From UHGV virus genome UHGV-0479438: DNA of 43,765 bases; one strand, 5' to 3'. This document shows positions 1 through 43,765 of the stretch, piece by piece. Within the stretch, counting starts at the first letter, position 1; each line of letters opens with the position of its first letter. Below the pieces are notes generated by a model. The model made no database searches, was not told the origin of the DNA, and was given only the letters and a program-made list of their open reading frames with translations. The position numbers and the translations under genes were made by a program. The stretch is from a virus.

Positions 1-72
1 GGCGGGGTTCAACTCCCCGGACAGACCATGGTGGAAAGTAAGAGGGTGCCGGTTCAACTCCGGCCGCCGCCA
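1..72 (+). other. 3' part of a tRNA-like element; paralogue of 35934..36023 whose 5' part is at the window end
   Basis: Hairpin CGGGG-TTCAACT-CCCCG, then 25-72 identical to 35976-36023. This includes the T-arm GCCGG-TTCAACT-CCGGC and the acceptor 3' strand CGCCGCC plus A. Confidence 0.5.
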
Positions 73-152
73 ACTTAAGGTTTACATTTGAAAAATGGTC
101 TTGTGTTAAACTTTTCAGATATGACAATTAAAGAAGAGGAGATGGGTACAGA

Positions 153-362
153 GTGGGAGTCAAAATACTATTTCAGAGATTGAGATGTAAACATTTAAAT
201 AAGAAATGTTTAACTAATTTTGGTGGAGATATGATTAATGTAGTTAGTAATCACAGACATATCTATCGTAGTGCATGGGAGTGTGAAAACTGTGGAAAGA
301 TCATATATAGTGAAAAGCTGGAACCAACTTGCAAAATTACTAATTGGACATTGGAGCGGTAG
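153..362 (+). CDS. hypothetical small Cys-containing protein (start uncertain; alternative ATG near 232)
   Basis: ORF-track ORF with a GTG start downstream of AAGAGGAG. CxxC pair (CENCGK). Confidence 0.3.
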   Translation: MGVKILFQRLRCKHLNKKCLTNFGGDMINVVSNHRHIYRSAWECENCGKIIYSEKLEPTCKITNWTLER

Positions 363-428
363 AAATGCAAATTTCAAGGCGAAGAGAAGGAGAATAGTAT
401 ATTAAGGTTTGCTAAAGGAGGATAAGGT

Positions 429-566
429 ATGACAGCAAAATTTATAAGAGATGCGGGAGCTGTATCAGCTGTGGAAACGTTGCGGGACTATTGTCAAGAA
501 TATGGTTGTGAAAGATGTGGACTGGAGAGAACAATGGGGGTCGTAATCAAAAAGCAGGACAAGTAA
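429..566 (+). CDS. hypothetical 45-aa Cys-containing protein
   Basis: Strong RBS AAAGGAGGATAAGGT before the ATG. Motif CQEYGCERCG. Not in the ORF track because it is under 60 aa. Confidence 0.35.
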   Translation: MTAKFIRDAGAVSAVETLRDYCQEYGCERCGLERTMGVVIKKQDK

Positions 567-578
567 GGTTCGCCTAAA

Positions 579-606
579 AAAACTGCCCTATATTGACACA
601 GGGCAG
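579..606 (-). terminator. rho-independent terminator for the minus-strand gene 618..875
   Basis: Stem CTGCCCT/AGGGCAG (583-589 and 600-606). A-run at 571-578 is a T-run on the minus strand, directly downstream of the minus-strand stop at 618. Confidence 0.4.
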
Positions 607-617
607 TTCTGACATTA

Positions 618-875
618 TTAATAACCATATTTTACTGGACCATATTGTTCTAATAATGTGAACACCTGTCCAGTGTTGATTGGACTAAAATCTGGATTGT
701 CAGGTGTTGTATCTGCGCGACTTACTTCTACTGTGATGCTGCATGGAAAATGTGACAATGCTGGCTGTGGTGTATTAAAGGTGATAGTTCTCTTATTCGC
801 ATCATGCATTGTTACTTCCAAATTTTTATCACTCGTAGCGATGCCGGCAATATTGGATACATAGTAATATGTCAT
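618..875 (-). CDS. hypothetical protein (85 aa; internal start of the 618..971 ORF)
   Basis: The ATG whose reverse complement lies at 873-875 has a strong RBS (plus-strand CACCTCCTT at 885-893). Own terminator. Lone antisense gene in a + strand block. Confidence 0.5.
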   Translation of the reverse strand: MTYYYVSNIAGIATSDKNLEVTMHDANKRTITFNTPQPALSHFPCSITVEVSRADTTPDNPDFSPINTGQVFTLLEQYGPVKYGY

Positions 876-1043
876 AGTGATTTTCACCTCCTTTCTGTTT
901 GATAAAATGAGTATAGCATTTGACAGTACAATAAAGATGAAAGTTGGCATGAATGGATAAAAATAAGGCATGAATGGAATATGATAGTGAGATTTGATTG
1001 GGTAGAATAAACCGTGATTTCATGTGAAGATTGGAGAAAGTAT

Positions 1044-1319
1044 ATGTATACGATGAGGAGTGCATTTATTAAATGGTGTAAGCTTCATAATGAAGAGTAT
1101 AAAATCGGTGGATATATTAGATGTCCAAATTGGTTTAGGCACTATATTAGACAAAATACAGAGTGGCTCTATTGTGTCATAGATGATAGAACTAATCGCT
1201 ATTGTAATACTAAAGAAATGGATTGCAATCAGAGAAGAAGATATAAAGGATATTATCAGTTTAATATCTCTGATAATGAATTACTAAATCTACAGAGAGC
1301 AGAATGGATTAAGGGATGA
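1044..1319 (+). CDS. hypothetical protein
   Basis: In frame with track ORF 1014..1319. ATG 1044 follows GGAGAAAG. Confidence 0.4.
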   Translation: MYTMRSAFIKWCKLHNEEYKIGGYIRCPNWFRHYIRQNTEWLYCVIDDRTNRYCNTKEMDCNQRRRYKGYYQFNISDNELLNLQRAEWIKG

Positions 1320-1351
1320 AACTCGCATTTCGAGTCGTGAGGGGTGGAAGT

Positions 1352-1567
1352 ATGAATCGTGTTTTTGCCAATGATTTTAATTTGGTGGAATCTAACCCTA
1401 ATGGTCAGTTCGTTAGAATAGGTGAGATAAATGACATGATCAAATATGGTGCAATTAAGATTGACCGTGAAAAATTGGAAGAGTACAAATTTGATACGAC
1501 AGTTATATATGATAAAGATAAGAACAGTAGAGAAGATGTAATAAAACTTTGGAAACAATACAAGTAA
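1352..1567 (+). CDS. hypothetical protein
   Basis: In frame with track ORF 1316..1567. ATG follows GAGGGGTGGAAG. Confidence 0.4.
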   Translation: MNRVFANDFNLVESNPNGQFVRIGEINDMIKYGAIKIDREKLEEYKFDTTVIYDKDKNSREDVIKLWKQYK

Positions 1568-1600
1568 ACATCCATTTCATTGGGAGAAGGGAGAATTAGA

Positions 1601-1897
1601 ATGTACGATGATTCTTTTGAAAGATTTAGAGGTGAGTGTTTAGAATACAATTACAATAAGAATTGCAATATGATTGAAGAATGGTGTAAAGAAGCTGGTG
1701 TTACCTCACCAGTAGGATACTATAACGAATTAGAAAAGCACATAATAACTATTTACACTAACGAACCAGGTTACCTTATCGGTAGGGGAGGTTGCTTAGT
1801 TAACAAATTCAAGAAGAGATTGTGCGAACAATTTTATGCTAATGAGTATGAAGTGAAGTTTGTGGAAATCCGTGGTGGATTTGCAAATATAGAATAA
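1601..1897 (+). CDS. hypothetical protein
   Basis: In frame with track ORF 1580..1897. ATG follows AGAAGGGAG. Confidence 0.45.
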   Translation: MYDDSFERFRGECLEYNYNKNCNMIEEWCKEAGVTSPVGYYNELEKHIITIYTNEPGYLIGRGGCLVNKFKKRLCEQFYANEYEVKFVEIRGGFANIE

Positions 1898-2031
1898 GCA
1901 ATAAAGAGTTATTTTGCAGACAAGGAAAAGTTTGAACCAGTCGGATACTGTAATGCTTTTGATGTTATGAAAGCGGATATAGAGAAACTACTAAATTAAG
2001 GTTTAACCAATTAAACGAAAGGAGCTATAAA

Positions 2032-2442
2032 GTGAGAGAAATATTATTTAAAGCAAAGGGCCGTGATAATGGCGAATGGGTGGAAGGGTATTATGTACTC
2101 TGTCGTAAATGTCATTATATCCTTCCGATATTTAACAGTGATGCTCTGTATCATGGATATGATGAAAGATATGACGAATGGATTGAGATAGAACCGTCCA
2201 CCATCTGCCAGTATACCGGATTAACTGATAAAAACGGTTTAAAGATATGGGAAGGTGACATTGTCGAATGTGTCTATGATGGACAAGTCAATGTTAGAAA
2301 GATTATTTGGGATGACTCAGAGCTGAATTTTAAGGGGACAAATGGAAAAGACCAATATGGAACAAATTATGATTATTTGTCTTGTTGTGAAGAACTTGTT
2401 ATTATGGGGAATATTTATGATAGCCCTAATCTGCTAAACTGA
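2032..2442 (+). CDS. YopX-family phage protein
   Basis: RBS AAAGGAGC plus GTG. N-terminal MREILFKAKG...W and C-terminal GNIYDSPNLL match the YopX family signature. Confidence 0.6.
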   Translation: MREILFKAKGRDNGEWVEGYYVLCRKCHYILPIFNSDALYHGYDERYDEWIEIEPSTICQYTGLTDKNGLKIWEGDIVECVYDGQVNVRKIIWDDSELNFKGTNGKDQYGTNYDYLSCCEELVIMGNIYDSPNLLN

Positions 2443-2502
2443 AATTTTCTAACCTAAGAAAAAACAAATTGAGGAAAAAATTATATGCACAGAATAAAAA
2501 CT

Positions 2503-2538
2503 GAGCGGTGGACACCCGCCAAGATGATTCCACCGCTC
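2503..2538 (+). promoter_or_regulatory. perfect 10-bp inverted repeat (GAGCGGTGGA / TCCACCGCTC, 16-nt loop) just upstream of the recombinase gene
   Basis: Seen directly in the sequence. No T-run follows, so it is a regulatory or recombinase-binding hairpin rather than a classic terminator. Confidence 0.4.
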
Positions 2539-2609
2539 CCGTAAATACGTCTGAGTATATTATACCTTACTCAAACGTGAAAATCAATACGAATGAGGAG
2601 GATATAATT

Positions 2610-3656
2610 ATGAGTACACAGACAATAAAAGCCGAAATCATCAACAATGTACTGGTAGCAATGTCCTTATATATCATGGAGCAGCAGACTCTTACCATTC
2701 TGCAAAATGTAATGCAGCAGGAATTGGTTAGGGTGAACATGGAAGAAATAACTACACTTCCAGTAGAAAGAAAAGATGATATAAGTCAACGGAATCAGTA
2801 CATAATACAGTTATTCCTGATTAAAAAGCGTGATTTAGCAAGAGGAACCAAAGAAAACTATCTTAATTCCATACGAAGATTACTGACAGAGATAAGCACA
2901 AAATCACTCGACCAGATGGACACCACTGATATTGATTGGTATTTATCGCGATATGAAATCAGAAATGTGTCCAGTGGAGGAATGAAAAACCAGCCTAGCA
3001 CTTATAATAACGAGCGCCGTTTTTTGTCAGCATTCTTTACATGGATGCGCCTTGAGAAGCTTATTACAGATAATCCGGTAGAGTCTATACCGGCTAAAAA
3101 AGTACCCATTAAACCAATTGATTACTACAGCCCGGAAGAATCTGCAAGATTAAGGGATGCGTGCAAAAATATCCGCGAGAGGGCCTTGCTGGAGGTACTT
3201 CGAAGTACTGGAGCCAGGATAGGGGAGATTGCAGAAATAACTCTGGACCAGATAGACATGAGAACCGGCGATATTTGGATACAGGGAGAGAAAGGCGGAA
3301 GATATCGGACTATCTATCTGGATGATGATGCGCGTCATTACTACGGCCTGTATTTGGACAGCAGGAAAGATGATTGTCCATATATGTTCCCACGCTCCAG
3401 AAAACCGTATGGAAAGATGACTACTTGTGGATTTCGGGCGATATTGAAAACCATAAGGAAAAGAGCCGGTCTAACATGTCGGGTATATCCGCATAAGTCA
3501 CGCAAGACGCTGGGAATGAATCTGAAAAACAGAGGAGTTGATATTGGGACCATACAGGAAATTATGGGCCATGCAGACCCAGGAGTTACGGCACGTTATT
3601 ATGCACAGTCTAACCCGCGCACTCTTCGTTCAGTAAGAGAAAGAGTTAATGTGTAG
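2610..3656 (+). CDS. tyrosine site-specific recombinase (second phage-integrase/Xer-family gene)
   Basis: Box I LRSTGARIGEI, box II HKSRKTLG, and a C-terminal GHADPGVTARYY with the catalytic Tyr. ATG 2610 has RBS GAGGAGGA. The track ORF begins at GTG 2508 inside the hairpin. Confidence 0.8.
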   Translation: MSTQTIKAEIINNVLVAMSLYIMEQQTLTILQNVMQQELVRVNMEEITTLPVERKDDISQRNQYIIQLFLIKKRDLARGTKENYLNSIRRLLTEISTKSLDQMDTTDIDWYLSRYEIRNVSSGGMKNQPSTYNNERRFLSAFFTWMRLEKLITDNPVESIPAKKVPIKPIDYYSPEESARLRDACKNIRERALLEVLRSTGARIGEIAEITLDQIDMRTGDIWIQGEKGGRYRTIYLDDDARHYYGLYLDSRKDDCPYMFPRSRKPYGKMTTCGFRAILKTIRKRAGLTCRVYPHKSRKTLGMNLKNRGVDIGTIQEIMGHADPGVTARYYAQSNPRTLRSVRERVNV

Positions 3657-3667
3657 GAAGGAGGGCT

Positions 3668-3970
3668 ATGAGGACCAGGAACAAGAACTATAGTGATTAT
3701 GGAATTACGGAGGATGAAGCCAGACGCATAAAAGAATACTGCCAGACCGCCAGCGCAGAAGATAAGCTAACATTGTTCCAGTGCGCCATATCCTCCGCTC
3801 CTGGCCTGGAGGTGGAGATATACGAAAGCCTTGTTAGTAATATCGGATATGACAAGCTGAGCAAGCGAAAGAATATACCAATTAAACGGGATGATTTTTA
3901 CGGGTATCAAAGAAAAACGCTGGATGAATATAGGCGGTTAATGACATTGTTCGGGAGGTGGAAAGGATGA
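3668..3970 (+). CDS. hypothetical protein
   Basis: ORF-track ORF immediately after the recombinase. RBS GGAAGGAGGG. Confidence 0.45.
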   Translation: MRTRNKNYSDYGITEDEARRIKEYCQTASAEDKLTLFQCAISSAPGLEVEIYESLVSNIGYDKLSKRKNIPIKRDDFYGYQRKTLDEYRRLMTLFGRWKG

Positions 3971-4105
3971 TTAGTGCTGATAGCACTATACGGGTAACGG
4001 AATTTTTATATGCTTGGAGATTGGTTATAGAGGCCAGTAAAAAATTAACCGTTGAAGATATGGTAATGCTTGAAAAAATTGTGGAGGAAATGGAGAAATT
4101 AAAAA

Positions 4106-4414
4106 ATGGAGTCAATTGAGAATCCAAAAGATATAAAATTTTATAATATGGGTGGAGCTGATATTATTGTCATTGTATCACCAAATAATACTGAATCACC
4201 TTTTAATGTATTATTTAATCCAACATGGAACGATTTTGAAGAAGGAGACAAAACATTAACGCTTGATGATATTTTTCAGCAAGTGAACAGGATATATAGA
4301 GAATCAGTAATTTTAGTTATTGCTGAATACCCACTAAGAGGTAATATATATCGCTATGGAAATTACGAAGGAGCAGGATGGATAGAGGTGGGAACGATGG
4401 ACGGATACGCTTAA
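4106..4414 (+). CDS. hypothetical protein
   Basis: ORF-track ORF. A 51-aa ORF at about 3967..4119 sits between this and the previous gene. Confidence 0.45.
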   Translation: MESIENPKDIKFYNMGGADIIVIVSPNNTESPFNVLFNPTWNDFEEGDKTLTLDDIFQQVNRIYRESVILVIAEYPLRGNIYRYGNYEGAGWIEVGTMDGYA

Positions 4415-4452
4415 ATGTGGGGACGATTTACATTAACCACGCATGGTAAAAT
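4413..4452 (+). promoter_or_regulatory. late-promoter-like element, copy 1: AAATGTGGGGACGATT, then 18 nt, then TAAAAT
   Basis: The 16-nt motif is identical to 14593-14608. Both copies precede a TAAAAT -10 hexamer at equivalent spacing. This copy sits directly upstream of terS. Confidence 0.45.
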
Positions 4453-4495
4453 TAGTATAGGACTATTATACCGTGTGAAGCACAAAGAATAAGGG

Positions 4496-4921
4496 GTGGT
4501 GATTGTGGCTTCCAGATTAACAGATAAACAGAAAAAGAAAATAATAGCTGATTATGTGGAATCTGGAAGCTATCGTGCCACAGCAAAAAAATTCGGTGTT
4601 TCAGATAACACAGTAAAAAACATATGCGCAAAAAGTGCAGATATTGCGCAGAAGTGCGCACAAAAAAAAGAACAGAACACAGCTGATATGTTGGCATATA
4701 TGGATTCCAGGAAAGAACAAGCACAGGGTATTATTGATAAATATCTTGAAAAGCTGGCGGACCCGCATAAGCTAGAAAATGCTACTATCTCCCAAATTGC
4801 AACAGCGATGGGGATAGTAGTTGATAAGTTTATGGATAATACAAAAAAGGGAGAAAATGCACAAGGAGTCACTATACTGAATGATATACCAAAACCGGAG
4901 AAAGGGAATGATGATGCATGA
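4496..4921 (+). CDS. terminase small subunit
   Basis: HTH-containing (ADYVESGSYRATAKKFGVSDNTVKN) 141-aa protein. It is translationally coupled to terL by an ATGA overlap at 4918. A start at GTG 4505 is also possible. Confidence 0.55.
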   Translation: MVIVASRLTDKQKKKIIADYVESGSYRATAKKFGVSDNTVKNICAKSADIAQKCAQKKEQNTADMLAYMDSRKEQAQGIIDKYLEKLADPHKLENATISQIATAMGIVVDKFMDNTKKGENAQGVTILNDIPKPEKGNDDA

Positions 4922-6159
4922 GTGACATAATAAATCTGACTGATGTAATCGCCCCTTCATTCTATGGTGTTCACTGGGATATCCTGGAAGGAAATCATAC
5001 ATATTATGACCTGTATGGTGGGCGAGGTTCCGCGAAGTCCTCTTTTATATCCGGGGAAATCGTACTGGGAATAATGGATGACCCAGAGTCCAATGCTGTT
5101 ATATTCCGAAAGTACGCTGTTACAATTGGGGAATCAGTATTTGAGCAGATACAGTGGGCCATAGATGCACTGGGAGTAACGGAATTATGGGAATCCCGTA
5201 CAAGCCCATACCGATTTGTTTATAAGCCGACAGGACAAAAGATAATATTCCGTGGACTTGACAAGGCAAAGAAAACAAAGTCTATAAAAGCCAGTAAGGG
5301 ATACTTTAAATATCTATGGTTCGAGGAACTGGACGAATTTACAGGACCGAAAGAAATACGAACTGTTGAGCAGTCAGTATTGCGTGGTGGCAGCAAGTTT
5401 GTTGTATTTAAATCCTTTAACCCGCCTATCAGTCAAAGCAACTGGGCTAATCAGTATGTAAATACTCCAGATGATAGTGCGTATAGGCATAAAAGCGATT
5501 ACCGTTCTGTGCCGGAAGAGTGGTTAGGAGAAATGTTTATTGAGCGCGCCAAACATCTTAAAGCGACCAATGAGCGTGCATATAATCATGAGTATTTAGG
5601 CTTGCCGGTTGGACTTGGTACAAATATATTTGATATGCTGGATGTGAGGACCATTACGGATGATGAAATCAAGGGATATCAAAGTATATACCAAGGGCAA
5701 GACTGGGGCTGGTTCCCGGACCCCAAAGCCTTTATCCGGGCCGCTTACATACCAAACAAAGAATTAGTTGTGCTGCTTGACGAAATGGGGGGATGTAAAA
5801 TCCGTAATAGTAAGATGGCGGAGGATATACAGGCGGCTGGGTACGATGATTATACAATCTATTGCGGTGTGGATGAAGAAGAAAGTATTATAGACTTCCG
5901 TGACGCTGGTTTACCGGCACGTAAAGCCATTGTAACACCGGGTAGTAGGAAATATACCTTTGAGTGGTTGCAATGCCGTACAATCGTTATAGACCCGGCA
6001 CGTACACCACGGGCATATAAAGAAATCATAGAATATGAGCATGAGGTTGATAGCAATGGAGAAGTGATAGCAGATTACCCAGATGGAAACGACCACTGGA
6101 TTGATGCACTCCGCTATGCCACAAGCCCATTATCAATGAGAAGGGGGAACAGTGCATGA
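4918..6159 (+). CDS. terL: terminase large subunit
   Basis: Walker A YGGRGSAKS and a 413-aa size with a C-terminal nuclease region. Position is terS-terL-portal. Confidence 0.85.
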   Translation: MSDIINLTDVIAPSFYGVHWDILEGNHTYYDLYGGRGSAKSSFISGEIVLGIMDDPESNAVIFRKYAVTIGESVFEQIQWAIDALGVTELWESRTSPYRFVYKPTGQKIIFRGLDKAKKTKSIKASKGYFKYLWFEELDEFTGPKEIRTVEQSVLRGGSKFVVFKSFNPPISQSNWANQYVNTPDDSAYRHKSDYRSVPEEWLGEMFIERAKHLKATNERAYNHEYLGLPVGLGTNIFDMLDVRTITDDEIKGYQSIYQGQDWGWFPDPKAFIRAAYIPNKELVVLLDEMGGCKIRNSKMAEDIQAAGYDDYTIYCGVDEEESIIDFRDAGLPARKAIVTPGSRKYTFEWLQCRTIVIDPARTPRAYKEIIEYEHEVDSNGEVIADYPDGNDHWIDALRYATSPLSMRRGNSA

Positions 6160-6377
6160 CAGAATATAGCAAAAAGCGAATAGGACAATTTTTGGAAAAG
6201 CATGTTGATATTTCCCCTGGTCATTCATACACAGAGGAATGCGTTATACGGCAAGGAATAAATGAACTAACATCAAACTGCGTCTATACACCTAAAGGAT
6301 TGCAGAGACAGATATTAAGGGAACAATCGGTATTGTTGCCCTTGAGCTACATTGAAAATTGCGCAAGATATAGGTGA
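6156..6377 (+). CDS. hypothetical protein
   Basis: ORF-track ORF overlapping the terL stop (ATGA). Confidence 0.4.
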   Translation: MTEYSKKRIGQFLEKHVDISPGHSYTEECVIRQGINELTSNCVYTPKGLQRQILREQSVLLPLSYIENCARYR

Positions 6378-6381
6378 GTAA

Positions 6382-7815
6382 ATGGGACTAATAACATGGG
6401 CTAAAAAGGTGATAGAAATGATATTCAAGCGACAGGCGGAAGAAGATTTTAATGTTGAATCAGTGGTATCCCCGGAGATGGAAAGCAAGATTGCAGAGTG
6501 CGCCAATATTTACCGGGGTACTCCCTATTGGGTGAATGCTGACGATAACGTTAAGACAATCAATTTTGCAAAGGCTATATGCTCGGAGACGGCCCGGCTT
6601 ACTACCCTGGCAATCGGAATACAGATTGATGGGAGCGAGCGGGCGGCATGGCTCCAGGAGCAGATTGATAAGATATATTTCCAGATTCGCCACTGGGTAG
6701 AATATGGTATGGCCTACGGCACAATCATCCTTAAGCCAAATGGTAAGGGACTGGACATATTCACAGCTATGGATTTTATTATTACGGATTGCGACAATGA
6801 AGGTATCTATGGGATTGTGTTCAAGGATAGCTACAGCGAAAATGATAAGTATTATACCCGGTTTGAGTATCATCGGTTTGTCGAGGTCAAGGATGGGGAA
6901 AACACCTATTACCCATATTACATATCCAATAGAGCCTATGTGTCTCGCTCTGCAAAAAGTGTGGGGGACCCGATAGCATTAAGTAGGACTAAGTGGTCCG
7001 ACTTACTTCCAGAGACTCCACCCATACTTAAAGCAAACAATGAGAAAATAGATGGTCCCATGTTTGGCATACTCCGCACTCCACAGGCTAATAATTTAGA
7101 TATTTCATCACCTTTGGGATTACCAATATATGCCGAGGCCATAGAAGAATTAAAGGACCTTGATATAGCATACAGCCGAAACGTGGGTGAAATATTTGAC
7201 AGTGAGAAGATTATATTGGCAGACGACCAGCTGATGTTTGGAAGCGGTACAAACATTAAAGGTCGTTATGCTGGCATGAGCAATGAAAAGCTTCCTCATT
7301 ATGTTAAAAATGTATTTGGAAATGGAACAGAGTCTTTCTATCAGGAGATTGTTCCATCGTTGAATACTGATATCAGAATTACCGGAATAAACAACCTACT
7401 CTCATTTGTGGGATTTAAGTGTGGATATTCCAATGGGTATTTTGTGCTTGATGAAAAAACAGGCATGGTCACAGCGACACAGGTAGAAGCTGACGACCGC
7501 CGCACTATCCAATTAATCAAGGATGTGCGCGACAAACTGGAAAGTTGTCTTGACGGGGCAATATATGCGCTTAATGTATATGCTGACCTGTACGGACTGG
7601 CACCCGCCGGCAACTACGAAATAACATATGATTTTGGTGACATTACATATAACCGTGAAGAGGACCGGGCAAGATGGTGGCAGTATGTTGTGCAGGGGAA
7701 GGTCCCGTCCTGGATGTATTTCCAGAAATTTGAAGGATTATCCGGAGAAGATGCAAAGGCTATGGTACAGGAAGCGCAGCCGAAGGATGGGACAAGGATG
7801 TTTGAGGAGGAATAA
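6382..7815 (+). CDS. portal protein
   Basis: 477 aa, directly after terL. Typical size and position for an SPP1-type portal. Confidence 0.7.
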   Translation: MGLITWAKKVIEMIFKRQAEEDFNVESVVSPEMESKIAECANIYRGTPYWVNADDNVKTINFAKAICSETARLTTLAIGIQIDGSERAAWLQEQIDKIYFQIRHWVEYGMAYGTIILKPNGKGLDIFTAMDFIITDCDNEGIYGIVFKDSYSENDKYYTRFEYHRFVEVKDGENTYYPYYISNRAYVSRSAKSVGDPIALSRTKWSDLLPETPPILKANNEKIDGPMFGILRTPQANNLDISSPLGLPIYAEAIEELKDLDIAYSRNVGEIFDSEKIILADDQLMFGSGTNIKGRYAGMSNEKLPHYVKNVFGNGTESFYQEIVPSLNTDIRITGINNLLSFVGFKCGYSNGYFVLDEKTGMVTATQVEADDRRTIQLIKDVRDKLESCLDGAIYALNVYADLYGLAPAGNYEITYDFGDITYNREEDRARWWQYVVQGKVPSWMYFQKFEGLSGEDAKAMVQEAQPKDGTRMFEEE

Positions 7816-7921
7816 ATTGAGAAGCTTATTAATTTGGATAGTATTCAATATCCCACTTGGCCCATTTGCTCCGAAAGTGCTTGAATGGGCAATTGGACAT
7901 AAGGGAAAGAAGGAAGAGTAA

Positions 7922-9139
7922 ATGTTAAGCCCTGAGTACCTTGCAAGAATCGCAGAAGGAAGCGAAGAAATAGCCTCACAGCTCCATACATACATTATCC
8001 GTCAGATAATAGACCGCATGATGATACGCATAGGCCGTGGCGATGATTACCTGCTCACCTCCTCTGACCGATGGCGCATACAGATATTGCAGGATGCAGG
8101 ATATCTGCTGGAGGACATAACGGTAGAGTTATCCAAAATCACTAAGCGGCAGGAAAAAGAAATCAAGGGCGCAATGGAAGAAGCGGGAGTCAAGGCCCTG
8201 GAATACGACCATAAAATATATGAAGCTGCTGGTTTGTCTCCAATTCCTCTTACTCAATCTCCGCAGCTTATCAGACTGATGGAGCGGAACATGGATGCAA
8301 CAATGGGAGAGTGGGAAAACTATACCAGAACGACCGCAGAAGCTGCACAAAGGCTTTTTATTAATGAATGCGACAATGCCTACCACCTTGTATCTTCTGG
8401 GGCTGTATCTTACACACAGTCCGTCAAAGAGGCAGTTAATAATGTGGTATCGGGAGGAGTGATAGTACACTATCCTTCGGGCCATAAAGACACCATAGAA
8501 ACTGCTACGGCGCGCGCAGTACGTACCGGAGTAGCCCAGGCCACGGGAGATATATCTATTAAGCGCATGGAGGAAATGGACTGGGATATCATACTGGTGT
8601 CGGCGCACATCGGGGCCAGAACCGGTGACGGAGGGCAGAATCCGGGCAATCATTTATGGTGGCAAGGGCAGTTTTATAGCAGGACTGGAAAGGATAAGCG
8701 CTTTCCTCCATTTTCCCAGACTGGATACGGAACAGGTGAAGGGTTATGTGGATGGAACTGCCGTCACTCATTCGGTAGCGGTGATGGGGTAAACAATCCA
8801 TATAAAGACATCCAAACCGCAGACAATTACAAGGTTGAGCAGCTGGAGAAGCGACAGAGAACGCTTGAACGGCGCATCAGAAAGACCAAACGCGAAGTCA
8901 TGGGGATGCAGGAGGCCGTAGATAAATGTAAGGATGAACCGGCTAAATTTGAAATGCAGCTTGACCTTGGCCGAAAGTCGTATCTGTTACAGCGGCAGAA
9001 TAAAGCATACAACGAATTTTGCACAGAGAACAACTTGCGCACCCAACAGGAACGGTTGCAGATTGCAAAATGGAACCGGGAGCAGGCGGCAAAGGATAGG
9101 GGCGCAGCGCGGCGGTATCAGAATGCGAAAGGGGAATGA
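7922..9139 (+). CDS. head morphogenesis / minor capsid protein
   Basis: 405 aa after the portal with RBS AAGAAGGAAGAG. C-terminal coiled-coil and Arg-rich tail. Assigned by synteny. Confidence 0.5.
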   Translation: MLSPEYLARIAEGSEEIASQLHTYIIRQIIDRMMIRIGRGDDYLLTSSDRWRIQILQDAGYLLEDITVELSKITKRQEKEIKGAMEEAGVKALEYDHKIYEAAGLSPIPLTQSPQLIRLMERNMDATMGEWENYTRTTAEAAQRLFINECDNAYHLVSSGAVSYTQSVKEAVNNVVSGGVIVHYPSGHKDTIETATARAVRTGVAQATGDISIKRMEEMDWDIILVSAHIGARTGDGGQNPGNHLWWQGQFYSRTGKDKRFPPFSQTGYGTGEGLCGWNCRHSFGSGDGVNNPYKDIQTADNYKVEQLEKRQRTLERRIRKTKREVMGMQEAVDKCKDEPAKFEMQLDLGRKSYLLQRQNKAYNEFCTENNLRTQQERLQIAKWNREQAAKDRGAARRYQNAKGE

Positions 9140-9672
9140 TTATGGATGAGGTATGGAAAGATATACCCGGTTATGAGGGATTGTACCAGGTGAGTAATTT
9201 AGGGCGAGTTAAAAGCTTTCGAGGGAGTGCAAAATTTGGGAAGCCCGAAGAACTGATTTTAAAACCATCTTTAATTAATTCCGGGTATCATGTTGTAACG
9301 CTTTATTCCAAGAACCGAGAAAAACATAAATTTCAAGTTCATAGGCTTGTGGCAGAAACTTTTATTGATAACCCCAATAGTTTTCCGTGCGTTAATCACA
9401 AGGATGAGGATAAATTAAATAACTGTGTTTCAAACCTTGAATGGTGTACATATCAGTACAACAATAATTATGGAACCGCAAGAATACGAGCTGTTGAGAG
9501 TACAAGGAAAGCTATCATGCAAATGACATTAGATGGAATCCCTATTGCTACATATCGCTCTGTCACAATAGCTTCTGAATTACTAAAGTATTCTCCGTCA
9601 AGTTTACGAAAATGGTGTGATTCTGGCATTGGAGGAGGATATAAATGGAGGTACAGCAATGAACCGATTTAA
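9136..9672 (+). CDS. HNH endonuclease with NUMOD4 motif
   Basis: N-terminal WKDIPGYEGLYQVSNLGRVKS matches NUMOD4. HNH-type His and Asn residues follow (HRLVAETF...NHKD...NLEW). Confidence 0.7.
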   Translation: MIMDEVWKDIPGYEGLYQVSNLGRVKSFRGSAKFGKPEELILKPSLINSGYHVVTLYSKNREKHKFQVHRLVAETFIDNPNSFPCVNHKDEDKLNNCVSNLEWCTYQYNNNYGTARIRAVESTRKAIMQMTLDGIPIATYRSVTIASELLKYSPSSLRKWCDSGIGGGYKWRYSNEPI

Positions 9673-10042
9673 GTATTATAACCCAAATCCCTCTAAAGGA
9701 AAAAGAGTCGGTGACTGCCCCATCCGGGCTATAACCAAAGCCCTAGATAGCGACTGGGAAACGGTATTTGCCGGAGTGACTGTATGTGCGTGTGCTCTAT
9801 CTGATATGCCATCAGCCAATCATGTGTGGGGTGCATACCTACGTCAAAATGGGTTTAAACGGTACATAGTGAATGACCACGGACAAGATGTTTACACGGT
9901 TGATGACTTTTGCCAGGATAATCCTATAGGAACGTACATCTTAGCAATTACAGGGCATGTGGTGTGTGTGCAGGATGGTTATTACTGGGATACATGGGAC
10001 AGCGGGCAGGAGATACCAATATACTACTGGGAAAGGCGATAA
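9659..10042 (+). CDS. hypothetical protein with Cys...His dyad (possible papain/NlpC-like fold)
   Basis: In-frame ATG with RBS GGAGGT. Cys in GDCPIRAI and His in ITGHVVCV. The function call is weak. Confidence 0.45.
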   Translation: MNRFKYYNPNPSKGKRVGDCPIRAITKALDSDWETVFAGVTVCACALSDMPSANHVWGAYLRQNGFKRYIVNDHGQDVYTVDDFCQDNPIGTYILAITGHVVCVQDGYYWDTWDSGQEIPIYYWERR

Positions 10043-10043
10043 C

Positions 10044-10349
10044 ATGGACATAATGGAATTTGGAAAAACGGTTTTGGCAATATTTGGAGCGATATCTGTT
10101 TTAGGTGGTGGGTTTGCTGTAATACATAAATGGATATCTCCTGCCATTAAAATGAATAAGCGTGTAGAGATATTAGAGGAACATGATAGACGAGATTACG
10201 ATGTCATGAAGAAGTATGCCGAAAGAGATTCGCTAATTCTTGAAGTATTGCTAACGATGCTTGACAGCCAAATCGCGGGGCCTGGAAGCAACCTTGAACA
10301 GTTAAAAAAAACGAGAGAAAAACTTATTTTGTATCTTGCGCAGAAATAA
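10044..10349 (+). CDS. small membrane-anchored protein
   Basis: In frame with track ORF 9957..10349. N-terminal transmembrane segment (VLAIFGAISVLGGGFAVI), then a charged helical tail. Confidence 0.4.
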   Translation: MDIMEFGKTVLAIFGAISVLGGGFAVIHKWISPAIKMNKRVEILEEHDRRDYDVMKKYAERDSLILEVLLTMLDSQIAGPGSNLEQLKKTREKLILYLAQK

Positions 10350-10363
10350 TAAGAGGTGTGTTT

Positions 10364-10600
10364 TTGAAGGTATATGACTTTACGGTATTAGAATTAAATT
10401 GTTTCCGTGTATACTGCAATTTTACAAATGATGAACATCAATTATTTGAATTGCGCGCACAGAATATATCTTTGGAACAATGCGCAGAGCGGATGAATAT
10501 TAGTATATCTACGGCAAAGAGATTGAGCCGAAAAGTCAATAATAAAATCATAAGGGTGTGTAATAGAATTACTCCATATATAGATAACAGAAAAAAATAA
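10364..10600 (+). CDS. sigma-70 region-4-like HTH protein (ArpU/RinA-like late regulator candidate)
   Basis: Motif LSLEQCAERMNISISTAKRLSRK is a region-4-type HTH. TTG start sits 7 nt after AAGAGG. Confidence 0.45.
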   Translation: MKVYDFTVLELNCFRVYCNFTNDEHQLFELRAQNISLEQCAERMNISISTAKRLSRKVNNKIIRVCNRITPYIDNRKK

Positions 10601-10692
10601 TACTTTTATGATACTTTTATAAGTCTTTGACGAACTGTCAGAGGCTTATTTTTTATGGGATAATTGGATTATAAAAGAACGGAGGGGATATA

Positions 10693-11163
10693 ATGCCGCA
10701 ACCATTTATCAATCCAAACTATCTGAATACATATCCAAACGCATACCCATATCAACCACAGATGCAACCACCTATGGACCGATTGCAGCAGCTACAGGCA
10801 CCATACCAGATGCCGCAACAGACGCAGGTACCACAGGTCCCGCAGACCAACCAGGGAATATTATGGGTGCAGGGTGAGGCCGGCGCAAAGTCGTATTTAG
10901 TAGCGCCCAGCACATCTATATTGCTGATGGACAGCGAAAATGAGTATTTTTATATTAAAACAACCGATGCGGCAGGAATGCCAACACTTCGCACTTTTGA
11001 ATATAAAGAGATTGTCAATGGGCAGAAGAAGGAATCTGCATCGGCTGAAAATCTGGATGAAAAGTATGTTACCAGAAACGAGTATCAGGATTTAAAGGCA
11101 AAATATGATGAATTATATGGCCTTTTAGAATCCAGCACAGCGCCAAGCGGAAAGGGGAAATAA
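10693..11163 (+). CDS. hypothetical protein, Pro/Gln/Tyr-rich N-terminus
   Basis: RBS GGAGGGGATATA. PYQPQMQPP...PQQTQVPQVPQT low-complexity head plus a globular C-terminal half. Confidence 0.5.
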   Translation: MPQPFINPNYLNTYPNAYPYQPQMQPPMDRLQQLQAPYQMPQQTQVPQVPQTNQGILWVQGEAGAKSYLVAPSTSILLMDSENEYFYIKTTDAAGMPTLRTFEYKEIVNGQKKESASAENLDEKYVTRNEYQDLKAKYDELYGLLESSTAPSGKGK

Positions 11164-11166
11164 TAT

Positions 11167-11415
11167 ATGAATCCATTATTTAGCATGTTGGGCGGCGGCT
11201 CACCAATGGGCGGCATGATGCCTGGAATGGGCGGGGGAAACAACCCAATGCAGATGATTCAAAAGTTTATGGAATTTAAGAACAATTTCAAAGGGAACCC
11301 CCAGGAAGAAGTGCAGAAGATGCTACAATCTGGGCAGATAACTCAACAGCAGTTAGACCAAGCCCAGCAGATGGCACAGCAGTTTCAGCAGATGCTTGGA
11401 GGCATGAAAAAATAG
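11167..11415 (+). CDS. hypothetical Gly/Met/Gln-rich small protein
   Basis: MLGGGSPMGGMMPGMGGGNNPMQM... followed by a Q-rich helix. Confidence 0.45.
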   Translation: MNPLFSMLGGGSPMGGMMPGMGGGNNPMQMIQKFMEFKNNFKGNPQEEVQKMLQSGQITQQQLDQAQQMAQQFQQMLGGMKK

Positions 11416-11468
11416 TACATAAATCAATGCGCATGATTTTGTAAATAAAATTAAAGGAGTAAATATTT

Positions 11469-12176
11469 ATGGAAAGTGGTTACTCTTTAGCGGACATTGC
11501 AGCCGCTACAGGAAACAATAACAGAAATGGTGACGGCATGTGGGGCGACTGGATTTGGATTATCGTTCTCTTCCTTTTCGCCGGGGGAGGCTGGGGCAAT
11601 GGCTTCGGCGGAAACGGTGCAAATGGCGCAGGACTCCAGGGTCTTGCAACCAGAGCAGATATCAATGAGGGCTTTGCTTTGAATGGTATAGAAAACGGAA
11701 TTAGAGGTATCCAGCAGGGTATCTGTGACAGCACATACGCACTAAACAACACTATCACCAGCGGATTCAACGGTGTTGACCGCAGCTTATGCCAGATGGG
11801 CTATCAGCTCCAGGATTGCTGCTGCCAGACACAGCGCGCAATTGACGGCGTAAACTACAATCTGGCTACACAATCATGTGATACCAGAAATACAATCCAG
11901 AACGCAACAAGGGATTTACTGGATAACAACAACAGCAACACCAGGGCTATCCTTGACTTCTTGACTCAGGACAAGATTTCCAGCCTCCAGGCAGAAAATC
12001 AGACTCTTAGGTTCCAGGCAAGCCAGACTGCCCAGAACGGCTTTATTGATGCAGTTGGTAACACTATCGTTGCACAGCTTCGTCAGCCGCAGCCTGTACC
12101 GTCTTACACGGTCCCTGCACCATATCCATACGCATCTAACTGCGGTTGTGGATGCAACAATGGATGCGGATGCTAA
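11469..12176 (+). CDS. hypothetical membrane-anchored Gly/Asn/Cys-rich protein
   Basis: Transmembrane segment WIWIIVLFLFAGGGWG. CCC motif. C-terminus NCGCGCNNGCGC. Confidence 0.5.
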   Translation: MESGYSLADIAAATGNNNRNGDGMWGDWIWIIVLFLFAGGGWGNGFGGNGANGAGLQGLATRADINEGFALNGIENGIRGIQQGICDSTYALNNTITSGFNGVDRSLCQMGYQLQDCCCQTQRAIDGVNYNLATQSCDTRNTIQNATRDLLDNNNSNTRAILDFLTQDKISSLQAENQTLRFQASQTAQNGFIDAVGNTIVAQLRQPQPVPSYTVPAPYPYASNCGCGCNNGCGC

Positions 12177-12382
12177 ATCGGAACGAGCAGTTTTACGATA
12201 ATCTTGCCCTATATGCAACAGCATTACAAATGATTGATGTGTTTTTGCTTTTAGGAGAAGCTTCCAATAATGATATTATGGAAGCGCTTCAACAGCAAAA
12301 TAAAGAATACATGGAAAAGATTATCGACCAGAACAACCGCATATTGCGTATCTTGTCCGAAAAGGACATGTCTACTGAATAG
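12146..12382 (+). CDS. doubtful small ORF (possible start at in-frame ATG 12230)
   Basis: Overlaps the previous gene by 30 nt and has no clear RBS. Confidence 0.25.
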   Translation: MWMQQWMRMLNRNEQFYDNLALYATALQMIDVFLLLGEASNNDIMEALQQQNKEYMEKIIDQNNRILRILSEKDMSTE

Positions 12383-12447
12383 TAGTATTACACACATGGA
12401 GGGGTAGGCACAGGCTTGCCCTTCTGTGCATATAAGGAGGAATTATT

Positions 12448-12846
12448 ATGGCAGATTTTGTAACTGCTGGTACACAGACCGTTGAAGTCAATGCAAGTGT
12501 TTTGTTTGCAGCAAACCGGATATATTCTTGCAATTGTCCAAACATAAGACATGAGCCACTTTCTGGGAGAGTAGTTTTACTTCCTGGCCTGTACCGTGTA
12601 GGATTTAACGGAAACTTTTCCGCAGCTGCGGCAGGAGATGTAATTTTTGAAATACAGCAGGACGGCGAAGGTATTCCCGGTGCAAGAATCCAGAACACAG
12701 TTGCCGCCGGCGCAACAATCAATGGAGCGGCAACTGTAGAAGTAAGGGTGTGCAAACCATGTTGCGCTACCCTATCGGTAAAAAACGTTGGAGCCACAGC
12801 GGCGACGGTATCAGACGCTAACCTTGTTGTTAGCAGAATAGGTTAA
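12448..12846 (+). CDS. hypothetical Gly/Ala-rich beta-type protein
   Basis: Strong RBS TAAGGAGGAATTATT. 132 aa. Confidence 0.55.
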   Translation: MADFVTAGTQTVEVNASVLFAANRIYSCNCPNIRHEPLSGRVVLLPGLYRVGFNGNFSAAAAGDVIFEIQQDGEGIPGARIQNTVAAGATINGAATVEVRVCKPCCATLSVKNVGATAATVSDANLVVSRIG

Positions 12847-12858
12847 GGGGGGAAGGCT

Positions 12859-13398
12859 ATGAGTTATAAGATGATGCAGAATATCCACGAAGAGCTGGAT
12901 AAGATTGCGGAAAAGGGCCTGAACACTAGCAACCTTGAAACCGCATACAAACTGATTGACATGTGGAAAGACATGGAGAATGTGGAGTACTGGAAATGCA
13001 AGGAAGAGTACTACAATCAGGTAATGGACGAAATGGATGGCGGAGAATATAGTGAAGCGCGCCGCAAGCGTGACAGCATGGGACGTTATAGCCGTGCTGA
13101 TGGAATGTCACCAGACTATGATAATGACAGCTCATACCGTGGGACGCGTGGAAAGCACTATGTCAGAGGACACTACAGCCGCGCGACTGGACCGGCCTAT
13201 GATGACTACATGAACCAGAAACAGAGCTACAGAACTGGCGGAAAGGATGAGGATTGCAAGCGGCGTATGCTTGCAGCCCTGGAAGAGCATATGGACGAAT
13301 TGACTGAGGAATTAGGAGAAATGTCCAAAGATGCTGACTGCCGGGAAGAAAGAGAAACCATGAAAAGGTATATTGAAAAGCTTCGTAATATGATGTAA
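12859..13398 (+). CDS. hypothetical acidic Tyr/Arg-rich protein
   Basis: RBS AAGGGGGGAAGG. Repeated YSRA / YRGTRGKHY motifs and a D/E-rich C-terminus. Followed by a terminator. Confidence 0.55.
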   Translation: MSYKMMQNIHEELDKIAEKGLNTSNLETAYKLIDMWKDMENVEYWKCKEEYYNQVMDEMDGGEYSEARRKRDSMGRYSRADGMSPDYDNDSSYRGTRGKHYVRGHYSRATGPAYDDYMNQKQSYRTGGKDEDCKRRMLAALEEHMDELTEELGEMSKDADCREERETMKRYIEKLRNMM

Positions 13399-13404
13399 TA
13401 AATT

Positions 13405-13432
13405 GGCGGCGGGAAAAGTCCTGCCGCCTTTT
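13405..13432 (+). terminator. rho-independent terminator (GGCGGCGGG-AAAAGT-CCTGCCGCC-TTTT)
   Basis: GC-rich stem plus T-run right after the stop at 13398. Also lies downstream of the convergent minus-strand gene ending at 13455. Confidence 0.5.
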
Positions 13433-13454
13433 AACTGTATTATAAACGAAATCA

Positions 13455-13937
13455 CTAATTGCTTTTTCGCTCATTGTACCATTTTAAAAAATCTCCAAAT
13501 ATCTGATTTTCGGCAGTTTCACGCGCTTTAATAGCCTCTTGTTTGTCTGCAAAGCTCCCAAGATAAAAGCGTTTTCCTTGAAAGTATATGTAAGCAATCC
13601 AAGTATCTGATTTACCTTTTTGGCGATGCAAAGATACTCCTCTATGCCCAGACGATGTATTTGACTGGGGCTTTTTAGAGGTAATGCGGGATATGTTTGT
13701 TCCTAAAACTTGACCGACCTTATCAGGCAATGGCCTGTTTTTAAGATTCCTGGCTTTATAGCAACCACATGAAATAATTTCACCACCAGTGACCAGACCA
13801 ATACGCCTTATAATGTGATTCCCGCATAGGATGCATTCAAATTCCCACAAATAGCTCCCGTTCTTCTTATTTCCGGTACACCTAATTGCCTTAAGATATC
13901 CATATGTTTGTCCCGATATATCTTTTTTTGGTGCCAT
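13455..13937 (-). CDS. AP2-domain / HNH-type endonuclease-like protein
   Basis: Cys cluster CxxC...CGC. C-terminal GHRGVSLHRQKGKSDTWIAYIYFQGKRFYLGSFADKQEAIKARE is an AP2-type DNA-binding domain, as found in phage homing endonucleases. Confidence 0.55.
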   Translation of the reverse strand: MAPKKDISGQTYGYLKAIRCTGNKKNGSYLWEFECILCGNHIIRRIGLVTGGEIISCGCYKARNLKNRPLPDKVGQVLGTNISRITSKKPQSNTSSGHRGVSLHRQKGKSDTWIAYIYFQGKRFYLGSFADKQEAIKARETAENQIFGDFLKWYNERKSN

Positions 13938-13945
13938 ACTATCTC

Positions 13946-14191
13946 CTATATTAAATCACTCACCTCGCAGCCAAGGGCCCTTTCTCCGGATTCAAATTTT
14001 TGTATTTGGCGGATATTCATTCCCGCAGAGTCGGCCACCTGCTGCTGGGTCATCCCGGATAGGGAACGTTGATACAACAGTTTATTGATATTATTGTTAT
14101 GGCAATCCCTGCCGTAACTGGATGCGGAGCAGGCCCCACAAAGTCCATCTGTCCTAATACAATCTGGGTATCTTCTCATGATTTCCTCCAT
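13946..14191 (-). CDS. XRE-family HTH protein with Cys-rich N-terminus
   Basis: LSGMTQQQVADSAGMNIRQIQKFESGE is a classic HTH_3 motif. Start overlaps the upstream stop (ATGA coupling). Confidence 0.55.
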   Translation of the reverse strand: MEEIMRRYPDCIRTDGLCGACSASSYGRDCHNNNINKLLYQRSLSGMTQQQVADSAGMNIRQIQKFESGERALGCEVSDLI

Positions 14192-14520
14192 TATTTTATG
14201 ATATACAGCACTTCCGCATCTTTTAAAATAACTTCCCCCGCATCAAAACCGTACTCGTAGTTATAGCCTCCAATCAGAGCAATGTAGGAACCAAAATATC
14301 CGTTACCCTTAAGAGATTCGGCGGCTTCTGGGGCGTTTAAATCAATGGCGCATACACCGTTCAGTTCTTCGTCTGTTTCCTCTTCGTCAATCCACACCTT
14401 CGATTTATGGTCCATAGGTCCAGGTTCAAATGGCAGTTCTTGAATGCGGATTCCAAACCTACTATATTTAATATCCCAATCGTTGCTATCTATCATTTCT
14501 TTTAACTCGGCTACTGTCAT
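14191..14520 (-). CDS. hypothetical acidic protein, first gene of the minus-strand cassette
   Basis: 109 aa, translationally coupled to the HTH gene. No recognisable domain. Confidence 0.5.
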   Translation of the reverse strand: MTVAELKEMIDSNDWDIKYSRFGIRIQELPFEPGPMDHKSKVWIDEEETDEELNGVCAIDLNAPEAAESLKGNGYFGSYIALIGGYNYEYGFDAGEVILKDAEVLYIIK

Positions 14521-14592
14521 TGTTTTTATCCCCTTTCTTTATCACTGATTATATTATACGCCCAAAAGGGCGTAAAGTCATTGGTATATTTA

Positions 14593-14631
14593 AAATGTGG
14601 GGACGATTATTTTCTGGGAATACGGTAAAAT
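14593..14631 (+). promoter_or_regulatory. late-promoter-like element, copy 2: AAATGTGGGGACGATT, then 17 nt, then TAAAAT
   Basis: The 16-nt motif is identical to copy 1. This copy sits in the divergent intergenic region right after the minus-strand cassette. Confidence 0.45.
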
Positions 14632-14662
14632 GGGAGTAGGAATAAGCAGAAAGGGTGAAAAC

Positions 14663-14848
14663 ATGGTAAAAGACAGTTGGGTGTACTGCCCTATATGTAA
14701 CAATAAAACCCGGACTAAAATACGACTAGATACGGTTGCGAAAAACCTCCCCGTATTTTGCCCTGTATGCAAGAATACATCCATAATGAATATTGCAAAA
14801 GGAAAAGCAAGTGATTTAGATAAAAGTGGTTTATCACCTGCAACATAA
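14663..14848 (+). CDS. cysteine-rich KTR-type zinc-ribbon protein
   Basis: CPICNNKTRTK...CPVCKN. ATG follows AAAGGGTGAAAAC. In frame with track ORF 14597..14848. Confidence 0.5.
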   Translation: MVKDSWVYCPICNNKTRTKIRLDTVAKNLPVFCPVCKNTSIMNIAKGKASDLDKSGLSPAT

Positions 14849-14851
14849 CTT

Positions 14852-14877
14852 TAGAGCCAGACGCCAGACGCAGAGCC
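14852..14877 (+). repeat. conserved 26-nt element TAGAGCCAGACGCCAGACGCAGAGCC (copy 1)
   Basis: Matches 19165-19191 apart from one inserted base. Begins 3 nt after the stop codon. Its 3' end forms the 5' arm of the terminator that follows. Confidence 0.5.
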
Positions 14878-14916
14878 AAACAGATTACAGCAATGTAGTT
14901 TGTTTGGCTTTTTCTT
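14875..14916 (+). terminator. rho-independent terminator (GCCAAACA...TGTTTGGC + TTTTTCTT)
   Basis: 8-bp stem plus T-run. Confidence 0.5.
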
Positions 14917-15115
14917 ATATTTGACCTCCCTCCTATAGCACATGTCCTTAAAAGAAACAGGTTCTAGCGCATAGCGTGAACAGCCTGGAGGTTGAAAAGC
15001 GGATGCAATTTCCGGCATGTGCGTTTTTGGACAAGTCAAGTCCTACAAAATGGCAACCGTTGGTGGACGGTTACACACCTACAAATAACCTAATAACGGA
15101 AAAGGAGAATCATCA

Positions 15116-15739
15116 ATGAAAACCGAAGAATTAAAAGCACAGGGATTGACAGAGGAACAGATATCATTTGTCATGGCTGAAAATGGAAAAGACCTCAAAA
15201 AGTTGCAGAAAGAAAACGACAATCTGAGCGTGGACCGGGACACCTGGAAAGAGAAAGCAGAAGCGGCAGAAACAACGCTTAAAGGCTTTGAAGGGGTTGA
15301 CCTGGAGACGATGCAGAAAGAACTGTCTGACTGGAAACAGAAAGCTACAGAAGCCGAAAAGAGCGCCCAGGCACAGCTTTATGAACGTGATTTTGCAGAT
15401 GCTCTTAAAACAGAATTTGAGGGTATTAAGTTTTCCAGCGAAGCGGCTAAACGTGCAATCATGGCAGAAGTAAAAGAGGCCGGATTAAAGCTGAAGGATG
15501 GTAAAATTCTGGGGCTGAATGACCTTATAGGCCAAATGAAAGAAAAGGATGCTTCGGCATTTATTGATGATGCGCAGCAACAGGCACAGCGGAACATGGC
15601 GAGGTTTACCGCACCATTGGGTAAGCAGAATGCGCCAGGAACTATGACACGAAAGGATATTGAAGCGATTAAAGACCCATCAGAGCGTCAGTCTGCAATC
15701 GCCAGTAACCTACATTTGTTTGGTAAAGGAGAACAGTAA
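15116..15739 (+). CDS. scaffolding protein
   Basis: Coiled-coil, K/E-rich 207-aa protein directly upstream of the major capsid gene, joined by an ATG overlap. RBS AAAGGAGAATC. Confidence 0.55.
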   Translation: MKTEELKAQGLTEEQISFVMAENGKDLKKLQKENDNLSVDRDTWKEKAEAAETTLKGFEGVDLETMQKELSDWKQKATEAEKSAQAQLYERDFADALKTEFEGIKFSSEAAKRAIMAEVKEAGLKLKDGKILGLNDLIGQMKEKDASAFIDDAQQQAQRNMARFTAPLGKQNAPGTMTRKDIEAIKDPSERQSAIASNLHLFGKGEQ

Positions 15740-16911
15740 TGGCAGCAAAAGCCAATATAATCAAAAGCGCGGACATACAGGTTACAGCGCGTGAAATTGA
15801 TTTTGTGACACGCTTTGAAAGGAACTGGCAGCATCTTCGGGACATTCTGGGGATTATGCGCCCCATCAAGAAAACGCCGGGGGCAGTGCTGAAAAGCAAA
15901 TATGCAGAAGGAACTTTACAGAGCGGGGCTGTAGGCGAAGGAGAGGAAATCCCTTACAGCAAATTCACAGTAAAGGAAAAGACGTATGCGGAAATGACCA
16001 TTGAGAAGTATGCAAAGGCCGTTTCCATTGAAGCAATTAAAGACCACGGCTATGAAAATGCCGTTCAGATGACAGACGATGAATTTTTGTTCCAGCTTCA
16101 GTCGAATGTAACAGAACGATTCTATACATATCTGAATACTGGTACACTTACTGGAACGGAAACTACATTCCAGATGGCCCTTGCTATGGCAAAAGGAATG
16201 GTAGAAAACAAATTCAAACAGATGCACCGTAATGTTACGGGGGTGGTTGGATTTGTGAATATTCTGGATGTATATCAGTACCTGGGTGCCGCTGAAATCA
16301 CTGTGCAGAATCAGTTTGGTTTCCAGTATCTTAAGGATTTCATGGGATTCAATACAATCTTTCTGCTATCTGATTCTGAAATAGAAAGTGGAAAAGTAAT
16401 AGCTACACCAGTGGAAAACATTGTAATGTACTATGTAGACCCAAACGAAAGTGATTTTGCACGTGCCGGTCTGGTGTATACGACTGGGGACGGGGATACA
16501 AACCTTATCGGATTCCATACCCAGGGTAATTACAATACCGCTGTTTCCGAAGCATTTGCAATCATGGGACTTACCTTGTTTGCAGAATATATTGACGGAA
16601 TCGCAGTTGTTGATATTACTGATAATCCCGTTCTTGGAACACTGACGGTAACTTCTTCGGCCGGAAGCACATCAGGAAACACAAAATTAACCGTTGAACC
16701 TCCCCTCGAAACAGGACACATGTACAAGTACAAAGTGGCAACTGATTCCGCTCCAGAAGTGAAATATGGTCAGAATGTAAAGACGTGGACAGCATGGGAC
16801 GGTAAATCTGATATCAAGGCAACGACCGGGAATCATATCACAGTAGTTGAGTGTGACAATACCTATAAGGCGTTGAAATCTGGAAATGACGATGTAACGT
16901 CTCACTCTTAA
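15739..16911 (+). CDS. major capsid protein
   Basis: 390 aa, follows the scaffold gene. Size and position are typical. Confidence 0.7.
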   Translation: MAAKANIIKSADIQVTAREIDFVTRFERNWQHLRDILGIMRPIKKTPGAVLKSKYAEGTLQSGAVGEGEEIPYSKFTVKEKTYAEMTIEKYAKAVSIEAIKDHGYENAVQMTDDEFLFQLQSNVTERFYTYLNTGTLTGTETTFQMALAMAKGMVENKFKQMHRNVTGVVGFVNILDVYQYLGAAEITVQNQFGFQYLKDFMGFNTIFLLSDSEIESGKVIATPVENIVMYYVDPNESDFARAGLVYTTGDGDTNLIGFHTQGNYNTAVSEAFAIMGLTLFAEYIDGIAVVDITDNPVLGTLTVTSSAGSTSGNTKLTVEPPLETGHMYKYKVATDSAPEVKYGQNVKTWTAWDGKSDIKATTGNHITVVECDNTYKALKSGNDDVTSHS

Positions 16912-16928
16912 AGAAAGGAGAATCCGGC

Positions 16929-17426
16929 ATGGCATATGCAGACTATGAGTTTTACACAACAAAATACTACGGCAGTTCCATACCGGATTCCCAATCATTT
17001 GATAAGCAGGCAGAACGGGCAAGCGACTTCCTTGATAAAATAACATTTGACAGATTGGTTGACGGCCTCCCAGATAATGAACGAGTGCAAACCAAAATCA
17101 AGAAAGCCGTATGTGCATTAGCTGATAAACTGTATGGTTTGGAACTGGCAGAAAAACAGGCGCTATCTGCCGCCGCGGGAAGTATAACCAGCGGGACCGG
17201 CGGCGCAACCACAGGCGTTATCACGTCAAAGTCATCCGGTTCCGAATCAATCAGCTATGCATCCCCGTCAGAAATAGCTAACGGAGCTAAAGCCTGGAGT
17301 GATATATATTCTGCGGCGGGGAATAAACAGGAAACAAATAATCCCCTGTATGATACTGCAAAGGTGTATCTGATGGGAGTAAGAGATAATAATGGCGTTC
17401 CATTGCTGTACGCCGGAATGGGGTAG
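16929..17426 (+). CDS. head-tail connector / adaptor candidate
   Basis: RBS AAAGGAGAATCC. Position after the capsid gene. Confidence 0.4.
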   Translation: MAYADYEFYTTKYYGSSIPDSQSFDKQAERASDFLDKITFDRLVDGLPDNERVQTKIKKAVCALADKLYGLELAEKQALSAAAGSITSGTGGATTGVITSKSSGSESISYASPSEIANGAKAWSDIYSAAGNKQETNNPLYDTAKVYLMGVRDNNGVPLLYAGMG

Positions 17427-17428
17427 AT

Positions 17429-17692
17429 ATGGATATAACGACATTGGGAACATGTGTGGCTATTGTGGCTTTAAGCTATGTGGTTGGTCTTGGATGCAAA
17501 GCGGCAAAGAAGATACCGGACGAATGGATTCCGGTCATTATGGCTGTAGTGGGTGGCGCTTTGGGCGCGCTTGGAATGGGAACCATACCAGACTTCCCGG
17601 CAACTGACTATATCACGGCTGTAGCGGTAGGCGCTGTGTCTGGTCTGGCGGCTACGGGGGTTAACCAGATGTATAAGCAGATGAATAAATAA
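17429..17692 (+). CDS. holin-like small membrane protein
   Basis: 87 aa with 2-3 transmembrane segments and a charged C-terminus (YKQMNK). Confidence 0.4.
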   Translation: MDITTLGTCVAIVALSYVVGLGCKAAKKIPDEWIPVIMAVVGGALGALGMGTIPDFPATDYITAVAVGAVSGLAATGVNQMYKQMNK

Positions 17693-17707
17693 CGGAGGGG
17701 ATACCTT

Positions 17708-18175
17708 ATGTACAATGCCACGGTGACTGTTTTTAACTATTATGAATCATCCACAACTGGCATTGGTATTTGGTATCCCCATGTATTATCTGGTGTTGAC
17801 CTTAATACTGACAAAGGCGCAATACTAAAAAAGTATGGGCCAGACAGCACGGATAATGCCGAATTACACATAATCTACGAGTTACAAGACGGTAAACAGA
17901 TAATCCGTGATACTGATGGCAAAGTATTGCCCTGGCTCCCTCCGAAGGAGTGGAGGAGACAGGTAAATGATTTGCTGGATGATACTATTACATTTGATTT
18001 TTCAGACGATTGCTTTTTCTGGGAAGGGGTATGGGATAATGGCCCGGTAAACGATGAAGATTATCGTGGTGGGTTTTATGCCTATATGAATAATCAGTAT
18101 GACTTCGTATATTTGGTATCCTCTGTTGGCGGTCCATACTCTGTGATTCCTCACTTTGAGATATTGGGGAAATAA
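17708..18175 (+). CDS. head-tail joining protein candidate
   Basis: Synteny. Confidence 0.4.
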   Translation: MYNATVTVFNYYESSTTGIGIWYPHVLSGVDLNTDKGAILKKYGPDSTDNAELHIIYELQDGKQIIRDTDGKVLPWLPPKEWRRQVNDLLDDTITFDFSDDCFFWEGVWDNGPVNDEDYRGGFYAYMNNQYDFVYLVSSVGGPYSVIPHFEILGK

Positions 18176-18176
18176 T

Positions 18177-18668
18177 ATGGAAAGTAAAACAACACATTTT
18201 AAAGGATTCTCCGTTGTTGACGGTGATATCAAAATCAAGCTTAATTTGACCCGGTTTGATAAGCAATTCCAGCGCGCGCAGTATCAGCTTGATGGCAATG
18301 TCATGAATAGTATGGTTCCTTTTATGCCGATGGTCACAGGCGATTTTGTGGATGTTACCAGAGCAGCGAGTGCCGCAGTACAAGGGAGTGGAAAAGCATA
18401 TGCCGCCTATGGCCCTGCTGGTCGTTTTTTATACCGGGGTAAAACTATGGTTAGCGCTGTTACTGGTAGTACCTGGGCTACAAAGGGTACTAAAAAGGTA
18501 TTAGTAAGCCAATATGGAGGAAAAACCAAAGCAAAAGAGGATTTACAGTATACCAAAACAGCTCATCCTAAGGCACAGGCTAAATGGTTTGATGCAGCAA
18601 AAAAAGCAGATGGTAAATCATGGATAAAGCAAGCCAAGAAAACGGCTGGAGGTGGAAAGCGTGGGTGA
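18177..18668 (+). CDS. minor capsid / head closure protein candidate
   Basis: In frame with track ORF 18156..18668. ATG follows GGGGAAATAAT. Confidence 0.45.
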   Translation: MESKTTHFKGFSVVDGDIKIKLNLTRFDKQFQRAQYQLDGNVMNSMVPFMPMVTGDFVDVTRAASAAVQGSGKAYAAYGPAGRFLYRGKTMVSAVTGSTWATKGTKKVLVSQYGGKTKAKEDLQYTKTAHPKAQAKWFDAAKKADGKSWIKQAKKTAGGGKRG

Positions 18669-19167
18669 TGAACGAAAACCAATAGGAAAAGATGCAAGCG
18701 GATATGATGTGCTGACAATCGCTGTAAAGGCCTTGCTTAATCAATTCCCCGGTTTATATGAAAATGAAACCGTTAAGTTTGAAGAATTGGGCGAGGATAG
18801 TGGGATTGCATTTTCGGCAGATAATGGAGCCTTAATCTTTTCTGAGACTGAGGATGTACTGGGTGGAGTGCGCCAGACCTGCCAGTATCCCTTCTATATT
18901 ATATACCGTACATCATCCACAAAAGAGCGGCAGAAAATGAGTATACAGGAATTTCTTGATACATTTGGAAAGTGGTTATGCCGGGAGCCGGTTGTGATTA
19001 ATGGGAGTGAGCAACGATTATCAAAATATCCCACATTATCCCAGGGAAGGAAGATAACCAAAGTTACACGTGATAACTCATACGGCCTGGAACCGCAGGA
19101 AAGTGGTGTGCAGGACTGGATACTTCCAGTGTCAATAGAATATAAATATGATTTTGAAAGATGGTAG
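18661..19167 (+). CDS. tail completion / neck protein candidate
   Basis: In-frame GTG 9 nt after GGAGG. Synteny. Confidence 0.4.
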   Translation: MGDERKPIGKDASGYDVLTIAVKALLNQFPGLYENETVKFEELGEDSGIAFSADNGALIFSETEDVLGGVRQTCQYPFYIIYRTSSTKERQKMSIQEFLDTFGKWLCREPVVINGSEQRLSKYPTLSQGRKITKVTRDNSYGLEPQESGVQDWILPVSIEYKYDFERW

Positions 19168-19191
19168 AGCCAGACGCTAAGACGCAGAGCC
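19165..19191 (+). repeat. conserved element TAGAGCCAGACGCTAAGACGCAGAGCC (copy 2)
   Basis: Overlaps the TAG stop of the preceding gene and leads into the terminator stem. Confidence 0.5.
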
Positions 19192-19214
19192 TTGTGTGAT
19201 GGCTCTATTTTTTA
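19186..19214 (+). terminator. rho-independent terminator (AGAGCC-TTGTGTGAT-GGCTCT + ATTTTTTAT)
   Basis: Hairpin plus T-run upstream of the major tail gene. Confidence 0.5.
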
Positions 19215-19233
19215 TCTAGAAAGGAGATAAATA

Positions 19234-19749
19234 ATGGTTGAACGTAAATACCTTGCGCATTATTTAGATGCTGCTTTTGATACTACTTATGCGGCAACAG
19301 AATATGCAAGGCTGGGAAAAAATCTGGAAGAATACAGTGAAGAGTTAAATCCAGATGTAAATATAACCAAAAATATACTTGGGGAGCAGTCTGTGCAGCA
19401 TAGTGGATATGAAGTGCAGTCTGATGTAGACCCTTACTATTACGAAAATTACGATGATATCCTGTCAAACAAGATTATGGAACTGGCCAATACCAGGGCG
19501 ACTGGAGATAAATGCAAAACATCTATGGTAGATGTACTTCTTAAGCCTGGAGCAGATGAAGAAACAGCTCCTACAGTGGTATGGGCATACCGTGAAGATG
19601 TATATGTTATCCCCAATAGTGTAGGCGGTGATACATCCGGCATTCAGACACCATTTACAGTATACAAGGCTGGAAATCGCATTAAAGGTACATGGAATGT
19701 TGAGACAAAGAAGTTCACCACAGCTTCTAGCGCTAGTCTGAGCGATTAA
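19234..19749 (+). CDS. major tail protein
   Basis: 171 aa with strong RBS AAAGGAGATAAATA, directly after the terminator and before the chaperone/TMP genes. Confidence 0.5.
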   Translation: MVERKYLAHYLDAAFDTTYAATEYARLGKNLEEYSEELNPDVNITKNILGEQSVQHSGYEVQSDVDPYYYENYDDILSNKIMELANTRATGDKCKTSMVDVLLKPGADEETAPTVVWAYREDVYVIPNSVGGDTSGIQTPFTVYKAGNRIKGTWNVETKKFTTASSASLSD

Positions 19750-19759
19750 TGGAGGAATT

Positions 19760-20161
19760 ATGGCAAGACAGATTACCCTTAATGACAGGGAATGGATTGA
19801 GATTGTAAATTCGGGAAAGGAAGTGACAGGTGGATTTTGGTGGAATCCATCTGATTTAGATATTGCCAAGCGTTGTGAGAATGTACTCAACTATTTCAAT
19901 GGTATAGAAGTTGATAAAGAAGCAGATTTCTTTGCTATATCTGATGAAATTAAGAAGCAATTTAACTATCTTCTTGGCTCAGATAACGCCTCAGAAGAAT
20001 TATTCAAGCATTGCAACCCACTTTCCCCGCGTTCGGATGGAACCTTTTACGCAGAATATGTGCTTGACACATTGGTTAAGTTTATTGAATCCGAAATGAA
20101 AACCAGAATTAAGAAAAGCGAATCCCGGATTAAGAAATACACCGAGAAATATGGCCGATGA
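19760..20161 (+). CDS. tail assembly chaperone candidate
   Basis: Position before TMP. RBS TGGAGGAATT. Confidence 0.4.
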   Translation: MARQITLNDREWIEIVNSGKEVTGGFWWNPSDLDIAKRCENVLNYFNGIEVDKEADFFAISDEIKKQFNYLLGSDNASEELFKHCNPLSPRSDGTFYAEYVLDTLVKFIESEMKTRIKKSESRIKKYTEKYGR

Positions 20162-20712
20162 ATACATACGATTTGCCGAAGTCACTTAAGGTTGCAGGAA
20201 AAGACTATGCTATTGAAAGCGATTTTAGAGTGATTATTGATATTTTGATTGATATGTCTGACCCGGAACTCAATGAATGGGAGAAACAGGAAATAATGTT
20301 CCGAATCATGTACCCGGATTATCAAGACATTCCTCCAGAAGCCAAGTCAGAGGCATGCCAAAAGGCAGTTGATTTCATTGATTACAACCTGCCTTCTGGC
20401 AAACCACAGCCCAAAACCATGGACTGGGAACAGGATGCTCCTATTATTATCCCGGCAGTCAATAAGATTGCTGGGATGGAGGTAAGGTCTGTGCCATACC
20501 TGCACTGGTGGACATTCATGGGGTATTTCATGGAAATTGGAGATGGACTTGTATCTCAGGTGTGGGCAATCCGGCAGAAACGAGCCAGAGGAAAAAAACT
20601 GGACAAGTGGGAAAAGGAATTTGAACGAAGCAATCCAGAATTGATAAAGCTTAAGAAGATATACAGCGAGAAACAACAAAAGGAAATCAACAACATCGAA
20701 AAATGGCTGTAA
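20158..20712 (+). CDS. Gp15-family / tail assembly protein candidate
   Basis: ATGA overlap with the previous gene. Position immediately before TMP. Confidence 0.45.
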   Translation: MNTYDLPKSLKVAGKDYAIESDFRVIIDILIDMSDPELNEWEKQEIMFRIMYPDYQDIPPEAKSEACQKAVDFIDYNLPSGKPQPKTMDWEQDAPIIIPAVNKIAGMEVRSVPYLHWWTFMGYFMEIGDGLVSQVWAIRQKRARGKKLDKWEKEFERSNPELIKLKKIYSEKQQKEINNIEKWL

Positions 20713-20724
20713 TGAGGTGATGAA

Positions 20725-23526
20725 ATGCAAGCTGATGGCACAGTACTTATAGACACTAGCATTAAAACTGATGGATTTGAAAGTGGTGCAAAAGATTTAG
20801 AGCTTGCTATTCGTAGAATGGCTAAATCAATAGAAGGGCTTGGAGATAAAGCTAAGATTTCATTGCAGAAACAGGTTGATTCTTTTGCTAAATTAAATAA
20901 TCAATATTCACAGCAGGCCAAAAAAGTTAATGATTTAGAAAATAAATTAGAAGAACTTAAGGGAAAGCAAATAGAGACTGACACTTTTAAATCACTTACA
21001 AAGGAAATTGATAGTGCCCAAAATAAACTTGATACATTTTACGGTAACATTAGAAAGATGGAAAAATCAGGAGTTTCCCCCAGCTCCTCTGGCTACAAAA
21101 AAGCTATTGCGCAAATAGATATATATGAACAAAAGGTAAAATCTTTATATGCTGAGAGGAATGCTCTGGTCTCTTCTGGAAATGCATATACCCCTGTAGA
21201 TACAACGGCACTGGAAGAAAAATTGATTTTAGAAAGAACTAAACTCGAAAACATTAACAATCGTTTAAATACATCTTATATGTCACTTAAACAAAAAATG
21301 TCAGAGTATGGAGGTAATTTAAGTCTATTATCAAATAAAACTCTTAAATCTTCCGCTGAGATTGGAATGCTCCAAAGCTCTTTGAATGGATTGCAAGTTG
21401 TACTTAATGGCTTAAAAGCATTACCTTCAATTGTTGCAACTAATTTAAAAGCACTTCCGTCTAAAGCGGTAATTGCTGGAATCAATGGACTAAAAAGCGG
21501 ATTTTCAAAACTTATATCCGTTATAAAAAAAGTTGCAAAGGAAGCCCAGAAAGCGGCCTTAGCATTTGCCCAGATGGTAGGAAAAGGTATAGTTGGTAAA
21601 CTCAAAAAGATAAGTGCTGGCATCTTTGGATTAAACAAAAATACAAATAAAGCCAGAGGTTCATTTGGGAAAATGCTTACAACATCACTCTTGATGGGAA
21701 CTGCATTTATGGCATTAAGTTCCATATTGAGAGGTATGAAAGATGGAATAAATAATCTGGCAAAATATTCAGATGAAACCAATGCCACACTTTCAACACT
21801 GAAATCGTCCTTAACACAGTTGAAAAATGCACTAGCAACAGCGTTTGCCCCTATCTTTAGTGCTGTTGCTCCTGCATTAAATAGCCTTATTAAGCTATTA
21901 ACATCTGCCGCAACTGCCGTGTCAAGGCTTATTGCTGCATTAACTGGTAAGAATACATTTGTTAAAGCAAAAGAAGTACAGCAAGACTATGCTGAGAGCT
22001 TAGAAGAAACAGGAAGTGCGGCAGAAGAAGCAGAAGGAGCATTGGCATCATTTGATAAATTGAATGTTGCACAGGATAATTCAAACAAGGGTGGCGGCGG
22101 AGGTGGTGGAGACTTATCACCCAATGATATGTTTGAAACCGTAGAAGTCGAACCTTTGAACTTTGATTCCTGGGGTGAGGCTTTCAGTTCGTTTTTGGAT
22201 TATTTACTTAATAATGGTATTCCTGCTTTAAGAAACGCATTAACCGGGTTGGCAAACTGGATAAATACCTTTGCGGCAAATTTGTATGAGATGTTTACTT
22301 TCCCAGGAGTGCGTGAAAAAGTACAGTTATTAGGAACTGAACTTGCAAATGCTTTAAATGATTTCACAAATCAAATTGACTGGGCTATGATTGGAAAGGC
22401 TCTTGGTGCCGGCTTTGATTTAGCTGTTCAATTTTTGGTTAGTTTTATTTGGACATATGATTGGATGAATTTAGGCGCATCACTTGCAGAAATGGTGAAT
22501 AATGCGCTTGAACAGGTGGACTGGTATTCGTTTGGAAAACTATTGTGGGCTAAATTCAAGATTATGATAGAAACAGCTGCCGGTTTTTTACTGAATCTTG
22601 ATATGAAAGAACTTGCAAAGGCAGCGTCTAACATTGCAATTGGTTTTTTTGATTCGATAACTGAAACAATTCAAAATATTGACTGGAAAAAACTTGGAGA
22701 GCAAATTAGGGATTTCTTAATCAATGTGGACTGGGCCGGTATAGCTGAATCAGTTTTTAAGGCTATAGGGGCAGCGTTTGGCGCAGCAGCAAATTTTTTA
22801 ATTGGTTTACTTGGAGAAGCCTGGGATTCTGTTGTTGAATGGTGGCATGATGTTGCTTTTGAGGACGGAAAATTCACAATAACAGGATTGCTTAACGGAA
22901 TTCTTGATGCATTAAAAAATATAGGAAACTGGATAGAAGAACATATATTTAAGCCTTTTATTGACGGTTTTAAAAGCGTATTTGGAATTAACAGTCCATC
23001 TAAAGTTATGAGCGAAATGGGCGAATTTTTAATGGAAGGATTATTAGGTGGAATTACAGGTTTGATTCCGTCTATAGTCGATAAATTCGGTGAATTAAAA
23101 GATAAAGTTGTAGAAAAACTCCAAGGAATCGCAGATAAAATAAAAGAAGTACTGTTTGGATATGATGATTTAGAAAAGGCCGGGAAAACCAAAAGTATAA
23201 AAGGAAGTTTTGCAAGTAATGTTATCTCTGTTATTCCGCGGTCAAGTGAAGTTTATCTCCCCCGCCTGGCATCAGGCACTGTAGTTCCACCGCGGGCCGG
23301 AGAATTCGCCGCAATACTGGGAGACAACAAAAGAGAAACCGAAGTAGTTTCCCCAATATCAACCATGAAACAGGCATTAAAAGAAGCGCTGAGCGACTTC
23401 GGAGGAATAGGTGGCGGAGATATCCATCTGACAGTAAACTTGGAAGGAAAGGCTATTTATGACACTGTAGTCAAGAGGAACCGAATGGAAAAAAACAGAA
23501 CAGGGAGCAATCCACTATTAGCGTAA
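20725..23526 (+). CDS. tail tape measure protein
   Basis: 933 aa. Long coiled-coil N-terminus, internal transmembrane/Gly-rich region and a G9 run. Canonical position. Confidence 0.8.
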   Translation: MQADGTVLIDTSIKTDGFESGAKDLELAIRRMAKSIEGLGDKAKISLQKQVDSFAKLNNQYSQQAKKVNDLENKLEELKGKQIETDTFKSLTKEIDSAQNKLDTFYGNIRKMEKSGVSPSSSGYKKAIAQIDIYEQKVKSLYAERNALVSSGNAYTPVDTTALEEKLILERTKLENINNRLNTSYMSLKQKMSEYGGNLSLLSNKTLKSSAEIGMLQSSLNGLQVVLNGLKALPSIVATNLKALPSKAVIAGINGLKSGFSKLISVIKKVAKEAQKAALAFAQMVGKGIVGKLKKISAGIFGLNKNTNKARGSFGKMLTTSLLMGTAFMALSSILRGMKDGINNLAKYSDETNATLSTLKSSLTQLKNALATAFAPIFSAVAPALNSLIKLLTSAATAVSRLIAALTGKNTFVKAKEVQQDYAESLEETGSAAEEAEGALASFDKLNVAQDNSNKGGGGGGGDLSPNDMFETVEVEPLNFDSWGEAFSSFLDYLLNNGIPALRNALTGLANWINTFAANLYEMFTFPGVREKVQLLGTELANALNDFTNQIDWAMIGKALGAGFDLAVQFLVSFIWTYDWMNLGASLAEMVNNALEQVDWYSFGKLLWAKFKIMIETAAGFLLNLDMKELAKAASNIAIGFFDSITETIQNIDWKKLGEQIRDFLINVDWAGIAESVFKAIGAAFGAAANFLIGLLGEAWDSVVEWWHDVAFEDGKFTITGLLNGILDALKNIGNWIEEHIFKPFIDGFKSVFGINSPSKVMSEMGEFLMEGLLGGITGLIPSIVDKFGELKDKVVEKLQGIADKIKEVLFGYDDLEKAGKTKSIKGSFASNVISVIPRSSEVYLPRLASGTVVPPRAGEFAAILGDNKRETEVVSPISTMKQALKEALSDFGGIGGGDIHLTVNLEGKAIYDTVVKRNRMEKNRTGSNPLLA

Positions 23527-23529
23527 GGA

Positions 23530-23952
23530 GTGAGCGGTATGCAGAAGGATTACAGGGGATATCTAGTTATGTTTGGAAGTCATCAGCTTCCCAATTCTTT
23601 TCTTACCCGTTATGCCTCAACTCCTGACCAGAGAATTGAAAAAAAAGCCTGGAGGGATAACACGGAGGCTCTTCAGCGTGTTACCTCTCCCAATTATAAA
23701 ACGACATTAAATCTAGAAATCCGACCGCTGACTCAGCGAGAAAAAGACCTTTGGAACAGCATAAAGGCAGACGGAATTTTGGATGAAACGCAGCGTAAGT
23801 ATTCAGTTACATATTGGAACTTGGATACATGTGTGTATGGAACGGGTGAATTTTATGTTCCTGACACGGAATATGCAGTTAGCCATATATATGACAATGA
23901 TACAGGTGACATGCAATATGAGGCATTTACCCTGGAAATGATTCAGTATTAA
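23530..23952 (+). CDS. distal tail / tail component protein
   Basis: Directly after TMP. RBS AGGAGTGAG. Confidence 0.4.
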   Translation: MSGMQKDYRGYLVMFGSHQLPNSFLTRYASTPDQRIEKKAWRDNTEALQRVTSPNYKTTLNLEIRPLTQREKDLWNSIKADGILDETQRKYSVTYWNLDTCVYGTGEFYVPDTEYAVSHIYDNDTGDMQYEAFTLEMIQY

Positions 23953-23966
23953 GTGTAGGTGCTGAT

Positions 23967-25907
23967 ATGTTAGATGTAGAACAGAAATTCAAGGATTTAT
24001 ATAATTCATATGGTGGAAAGAAACTTAAATTAATGTTCTATAAGGATGATTACAGAGCATTGTACCCATCAGAGACATTATTTCCATCAGAACAACTTTA
24101 TCCGTCGGAAATGGATTCTGATGCGATAGATTTCGTCATTTCTGATGATATGATACAATCTGACAGCATGAAGATAATGGAAAGTCTGTCATCGGATGAG
24201 GATTTAAGCTTTGGCGCATGTGAATGCTCGCAGTTTGAGATTGTCGTGTCAAGATTGTCACGAAATATTGCGGGTAAAGAATTCCTTGTATCTGAACAGT
24301 TCGGAGAATATGAACTTATATTGGGACTCTTTACGGTTGATTCCACACCCAAGCAGGAAGATAAGGATACCAGAAAAATCATTGCATATGACCGTATGAA
24401 ACGCTTTGATGCGGATGTATCGGGGTGGTATAATCTTCTGTCCTTTCCGATGACATTAAGAGCATTTAGAAATTCTTTGTGTGAGTTTGTTGGAGTGAAT
24501 GAAGTAGAAAACACGGAATTAATAAACGATGATATGGAAGTGGAAAAGACACTTGAACCATCATCACTTAATGGGAGGGATGTATTAAAGTATATATGCC
24601 AAATCAATGGCACATTTGGAAATATTACTAAAAATGGTGAACTAAGATATGTTTCTGTACCAAAGAAAGATGATATAAGTGCAGAAATCACTGTATATAA
24701 GACCGTTGAGAGCGAAGAATACAATGTACCAGATATTGACACGGTGAAAATACAGCAGGAAGATGGGGACATAGGCGGAACCAGTGAAGGTGATGGGAAT
24801 AATGTCTATGTCATTGAAGGGAATCCGCTTGCGTATGGAAAAAACACATCCCAAATGATTACAATTGCCAATAACATAAAATCTGTGATAAGCAGCATAT
24901 CTTATTGTCCGGCAGAAATATCAACAAATGGTTCACCATGGATTGAAGTGGGAGATAGAATTAAGGTAGTGACTTCGGATGGGGTTATAAATACCATTGT
25001 CATGAAACGAGATTTGACAGGTATACAAGGTTCAATGGATTATTTTTCTAGCACGGGGAGTCAAGAACTCGAAAGAAAGTTTAACATAGAAAGCGAAATC
25101 ATTCAGGTAAAAGGGCTATCTGCAATTTTAAAGCGTACAGTTGAGGAAGTATCCAATGAATTAACCGACCTTGAACAGGAAACTATATCAATATTTACTC
25201 AAACGGCCCATGAAATCTCTCTTATGGTGAAAAAAGGGGATGTTACATCACAAATAAACTCCGAATTAAAGGTGACAGGAAATGCCATCGAACTTACAAC
25301 AGGACATTTTACAATCAATGCTAAAAATATGACTGTTGATAGTGGTGGAAATGCTACTTTTTCGGGTACTGTGTCCGGTGCGTCAATTGTTGGTGGGAGT
25401 ATAAGCATAGGAAATGGTAATTTCACTGTTTCTTCTGGTGGAATTGTGGAAGCCAAAAATGCAAAAATCACAGCAGCTACATTGAATGCTACAGGCATTA
25501 TATACGCTGAAAAAGGAATCAATTGTAATGGAGAAATAGAGGCGAGCATAGGTTCGATTGAAGAGATAAACACCCAGAGTATATATTGTACCGGTATGGT
25601 ATATGGTGGTGGATGGACACAAATATCTGACAGAAGAGAAAAGCGGGATATACAGGACATACCCACAGATACATGTATTGAAGTAATAAAAAGGTTGAAA
25701 CCTGTCGCTTACACGTTGATTGACAATGGAATTAGGGGAACGGGTTTTATCGCCCAAGATGTCAAGGAAATATCAGATGAAATGAATCTTGATTATCAAC
25801 TTGTAAGCTATTTTTCGGAACACAGAAGGTATGGTATAGAATACAAAAATTATATTGCGTTTCTGACCGGAGCTGTTCAACACATATTGGAAAGGTTGGG
25901 AGAATGA
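23967..25907 (+). CDS. tail fibre/spike protein with C-terminal intramolecular chaperone (S74-like) domain
   Basis: C-terminal GGGWTQISDRREKRDIQDIP...FIAQDVKEI matches the SD-x-R-x-K autocleavage/chaperone module of endosialidase-type fibres. Confidence 0.6.
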   Translation: MLDVEQKFKDLYNSYGGKKLKLMFYKDDYRALYPSETLFPSEQLYPSEMDSDAIDFVISDDMIQSDSMKIMESLSSDEDLSFGACECSQFEIVVSRLSRNIAGKEFLVSEQFGEYELILGLFTVDSTPKQEDKDTRKIIAYDRMKRFDADVSGWYNLLSFPMTLRAFRNSLCEFVGVNEVENTELINDDMEVEKTLEPSSLNGRDVLKYICQINGTFGNITKNGELRYVSVPKKDDISAEITVYKTVESEEYNVPDIDTVKIQQEDGDIGGTSEGDGNNVYVIEGNPLAYGKNTSQMITIANNIKSVISSISYCPAEISTNGSPWIEVGDRIKVVTSDGVINTIVMKRDLTGIQGSMDYFSSTGSQELERKFNIESEIIQVKGLSAILKRTVEEVSNELTDLEQETISIFTQTAHEISLMVKKGDVTSQINSELKVTGNAIELTTGHFTINAKNMTVDSGGNATFSGTVSGASIVGGSISIGNGNFTVSSGGIVEAKNAKITAATLNATGIIYAEKGINCNGEIEASIGSIEEINTQSIYCTGMVYGGGWTQISDRREKRDIQDIPTDTCIEVIKRLKPVAYTLIDNGIRGTGFIAQDVKEISDEMNLDYQLVSYFSEHRRYGIEYKNYIAFLTGAVQHILERLGE

Positions 25908-26086
25908 TGGATAAAATAGTATTATTTAAATATGAGGATGTGCGTAAGTTGGCAGACTGCATCAACTCCATACAAGTATCTGGCTTTGAAAATGCCAAGC
26001 TTATTTCAATTGCGGCCAATATCATTGACACTGGAAGAATAAAAAATAAGGATAGCATGGAAGGGGACGGCAATGAGACTGGATAG
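25904..26086 (+). CDS. hypothetical small protein
   Basis: ORF overlapping its neighbours by ATGA. Confidence 0.3.
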   Translation: MMDKIVLFKYEDVRKLADCINSIQVSGFENAKLISIAANIIDTGRIKNKDSMEGDGNETG

Positions 26087-26846
26087 CATTTTCTATACAA
26101 TTGTAGGGTGGCTGAATTTCCCGGATAAATCCACACCATTAGGAAAGCGAAATCTCAGACATATGGATAGTGGAATCCTGCAATGCGCCCAACATATTTT
26201 ATCACTGTCACAAGATAAGGCAGAGTTATCCGAAGTGAATACCATGGTACAGGATGTTACGTTGGATGTAAATACTGGTATTCTTACGGTAAAGTTAAAA
26301 AATGGCACGACAAAAACATATGATTTAGCGATTGAAAAGGTCGTTGTGAATTTTCATATCACAGATGATAATGAACTTGTACTTGAGCTTGCAGATGGGA
26401 CAGAAAAGATTATTGACTTAACCAGGCTTGTATATTCTGTTGACAGTACAGCAACAATCTCCATGAAAATCAGTGACAGAACAATTACTGCAGAGGTTGT
26501 GGACGGGTCAATTACATTATCAAAGTTGGAACAGTCTGTCATGACCACTATCAGACAATATATGCTTGATGCGCAAACCGCGGCAACATCTTCGGAACAA
26601 TATTATATCGCATCAAAAAGCTGGGCGGTGGGTGGAACATCAAGCCGTGATAATGAAGATATTGACAATAGTAAATGGTATAGTGAAAAGGCAAAAACAG
26701 AAGCTGATAGAGCAGCATCATTTTCTGAACTAACATTCCCAGAATTTTTCCTTGATAATGGTACTGGACATTTAATATGTAAGCAAGGAAAAAATGTAAC
26801 GTTTTTGATAGATTCAAATAATCATGTAATTGCAGAGGTGGCATAA
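26073..26846 (+). CDS. tail-associated hypothetical protein
   Basis: Synteny within the tail fibre block. Confidence 0.45.
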   Translation: MRLDSIFYTIVGWLNFPDKSTPLGKRNLRHMDSGILQCAQHILSLSQDKAELSEVNTMVQDVTLDVNTGILTVKLKNGTTKTYDLAIEKVVVNFHITDDNELVLELADGTEKIIDLTRLVYSVDSTATISMKISDRTITAEVVDGSITLSKLEQSVMTTIRQYMLDAQTAATSSEQYYIASKSWAVGGTSSRDNEDIDNSKWYSEKAKTEADRAASFSELTFPEFFLDNGTGHLICKQGKNVTFLIDSNNHVIAEVA

Positions 26847-27550
26847 TGGCAACAACAGATTTGGGGAAATGGATGATAACAAATGGTGGCGAATATAATC
26901 CTGACACCACTTATGAACAACTTACAATGGTTTTATACCAAAATAGTACATACATTACCCTTCACACAGTTACGGGTATAATACCTAATAATGATAAGAT
27001 AAATTACATATTAATGGCACAGGGATTTAGTGCCAATGCGTTAGCAGATGTTGTTGCAAAGGATACTTATGGAGTAATTGGAGATGTAAGCGGGGATGTA
27101 TCTGCGCAAAATTTGGTTGATTATCTTACAAATGAAGTTGTCAATAATTTGCTTAAAAAGACTTCTATTTCAACCGTTCAAACAAATTCTGATAACACTG
27201 TTCCGTCATCCTCGTTGGCCTATGCAATGAAGCAAGAAATCACAAAAAACAAAGAGGATATTGCTACTGCAAATAGCAATTTAGCCGATAAACTGCTTAT
27301 TAAAAACACTACGCTCTGGTCTGGCAAAAATTATGCCGACGATTATAGAGCTGAGTCTATGATATTTTATTGCAATCCCGTTCAGGGGAATCTGACCGCC
27401 TATAATTTCCCGGTAAATGAGACCGGTGTTTTTAAAAGCATTGTGTGTAATCAATTTGTCTCTCAGACATACATTACAATTAATAATGCACTATACCAGC
27501 GCATCGCGGCCGATAACTCATCACCATTTAGCGCTTGGGAACTTAAATGA
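26846..27550 (+). CDS. tail fibre-like hypothetical protein
   Basis: Synteny. ATGG overlap with the previous gene. Confidence 0.45.
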   Translation: MATTDLGKWMITNGGEYNPDTTYEQLTMVLYQNSTYITLHTVTGIIPNNDKINYILMAQGFSANALADVVAKDTYGVIGDVSGDVSAQNLVDYLTNEVVNNLLKKTSISTVQTNSDNTVPSSSLAYAMKQEITKNKEDIATANSNLADKLLIKNTTLWSGKNYADDYRAESMIFYCNPVQGNLTAYNFPVNETGVFKSIVCNQFVSQTYITINNALYQRIAADNSSPFSAWELK

Positions 27551-27590
27551 TTATTTGCTATATAAAAAACATATCCACGAAAGGAGTCAA

Positions 27591-28004
27591 ATGAACCAAT
27601 TAAAATTATCAAACAACACAAAATACGACTTAATAACAAACGGGGTGGAAGAATCAGGCGATTACCTAACCCTGTCGTTTCTTCCCGGCCTAGACAGTTT
27701 TGAAACGGTAGAATCAGAATTCAGTCCTTTACATACAGGAAAAATTTACATACTTGGTTTGGACGGTCAGCCGATGGAAGTGAAAACCGGGTTTACTCAA
27801 CTGTCAGAGATTAAAAAGAAAAAAGATTATGTCATATCTTCCGAAACAGTAAATGCCGGCACCGATGAAGAGCCAAATTATGAAACCAATGAAGTGAAGG
27901 ATACCATTATGGTTGCTAAACTTCGTAGGCCGGATATACGGGATACAGTGCAGACCTTGCAAGATACCGTGGATGCAATGATTTTAAGTCAGTTGGAGGT
28001 GTAA
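27591..28004 (+). CDS. hypothetical protein
   Basis: In frame with track ORF 27417..28004. ATG follows AAAGGAGTCAA. Confidence 0.45.
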   Translation: MNQLKLSNNTKYDLITNGVEESGDYLTLSFLPGLDSFETVESEFSPLHTGKIYILGLDGQPMEVKTGFTQLSEIKKKKDYVISSETVNAGTDEEPNYETNEVKDTIMVAKLRRPDIRDTVQTLQDTVDAMILSQLEV

Positions 28005-28005
28005 A

Positions 28006-28131
28006 ATGTATACAACATTAAAAAGGCTATATAACAATGGTAAAGGGCCATTAACGCTTTCCGAACTCAACCGGGCCGTGTCAATTGGATGGATTACAGA
28101 CCAGCAGAAAAACAGCATAATTGGAGGATGA
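28006..28131 (+). CDS. XkdX-family small protein
   Basis: 41 aa MYTTLKRLYNNGKG...AVSIGWITDQQKNSI. Typical XkdX signature and position before the lysis gene. RBS GGAGGTG. Confidence 0.45.
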   Translation: MYTTLKRLYNNGKGPLTLSELNRAVSIGWITDQQKNSIIGG

Positions 28132-28133
28132 TT

Positions 28134-28874
28134 ATGAGAGATATCACATTGTGCCATCCACGCTTACAGCTTTTAGCAGGTCAATTGGTGGACGAATGCA
28201 ATAAACAGGGATTAAAAATTAAAATAGGTGAGACACTGCGGACCGTGGCAGAACAGGATGCTTTATACGCTCAGGGTAGGACTAAACCGGGTAACATTGT
28301 AACTAATGCTCCTGGCAGCAGCTACAGCTCCTATCATCAGTGGGGAACGGCTTTTGATATATTCCGCAATGATGGCGCTGGAGCTTATAACGAAATAGGC
28401 GGCTTCTTTAACCGTGTGGGTGCTATTGGCGTATCTATCGGTCTTGAATGGGGAGGAAACTGGAAGTCTCCTGTGGACAAGCCACATTTTCAACTTCCTG
28501 ATTGGGGCAGCTCTACTAGTGGTATCAAGAAATTGTACCAAAATCCAGAACAATTCATGAAAACCTGGACTGAGCAGGAGCGCACTGGCTGGATTAAGGA
28601 TAATAACGGCTGGTGGTACCGCAGACCAGATGGAACTTACCCGGCTAATAAGTGGTGTATCATAAATCACCATTGGTACCTATTTAACAAAGACGGGTAT
28701 GCTTGCACTAGCTGGCACCGCTGGAATGGCAGTGTGTGCGACCCAGAGGACGGCTCAGGTGACTGGTACTATTTCGACCCAACATCAGATGGTCCGCTGG
28801 AGGGGGCCTGCTGGCATAGTCAGGAAAATGGTTCGCAGGGAATCTGGTACATAGAGGATTCCGATTCAATATAA
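28134..28874 (+). CDS. endolysin: M15-type L-Ala-D-Glu/VanY-like peptidase plus C-terminal cell-wall-binding repeats
   Basis: N-terminal HPRLQLL...HQWGTAFD...DKPHFQLPDW zinc-peptidase motifs. GW/WYY repeats (GWIKDNNGWWYRRPDG, HHWYLFNKDGY). RBS GGAGGATGATT. Confidence 0.75.
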   Translation: MRDITLCHPRLQLLAGQLVDECNKQGLKIKIGETLRTVAEQDALYAQGRTKPGNIVTNAPGSSYSSYHQWGTAFDIFRNDGAGAYNEIGGFFNRVGAIGVSIGLEWGGNWKSPVDKPHFQLPDWGSSTSGIKKLYQNPEQFMKTWTEQERTGWIKDNNGWWYRRPDGTYPANKWCIINHHWYLFNKDGYACTSWHRWNGSVCDPEDGSGDWYYFDPTSDGPLEGACWHSQENGSQGIWYIEDSDSI

Positions 28875-28927
28875 AAGCGCCAGAACCTAACTCTGACGCT
28901 TCCATATAATATACCATCTTCGGAAAT

Positions 28928-28949
28928 ATGCAACACGAAATGCAACACG
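28928..28949 (+). repeat. two direct ATGCAACACG repeats (site A)
   Basis: 28928-28937 and 28940-28949, same orientation. Confidence 0.6.
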
Positions 28950-29012
28950 GAGCCTACAAACCGCATAAAACCGTTGTATTTTACGGGTCCGATTCCCGTC
29001 AGCAGCTTTTCC

Positions 29013-29062
29013 ATAAAACCTTGTAGATACGGGAAAAACAACGTATTTACAAGGTTTTTTCA
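29013..29062. terminator. bidirectional terminator between the convergent endolysin and integrase genes
   Basis: About 15-bp stem AAAACCTTGTAGATAC / GTATTTACAAGGTTTT with one mismatch. T-run on the + side and an A-run on the 5' side. Confidence 0.55.
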
Positions 29063-29123
29063 TGTTTTTAAACATTACTTCCTCTGCCTATCACGGAGGA
29101 TTATATTATATTTTTTATGATAT

Positions 29124-29143
29124 ATGCAACACGATGCAACACG
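29124..29143 (+). repeat. two tandem ATGCAACACG repeats (site B)
   Basis: 29124-29133 and 29134-29143, 18 nt beyond the integrase stop. Confidence 0.6.
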
Positions 29144-29160
29144 AAAAATATGCTGTTTTA

Positions 29161-30246
29161 TTACATACTGTTCAATTTCTCAAAGTGCTTATTAATTTTT
29201 TTATTTTGCCGGACGGTTTCAGAGTCAATTGCATTTCTGTATACGGTTTTCATGATATTATCGCTGGCCCATCCTCCCCGCTGCAAAATATATTGGTCTG
29301 GTATCCCTATGGCGTGCATAATGGATGCAGCATAATGCCGTAGGTCATGGAACCGGAAGTGGGGTATATCAATTTTTTTGAGTACACGTCCGAATCGGTG
29401 TGTGATGTAATCCGGGTTCATATCAACCAGTTTTCCTTTTTTTTCAGATATCCGGTCAATTACAAATGCTGGCATTTCTACGTCCCGCGTACTATCATCC
29501 GTTTTAGGCTGTTTGATGTACCATTGATTATCTGGCCCTTTGACCATATTGTCTCTTACATGGATTATCTTTCCGTCCACGTTCTTGTCGGTTAGGGCGC
29601 TTATTTCTCCGCGCCTGAGTGGTCCAAAGGCTGCTAGTAAAACAGCTATTTCTAAATCAGTACCTTTGATTGCCTCCAGCAGCTTTTTAATATCATTGTC
29701 ATTGGGGCAATATAAGTCAGGACGTTTTTTTTGAGGCAGCTTAACGTTTAAAGTTAATTCGGGTGCAAACATTTCCAGTGTTGGAGATAACAGACCATAG
29801 GCATTTCTTACCGTCTTTGGAGATAGTTTTTTTGCAGCTAAATTACTTACCCATATTTGCACAGATGGACTTGTCAGTTCAGAAAGCTTTTTTTGGCCAA
29901 ATGCTCCGCCGAAATACTGTCTTTGCAGACCAGTGTACCCTCTAAGCGTAGAAGGGCTTAAAACACCTCTCTTGGCGCTTAAATAGCGTTCAATAGCATC
30001 ATTGACTGTAATATCTTCTTCCTCTTCCGGTACGTTGTATTGTTCTATGGGCTTATCTTTCATGTCTAATTTCCATCTGGTAGCCATTTCCCTTGCTTCC
30101 TTGCGTGATGGAGCAACAAAGCTTTTGTAATGCCGCTTGCCTTTATCATCTGTATACAGATACACTTGCACTCGGACATTTCCAGACGGCAGTACTCCTT
30201 TTTTCTTTTTCGGGGCTTTTGTAGTCATTTCTCTTTCCTCCTTCAA
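29161..30246 (-). CDS. int: tyrosine integrase (phage integrase family)
   Basis: LLAAFGPLRRGEISAL (box I), FRFHDLRHYAAS (box II), GWASDNIMKTVYRNA (catalytic Tyr). 361 aa. Confidence 0.85.
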   Translation of the reverse strand: MKEEREMTTKAPKKKKGVLPSGNVRVQVYLYTDDKGKRHYKSFVAPSRKEAREMATRWKLDMKDKPIEQYNVPEEEEDITVNDAIERYLSAKRGVLSPSTLRGYTGLQRQYFGGAFGQKKLSELTSPSVQIWVSNLAAKKLSPKTVRNAYGLLSPTLEMFAPELTLNVKLPQKKRPDLYCPNDNDIKKLLEAIKGTDLEIAVLLAAFGPLRRGEISALTDKNVDGKIIHVRDNMVKGPDNQWYIKQPKTDDSTRDVEMPAFVIDRISEKKGKLVDMNPDYITHRFGRVLKKIDIPHFRFHDLRHYAASIMHAIGIPDQYILQRGGWASDNIMKTVYRNAIDSETVRQNKKINKHFEKLNSM

Positions 30247-30399
30247 TTGATTTCCCTAAAAATAGGTATAAAAAATACAGCTCCGCAAATATCTTGCAAA
30301 GCCGCCCCGAAGATGGTACAATATAGGTGCGAATTATAGTGCATATCTTCGGGTATGTAGGCCGGTTCCTGTTGGCGCAGGGGCCGGTTTATTTTGTTA

Positions 30400-30428
30400 T
30401 TGAAAATTTTCTATGTTTGATATATAAT
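30400..30428 (+). promoter_or_regulatory. sigma-A-type promoter TTGAAA-17-TATAAT
   Basis: Hexamers at 30400-30405 and 30423-30428 with 17-nt spacing. Faces the terminator at 30487. Confidence 0.4.
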
Positions 30429-30486
30429 ATACTTAACAAGAGAACCGATGACTAGCTGAAACCTAGCCACCCCGGTATATGTAAAA

Positions 30487-30526
30487 AATAACGCCTTACT
30501 TTACCAGAGCGAGGGCGTTATTTTTT
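30487..30526. terminator. bidirectional terminator (AATAACGCC...GGCGTTATT flanked by A-run and T-run)
   Basis: 9-bp perfect stem with an 18-nt loop. A6 on the 5' side and T6 on the 3' side. Confidence 0.5.
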
Positions 30527-30841
30527 ATGCTTAACAAGAGTTATGACTGCTACGAGCATGATAACAAATGTAAATAAGTCATTAAAAGTAACGTACATAA
30601 GCACCAGCCCCTTTCTCTTAAGAGTAGGTGGCTAGAATAGCGCCCCATCGGTTCCCAGGGTAAGTATATTATATTATATTATCAAAGTTCTTTGTGATTA
30701 GGAAACACGGGCGTGCCTGATTACTCGTATCCTGATATGTACTTTCCTGGAAAAAACGCCCAGCGCAATTTTGCTCTCGGCTAATTGCCCTACATACCTT
30801 TTGATATTACGCAATGTGTCCCATGTCGAAACATAAGTTAA

Positions 30842-31207
30842 TTAATAGATTATAGGAAAGCCATTTGAATCCGTAAGGGTTCCGGTTATTTTTAATTTGA
30901 ACAAGTCAATTAGTATACCAATATAACATAGGCCAATGGTAAATGTAAATAAAAGTCCCTTTTTGAAATTTCCAATGTAAAACTGATATAATCCAGAACA
31001 TAAAATGGGAATAAGTGATAATCCTATAATAAAATCACTTTTCGCCATTCCTCCAATCAAAGCCAGTGGAATAGCAATAAATGGTATTGACATAAGTTTA
31101 ATAACTACCTTTTTCTTTTTTGGGCTGGCTACTGTATTTATTCCCTTTAAACCTTCTTTGATTCCTGCCCCTAAATCCTTCCCATATTCCGTTGCATCAA
31201 TTTTCAT
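30842..31207 (-). CDS. TM2-domain small membrane protein
   Basis: Two transmembrane segments. C-terminal GLLFTFTIGLCYIGILIDLFKL resembles the TM2 signature. Confidence 0.5.
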   Translation of the reverse strand: MKIDATEYGKDLGAGIKEGLKGINTVASPKKKKVVIKLMSIPFIAIPLALIGGMAKSDFIIGLSLIPILCSGLYQFYIGNFKKGLLFTFTIGLCYIGILIDLFKLKITGTLTDSNGFPIIY

Positions 31208-31253
31208 ATTCGTTTGCTTCTCCTTTGCATTTTATTAAAACGCCTGGGGCGAA

Positions 31254-32345
31254 TTAATCTATTTTGATGTGTATTCCCTGTTTTTTTGCTTCTTCAACTA
31301 TTTTGATGAAATTTTTACTTTTTGAGTTTTTCATTCTCATATAACCATTAAATGATTTTGGAGCAATTTCAGGAATAGCGTATTTTATACGATAGTATGT
31401 TTTTTCGTCATTACTTATATAAGGACGATTATTAAATTCATTCTTCTTTTTTAACTCTAAATAATTTTTTCTTTCTAAGTCGTTCCTATCATCCTCTATA
31501 AATGGACGATTGCTTATTGTGATTGCATCAAGTTCTTCTCCCCGATAGTCTATAGTGTTATAATCAGGAAAATAGAATGGTCTAGCCATAGTATGGCACT
31601 CGTCACAGACTTTTCCAGTCTTTTTTACAAATTCAGGTAACTTAGGAAAACGTTTATCCCGTCCAGAAATGCAATACACCCTTCCATGATATGTTGCACA
31701 TTTTGAACAACAAGCACCATCATAAAAAATCTCAAGATAATCTATTTTGAAAAGCTTACATTGATTCAAGTCATGAAAAAATAATTTTTGAGATAATGTG
31801 TCATAAGGATAAGCTTGTTTTCTTTGGATTTCTTTATAAATTTTATGAATACGTTTCTCTTCTTCTTCGGATTCCTCAAAACGGCCTTCCCTCAATAAGT
31901 CTTTTGCAAAATATAAATAAGTCTTTTCATCGTATGATATCCCAGAGGCTTGCATTAAGTCAATAGCTTTGCGATAACATTCATCGGATTCTGAAACAAG
32001 CCCTTTTTTTCTTAAATTTCCGGCTTTCATTCTCATAACATAATCAAGAGAGCCTGTTACTCCATATCCTGCCATTACATCGAAAAGTCCAAATTTTGGT
32101 ACAACTATTCTCCGCAAGTCCTCTACATTTTCCAAATCATACATCACACCATCAGAAACAAGGTATTTTGCATCATACCAACCATTTTCATCTGTTGGAT
32201 AGACCTTATACATCATACCATTATTAAAATAAATAGTCTTTCCATTTGGGATAGTATTGTCATTAGAAAGTCCTTGATTATGTTCTTTTATTGACCGAGT
32301 ACTTTCCAATTTAAATTTGTCTAATAATGCATCGAAAATATTCAT
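31254..32345 (-). CDS. hypothetical 363-aa protein with Cys/His zinc-binding cluster
   Basis: CCSKCATYHGRVYC...CDECH motif. No recognisable enzymatic domain. Lies in the repressor operon. Confidence 0.55.
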   Translation of the reverse strand: MNIFDALLDKFKLESTRSIKEHNQGLSNDNTIPNGKTIYFNNGMMYKVYPTDENGWYDAKYLVSDGVMYDLENVEDLRRIVVPKFGLFDVMAGYGVTGSLDYVMRMKAGNLRKKGLVSESDECYRKAIDLMQASGISYDEKTYLYFAKDLLREGRFEESEEEEKRIHKIYKEIQRKQAYPYDTLSQKLFFHDLNQCKLFKIDYLEIFYDGACCSKCATYHGRVYCISGRDKRFPKLPEFVKKTGKVCDECHTMARPFYFPDYNTIDYRGEELDAITISNRPFIEDDRNDLERKNYLELKKKNEFNNRPYISNDEKTYYRIKYAIPEIAPKSFNGYMRMKNSKSKNFIKIVEEAKKQGIHIKID

Positions 32346-32366
32346 CCATGTGCCTCCAATCCATTT

Positions 32367-32837
32367 TCAAAATCGCACATTTGATTCAATATTCTGTTTA
32401 AAATCAAAAAGTTTTTCTTTGTATCCTGTTAGACTAGCAAGCTGTTCTTTGTTTAACCCTGGATTTTCAACAATAATTTTATCTGATATTAATAGTTCAG
32501 CAGCAAATATATTGGCCTCTTTCTCCGGTTTGGCAAGATTAAATAAAGTACCACCAAAAAACATGCATTCACTTCCTTTATGTAATATTCCATGACCAAC
32601 TTCGTGAGCTAAGACTATATCAATGTATTTTTTATCTGTTATTTTTGAATTAATACATATGCATGGTACTCCTTTATACTCGATGTAGTAACCTGAATAT
32701 TTCCCCAAGTCATTTTTTTGTATAATCATGTCTAAATAGTCTGCAATTTCAAATGGATTTCTGGTATTGTATTTTTCGACCAGTTTCAAAACGGTATCTT
32801 TAATAATCTCCAAATTGCTACTCTCCAAAGCCATCAT
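32367..32837 (-). CDS. ImmA/IrrE-family metallopeptidase
   Basis: HEXXH zinc motif within DIVLAHEVGHGILH. Size and position immediately downstream of the XRE repressor gene. Confidence 0.7.
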   Translation of the reverse strand: MMALESSNLEIIKDTVLKLVEKYNTRNPFEIADYLDMIIQKNDLGKYSGYYIEYKGVPCICINSKITDKKYIDIVLAHEVGHGILHKGSECMFFGGTLFNLAKPEKEANIFAAELLISDKIIVENPGLNKEQLASLTGYKEKLFDFKQNIESNVRF

Positions 32838-33240
32838 GCTTTTTTTTGATAATAGCTGCCCTGCAAAGTGATAATAGCGAGTCTCTTAATAATTTGTCCT
32901 CATCTTCATCCCCTGAATAATCCTCTCCATTAAACCTCAGGACAACTGTTTCTTTGTTCCTTATGCGGTCCATAATTTTGTCAACATCAGTAATAACATT
33001 AAGCTCTTCTGATTCAGAAAGAGTGGGCTTCTTTGCTTCTGGGGCTTCCTCCTTCCCAGTCATTAGATAGTCAATAGTGACTCCAAAGTAATTTGCAATT
33101 ATTCTTCCTATTTCTGGCCCCACAAGCGAATGCTTTTTTTTCCAAGTGTAGATTGTTGATTGGGATACGCCTGTGTCTTTACAGAATTTATAAGCCGTTA
33201 TCCCAAACTTTTTCAGAAGTAGTTCAAAAACTTCGTACAT
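32818..33240 (-). CDS. XRE-family HTH repressor (cI-like)
   Basis: N-terminal HTH (LLKKFGITAYKFCKDTGVSQSTIYTWKK). Overlaps the ImmA start. Divergent from the early promoter. Confidence 0.7.
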   Translation of the reverse strand: MYEVFELLLKKFGITAYKFCKDTGVSQSTIYTWKKKHSLVGPEIGRIIANYFGVTIDYLMTGKEEAPEAKKPTLSESEELNVITDVDKIMDRIRNKETVVLRFNGEDYSGDEDEDKLLRDSLLSLCRAAIIKKKHDGFGE

Positions 33241-33256
33241 TGTTACCCCTTTCTTT

Positions 33257-33271
33257 GTATTTTAAAAATAC
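33257..33271. promoter_or_regulatory. perfect 15-bp palindrome GTATTTTAAAAATAC (operator candidate)
   Basis: Seen directly. Lies 17 nt upstream of the repressor start codon. Confidence 0.4.
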
Positions 33272-33296
33272 ATCGAAAAAACACAATAAAAAAGTA

Positions 33297-33325
33297 TTGA
33301 CTACCTCGGTGTATAGTGGTATAGT
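33297..33325 (+). promoter_or_regulatory. rightward early promoter TTGACT-17-TATAGT
   Basis: Consensus-like hexamers with 17-nt spacing. Overlapped by the palindrome GTATAGTATATCTATAC. Confidence 0.45.
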
Positions 33326-33335
33326 ATATCTATAC
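33319..33335. promoter_or_regulatory. 17-bp palindrome GTATAG-TATAT-CTATAC overlapping the -10 (operator candidate)
   Basis: Arms are exact reverse complements. Shares a GTAT...ATAC frame with the 33257 palindrome. Confidence 0.4.
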
Positions 33336-33527
33336 AGCGGTAGAACGATGTAAAATCAATGCCATTGTATTGGTTTAGTGATGTACCTCGTCTGGTAAAC
33401 TTAGTATATCACTAAACCGAAGTAAACGCAAGTATTATTTAGGAGGTGAGGCTAATATTCAAAAAAATTATTGAGCATTACAGGAATATGAGCAGAGAAC
33501 AGCGGAAAGAGTGCATACAAACCTCGG

Positions 33528-33854
33528 TCATAGCTGCTGTGACAACCATTGTAATACGTTTATTACTATATTGGTTAGGATGGTCACAATTATAGGACAA
33601 AGTACAGAATCAAACCTATGTTCCGAATGATAATTGATGTACTCATATCCAATGCTATGAACTCTGTAGTATTCCGTAGGACGTGGGCGTCCGTTTTCGG
33701 TTAGGATGTTTTCAATTAAAGATTTTTTGACGAGAACTTTGTAATGCTTGTGAGAATCTATATCAATTATACGAACCCGTTTTCTGATTCTGATATGGGT
33801 CAATGCAATTTTATCGCAAAAAGAAATATGAATTGTACTTACATCAATAGCCAT
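33528..33854 (-). CDS. doubtful hypothetical protein
   Basis: ORF antisense to the presumed early transcript. No clear RBS. Confidence 0.3.
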   Translation of the reverse strand: MAIDVSTIHISFCDKIALTHIRIRKRVRIIDIDSHKHYKVLVKKSLIENILTENGRPRPTEYYRVHSIGYEYINYHSEHRFDSVLCPIIVTILTNIVINVLQWLSQQL

Positions 33855-33922
33855 ATGGTAAACCTCGTTTTTATCTGATTATATGGCTAAACCATGCAAA
33901 ACGCAAGAAAGGAAGTGATAAA

Positions 33923-34105
33923 TTGTCGAAAATGTATACCTGCGAACAGGTAGCTGATAGATACGCTGTACAGGTCATTACTGTATGGGATTGGATTCGA
34001 AAAAAGAAACTATCAGCAATCAAGATTGGTAGGGAGTACCGTATAAGTGAAGATGATATAAAAGCGTTTGAGGATTCCAGGCGTACTACCAACAGTATTT
34101 CTTAG
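33923..34105 (+). CDS. excisionase-like HTH (MerR/Xis-type) DNA-binding protein
   Basis: YTCEQVADRYAVQVITVWDWIRKKKLSAIKIGREYRI matches the HTH_17/excisionase pattern. Confidence 0.5.
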   Translation: MSKMYTCEQVADRYAVQVITVWDWIRKKKLSAIKIGREYRISEDDIKAFEDSRRTTNSIS

Positions 34106-34113
34106 AATAGGAG

Positions 34114-34296
34114 GTGAGTAGATTGGAAAAAACAAATATATCAAAAATTATTGAATCTCTTTCTGGATTAAAACACCATGAGTGGAAGTCGATTGAATCG
34201 GCGGTAAATCGTGAATTTGACGCCATGTCAAACCGACTTGAACTCACGGATGTATCGAAGATTCAGAAAATGGTTCTCAACGAAATTATTCATTGA
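34114..34296 (+). CDS. hypothetical small protein
   Basis: RBS AGGAGGTGAG. Confidence 0.3.
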   Translation: MSRLEKTNISKIIESLSGLKHHEWKSIESAVNREFDAMSNRLELTDVSKIQKMVLNEIIH

Positions 34297-34480
34297 CAAT
34301 CTGAATCATTGACGGATGGATTCGATAAGTTTTTTCTTGATAAAAGATATTTACATGGTCATATTTACATAAATCTTGAACTTGCTCTTTGAAATATGTA
34401 ATTGGCTCTGTTTCATCTATGAGTCCATCTGATGTGATGTCAGTCCAGTTTCCTAAAAGATTAGCATAAATGCGGTGCAT
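34286..34480 (-). CDS. doubtful small ORF
   Basis: ORF track only. Confidence 0.2.
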   Translation of the reverse strand: MHRIYANLLGNWTDITSDGLIDETEPITYFKEQVQDLCKYDHVNIFYQEKTYRIHPSMIQIVNE

Positions 34481-34574
34481 AAAATCACTCCTTTCTATGT
34501 ACTCGGCGCGGCAACGCCTGTATATACAGTATAGGACAGGGGGAGAAAAAAGACAAGCAAGGAGGACTCATAAA

Positions 34575-35102
34575 ATGAACGATTTAACAAGAACAACCAT
34601 TACATCAATGGAAGCTGCGGAGTGGTGCGGTAAGAAACACAATGAATTACTGAAAGATATTCGGCGCTATATCAGCCAATTAGGAGAGGGGAAAATTCCC
34701 CACACCGATTTCTTTCAGGAATCCACTTACATAACGGAGCAGAACAAAACCCTTCCCTGCTTCCTGGTCACGAAGAAAGGCTGTGAGTTCATAGCCCACA
34801 AGATGACCGGACAGAAGGGAACAGAATTCACAGCGCGGTACATTAACCGATTCCATGACATGGAAAATCAATCGAAACAGATTTCAATTACAGAGCATCC
34901 GGGAGAAGTAGCAAACCTAATCAAAATCCTTTCTAACAGGATGGACAAGCAGGGGAGTGCCCCTTACAAGTCCGTTGAAATGGCATGGATGGTTTGTGAG
35001 CAGTACGGTATCAATCTTCCTGCGGATATTGTGAGGGTTCCAGAATATGAGCAACTGAATCTTGATAATTTTATAAACAATAAAAGGAGCATAAATGGAT
35101 GA
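34575..35102 (+). CDS. Rha-family phage regulatory protein / antirepressor
   Basis: N-terminal MNDLTRTTITSMEAAEWCGKKHNELLKDIRRYI is the phage_pRha signature. RBS CAAGGAGGAC. In frame with track ORF 34470..35102. Confidence 0.6.
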   Translation: MNDLTRTTITSMEAAEWCGKKHNELLKDIRRYISQLGEGKIPHTDFFQESTYITEQNKTLPCFLVTKKGCEFIAHKMTGQKGTEFTARYINRFHDMENQSKQISITEHPGEVANLIKILSNRMDKQGSAPYKSVEMAWMVCEQYGINLPADIVRVPEYEQLNLDNFINNKRSING

Positions 35103-35389
35103 ACGGACCAAAGTTTAGGTTAGTCAGTGATGGAAAACATTCTTATTTTGAAGTATGTGGAAAGTCTATGGGCAAAGGCATTTCGTCTGTTTCATATATT
35201 CACGAAGCGGGTAAAAATCCAGAAGTTAGTATTTCTTTTGATTTGCATGATTTTGAATTTATGGAAGATGGGAAGGTTGACAGGGTAACAGTTGATATGG
35301 TAGCAGGTGATTTGCAAGACAGAGAGCCGTCCAGTAAGAACGACACCTCTGAACAAAATCAGTTACCACCTTGGTTAGGAAAAAACTAA
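35099..35389 (+). CDS. hypothetical protein
   Basis: ATGG overlap with the previous gene. Confidence 0.4.
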   Translation: MNGPKFRLVSDGKHSYFEVCGKSMGKGISSVSYIHEAGKNPEVSISFDLHDFEFMEDGKVDRVTVDMVAGDLQDREPSSKNDTSEQNQLPPWLGKN

Positions 35390-35517
35390 CATTTAAAATG
35401 CCCCGGCGGTGCTACGAACACCAACCGGAGCCGTAACCACATTAACCGAACTAATGCGGATACAGGAATATTTTACCATTTTCTCCTGTATTACGCAAGC
35501 ACAGGAGGAAAATATTT

Positions 35518-35784
35518 ATGAACATTGAAAACCAGAAGGACAAGCCAACATGGGAAGGGCTGGAGCAGTATTTTGCTGTAGAGGTAATCGAGCAGAGCAA
35601 GAGGAATGCAAAGCATTGGTTTATAGCGTTCCTGGTAACGCTGGCGGCGCTAATAGGCACCAATGCCGCATGGCTTTATACTGCCAGTACATATGATTAT
35701 GTTTCCCAGGATGGCACCGGACTGAACAACATCAACACAGGAACACAAGGAGACTTAGAGAATGGGACAGAAAGCCAGGATTAA
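35518..35784 (+). CDS. small single-pass membrane protein
   Basis: RBS GGAGGAAAATATTT. Transmembrane segment WFIAFLVTLAALIGTNAAWLY. Confidence 0.35.
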   Translation: MNIENQKDKPTWEGLEQYFAVEVIEQSKRNAKHWFIAFLVTLAALIGTNAAWLYTASTYDYVSQDGTGLNNINTGTQGDLENGTESQD

Positions 35785-35832
35785 GAAGAACGGCAAGAGC
35801 CGGGGAATTAAGAGGAAGAGAAGGAGATAAAC

Positions 35833-35931
35833 GATGTACATCAATCCATTTTTTGCAGGAGTTGTTTGCACTGTTTTTGCAGAGATACTAATAATTATAG
35901 CAATAGCGATTTACCGGTATTTTAAGAGTTA
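35833..35931 (+). CDS. 32-aa hydrophobic micro-protein
   Basis: RBS AAGGAGATAAACG plus ATG. MYINPFFAGVVCTVFAEILIIIAIAIYRYFKS. Ends 2 nt before the tRNA-like element. Confidence 0.25.
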
Positions 35932-35933
35932 AT

Positions 35934-36023
35934 GGCGGTGTGTGGCACACAGGTCCAGGTTCGATTCCTGGCATAACCATGGTGGAAAGTAAGAGGGTGC
36001 CGGTTCAACTCCGGCCGCCGCCA
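35934..36023 (+). ncRNA. 90-nt tRNA-like element with a 7-bp acceptor stem and canonical T-arm but a non-canonical core
   Basis: 5' GGCGGTG pairs with 3' CGCCGCC (one G-U), discriminator A. T-arm is GCCGG-TTCAACT-CCGGC. There is a second T-arm-like hairpin, CCAGG-TTCGATT-CCTGG, and a 27-nt segment that I cannot fold as a standard cloverleaf. Confidence 0.5.
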
Positions 36024-36049
36024 ACTTAACATTTTGATGGAGGCGTGGA

Positions 36050-36223
36050 ATGAAAAAACAGAAGGTAGTGAGAACATATCCGAACAATTATGCAAATCCT
36101 ATGACTGCTCTTAGAGAAATCCTGGATAAAGGTTGGATAGTGGTCATGTGCAATGAAACATATTTAGAAGATAATCACACCTGCCTGGAGTATATTCTGG
36201 AAAAGGATATCCCAGAGAATTAG
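36050..36223 (+). CDS. hypothetical 57-aa protein
   Basis: RBS GGAGGCGTGGA plus ATG. Confidence 0.3.
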   Translation: MKKQKVVRTYPNNYANPMTALREILDKGWIVVMCNETYLEDNHTCLEYILEKDIPEN

Positions 36224-36246
36224 TATTTTCAGAAGAAAGGAAAACT

Positions 36247-36993
36247 ATGGATAAAACAAAAATTGATTGGTGTGACAGCACCTGGAATCCGGTCACGGGC
36301 TGTTTACATGGTTGTGAATATTGTTATGCAAAGTCGATAGCAAATCGCTTTGGTTGTCATGCAAAAGCGGAAAATAATGTAGAGACGGTTATTCATCCGT
36401 GGAAGGATTCAGATAGCGGAAAGGTACTTCCTTACCCGTTTGACTTCTACCCAACTTTTCACAGATATCGCTTGAATGAATATCTGAACAAGAAAGGCAG
36501 AAATATATTTGTCTGCTCTATGGCGGATTTGTTTGGGGAGTGGGTGCCAGATTCATGGATTTATGAAGTGTTTGAGGCTTGTGATAAGGCTCCACAGCAT
36601 AATTATCTGTTCTTGACAAAGAATCCTGGACGCTATGAGAAATTGCTTAACTGCTATATGCCGCCTAATATGTGGTTTGGTTGGTCGCAGACGGGGCCAG
36701 CGGGAGCAGATTTTTCTTTCTCAACACACCATTCTGTCCATACTTTCATAAGCATTGAGCCATTATTAAAGCCATTTGAGGAATATCACATAAGAGGTAT
36801 AGATTGGGTTATCATCGGCGCAGAAACTGGACGCCGTAAAGACAAGGTCGTTCCAAAGTGTGAATGGATAGAGAGTATTGTGGAACAGTGCCAGGCAGAG
36901 AGTATTCCAGTGTTTATGAAATCCAGTTTAGCAGAGATATGGGGAAAGCCGTTGATGCAGGAGTTCCCGAAACTGCTTATTCGTGAAAATTAG
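36247..36993 (+). CDS. phage Gp37/Gp68-family (DUF5131) protein
   Basis: N-terminal KIDWCDSTWNPVTGCLHGCEYCYA matches the family signature. 248 aa. Confidence 0.65.
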   Translation: MDKTKIDWCDSTWNPVTGCLHGCEYCYAKSIANRFGCHAKAENNVETVIHPWKDSDSGKVLPYPFDFYPTFHRYRLNEYLNKKGRNIFVCSMADLFGEWVPDSWIYEVFEACDKAPQHNYLFLTKNPGRYEKLLNCYMPPNMWFGWSQTGPAGADFSFSTHHSVHTFISIEPLLKPFEEYHIRGIDWVIIGAETGRRKDKVVPKCEWIESIVEQCQAESIPVFMKSSLAEIWGKPLMQEFPKLLIREN

Positions 36994-37009
36994 AATTTTG
37001 GAGGTAAAG

Positions 37010-37129
37010 GTGGACAAAGAAAGTAAACCATGTGAATCATGTAGATTTAAACCGGAATGCAGGTATGCGCATGATTTTGAGGTAGAGGAGTGCAAGGATT
37101 GGGGAGCGAGAGAGGAAGATGAGGAATGA
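37010..37129 (+). CDS. Cys-rich micro-ORF 1 (about 39 aa; coordinates +/-1)
   Basis: RBS GGAGGTAAAG plus GTG. Translates to VDKESKPCESCRFKPECRYAHDFEVEECKDW... Confidence 0.3.
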   Translation: MDKESKPCESCRFKPECRYAHDFEVEECKDWGAREEDEE

Positions 37130-37238
37130 AGAGAAAACGGAAAAAACAGTGTCACGCAAAAGGAAAGGTGATAGCCTGGCCTGGGCGTATGAACAGGTGC
37201 AGGAAGAGTGATTGTAAAAAGTGTCATTGCTATTATTA
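37119..37238 (+). CDS. Cys-rich micro-ORF 2 (about 39 aa; coordinates +/-1)
   Basis: Translates to MRNEEKTEKQCHAKGKVIAWPGRMNRCRKSDCKKCHCYY. Overlaps ORF 1. Confidence 0.25.
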
Positions 37239-37254
37239 ACATTTTGGAGGTCAA

Positions 37255-37347
37255 GATGAAAGGCAAAAAATGTTGGAAGTGCAAATTTTGGGTTAAATAT
37301 TATAACTCCAATCAATATTTTTGTAAGCGTGGATATTGTAGAAACTG
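37255..37347 (+). CDS. Cys-rich micro-ORF 3 (about 30 aa; coordinates +/-1)
   Basis: RBS TGGAGGTCAAG plus ATG. Translates to MKGKKCWKCKFWVKYYNSNQYFCKRGYCRN. Confidence 0.3.
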
Positions 37348-37366
37348 ACATTAAGGAGGAAGTGGA

Positions 37367-37594
37367 GTGAAATCTAAGAAGCCGTCAGAATGGCAAAAGG
37401 ACAGCATCCGGTTGCTGATAGAAGAAGCCAAGATAAGAAATAACTTTGATGATAATGAGCTGGCCTTGTATTTGGGTTTTTGTACAAGCTCGTTTAGAGA
37501 GCGTAAAGCCAACCCTCAAAAACTGACAATAGAAAAATTACAGATACTTCTGCAATTGACCGGGAAGGAGATGAAATTTGTTGAAACAGCTTGA
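37367..37594 (+). CDS. small HTH-like protein
   Basis: RBS TAAGGAGGAAGTG. C-terminal LTIEKLQILLQLTG is HTH-like. Confidence 0.4.
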   Translation: MKSKKPSEWQKDSIRLLIEEAKIRNNFDDNELALYLGFCTSSFRERKANPQKLTIEKLQILLQLTGKEMKFVETA

Positions 37595-37699
37595 ATACAT
37601 ACCTGTTGGTAAAACACACTTAAGCCCACGGCAGAAAGACCGGATGATTATTCGCGGTTTAACCGCTGCGGTGATGGTCTTAAGCGGATTGCTGGTGAT

Positions 37700-37906
37700 A
37701 TGCATGGCGGTGATATTATGAGCCGCCGCCGGAATGGCACCAACCGGGCCGGAGCAATGACAAATGCCAGTCGGTACACCGGATATGGTAAGCCAATAAA
37801 AAAGGTCGTCAGCTTGACAGAGCTAAACGACCGGATACAAAAAATAACTCAGTCTGATTATATCAGAGATTATGGAGATTTGCAAGATGGAAGAAATAAC
37901 AGTTAA
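37700..37906 (+). CDS. hypothetical small protein
   Basis: ORF track. Confidence 0.3.
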   Translation: MHGGDIMSRRRNGTNRAGAMTNASRYTGYGKPIKKVVSLTELNDRIQKITQSDYIRDYGDLQDGRNNS

Positions 37907-38069
37907 AATTTCTGCTAATGAATATAGAAAGCTTATTGAGCTTGAAGGTCGGGTAAATGCAGCTTTGATTTTTTTGGATAACGATGAATATTCTAGTCGT
38001 AATGTGCTGGTAGGTATTTTGAGAGGTGTACCGGTTAAAGTTCCTAAGGATAAAACACATGATGAATAA
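37872..38069 (+). CDS. hypothetical small protein
   Basis: ORF track. Overlaps its neighbours. Confidence 0.3.
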   Translation: MEICKMEEITVKISANEYRKLIELEGRVNAALIFLDNDEYSSRNVLVGILRGVPVKVPKDKTHDE

Positions 38070-38211
38070 TTCTAAATGTGATTCTTGCGGATGTTTTCTT
38101 GACCCGGAACATTGGAAAGAATGTGATAAATGCAGGGGGAAGGACAGAGAACATCATAAACAGCATTATAAGGAGATTATAAAACATGAATCTGGAACAC
38201 AAGACGATTGA
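38026..38211 (+). CDS. hypothetical Cys/His-rich small protein
   Basis: CDSCGC...CDKCRGKDREHHKQHY. Confidence 0.3.
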   Translation: MYRLKFLRIKHMMNNSKCDSCGCFLDPEHWKECDKCRGKDREHHKQHYKEIIKHESGTQDD

Positions 38212-38336
38212 CGGTACTGCAATGGTATCTTATCTCCGGGATAGACAGTCACTCTTGCCTATTGGAAGTGTTGCAAGAAAGGAGCTTGAAATGGCTATCC
38301 TCTATATAGTTGGAACGCTCATGAAGGAGGGAAAAG

Positions 38337-39038
38337 ATGGGGAATCTTGACTTATACGAAAAGGTCCGTTCTGTCCCAGATAGCGCCAAGAAAACCATTA
38401 AGGGAGGCCGTACAAGCGGTATGACCGATATTAACCCCATGTGGCGCATAAAAGTCCTTACTGAGCAGTTCGGGCCATGTGGGATAGGATGGTACTACAT
38501 CCCAACAAATAAGTGGTTGGAAACAGCGGGTAATGAGATAGCAGCTTTCGTTGATATCGAGTTATATATAAAGGTTGATGGGGAGTGGTCTAAACCAATC
38601 TCTGGGAACGGCGGGAGTATGTTTGCATCAAAGGAAAAGTCTGGAATATATGTATCTGACGAATGTTACAAGATGGCAACCACAGATGCTATATCGGTAG
38701 CGTGTAAGCAGCTTGGGATTGGTGCGGATGTGTATTGGGGTTCAGACCGGACTAAATACAGCAACGAACAAATTTCAGAATCAAAAAGTGAAAAGAGTAT
38801 TTCAAAAGAAAAGAAGCTAACCGAGGAACAGGTAAATGATTTGATAGCAGAGTGTGATAGGACTGGTAAACATTGGAGGGTCATCTGCTCTCTGTATGCT
38901 GTAGAAAAATTTAGTGATATGGTTGAATCTCAGTATAGAGATTGTATTAAAAGGTTCAAGTCCACCCCGGACAAACCCTCTAAAGATAATCCTGCCCCTC
39001 CAGATAATATGCAGGATAGTGGACTTCCCTGGAATTAA
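38337..39038 (+). CDS. putative Rad52-like single-strand annealing protein
   Basis: RBS GAAGGAGGGAAAAG. Motif MWRIKVLTEQFGPCGIGWYY resembles the Rad52/Sak N-terminal annealing core. Tentative. Confidence 0.4.
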   Translation: MGNLDLYEKVRSVPDSAKKTIKGGRTSGMTDINPMWRIKVLTEQFGPCGIGWYYIPTNKWLETAGNEIAAFVDIELYIKVDGEWSKPISGNGGSMFASKEKSGIYVSDECYKMATTDAISVACKQLGIGADVYWGSDRTKYSNEQISESKSEKSISKEKKLTEEQVNDLIAECDRTGKHWRVICSLYAVEKFSDMVESQYRDCIKRFKSTPDKPSKDNPAPPDNMQDSGLPWN

Positions 39039-39050
39039 AGAGGTGATTAT

Positions 39051-39680
39051 ATGCATGAGTCAGCGGATATAACAGCATACAAGCTGGTTCCTGAGGGGAC
39101 ATATTTGCAGATATTTATTCCTGGGAAGAATCTCATGGAGCCGATTATTGAGAAGCACATGAATAGTTGCAGCATATGGCTTGACGATGGTAGGCACATC
39201 AGTTCAGACCAGCGCCGAAAAATTTATGCCACAGTCAATGACATATCGGCTTATTCCGGGAATGTGCCAGAGGTCGAGAAAGAGTGGCTTAAGTATTTAC
39301 ATATCAACCGGACCGGATGCGGATACTTTTCTCTGTCTGATTGCTCTATGGATACTGCCAGGGAATTTATTAATACCATGCTGGATTATGCGCTGGAACA
39401 GGGAATACCATTGCTGGATTTTGCCCTTAACCGTACCGACGATATAGGCCATTATCTGTATGCATGTTTAAAGCTTCGGAAGTGCGCCATATGCGGTCGA
39501 GAGGGAGAGATACACCATGTAGATACTATCGGCATGGGAAATGACCGGAGGAAAGTTGATGATTCGGATTATCGCAAAATATGTCTATGCCGGAAGCACC
39601 ATACAGAAGCACATAACATAGGGATGACAGAGTTTGAGAGCAAATATAAGGTATATGGTATCAAGTTTGAGGAGAATTAG
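39051..39680 (+). CDS. putative HNHc-type nuclease (phage recombination-associated)
   Basis: C-terminal CAICGREGEIHHVDTIGMGNDRRK...CLCRKHHTEAH Cys/His cluster. Confidence 0.5.
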   Translation: MHESADITAYKLVPEGTYLQIFIPGKNLMEPIIEKHMNSCSIWLDDGRHISSDQRRKIYATVNDISAYSGNVPEVEKEWLKYLHINRTGCGYFSLSDCSMDTAREFINTMLDYALEQGIPLLDFALNRTDDIGHYLYACLKLRKCAICGREGEIHHVDTIGMGNDRRKVDDSDYRKICLCRKHHTEAHNIGMTEFESKYKVYGIKFEEN

Positions 39681-40166
39681 ATGGAAAAGTATTACATAGT
39701 AACGACTGACAGTCCAATTTATAAAGAGTACATAGATTATAAGGCCATGTCAGAAAAAGTAAATACTGCGTTTGTGGAGTTCGCAAAGGAGCAAGGTTTT
39801 GAAACTCATGAATATTATCAATCGGCAGAGAGGCTGTACATTTGTCCAACGGGTGGCGATATTGATAAGTTTGGAAAGTATTTTAAGAAGGATACACCGG
39901 GCTTGTTTAAGAAAAATTCTTTACCTGCAAAAGCATGGGTTAATAAATGCAAGGCGCTAGGGTTGAAATCACCGCACAAACCTATTTTATCATTTGAATT
40001 TAGGGTATTTGGTCGGACAAGCAGCAGAATGTTTATGATAAACAATGTATTGTATGCAAGTTTTAAAGCAGATTGTGATTTTGACAACCTAGCAGGATTT
40101 AAAGAGTTAAAGGCAAGCGAATTTTTTAAGGTTATCGAGGAATACGAAGAATCTTTGAAAAAGTAA
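39681..40166 (+). CDS. hypothetical protein
   Basis: ATG overlaps the previous stop. Confidence 0.45.
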   Translation: MEKYYIVTTDSPIYKEYIDYKAMSEKVNTAFVEFAKEQGFETHEYYQSAERLYICPTGGDIDKFGKYFKKDTPGLFKKNSLPAKAWVNKCKALGLKSPHKPILSFEFRVFGRTSSRMFMINNVLYASFKADCDFDNLAGFKELKASEFFKVIEEYEESLKK

Positions 40167-40220
40167 ACTGAAATCAGTATCAATGCCAATAGGCTGATAC
40201 ATACAACAGAAATTAGTACT

Positions 40221-40295
40221 GGTCAGATTGCTAATATGTCACGATATACTTTCTGACCCTGGGCCGGGACCTATCAAACCTCCTTTACCCGGCCC
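40221..40295 (+). promoter_or_regulatory. two consecutive hairpins (GGTCAGA...TCTGACC and GGGCCGGG...CCCGGCCC)
   Basis: 7-bp and 8-bp perfect stems. The second loop contains CCTCCTTT, complementary to the downstream RBS GGAGGG. No T-run. Confidence 0.35.
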
Positions 40296-40310
40296 GAAAG
40301 GAGGGATTAT

Positions 40311-40682
40311 TTGAAGAATAAGCGAATTGTTAGTGAAGATGTTCAAGCAAGGGTATATAATGCGCTACTTGTAGGTAAAGAGAATGCATTGAACAGAGAT
40401 GAACTGGTATCCAAGATAGGGGAATCGGATGGAGATATACGAACCGCCATTGAGATATTAAGGCACGATAAAGTGATTCTTACATTGCCAACAGGGAAAG
40501 GTTACTATATACCCCGTGACGATGCACAGGGACGGCAAGAAACAGAGAAATGGCTTGTCAGCCAAAATAGGACTAAGAGTATAAAGGCAGCAGAACGTGG
40601 CGCACAGCTGTTTATAAGCCGGAATAAGAAAAAAGATAAAGGTATTCCCGGTCAGATTAGTATGTTTGGAGCTGGGTTATGA
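40311..40682 (+). CDS. hypothetical DNA-binding (winged-helix-like) protein
   Basis: TTG start after AAAGGAGGGATTA. Confidence 0.4.
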   Translation: MKNKRIVSEDVQARVYNALLVGKENALNRDELVSKIGESDGDIRTAIEILRHDKVILTLPTGKGYYIPRDDAQGRQETEKWLVSQNRTKSIKAAERGAQLFISRNKKKDKGIPGQISMFGAGL

Positions 40683-41338
40683 GAGATAGTGTTGTATTTT
40701 ATCGCAGCTTCTGGGAAGCCATTAAGCAGCTGCCGGAAAAAGAAAGATTGGAATCTCTTACAGCAATCTTAGAATATGGACTTGATGAAATAGAGCCTAA
40801 ATCGGCAGGTGTTGCATCGGCAATGTTTTTAATGGCAAAACCACAAATTGATGCGAATAATCGCAGATACCAAAACGGAACTAAGGGCGGTAGGCCAGTA
40901 ACCAAACCAGAACCAAACAATAACCTAGAATCAAATTATAATAAACCAAGTGATAACCAAACCATAACCAAAGCAAAACCTAAGGAAAAGGATAATGTAA
41001 AGGAAAAGGATAATGTAAATGATAATAATAAAAAAACATTTACTCCACCTTCGGTGTCGGATGTGTCCGATTATTGCACTTTGAATGGATATGGCATTGA
41101 CCCAGAGAGTTTTGTTGATTTTTATGCATCAAAGGGATGGATGGTTGGGAAAAACAAGATGAAGGACTGGAAAGCCTCGGTAAGGACCTGGGTACGAAGC
41201 CAGCGGCAGGAATCGACCGCCAAAGGTAGTAAAAATCAGTTTCACAATTTTGACCAGCGAGATATGGACTATGATGCATTGATGTTAAAACAGGTAAAAG
41301 ACTGGGTAGGGGAGGTACAGGATGAAGGAAATACATAA
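40679..41338 (+). CDS. phage replisome-organiser-like / replication initiation protein
   Basis: N-terminal MRDSVVFYRSFWEAIKQLPEKERLESLTAILEYGL resembles the conserved phage replication N-terminal domain. The low-complexity middle of the gene contains DNA direct repeats. Confidence 0.45.
   Translation: MRDSVVFYRSFWEAIKQLPEKERLESLTAILEYGLDEIEPKSAGVASAMFLMAKPQIDANNRRYQNGTKGGRPVTKPEPNNNLESNYNKPSDNQTITKAKPKEKDNVKEKDNVNDNNKKTFTPPSVSDVSDYCTLNGYGIDPESFVDFYASKGWMVGKNKMKDWKASVRTWVRSQRQESTAKGSKNQFHNFDQRDMDYDALMLKQVKDWVGEVQDEGNT
40983..41018 (+). repeat. tandem 18-bp direct repeat AAGGAAAAGGATAATGTA x2, plus upstream AACCAAACC-type repeats
   Basis: Seen directly inside the replisome-organiser ORF. Iteron-like. 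Confidence 0.4.
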
Positions 41339-41576
41339 GCGAATACTTGATTATATCAAACGCTATTTGTCCGAACATAATTATCCTCCCACTACAAGAG
41401 AAATAGGAGATGGGGTTGGATATACATCCAGCGCCACCATATGGGGACATTTACGTGATATGAGAGAAATCGGATTGATTGACTATGTGGATGAATGCCC
41501 AAGGACCATCACAATACCTGGATGCCATTATGTTTTTGGAAAAGGAGATGTTGCTGAGTGCCAGATAACAAAATAA
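41322..41576 (+). CDS. LexA N-terminal DNA-binding-domain-only protein (no S24 peptidase domain)
   Basis: MKEIHKRILDYIKRYLSEHNYPPTTREIGDGVGYTSSATIWGHLRDMREIGLI aligns motif-for-motif with the LexA winged-HTH (YPPS/TxREIG...SSSTVxxHL...KGLI). Only 84 aa. Confidence 0.65.
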   Translation: MKEIHKRILDYIKRYLSEHNYPPTTREIGDGVGYTSSATIWGHLRDMREIGLIDYVDECPRTITIPGCHYVFGKGDVAECQITK

Positions 41577-41803
41577 AGAGTCAGCATAGTGACAATTCAG
41601 AACGCCAAAGAATGGCAGCGATAAAAGATATGGAAAAATATCCATCACCTATGACGAAAGCATTTCTCCGACCGGCATATGATAGGACTGAAATATGTCC
41701 TGATTTTTCTAGGCGTCCAAGTAATCAAAACACGTATTTAGCGGAGAAAGGAGTGGGACATGATAAAGATAGCAAGGCTGGCCACAGCCCATATGTTCGA
41801 TGA
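41558..41803 (+). CDS. doubtful small ORF
   Basis: Overlaps both neighbours. Confidence 0.3.
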   Translation: MPDNKIKSQHSDNSERQRMAAIKDMEKYPSPMTKAFLRPAYDRTEICPDFSRRPSNQNTYLAEKGVGHDKDSKAGHSPYVR

Positions 41804-42113
41804 AAATAATCCAGAAGATTCTGACTATGGGTTGTGGAAAAGCATAGCTGAGTATATGGACGGAGAGGATGCTTATGTTGCCGAAAGTGCAGCTATGGAA
41901 GGAAGATGTGTTTTCCTTGGGTTATGCAACGGGGACAAGGATAAGGAACTTGCATATATGATGGAGCAGGATAGTATGACAGGGGTATTTATTGACGACC
42001 GGGAAGGATTTGAAGCGGCCTGGGAATCAAATGAATATGAACATGAAGGATGTTTTTGCATAGAGCCACAATGGATAGAAACATTCAAAAGTCTGGAGGA
42101 GGCAGAGGGATGA
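41760..42113 (+). CDS. hypothetical acidic protein
   Basis: C-terminus ...SLEEAEG overlaps the GGAGGCAGAGGGATG start region of the next gene. Confidence 0.45.
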   Translation: MIKIARLATAHMFDENNPEDSDYGLWKSIAEYMDGEDAYVAESAAMEGRCVFLGLCNGDKDKELAYMMEQDSMTGVFIDDREGFEAAWESNEYEHEGCFCIEPQWIETFKSLEEAEG

Positions 42114-42412
42114 TTGAAGAAGGAATCGCTAACGACCTATCAATGGTAGTTGAAAATGCAAAATTGATGGGATGCCAAGAGGTTAAGTCATTTAGACATA
42201 TACCATTGAAAAATGTTGAGGCTGTCATATCAGCTCTACAGAAACAGATAGCAAAAAAACCAGAGGATGAAAGGTGTTTTATTAAAGACAAAGAGAATAT
42301 CGGATTGTGCCCATCTTGTGGTGAAGGGGTCAATTCAAATTATCCATATTGTGGACACTGTGGGCAGAGAATCAAATGGGATATTGAGTGGTGCATGGAG
42401 GTAGATGGATGA
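42110..42412 (+). CDS. zinc-ribbon protein
   Basis: CPSCGEGVNSNYPYCGHCGQRI. In-frame ATG after GGAGGAGGCAGAGGG. Confidence 0.45.
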   Translation: MIEEGIANDLSMVVENAKLMGCQEVKSFRHIPLKNVEAVISALQKQIAKKPEDERCFIKDKENIGLCPSCGEGVNSNYPYCGHCGQRIKWDIEWCMEVDG

Positions 42413-42798
42413 ATAGACTGACAACAAACGAGGAATTTCCGCACGGAGCGGAGGGAAAAAGAGCAGACAAATTAACTGGATATTGGTGCCGCGGGGAGTT
42501 TGAGGCTACTGCCTGTGTTGAAAAGCTATCCCGATATGAAAACACCGGATTGGAACCAGAGGAGATAGAGGGGATGTTGTATAAGTGGATTCCAGTAGCG
42601 GAGAGGCTGCCGGAAAAACCGAAAGAAAATCCGCTATATGATAACAAGCCACTAGAGATATATTTAGTGTCTGTCAAAAATACAGACTGTGTGATTAGGG
42701 CATTTTGGAACGGAGCATCATTTACTGATGGGTGGGAAAAACTGGACGTGTTGGCCTGGATGCCATTGCCGAAGCCATATAAGGAGGCAGAGGAATGA
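42409..42798 (+). CDS. hypothetical protein
   Basis: In-frame ATG after GGAGGTAGATGG. C-terminus ...YKEAEE. Confidence 0.45.
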   Translation: MNRLTTNEEFPHGAEGKRADKLTGYWCRGEFEATACVEKLSRYENTGLEPEEIEGMLYKWIPVAERLPEKPKENPLYDNKPLEIYLVSVKNTDCVIRAFWNGASFTDGWEKLDVLAWMPLPKPYKEAEE

Positions 42799-43130
42799 AG
42801 TATGACAAAGAAAGATTTGAATGGTTTCCGTACGAAAAAAAGATGGGTTTAATAGAGAAGGAGTTAAGTCTGGAAACTCATAATGCGACAACAAGAGCGG
42901 ATTTGCTCATGCTTTTGGATTGGGCATACAAAAAGATAAAGACAGATAAAAAAAGGATTGAAGATGCGATTGCTCATTGCTATATGACCAAATTTGAATA
43001 TCCAGGGACGGAAGAAGGCTTATGTGCCGGATTAAGAACCATGGGCGGAGATGGAGAACCTTACGGAACCTGTAAAGAATGCCGCTTACAGTACCAATAC
43101 GACGAAATGCATCAGGAGGCAGAGGAATGA
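42795..43130 (+). CDS. hypothetical Cys-containing protein
   Basis: RBS AAGGAGGCAGAGGA plus ATG. C-terminus ...HQEAEE. Confidence 0.45.
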   Translation: MKYDKERFEWFPYEKKMGLIEKELSLETHNATTRADLLMLLDWAYKKIKTDKKRIEDAIAHCYMTKFEYPGTEEGLCAGLRTMGGDGEPYGTCKECRLQYQYDEMHQEAEE

Positions 43131-43393
43131 TAGATAGACAGGGAGCAATAGCGATACTACAAGAACACATTAATACATACCGCTACCAAACCACAGATAA
43201 GGGATGGGAGCAAATGGTGCGCACTGGAATTGTCGGAAACACGATACCAGAAAAAATAGCTTTTATAGCAGAGGCAGAGAGGCAGATACAGGCTTACGAG
43301 ATGGCTATTAAAGCGCTGGAGAGCGGCGAGGCAGCGGCATTTGCGGACCGGTGTCACCTGGGGAGCCCTTGTCCATATCAGATGCCTGTGTAA
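43127..43393 (+). CDS. hypothetical protein
   Basis: In-frame ATG after GGAGGCAGAGGA. Confidence 0.45.
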   Translation: MIDRQGAIAILQEHINTYRYQTTDKGWEQMVRTGIVGNTIPEKIAFIAEAERQIQAYEMAIKALESGEAAAFADRCHLGSPCPYQMPV

Positions 43394-43747
43394 TGCTTAT
43401 AACGCAGCAGCGCATGTGTCTATGGAGAGATAATGGAGGACCATACGGCCAGGGGTTCCGGTCTGGCGCACATCCACTATATCGGCTTTTAGAAGGGGCA
43501 TTTGGATGTAACCCGGATATGTTTTTTGAAAGCTACATATAAGGAAGAAAAAGAAAAACACCGAGTTACCACCCGGTGCTCTGCAGGACGACAGAAGCAA
43601 CTATCGCCAATACAGTATTAATTTGACCGTTTTTATTGTACCACGCCTGAATGATGATTGCAATATGAAATCTGTGTCCAGAAAGGTAAAAAACGCAGAC
43701 TTTTCTCTGAAAATATGTTGATATAGAATAAAATTTAAGGTTTAGTG

Positions 43748-43765
43748 GCGGTGTGTGGTACACAG
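43748..43765 (+). other. 5' part of a tRNA-like element; continues at window position 1 if the sequence is circular
   Basis: GGCGGTGTGTGGTACACAG matches 35934-35952 with one substitution. The upstream 15 nt are also similar to those upstream of the internal copy. Confidence 0.45.

Follow-up and report, generated by a model that had tools for sequence, protein, structure and literature searches.

Two copies of an element of about 90 nt are carried by the window, the whole 43,765-nt stretch of phage DNA analysed here, and its RNA is predicted to have the ends of a tRNA: a 7-bp acceptor stem stacked on a 5-bp T-arm (TTCRACT), a discriminator A and no CCA. As read from the sequence, the interior is not that of a tRNA; a second hairpin of T-arm consensus stands at the place of the anticodon arm and is followed by a 23-nt invariant, purine-rich segment. 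The element belongs to no described RNA family. We propose that the RNA is a non-decoding phage tRNA mimic whose maturation would depend on RNase P, RNase Z and the CCA-adding enzyme, and we put the probability of this reading at roughly 45%.

Genome topology and the attachment site

The window represents one entire, circularly permuted phage genome, linearised inside one of the two copies (copy A), because a public record (ENA ERZ28601249 scaffold_227, 43,903 bp; L181) reads through the join. The last 3000 nt and first 3000 nt of the window match L181 at 100% over 6000 nt without a gap, although the independence of this record from the source of the window is not established. The ends are also contiguous in the IMG/VR locus L028, where both window flanks surround one intact copy. 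The junction sequence is, base for base, a 'type A' element that is uninterrupted in more than 20 other contigs. A 54-nt exact repeat combined with a perfectly complementary cut cannot arise by chance. The initial annotation had proposed a circular genome or one unit of a tandem repeat; the former holds and the latter is superfluous, since every phage module (terminase, portal region, capsid, tape measure, lysin, integrase, early genes) occurs once. The phage is best explained as a temperate, siphovirus-type virus of human-gut Lachnospiraceae.

An intact attP core was found at 28983–29008, uninterrupted between the lysin and integrase genes, in agreement with the earlier view that the lysin–attP–int order is vegetative. 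Its sequence is exactly that of the last 26 nt of a tRNA-Thr(GGU) gene found beside related prophages, which fixes the true attP in tRNA-Thr. Phages often integrate in tRNA genes and duplicate the 3′ part of the tRNA. This habit speaks for the less favoured proposal that the 54-bp identities shared by the two copies mark the attL and attR ends of a prophage inserted into a tRNA gene. The data refute that proposal, and we assign it practically no weight. The last 26 nt of tRNA-Thr(GGU) lie elsewhere, beside the integrase gene; both elements are 5.7–14 kb from this core, amid early genes; and phage DNA, not host DNA, continues across the 43765/1 junction. No bacterial tRNA in 185,579 species genomes has such a 3′ end, the only match to the 3′ 25 nt of the element being in one Lachnospiraceae MAG, where the element itself is present. 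Proximity to the integrase gene together with identity to the 3′ portion of a host tRNA gene is thus seen at 28983–29008 and in neither element.

Anatomy of the two copies

Copy B comprises the entire 90-nt element (35934–36023, + strand) and scores 120.7 bits with our own covariance model (R1) and 26 bits with the Rfam tRNA model. The acceptor 5′ strand GGCGGTG (35934–35940) forms 7 bp with CGCCGCC at 36016–36022, one of them a U6–G wobble. The 5′ internal segment TGTGGCACACAGGT (35941–35954) contains a candidate 4-bp hairpin, TGTG-GCA-CACA, or may pair with 35977–35984. It is followed by the allele-defining hairpin CCAGG-TTCGATT-CCTGG (35955–35971), a T-arm look-alike at the anticodon-arm position, by CATA and the invariant segment ACCATGGTGGAAAGTAAGAGGGT (35972–35998), which is purine-rich with GG motifs, and by the canonical T-arm GCCGG-TTCAACT-CCGGC (35999–36015). 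The acceptor 3′ strand, the discriminator A (36023) and the trailer ACTTAA together span 36016–36029, and no CCA is encoded.

Copy A (91 nt, + strand) is divided between the window ends. Its 5′ part GGCGGTGTGTGGTACACAG (43747–43765), contiguous with position 1 in L181, consists of the acceptor 5′ strand GGCGGTG (43747–43753) and the segment TGTGGTACACAG; it equals the first 19 nt of B except for C13 to T, and R1 matched its positions 1–19 before being stopped by the window end. The 3′ part (1–72), likewise read in L181, scores 80.5 bits over model positions 20–90. Here the T-arm-like hairpin CGGGG-TTCAACT-CCCCG (3–19) and GACAGA precede the invariant segment ACCATGGTGGAAAGTAAGAGGGT (25–47), the T-arm GCCGG-TTCAACT-CCGGC (48–64), the acceptor 3′ strand CGCCGCC (65–71), the discriminator A (72) and the conserved trailer ACTTAA (73–78), of which ACTT is kept in nearly all copies of the element.

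Much of this had been recognized in the initial annotation. The joined ends (43747–43765 plus 1–72) do yield a 91-nt paralogue; positions 25–72 are an exact match to the last 48 nt of B; a repeat search confirmed that the identity runs 6 nt further, to 78 and 36029 (54 nt in total); and the 7-bp acceptor stem, the identical T-arm and the discriminator A are present in both sequences. Two details required correction. The window end does match nt 1–19 of B apart from one substitution, but the match had been started at 43748 and 19 nt need 43747. Likewise, the two copies differ as claimed in the 17-nt hairpin and the 7–8 nt after it (GACAGA against CATA-A), but not only there, since they also differ at position 13, the substitution already recorded, and at position 21 (T in A, G in B), which had been overlooked. 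Comparison of the sequences thus upholds the description of phage-borne paralogues that are essentially one hairpin, and a few positions, apart.

The U6–G acceptor wobble and a G–U variant of the T-stem are tolerated in the + strand RNA only, and the folding energy is −34.6 kcal/mol for the + strand versus −28.9 for the complement. Fold stability relative to shuffled sequence is not significant (z = −1.05 and −0.69), and such values are also typical of tRNAs. A candidate third copy at 14401–14427 was rejected as a chance 12-nt match without a T-arm.

Comparison with tRNA models

The shell of a tRNA is present, with a 7-bp acceptor stem, a 5-bp T-stem, a GTTCRA loop and a discriminator, and with standard pairs apart from one U–G. 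The Rfam tRNA model (RF00005; threshold 29) gives 26.0 bits for allele B and 26.2 bits for allele A (in L028); its alignment covers the acceptor stem, AGG-T-arm and discriminator and leaves the D-arm and anticodon arm unaligned. ARAGORN made no call on the window plus the joined junction in default, tmRNA, intron, mitochondrial or -ps mode, and with -ps80 returned a single implausible call with a 4-nt 'anticodon'. The earlier failure to fold either copy as a standard cloverleaf agrees with these results. A normal D-arm (3–4-bp stem, 7–11-nt loop, G18G19) is absent; the gap between acceptor stem and hairpin is 14 nt and accommodates at best a 4-bp stem with a 3-nt loop. At the gathering threshold no Rfam family matched the elements, the only hits being RAGATH-21 and GP20-b elsewhere in the window. 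In E-value mode sub-threshold matches to tRNA, mascRNA, permuted tmRNA and Y RNA appeared, all driven by the T-arms.

If the internal hairpin is read as an anticodon loop, U33 is present, and the base at position 37 is C in allele A and U in alleles B and C. A purine at this position is described as strictly conserved (PMC7812866). It was found in 848 of the 874 phage tRNAs called by ARAGORN (97%), and bona fide phage tRNAs have the loop CTCAAAA for Leu-CAA and CTCGAAA for Ser-CGA. The two hairpin loops, TTCGATT and TTCAACT, match the T-loop consensus rather than an anticodon loop, as had been suggested.

These data bear on the idea that the elements are unorthodox class II-sized tRNAs, in which A would read UUG (CAA, Leu) and B and C would read UCG (CGA, Ser), on a shared body that one anticodon-indifferent synthetase (LeuRS or SerRS) could charge. 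The hairpin does offer U33 with CAA or CGA, both of them class II; a length of 90–91 nt falls within the class II range (85–93 nt); allele C carries a 5-bp hairpin exactly at the place of the variable arm; the discriminator A is the Leu identity base; and ARAGORN calls some other sequences with two T-arms tRNA-Leu(caa) or tRNA-Ser(cga). We nevertheless consider such a tRNA improbable. Positions 37 and 38 are occupied by a pyrimidine (U or C) and by U, respectively, in contrast to CTCAAAA and CTCGAAA; there is no D-arm with G18G19; ARAGORN is silent at default and relaxed settings; and the Rfam tRNA score is sub-threshold with two arms unaligned. Codon usage in the genome reveals no demand for either codon, UCG being the rarest Ser codon (7.5%) and UUG unremarkable (17.5%), and one body with two anticodons would miscode for one of them.

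Distribution and conservation

Approximately 60 copies were found in human-gut phage and prophage contigs, 97–100% identical to one another in flanks of 62–82% identity. Among 21 distinct type B loci, the mean pairwise identity of the element is 97–99.7%, compared with 62–82% for the 420 nt upstream. The 23-nt segment is invariant in the ~60 copies, bar three changes confined to single contigs or a single lineage. The proposed pair of paralogues exists in this genome, but it is not a fixed feature, because most related contigs carry one copy only. A third allele also exists.

The family is sharply delimited. With model R1 its members reach 113–121 bits, whereas all other sequences, among them hundreds of phage tRNAs, stay at or below 32 bits, with nothing between these values. 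Searches for diverged homologues with exact, degenerate and gapped patterns (IMG/VR, metagenome and genome scans) returned only near-identical copies of three alleles. GenBank phages contained no match, and full-text literature searches found no published description of such an RNA. One locus, L040, is organised similarly, and all 4 bp of its first hairpin covary; at 30 bits its score is no better than that of ordinary tRNAs and we therefore do not count it as a homologue.

Only three alleles (A, B and C) occur among the ~60 copies. Between A and B all five pairs of the hairpin are kept by two double, compensatory changes, and allele C is defined by one inserted 5-bp hairpin at the site of the class II variable arm. 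The T-loop is TTCAACT or TTCGACT; both copies in the window share TTCAACT, a variant missing from almost all other genomes. Three interior pairings were considered. A local hairpin of nt 8–18 and a helix of 13–20 with 44–51 are about equal when counted on the alignment, and rare variants contradict each: the former is broken in two variant lineages and the latter in one. The third, GTGGT/ACCAT, was drawn by hand and is contradicted by C13 and by a T10-to-C change in type C. The near-invariance of the element leaves almost no covariation, and it could result from recent spread and gene conversion rather than from selection on every base.

A conserved block amid mosaic flanks is also what a DNA-level recombination hotspot would produce, at which homologous or site-specific exchange shuffles gene cassettes between phages and the fold is a relic of a captured tRNA. 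Identical cassettes lie behind A and B, as expected from recombination in the shared 54-bp 3′ half, and the private T-loop variant common to both copies indicates gene conversion. A second tyrosine recombinase gene is present at 2508–3656; however, it is equally present in relatives without the element. Homologous recombination, moreover, needs neither a strand-specific helix that tolerates G–U pairs nor compensatory changes nor a perfect T-arm consensus, and a relic would decay, whereas the element is far better conserved than the adjacent genes. The chance that it is no more than such a hotspot seems to us small.

Genomic context

The element always lies within a + strand operon, 9–94 nt (mostly 26–34 nt) upstream of the ribosome-binding site and start codon of a variable gene. 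At least 12 different small gene cassettes occur downstream of it, and the same cassettes are found behind alleles A and B. In the window, B is situated ~1.8 kb into the early rightward genes and A just ahead of ~28 kb of + strand genes that reach the late region. Promoter and terminator scans around both copies gave results at chance level, including a weak promoter-like site 12 nt upstream of A. The adjoining genes are of ordinary early or accessory phage types (Rha, DUF5131, HNH, LexA-like, YopX, DUF551), and apart from the upstream context of type B no neighbour gene is linked to the element across loci. A Pfam scan of 30 window ORFs, including all neighbours of both copies, revealed no partner protein gene near either copy. 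Within the genome, the purine-rich segment has no antisense targets beyond chance.

This placement is as compatible with a recombinational role as with a cis-acting one, in which the fold would punctuate the early polycistronic transcript. RNase P and RNase Z would be recruited to cut the mRNA, cleavage would determine how stable the message of the variable gene just downstream is or how well it is translated, and the excised RNA would have no function. RNase P and RNase Z need only an acceptor/T-arm minihelix, which is exactly what the element offers, and its fixed position ahead of a start codon, the exchange of cassettes behind both alleles and the want of a convincing dedicated promoter or terminator all suit such a role. 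The 7-bp stem of Mycobacterium smegmatis YrlA provides a precedent as an RNase P substrate (PMC4201824). However, the need for a minihelix does not explain the base-for-base conservation of 58 interior nt, nor the discrete hairpin alleles with their compensatory changes. RNase Z would also leave a 5′-monophosphate on the downstream mRNA, which in Firmicutes usually destabilises it. Punctuation as the sole function is thus unlikely in our judgement.

The location of the two similar same-strand copies, one ~1.8 kb into the early rightward genes and the other ahead of the long + strand gene block, also recalls processive antitermination by a leader RNA that acts in cis on RNA polymerase, like the put RNAs of phage HK022, with one copy for each long operon; the weak promoter-like site upstream of A would fit this reading. 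We regard this as very improbable. The promoter match is at chance level, most related genomes have one copy only, and a 7-bp acceptor stem, a twofold T-arm consensus and a discriminator are traits of a tRNA-processing substrate that are not known for polymerase-binding RNAs.

Relation to known tRNA-like RNAs

The element closely resembles the canonical class II tRNAs of bacteria and phages (tRNA-Leu and tRNA-Ser; RF00005), which share the 7-bp acceptor stem, 5-bp T-stem, GTTCRA T-loop, discriminator and length of ~90 nt, and presumably the maturation enzymes, the neighbouring host tRNA genes also being without encoded CCA. Unlike them, the element has no D-arm, has a pyrimidine 37 in an 'anticodon' loop of T-loop type, contains the extra invariant 23-nt purine-rich segment, and is below the Rfam threshold and invisible to ARAGORN.

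YrlA and other bacterial Y RNAs, the partners of Ro60/Rsr, are similar in being non-decoding and in having a tRNA-like module with a true T-arm and a short hairpin before it. In M. smegmatis, YrlA has an acceptor-like stem of 7 bp, serves as an RNase P substrate and acquires CCA; certain phages encode YrlA RNAs; and the Ro60-binding terminal helix carries a GNCGAAN0-1G motif (PMC4201824). In contrast, our reading of the sequence reveals neither a Ro60-binding terminal helix nor a GNCGAA motif, the acceptor stem is built from the element's own termini, and the element has two T-arms. The Deinococcus_Y_RNA model, prompted by the short hairpin before the T-arm, gives 15.2 bits (E = 3.1; threshold 80), and no TROVE/rsr gene was found among the 30 window ORFs scanned against Pfam.

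The tRNA-like domain of tmRNA combines an acceptor stem and T-arm with a short unpaired D-loop substitute and a TTCRACT T-loop, as does the element; if the 13–20/44–51 pairing is real, a long helix leaving the junction at the place of the anticodon stem would be a further likeness. The element differs from tmRNA in its 90-nt size, in having no tag reading frame, pseudoknots or G3–U70 pair (pair 3–70 is C–G), and in the negative ARAGORN tmRNA search; the weak tmRNA_permuted match spans the T-arm only. Excision by RNase P and RNase Z followed by CCA addition, as we propose it here, is a feature of the mascRNA/MALAT1 type, to which the 5′ half shows a weak match (22 bits). That family is eukaryotic and not homologous, its threshold is 42.5 bits, and the match requires four non-pairing acceptor positions. 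Finally, D-armless mitochondrial tRNAs also have a short replacement loop after the acceptor stem, and an L-shape of the element would need other contacts; in contrast to the element, with its T-loop and long linker before the T-arm, they decode and have ordinary anticodon loops with purine 37.

A proposed non-decoding tRNA mimic

The RNA may be, as the initial annotation had suggested, a new kind of tRNA-derived RNA, its derivation from a tRNA being putative. The predicted minihelix, with 12 stacked bp, a T-loop, a discriminator and no CCA, would supply the part needed by RNase P, RNase Z and the CCA-adding enzyme. The host-side tRNA genes adjoining related prophages likewise lack an encoded CCA, and the RNase Z plus CCA-adding route is for this reason expected in the host. 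According to our model of a non-decoding mimic, the element would be transcribed along with the early, rightward genes, its 5′ end would be cut by RNase P, RNase Z would cut after the discriminator, and CCA would be added by the host CCA-adding enzyme. The resulting RNA would remain in the cell as a stable mimic of a tRNA, with no part in decoding. The exchangeable T-arm-like hairpin (A, B or C) might then act as a specificity module for a host or phage tRNA-binding factor.

More tentatively, and with the odds against it, the elements may represent a new class of phage tRNA mimics, in which one of several interchangeable second T-arms stands in for the anticodon arm and the RNA, once processed by host tRNA-maturation enzymes, titrates or misleads a host factor sensitive to the shape of tRNAs. 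In either case the factor may be a defence toxin that targets tRNAs (at the elbow or the acceptor end), a T-arm-modifying enzyme or a chaperone, or a T-box leader; the choice of target is pure conjecture. There is growing recognition that phages use tRNAs and RNA decoys to counter bacterial immunity directed at tRNAs. If the proposal is true, the element would be an RNA-based device for counter-defence or host takeover, and as a possible anti-defence RNA it would be a compact, experimentally tractable tRNA mimic whose decoding arm has been swapped for a second T-arm. It keeps every feature required for tRNA maturation and is conserved at nearly every base across mosaic gut phages; it is unannotated in gut viromes because it is missing from Rfam and invisible to tRNA finders.

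Many other ARAGORN-negative 'double T-arm' sequences were present in IMG/VR phage contigs among the matches listed, and they may belong to the same functional class as well. The abundance of such two-T-loop matches suggests that non-canonical tRNA-like genes may be common in phages.

The genome and its two elements

Joining the window ends, which the initial annotation had read as parts of a second copy of an internal tRNA-like gene, gives a 91-nt element (copy A, 43747–43765 plus 1–72, + strand) beside the complete internal 90-nt element (copy B, 35934–36023, + strand). The first 19 nt of copy B recur at the window end with one substitution, starting at 43747 and not at 43748 as initially placed; its last 48 nt equal 25–72 exactly, and the identity extends to 78 and 36029. 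The copies do differ mainly in a hairpin, as annotated (17 nt, with the 5–6 nt 3′ of it and position 13), but position 21 of the element differs as well and most related contigs hold a single copy.

The joined sequence is the uninterrupted 'type A' sequence of more than 20 other contigs, and the join is exact. When the final 3 kb of the window is joined to its initial 3 kb, all 6000 nt match a public ENA scaffold (L181, ERZ28601249 scaffold_227, 43,903 bp) at 100% identity, and an intact copy with both window flanks occurs in IMG/VR locus L028. The gene map is that of a single temperate tailed phage, with each listed module present once: small and large terminase, minor and major capsid region, lysin, integrase, and divergent regulators with early genes. 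A tape-measure-sized ORF (933 aa), also present once, was assigned from size and position alone, without a Pfam scan. The exact join, the read-through in L181 and L028 and the single-copy modules establish that the window is a complete, circularly permuted genome opened within copy A, the first of the two forms initially proposed.

Two known RNAs directly precede the genes at 15116–16911, which are scaffold- and capsid-like: RAGATH-21 (RF03097, 14937–15023, + strand; 83.5 bits, threshold 70.3) and, 5 nt after it, GP20-b (RF03003, 15029–15092, + strand; 40.9 bits, threshold 36.2). In a relative (L183, 10843–12166), the large terminase gene is called as Terminase_3 followed by a separate Terminase_3C piece, and a NUMOD4/HNH endonuclease gene lies between the two, as if by an insertion of the homing-endonuclease or intron type. 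The window's own NUMOD4/HNH gene is at 9136–9672, unlike the L183 position.

The attachment site

A tRNA-Thr(GGU) gene adjoins related prophages (L010, 814–888; L158, 14185–14259). Its last 26 nt (ACGGGTCCGATTCCCGTCAGCAGCTT) occur once in the window, at 28983–29008, between the lysin gene (28089–28874) and the integrase gene (29161–30246, − strand). We assign this site, on sequence identity, as the attP core in an uninterrupted vegetative arrangement, in agreement with the lysin-attP-int order noted initially. Both elements lie 5.7–14 kb from this core, and the less favoured proposal that their 54-bp identities are attL and attR is refuted. A second tyrosine recombinase (2508–3656, + strand; Phage_integrase with a SAM-like N-terminal domain) is encoded upstream of the terminase genes, and its 348-aa equivalent is found in relatives both with and without the element.

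A conserved family with a partial tRNA architecture

Both copies share a 7-bp acceptor stem (GGCGGTG...CGCCGCC, one U-G wobble), a canonical T-arm (GCCGG-TTCAACT-CCGGC) preceded by AGGGT, and discriminator A; CCA is not encoded and the trailer ACTT is conserved. In the searches suggested at the outset, ARAGORN called neither a tRNA nor a tmRNA, and the Rfam tRNA model scored 26.0 and 26.2 bits for the two alleles against a threshold of 29, aligning the acceptor stem, T-arm and discriminator but none of the positions of the D-arm and the anticodon arm. A D-arm is absent, the acceptor stem and the central hairpin being only 14 nt apart. The established structural parts are the acceptor stem, central hairpin and T-arm only. 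Within nt 8–21, three mutually exclusive pairings have energies within 1–2 kcal/mol. The two best, a hairpin formed locally (TGTG-GYA-CACA) and a helix of 13–20 with 44–51, pair equally well over 12 distinct variants, rare variants disrupting the former twice and the latter once; in a hand check, C13 and the T10-to-C change of type C both contradict the third (GTGGT/ACCAT). The minimum free energy is no better than that of shuffled sequence (z about −1). The U-G pairs, and a complement that folds less stably, support strand specificity.

About 60 copies, in three alleles, came from pattern searches of IMG/VR, of JGI/ENA metagenomes and of GTDB genomes together with an exact-protein look-up. 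Allele C, in three IMG/VR contigs (L187, about 4750–4850, − strand; L188; L189), carries the B hairpin, a 14-nt hairpin inserted just 3′ of it (CAGTC-TGCG-GACTG; 5 bp, 4-nt loop) and T10 changed to C, and is 103 nt long. Beyond the allele differences, only eight single-base variants occur among the roughly 60 copies. Across 21 distinct type B loci, mean pairwise identity is 97–99.7% in the element versus 62–82% in the upstream 420 nt. The T-loop reads TTCAACT at 48–64, at 35999–36015 and in a 43.5-kb contig (L001), and TTCGACT in nearly all other copies; the shared variant suggests either exchange or gene conversion between copies in one genome, or a lineage-specific co-change. A family covariance model scores members at 113–121 bits, ordinary phage tRNAs at about 15 to 32 and nothing else above 32. 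No Rfam family reached threshold, the element was not found in GenBank phages, and no bacterial tRNA in the GTDB species genomes carries its 3′ 25 nt. Metagenome copies come from human gut, the sole species-representative genome with the element is a Lachnospiraceae MAG, and by DNA the nearest relatives in culture are phages of Enterocloster and Blautia.

The central hairpin resembles a T-arm

In B the central hairpin reads CCAGG-TTCGATT-CCTGG and in A CGGGG-TTCAACT-CCCCG; two double substitutions leave its five pairs intact. The T-arm consensus is G-TTCRA-NN-C, and both alleles fit it. As an anticodon loop, the hairpin would give CGA (Ser) in B and CAA (Leu) in A. These two specificities are those of class II tRNAs, whose length is close to that of the element, so an aberrant Leu or Ser tRNA was taken seriously. 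Position 37 would then be U or C. A purine at this position has been described as strictly conserved (PMC7812866), and one is present in 97% of 874 ARAGORN-called tRNAs in the fetched phage loci, where genuine Leu-CAA and Ser-CGA loops are CTCAAAA and CTCGAAA; moreover, UCG is the rarest Ser codon of the window genome (7.5%). These data make a decoding arm unlikely and argue, in line with the initial annotation, that the hairpin is a T-arm look-alike.

An ARAGORN-called 92-nt 'tRNA-Ser(gga)' in another contig (L027, 2343–2434, − strand) combines an ordinary D-arm and an encoded CCA with an aberrant anticodon region. Its T-arm (GCCGGTTCGATTCCGGC) almost equals that of the element, a copy of which is found on the same contig at a distance of 1.8 kb.

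Genomic neighbours

Type B copies are preceded by a conserved 88-aa gene and then a strongly hydrophobic 32-aa ORF (MYINPFFAGVVCTVFAEILIIIAIAIYRYFKS; 35834–35932, + strand, GGAG ribosome-binding site) that stops 1 nt before the element and whose 3′ end is conserved 5′ of nearly all of them. This ORF could encode a small membrane peptide, with the tRNA-like fold closing its mRNA. On the 3′ side, at least 12 different small gene cassettes start 9–94 nt from either allele, and identical cassettes follow both A and B. The element might accordingly be a cis-acting punctuation signal for these cassettes, a possibility to which we give limited weight, or a recombination hotspot, which we consider improbable; neither a mere processing signal nor a recombination relic would need base-for-base conservation of the interior or discrete alleles. 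Promoter-like and terminator-like matches around the copies are at chance level, and a put-like leader RNA appears very improbable.

The proteins encoded nearby are of ordinary early or accessory phage types (Rha, DUF5131, HNH nuclease, LexA-like, DUF551, YopX). Pfam scans of 30 window ORFs, among them all neighbours of both copies, gave no tRNA-related gene such as Ro60, RtcB, a ligase or a nucleotidyltransferase. The DUF5131 gene (phage Gp37/Gp68 family; 36247–36993, + strand), 224 nt 3′ of copy B, is 97–99% identical over 780 nt to genes of about 100-kb Enterocloster phages that are otherwise unrelated across a 13.8-kb query (30000–43765); it looks like a recently exchanged cassette.

A candidate tRNA mimic

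RNase P, RNase Z and the enzyme that adds CCA recognize 12 stacked base pairs, the T-loop, the discriminator and the absence of CCA. All of these are found in the element, and its decoding parts are missing or altered. Host tRNA genes adjoining related prophages likewise lack an encoded CCA. A bacterial Y RNA whose acceptor-like stem is 7 bp long is cleaved by RNase P and has CCA added to it (PMC4201824). Since maturation parts are kept, decoding parts are absent or altered and the interior is conserved base for base in discrete alleles, we favour the interpretation that the element would be a stable, non-decoding tRNA mimic. The T-arm-like hairpin may serve as its specificity module, and we conjecture that the mimic could act as a decoy of a tRNA-binding host factor. 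It would function like YrlA, the tRNA-like domain of tmRNA and mascRNA, as a tRNA-like non-coding RNA. Membership tests for tRNA, Y RNA, tmRNA and mascRNA were negative, a full-text literature search found no description of the element, and it is best filed among tRNA-like RNAs as a new variant.

Other tRNA-like sequences in phages

A generic two-T-loop pattern (GGTTCRANTCC-N24-48-GGTTCRANTCC) found at least 120 loci in IMG/VR (L034–L152). Among the 127 matches listed, 39 consist of a called tRNA with an additional T-arm after it, six are called as a single tRNA or tmRNA, and 34 are uncalled and lack a closing stem. The other 48 are not called by ARAGORN and have a 6–7 bp acceptor-like closing stem, often within phage tRNA clusters, as in the AGTCAGG...CCTGACTA group (L055, L062, L069, L114, L150). 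Many phages may therefore carry non-canonical tRNA-like genes, which does not imply that these genes are kin to the element family. In a 171-kb IMG/VR contig (L153, 12250–12460, + strand), at least three tRNA-like units stand in a row; all have a T-arm and are closed by a 7-bp stem, and ARAGORN calls none of them. One, TGGTGAGAGACAGGAAGGT plus T-arm, is similar to the element's purine-rich linker and T-arm.

Follow-up and report, generated by a model that had tools for sequence, protein, structure and literature searches.

Cellular LexA (TIGR00498; PF01726 plus PF00717) joins an N-terminal winged-helix DNA-binding domain to an S24 peptidase, an Ala-Gly cleavage site and a dimerisation domain. 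LexA dimerises through its C-terminal domain, and its N-terminal fragment retains weak operator binding and is degraded in cells by ClpXP. In Firmicute siphophages, the late-gene activators RinA, ArpU, LtrC and Alt have a sigma-like helix-turn-helix fold and are encoded upstream of the terminase, the usual location being near the small terminase gene. The tectivirus GIL01 encodes gp6, a truncated LexA homologue that activates the late promoter P3 (PMC6182141; also PMC11511902). The operator of gp6 is a palindrome of its own (GaCACAnnTGTGaC, centred at −43.5 of P3), which differs from the LexA box and whose binding requires Lys38 (PMC6182141). We found gp6 to be the only experimentally characterised member of the stand-alone family and of PHROG 3502.

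Here we analyse an 84-aa stand-alone LexA-type DNA-binding protein, which we name LexAD, encoded in a viral genome from the UHGV collection (UHGV-0479438; 43,765 nt, the whole of which is referred to as the window). Stand-alone LexA-type regulators of phages are an already known, large class, to which LexAD adds one. A preliminary description of this DNA had recognised the domain correctly, and the assignment is an ordinary one; the super-repressor function that it proposed for the protein over-reaches.

Fold and sequence of LexAD

The LexAD gene starts with ATG and has 84 codons (Table 1). Its reading as the N-terminal winged helix-turn-helix of LexA had been based on the motifs YPPTTREIG, GYTSSATIWGHL and IGLI, all of which are present in the open reading frame, and is borne out by domain, sequence and structure comparisons. 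LexAD matches Pfam PF01726 (LexA_DNA_bind) with E = 3.5e-14 and 52.8 bits (cut-off, 23.7), residues 6–62 covering profile positions 9–65 of 65. A search of PDB chain sequences returned LexA chains only (best, 8s7g; E = 7e-7). The AlphaFold2 model, made from 99 aligned relatives, has a mean pLDDT of 86 and consists of three helices followed by a beta-hairpin wing, with low confidence at residues 67–84. In a Foldseek search of the PDB with this model, the nine top matches were all LexA, the first being DNA-bound Escherichia coli LexA (3jso_B; root-mean-square deviation of 1.1 Å over 65 columns), and 1lea and 3k2z were further fold matches; Foldseek also gave a weak structural similarity to the N-terminal winged helix of DnaD (E ~0.02). 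The assignment of LexAD as a LexA-type winged-helix DNA-binding domain is secure.

Two residues are nearly invariant among relatives, Ser36 and, in the wing, R61. The family consensus around the end of the wing and the start of the tail is PRxIxxPG, and the tail of LexAD itself consists of a family-typical PG-x-HY motif and then an allele-specific stretch of low model confidence; three types of tail occur among the alleles.

Table 1. Features of the LexAD locus and of the surrounding phage genome (window coordinates)
Feature	Position	Strand	Evidence
LexAD gene (stop codon included)	41322..41576	+	Open reading frame list, sequence, PF01726, dN/dS
GGGAGG Shine-Dalgarno sequence, 6 nt 5′ of the LexAD ATG, within the 3′ end of the upstream gene	41310..41315	+	Sequence reading
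Winged helix-turn-helix core, residues 6–62	41337..41507	+	LexA_DNA_bind profile match, Foldseek
Predicted recognition helix, residues 37–49 (SATIWGHLRDMRE)	41430..41468	+	DSSP on AlphaFold2 model, alignment with LexA and gp6
Beta-hairpin wing, residues 54–64, with conserved PRTI motif	41481..41513	+	AlphaFold2 strands E54–56 and E59–64
LexAD C-terminal tail, residues 65–84	41514..41573	+	pLDDT blocks of 64 and 51
wHTH123, first gene of the module, 123 aa, PHROG 2113	40311..40682	+	Weak winged-helix matches; synteny in at least 30 loci
DUF6291 gene, putative replication initiator/organiser	40679..41338	+	PF19808, E = 1.5e-19
Small conserved gene over the LexAD stop codon, GTG start, 81 aa	41558..41803	+	Alignment, independently called clusters
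Tyrosine integrase	29161..30246	-	
ImmA-type M78 metalloprotease beside XRE repressor	32367..33240	-	
Inverted repeat GGTCAGA-N24-TCTGACC, candidate operator	40221..40258	.	Flanks a weakly promoter-like stretch 5′ of wHTH123; conserved in most related loci

Absence of a peptidase domain and cleavage site

LexAD stops before any S24 domain, as the preliminary description had stated. Pfam identified no S24 domain in LexAD, in the open reading frames that follow it as far as the window end, or in the opening 3.6 kb of the same DNA, and tblastn searches of all six frames of the window with the C-terminal domains of four S24-bearing LexA relatives produced noise only (E ≥ 0.5), with none of these matches near 41.5–43.8 kb. 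These searches, which included the downstream open reading frames, also revealed no frameshifted or misassembled S24 continuation. Full-length LexA proteins align to the window through residues 1–81 only, at 41322–41561. Against the LexA equivalog TIGR00498, LexAD scores 49.2 bits, below the cut-off of 110.95, and matches positions 8–70 of 203. The 84 residues contain no AG or CG dipeptide that could serve as an autocleavage site. Because LexAD has neither an S24 domain nor a cleavage site, the protein could not be removed through RecA*-stimulated autocleavage, and this part of the earlier interpretation holds.

A large family, and purifying selection on LexAD

Close homologues of LexAD form ten protein clusters, and the gene occurs at 36 viral loci; locus L020 has two copies. 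The full-length close clusters are 83–98 aa in length, and two shorter clusters are fragments. A megablast search with the LexAD region gave no match among GenBank phages. A profile search started from LexAD against 1.84 billion cluster representatives gave 7,247 hits at E ≤ 0.001. Among the best 150 of these, PF01726 was present in all 150 and S24 in only 5; most were 63–130 aa in length, and some had two to four tandem copies of the domain, which suggests that the unit acts in pairs. With PF01726 as its sole domain and a length of 84 aa, LexAD fits the stand-alone class of about 60–130 aa. True LexA proteins had far lower scores and stood far down the list. Given that 145 of the nearest 150 representatives lack S24 and that true LexA proteins score far lower, the clade is large and old, and LexAD is a member of this clade of stand-alone LexA-type winged helices and not a recent truncation of a host LexA. 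Throughout the S24-less family the recognition helix has the consensus STSTV..HL. In PHROG, LexAD matches families 3502 (E = 3.3e-11), 362 (‘transcriptional repressor’; E = 1.9e-8) and 24920 (E = 9.2e-8).

Purifying selection is evident from pairwise dN/dS values of 0.06–0.24 among eight alleles (the window allele plus seven others). Synonymous differences between the alleles have reached saturation (dS > 1), whereas the flanking genes are 95–99% identical, indicating that the gene has been exchanged independently of its neighbours.

These data also bear on whether LexAD might be a truncated or frameshifted remnant of a full-length LexA or CI-type repressor, or the product of an assembly error. 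Its short length, taken alone, would speak for such an origin, and the gene of one relative (L040) does contain a frameshift. The window, however, holds no S24 sequence in any frame, the stop codon of LexAD is conserved (relatives of 83–98 aa), the dN/dS values are low (0.06–0.24), and the DNA just 3′ of LexAD is occupied by a different, conserved protein-coding gene. On these four grounds we regard the remnant explanation as refuted, with virtually no probability left to it.

Comparison with LexA, gp6 and other phage proteins

LexAD shares with cellular LexA the N-terminal fold and a similar recognition helix, but it lacks the S24 peptidase, the Ala-Gly cleavage site and the dimerisation domain, and it is phage-borne and lies within a replication operon. 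Identity between the DNA-binding domain of LexAD and those of full-length LexA proteins is 38–44%. The recognition helix (SSATIWGHL; SSSTIWGYL in close relatives) agrees with that of Firmicute LexA (SSSTVHGHL) at 6 of 9 positions, the corresponding figure for gp6 being 3 of 9. Positions 38 and 41, at which LexAD differs from Firmicute LexA, align with Asn41 and Glu44 of E. coli LexA, while position 42, next to the latter and variable within the family, is the counterpart of Glu45 (positions 41–42 of LexAD are W-G); we take these three E. coli residues to be base-contacting.

gp6 of GIL01 and Bam35 (Betatectivirus) likewise consists of a LexA winged helix alone, with no S24 domain, and at 66 aa is shorter than LexAD (84 aa). 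It belongs to the same family, matching the same three PHROGs (3502, 1.8e-21; 24920, 1.5e-6; 362, 2.8e-5), with 3502 first for both proteins. The two genes have comparable addresses: the gp6 gene closes the early replication module of GIL01, with the DNA polymerase gene immediately before it and a small gene after it. GIL01 is, like the window phage, temperate with a Firmicute host. The differences are nevertheless considerable. Identity between gp6 and LexAD is only 28%, and the position of the gp6 residue K38 is Ala38 in LexAD and Ser in its close relatives. GIL01 is a linear tectiviral plasmid prophage whose lysogeny relies on host LexA and dinBoxes, whereas the window phage is an integrating tailed phage of Lachnospiraceae with an ImmR/ImmA switch and no SOS boxes. 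The protein of the small gene after gp6 (gp7) is unrelated to that of the small open reading frame after LexAD. We rejected the idea of a two-gene module of the gp6/gp7 type; the small open reading frame resembles neither gp7 nor the genes that follow LexAD-like genes in Bacillus phages, and in L044–L048 it stands without a preceding LexAD gene.

Proteins of Bacillus phages 11143, Wrath and BMBtp15 and of Psychrobacillus phage PVJ1 also have PF01726 only (67–82 aa; 42–48% identity to LexAD), and the genes of the three Bacillus phages are, like LexAD, followed by an overlapping small gene. The helix of the Bacillus phage versions (ASSSTVHGHL; HMHL in BMBtp15) matches that of Firmicute-type LexA, which distinguishes them from LexAD, and their genes are found near recombinase and lysis genes in lysogeny-type neighbourhoods. 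In PVJ1 the ‘lexA’ gene heads a dinB/YolD operon. Public labels include ‘LexA DNA-binding domain protein’ (Bacillus phage 11143) and ‘repressor protein’ (BMBtp15); we found no functional studies of the Bacillus 11143, Wrath or BMBtp15 proteins or of the PVJ1 protein. The lysogeny-type neighbourhoods, the ‘repressor’ labels and the dinB/YolD operon together indicate that membership of the family does not fix the role of a protein.

Genomic context

The window represents a temperate tailed phage with a lysogeny switch of the ImmR/ImmA type. Related prophages were found in Dorea and Enterocloster genomes, and the hosts are thus gut Lachnospiraceae. The rightward early region encodes Rha, a RecT-like protein (PHROG 7838) and an HNHc_6 nuclease, and then the module of four overlapping genes, in the order wHTH123, DUF6291, LexAD and the small open reading frame. 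The last 17 nt of the DUF6291 gene overlap the start of LexAD, which suggests translational coupling. The preliminary description had placed LexAD in the early replication region, immediately after a replisome organiser. Its location at the end of a replication module stands; the term organiser is plausible for the DUF6291 protein as a prediction, and in some relatives a DnaC/DnaI-like loader separates the DUF6291-like gene from LexAD.

The same gene order recurs in about 30 loci, and LexAD closes the replication module across three cassettes, comprising DUF6291 alone, a DUF6291-like gene with a DnaC-like loader, and a third type. In the second, a 31%-identical DUF6291-like gene is followed by the DnaC/DnaI-like helicase loader and then by LexAD. 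A separate scan showed LexAD directly 3′ of close DUF6291 homologues in 12 of the 12 loci with enough downstream DNA. For distant DUF6291 homologues, LexAD was within 3 kb in 4 of 65 loci, in each case immediately downstream and in four lineages. LexAD is therefore an exchangeable accessory gene with a fixed address at the 3′ ends of replication modules. The small open reading frame that follows it is 60–88 aa in length in most relatives. DNA alignment of 17 loci revealed changes mostly at third codon positions, supporting a coding function, and 26 protein clusters have been called independently in public assemblies, although family searches gave no Pfam, PHROG or NCBIfam match.

In a more distant phage group (L044–L046), a 91-aa paralogue of LexAD is encoded two genes upstream of the small terminase, that is, in the position taken by RinA, ArpU, LtrC or Alt in other phages. 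A site that is the usual location of late activators would suit a regulator. Those activators resemble LexAD in being small phage DNA-binding proteins, and LexAD, like them, would be made before the late genes, but their fold is unrelated to the LexA winged helix. If the genome is circular, LexAD lies about 7 kb upstream of the terminase across the window ends, whereas RinA-type genes adjoin the terminase; no activator of the ArpU or RinA type was detected between LexAD and the terminase.

Search for target DNA

LexA-type operators in the phage itself had been suggested, and a search of the window for Cheo or SOS-box palindromes had been proposed. The window contains no perfect Cheo box (GAAC-N4-GTTC, GAACNNNNGTTC; 0.39 expected) and three matches to the relaxed box CGAACNNNNGTTCG at up to two mismatches (7.5 expected), which is no enrichment. 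When related loci (about 630 kb) were added to the window, the total came to five perfect boxes (7.8 expected). One of the relaxed sites, AAACCTATGTTC (position 33612), is also found in relatives, but within homologous switch-region DNA. As Cheo boxes are not in excess in the window or its relatives, we conclude that LexA-type phage operators are not present.

The gp6-type box GaCACAnnTGTGaC is absent from the window; two sites match it at two mismatches (0.93 expected), which is no enrichment, and neither is in a promoter-like position. Unbiased searches of the intergenic regions, with find_repeats and by enumeration of palindromes with 5–7-nt arms and spacers of 0–10 nt, yielded no repeated operator family. 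A perfect palindrome at 3972–3988 was set aside as it lies inside a small overlapping open reading frame and is missing from relatives, as was a direct repeat (GGCATGAATGGA, two copies at 946–978) that occurs in none of the loci fetched. A hairpin in the 5′ untranslated region (40260–40296) can fold, but is no more stable than expected from shuffled sequence (z = −1.26).

The inverted repeat GGTCAGA-N24-TCTGACC upstream of wHTH123 (Table 1) is the sole such pair in the window and is 93–100% identical in most related loci. It is the only operator-like candidate tied to the module, and it could serve LexAD, the wHTH123 protein or neither. The searches found no operator for LexAD, so that its DNA target is inferred, as are its oligomeric state and whether it activates or represses; the fold, the missing peptidase, purifying selection, the place in the operon and the family shared with gp6 are shown by the analysis.

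Possible roles of LexAD

We tentatively propose, with somewhat less than even confidence, that LexAD is a RecA-insensitive, phage-directed transcription factor expressed jointly with the replication genes. As the third of four overlapping genes, LexAD would be translated along with the replication proteins, and its level would rise once the early replication operon is on. The protein would bind a site in phage DNA through helix 3 and the wing; as the LexA dimerisation domain is missing, two copies would probably sit on a repeated site. From there it would alter how other phage genes are transcribed, most likely, if gp6 is a guide, by switching on later genes, the alternative being shut-down of the early operon; LexAD probably helps in this way to time later transcription or to end early transcription. 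Since it has no S24 domain or cleavage site, its activity would be set by the amount made and not by DNA damage. The specific version of this proposal in which LexAD is a late activator, which draws on the gp6 analogy, is less likely than that of a general regulator. In favour of such a regulator are the LexA-type DNA-binding fold, the absence of S24 from the window, the low dN/dS with a conserved stop codon, the three PHROGs shared with gp6 and the activator function of gp6, the address of the gene at the 3′ end of replication modules across three cassettes and, in four lineages, directly after distant DUF6291 genes, the position of the L044–L046 paralogue near the small terminase, the search between LexAD and the terminase that detected no ArpU- or RinA-type activator, and the family members with tandem domains. 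Several observations speak against this proposal: the searches found no operator and no gp6-type box, the equivalent of gp6 K38 is Ala or Ser, identity to gp6 is 28%, relatives in Bacillus phages and PVJ1 occupy lysogeny-type or dinB/YolD settings, and the gene is an accessory one, absent within 3 kb in 61 of 65 loci with distant DUF6291 homologues.

A function closer to replication itself, in which LexAD would bind the phage origin or the operon promoter and help or limit initiation together with the DUF6291 protein, is unlikely in our judgement, even though the location of the gene invites it. LexAD directly follows close DUF6291 homologues in all 12 loci, with the 17-nt overlap, and closes the replication module whichever cassette is present; the conserved GGTCAGA-N24-TCTGACC repeat lies at the promoter-like region of the module, and the faint likeness to the DnaD N-terminal winged helix (E ~0.02) points in the same direction. 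LexAD is nonetheless kept when the initiator is replaced, and its persistence beside a 31%-identical or unrelated initiator argues against a specific protein partner. Moreover, 61 of the 65 phages with distant DUF6291 homologues have no LexAD within 3 kb, LexAD paralogues occur far from replication genes, and the gene has been exchanged independently of its neighbours (dS > 1 against flanks of 95–99% identity). The wHTH123 protein, which may also be a winged helix on the basis of weak matches, would be equally able to use the repeat. A role in immunity or exclusion, with LexAD repressing genes of its own or of competing phages, is highly unlikely. The match to PHROG 362 (‘transcriptional repressor’; E = 1.9e-8) and the lysogeny-type surroundings of homologues in Bacillus phages 11143, Wrath and BMBtp15 would fit it, but ‘repressor’ in these cases is an annotation label, an XRE repressor paired with an ImmA metalloprotease is already encoded beside the integrase of the window phage, and LexAD is encoded on the lytic strand in the replication operon.

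The preliminary description favoured a dominant-negative or super-repressor action on SOS boxes. In its general form, LexAD would occupy host LexA operators and, being non-cleavable, keep SOS genes repressed during phage growth or lysogeny, which we consider quite unlikely. The more specific proposal of a non-cleavable LexA mimic on Lachnospiraceae SOS boxes during replication, or its weaker version in which LexAD competes at a subset of boxes and partly rewires the SOS regulon, is very doubtful. The idea draws on the recognition helix, which matches Firmicute LexA at 6 of 9 positions (gp6, 3 of 9), on 38–44% identity to the DNA-binding domains of full-length LexA, and on the weak operator binding that the N-terminal fragment of LexA is known to retain. 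With no SOS boxes in the phage DNA, a LexA-type target would have to lie in the host, which also fits the idea. As LexA dimerises through a domain that LexAD lacks, however, poisoning by mixed dimers is unavailable and only competition for operators is left, for which a single domain without a dimerisation domain would bind weakly. The STSTV..HL helix is typical of the entire S24-less family, so that its likeness to LexA is a family trait and not a sign of shared specificity, and LexAD positions 38 and 41–42 align with the E. coli LexA residues that we presume to contact bases. The nearest relatives are S24-less in 145 of 150 cases, with true LexA proteins scoring far lower; the gene lies within a lytic-cycle operon and not in the lysogeny module; and the switch of the phage is ImmR/ImmA. 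The characterised relative gp6 recognises a box other than the LexA box (PMC6182141). With no excess of Cheo boxes, an old S24-less clade and a relative that acts as an activator at its own operator, the super-repressor interpretation is unsupported.

Implications

Stand-alone LexA DNA-binding domains are very common, yet we found a single characterised member, the tectivirus protein gp6. The LexAD locus places a protein of this kind in temperate tailed phages whose hosts are Lachnospiraceae abundant in the human gut, with its gene fixed at the 3′ end of the replication operon. If the SOS-mimic interpretation were true, LexAD would represent a simple viral way to uncouple the SOS response from DNA damage; genes for host repair and mutagenesis, or resident prophages inducible by SOS, would then be kept off regardless of RecA activation. 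If, as a phage-directed regulator, LexAD times late genes in the manner of gp6, this design would extend from a small group of tectiviruses to many gut phages and would provide a handle on the order of gene expression in these poorly studied phages.

Flanks of the replication module

The stop codon of the gene for LexAD, the stand-alone LexA-type DNA-binding protein of the window, is overlapped by a small gene whose product is 60–88 aa long in most relatives (for example, the copy at 10254..10454 in the related locus L021). The small gene is more conserved than LexAD, with 90–92% nucleotide identity where the LexAD proteins are only ~72% identical, and third codon positions take most of its substitutions. 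Its product had no family match in Pfam, PHROG or NCBIfam, and is unrelated to gp7, the small protein of the tectivirus GIL01. In the related loci L044–L048, the small gene follows the replication module without a preceding LexAD gene.

Upstream of the module, a conserved inverted repeat (GGTCAGA-N24-TCTGACC) is followed by a GC-rich hairpin with stem arms GGGCCGGG/CCCGGCCC, the loop of which contains CCTCCTTT, a complement to the ribosome-binding site of the next gene (AAAGGAGG). Two relatives (L028 and L038) carry paired stem changes, in which both arms are altered together (GGGACGGG/CCCGTCCC); by folding energy, the hairpin was not more stable than shuffled sequence (z=-1.26).

Coordinates of the features described (window positions unless a locus is named)
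Feature	Coordinates	Strand	Remarks
Small gene	41558..41803	+	81 aa
Inverted repeat, then GC-rich hairpin	40221..40300		
ImmR/ImmA-type lysogeny switch	32367..33240	-	XRE repressor adjoining M78 (IrrE/ImmA-like) metalloprotease
GTATA...TATAC palindrome, early promoter-like site	33319..33335		
GTATA...TATAC palindrome, small terminase gene	4455..4471		
GTATA...TATAC palindrome, ORF at 1014	1040..1051		
Direct repeat GGCATGAATGGA, two copies	946..978	+	Perfect; 12 nt; copies 21 nt apart
Second tyrosine recombinase	2508..3656	+	Phage_integrase, E=1.3e-30
RAGATH-21	14937..15023	+	Upstream of gene 15116..15739
GP20-b	15029..15092	+	Upstream of gene 15116..15739
tRNA-like element, copy 1	35934..36023	+	~90 nt
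tRNA-like element, copy 2	43747..43765 joined to 1..71		Across window ends
LexA-domain-only gene, Bacillus siphophage 11143	L049 4974..5222		
LexA-domain-only gene, Bacillus siphophage BMBtp15	L130 928..1152		
LexA-domain-only gene, Bacillus siphophage Wrath	L131 3971..4219		
Second-type LexA-domain-only gene, related gut phages	L044 11496..11771; L020 9273..9533		

Lysogeny switch, repeats and structured RNAs

The lysogeny switch of the window is of the ImmR/ImmA type, not a self-cleaving CI/LexA-type repressor, and its XRE repressor has no S24 cleavage domain for RecA* to act through. GTATA...TATAC palindromes occur in three places: overlapping the -10 of the strongest early promoter-like site, in the short gap 5' of the small terminase gene and at the beginning of the ORF at 1014 (four GTATA/TATAC arm pairs observed against ~1.25 expected). 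The divergent intergenic region preceding this ORF also holds the direct repeat, which lies shortly 5' of a TATGAT hexamer and was absent from every relative fetched.

Besides the integrase (29161..30246), the window encodes a second tyrosine recombinase on the lytic strand, a short way 5' of the terminase region, and many relatives keep it together with a 100-aa gene 3' of it. Two known phage-associated RNAs, RAGATH-21 (83.5 bits) and GP20-b (40.9 bits), each exceed their Rfam gathering scores. The window also holds two copies of a tRNA-like element that is kept in related phages. Its acceptor stem has 7 bp, its T arm is canonical and a discriminator A stands at the 3' end; the middle, 51 nt long, is irregular and includes an additional T-arm-like hairpin that differs between the copies by paired changes (CCAGG/CCTGG versus CGGGG/CCCCG). 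The element scored 26.0 bits with the Rfam tRNA model, slightly below the gathering score of 29, and ARAGORN called neither copy. Because the ends of the window split copy 2, a circularly permuted phage genome is suggested.

LexA-domain-only proteins in other phages

Related gut phages carry a second type of LexA-domain-only protein, 31–54% identical to the window protein, the gene for which adjoins pre-terminase recombinase genes, with the small terminase two genes downstream; L020 holds both this type and a replication-module copy. Among the cluster representatives from the profile search with the LexAD family, tandem LexA DNA-binding domains (2–4 per chain) were found in some relatives, and one protein of 1076 aa combines a long N-terminal region, two LexA DNA-binding domains and an S24 peptidase; the proteins concerned are P0014, P0018, P0023, P0027 and P0033.

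Three Bacillus siphophages encode LexA-domain-only proteins of 74–82 aa, and in each case a gene of ~82 aa follows with an overlap. The helix in 11143 and Wrath (ASSSTVHGHL) matches the Firmicute-type LexA helix; that of BMBtp15 has HMHL. The preliminary description had proposed that the window protein could act as a non-cleavable LexA mimic; the Bacillus-phage proteins would be better candidates for such a role.
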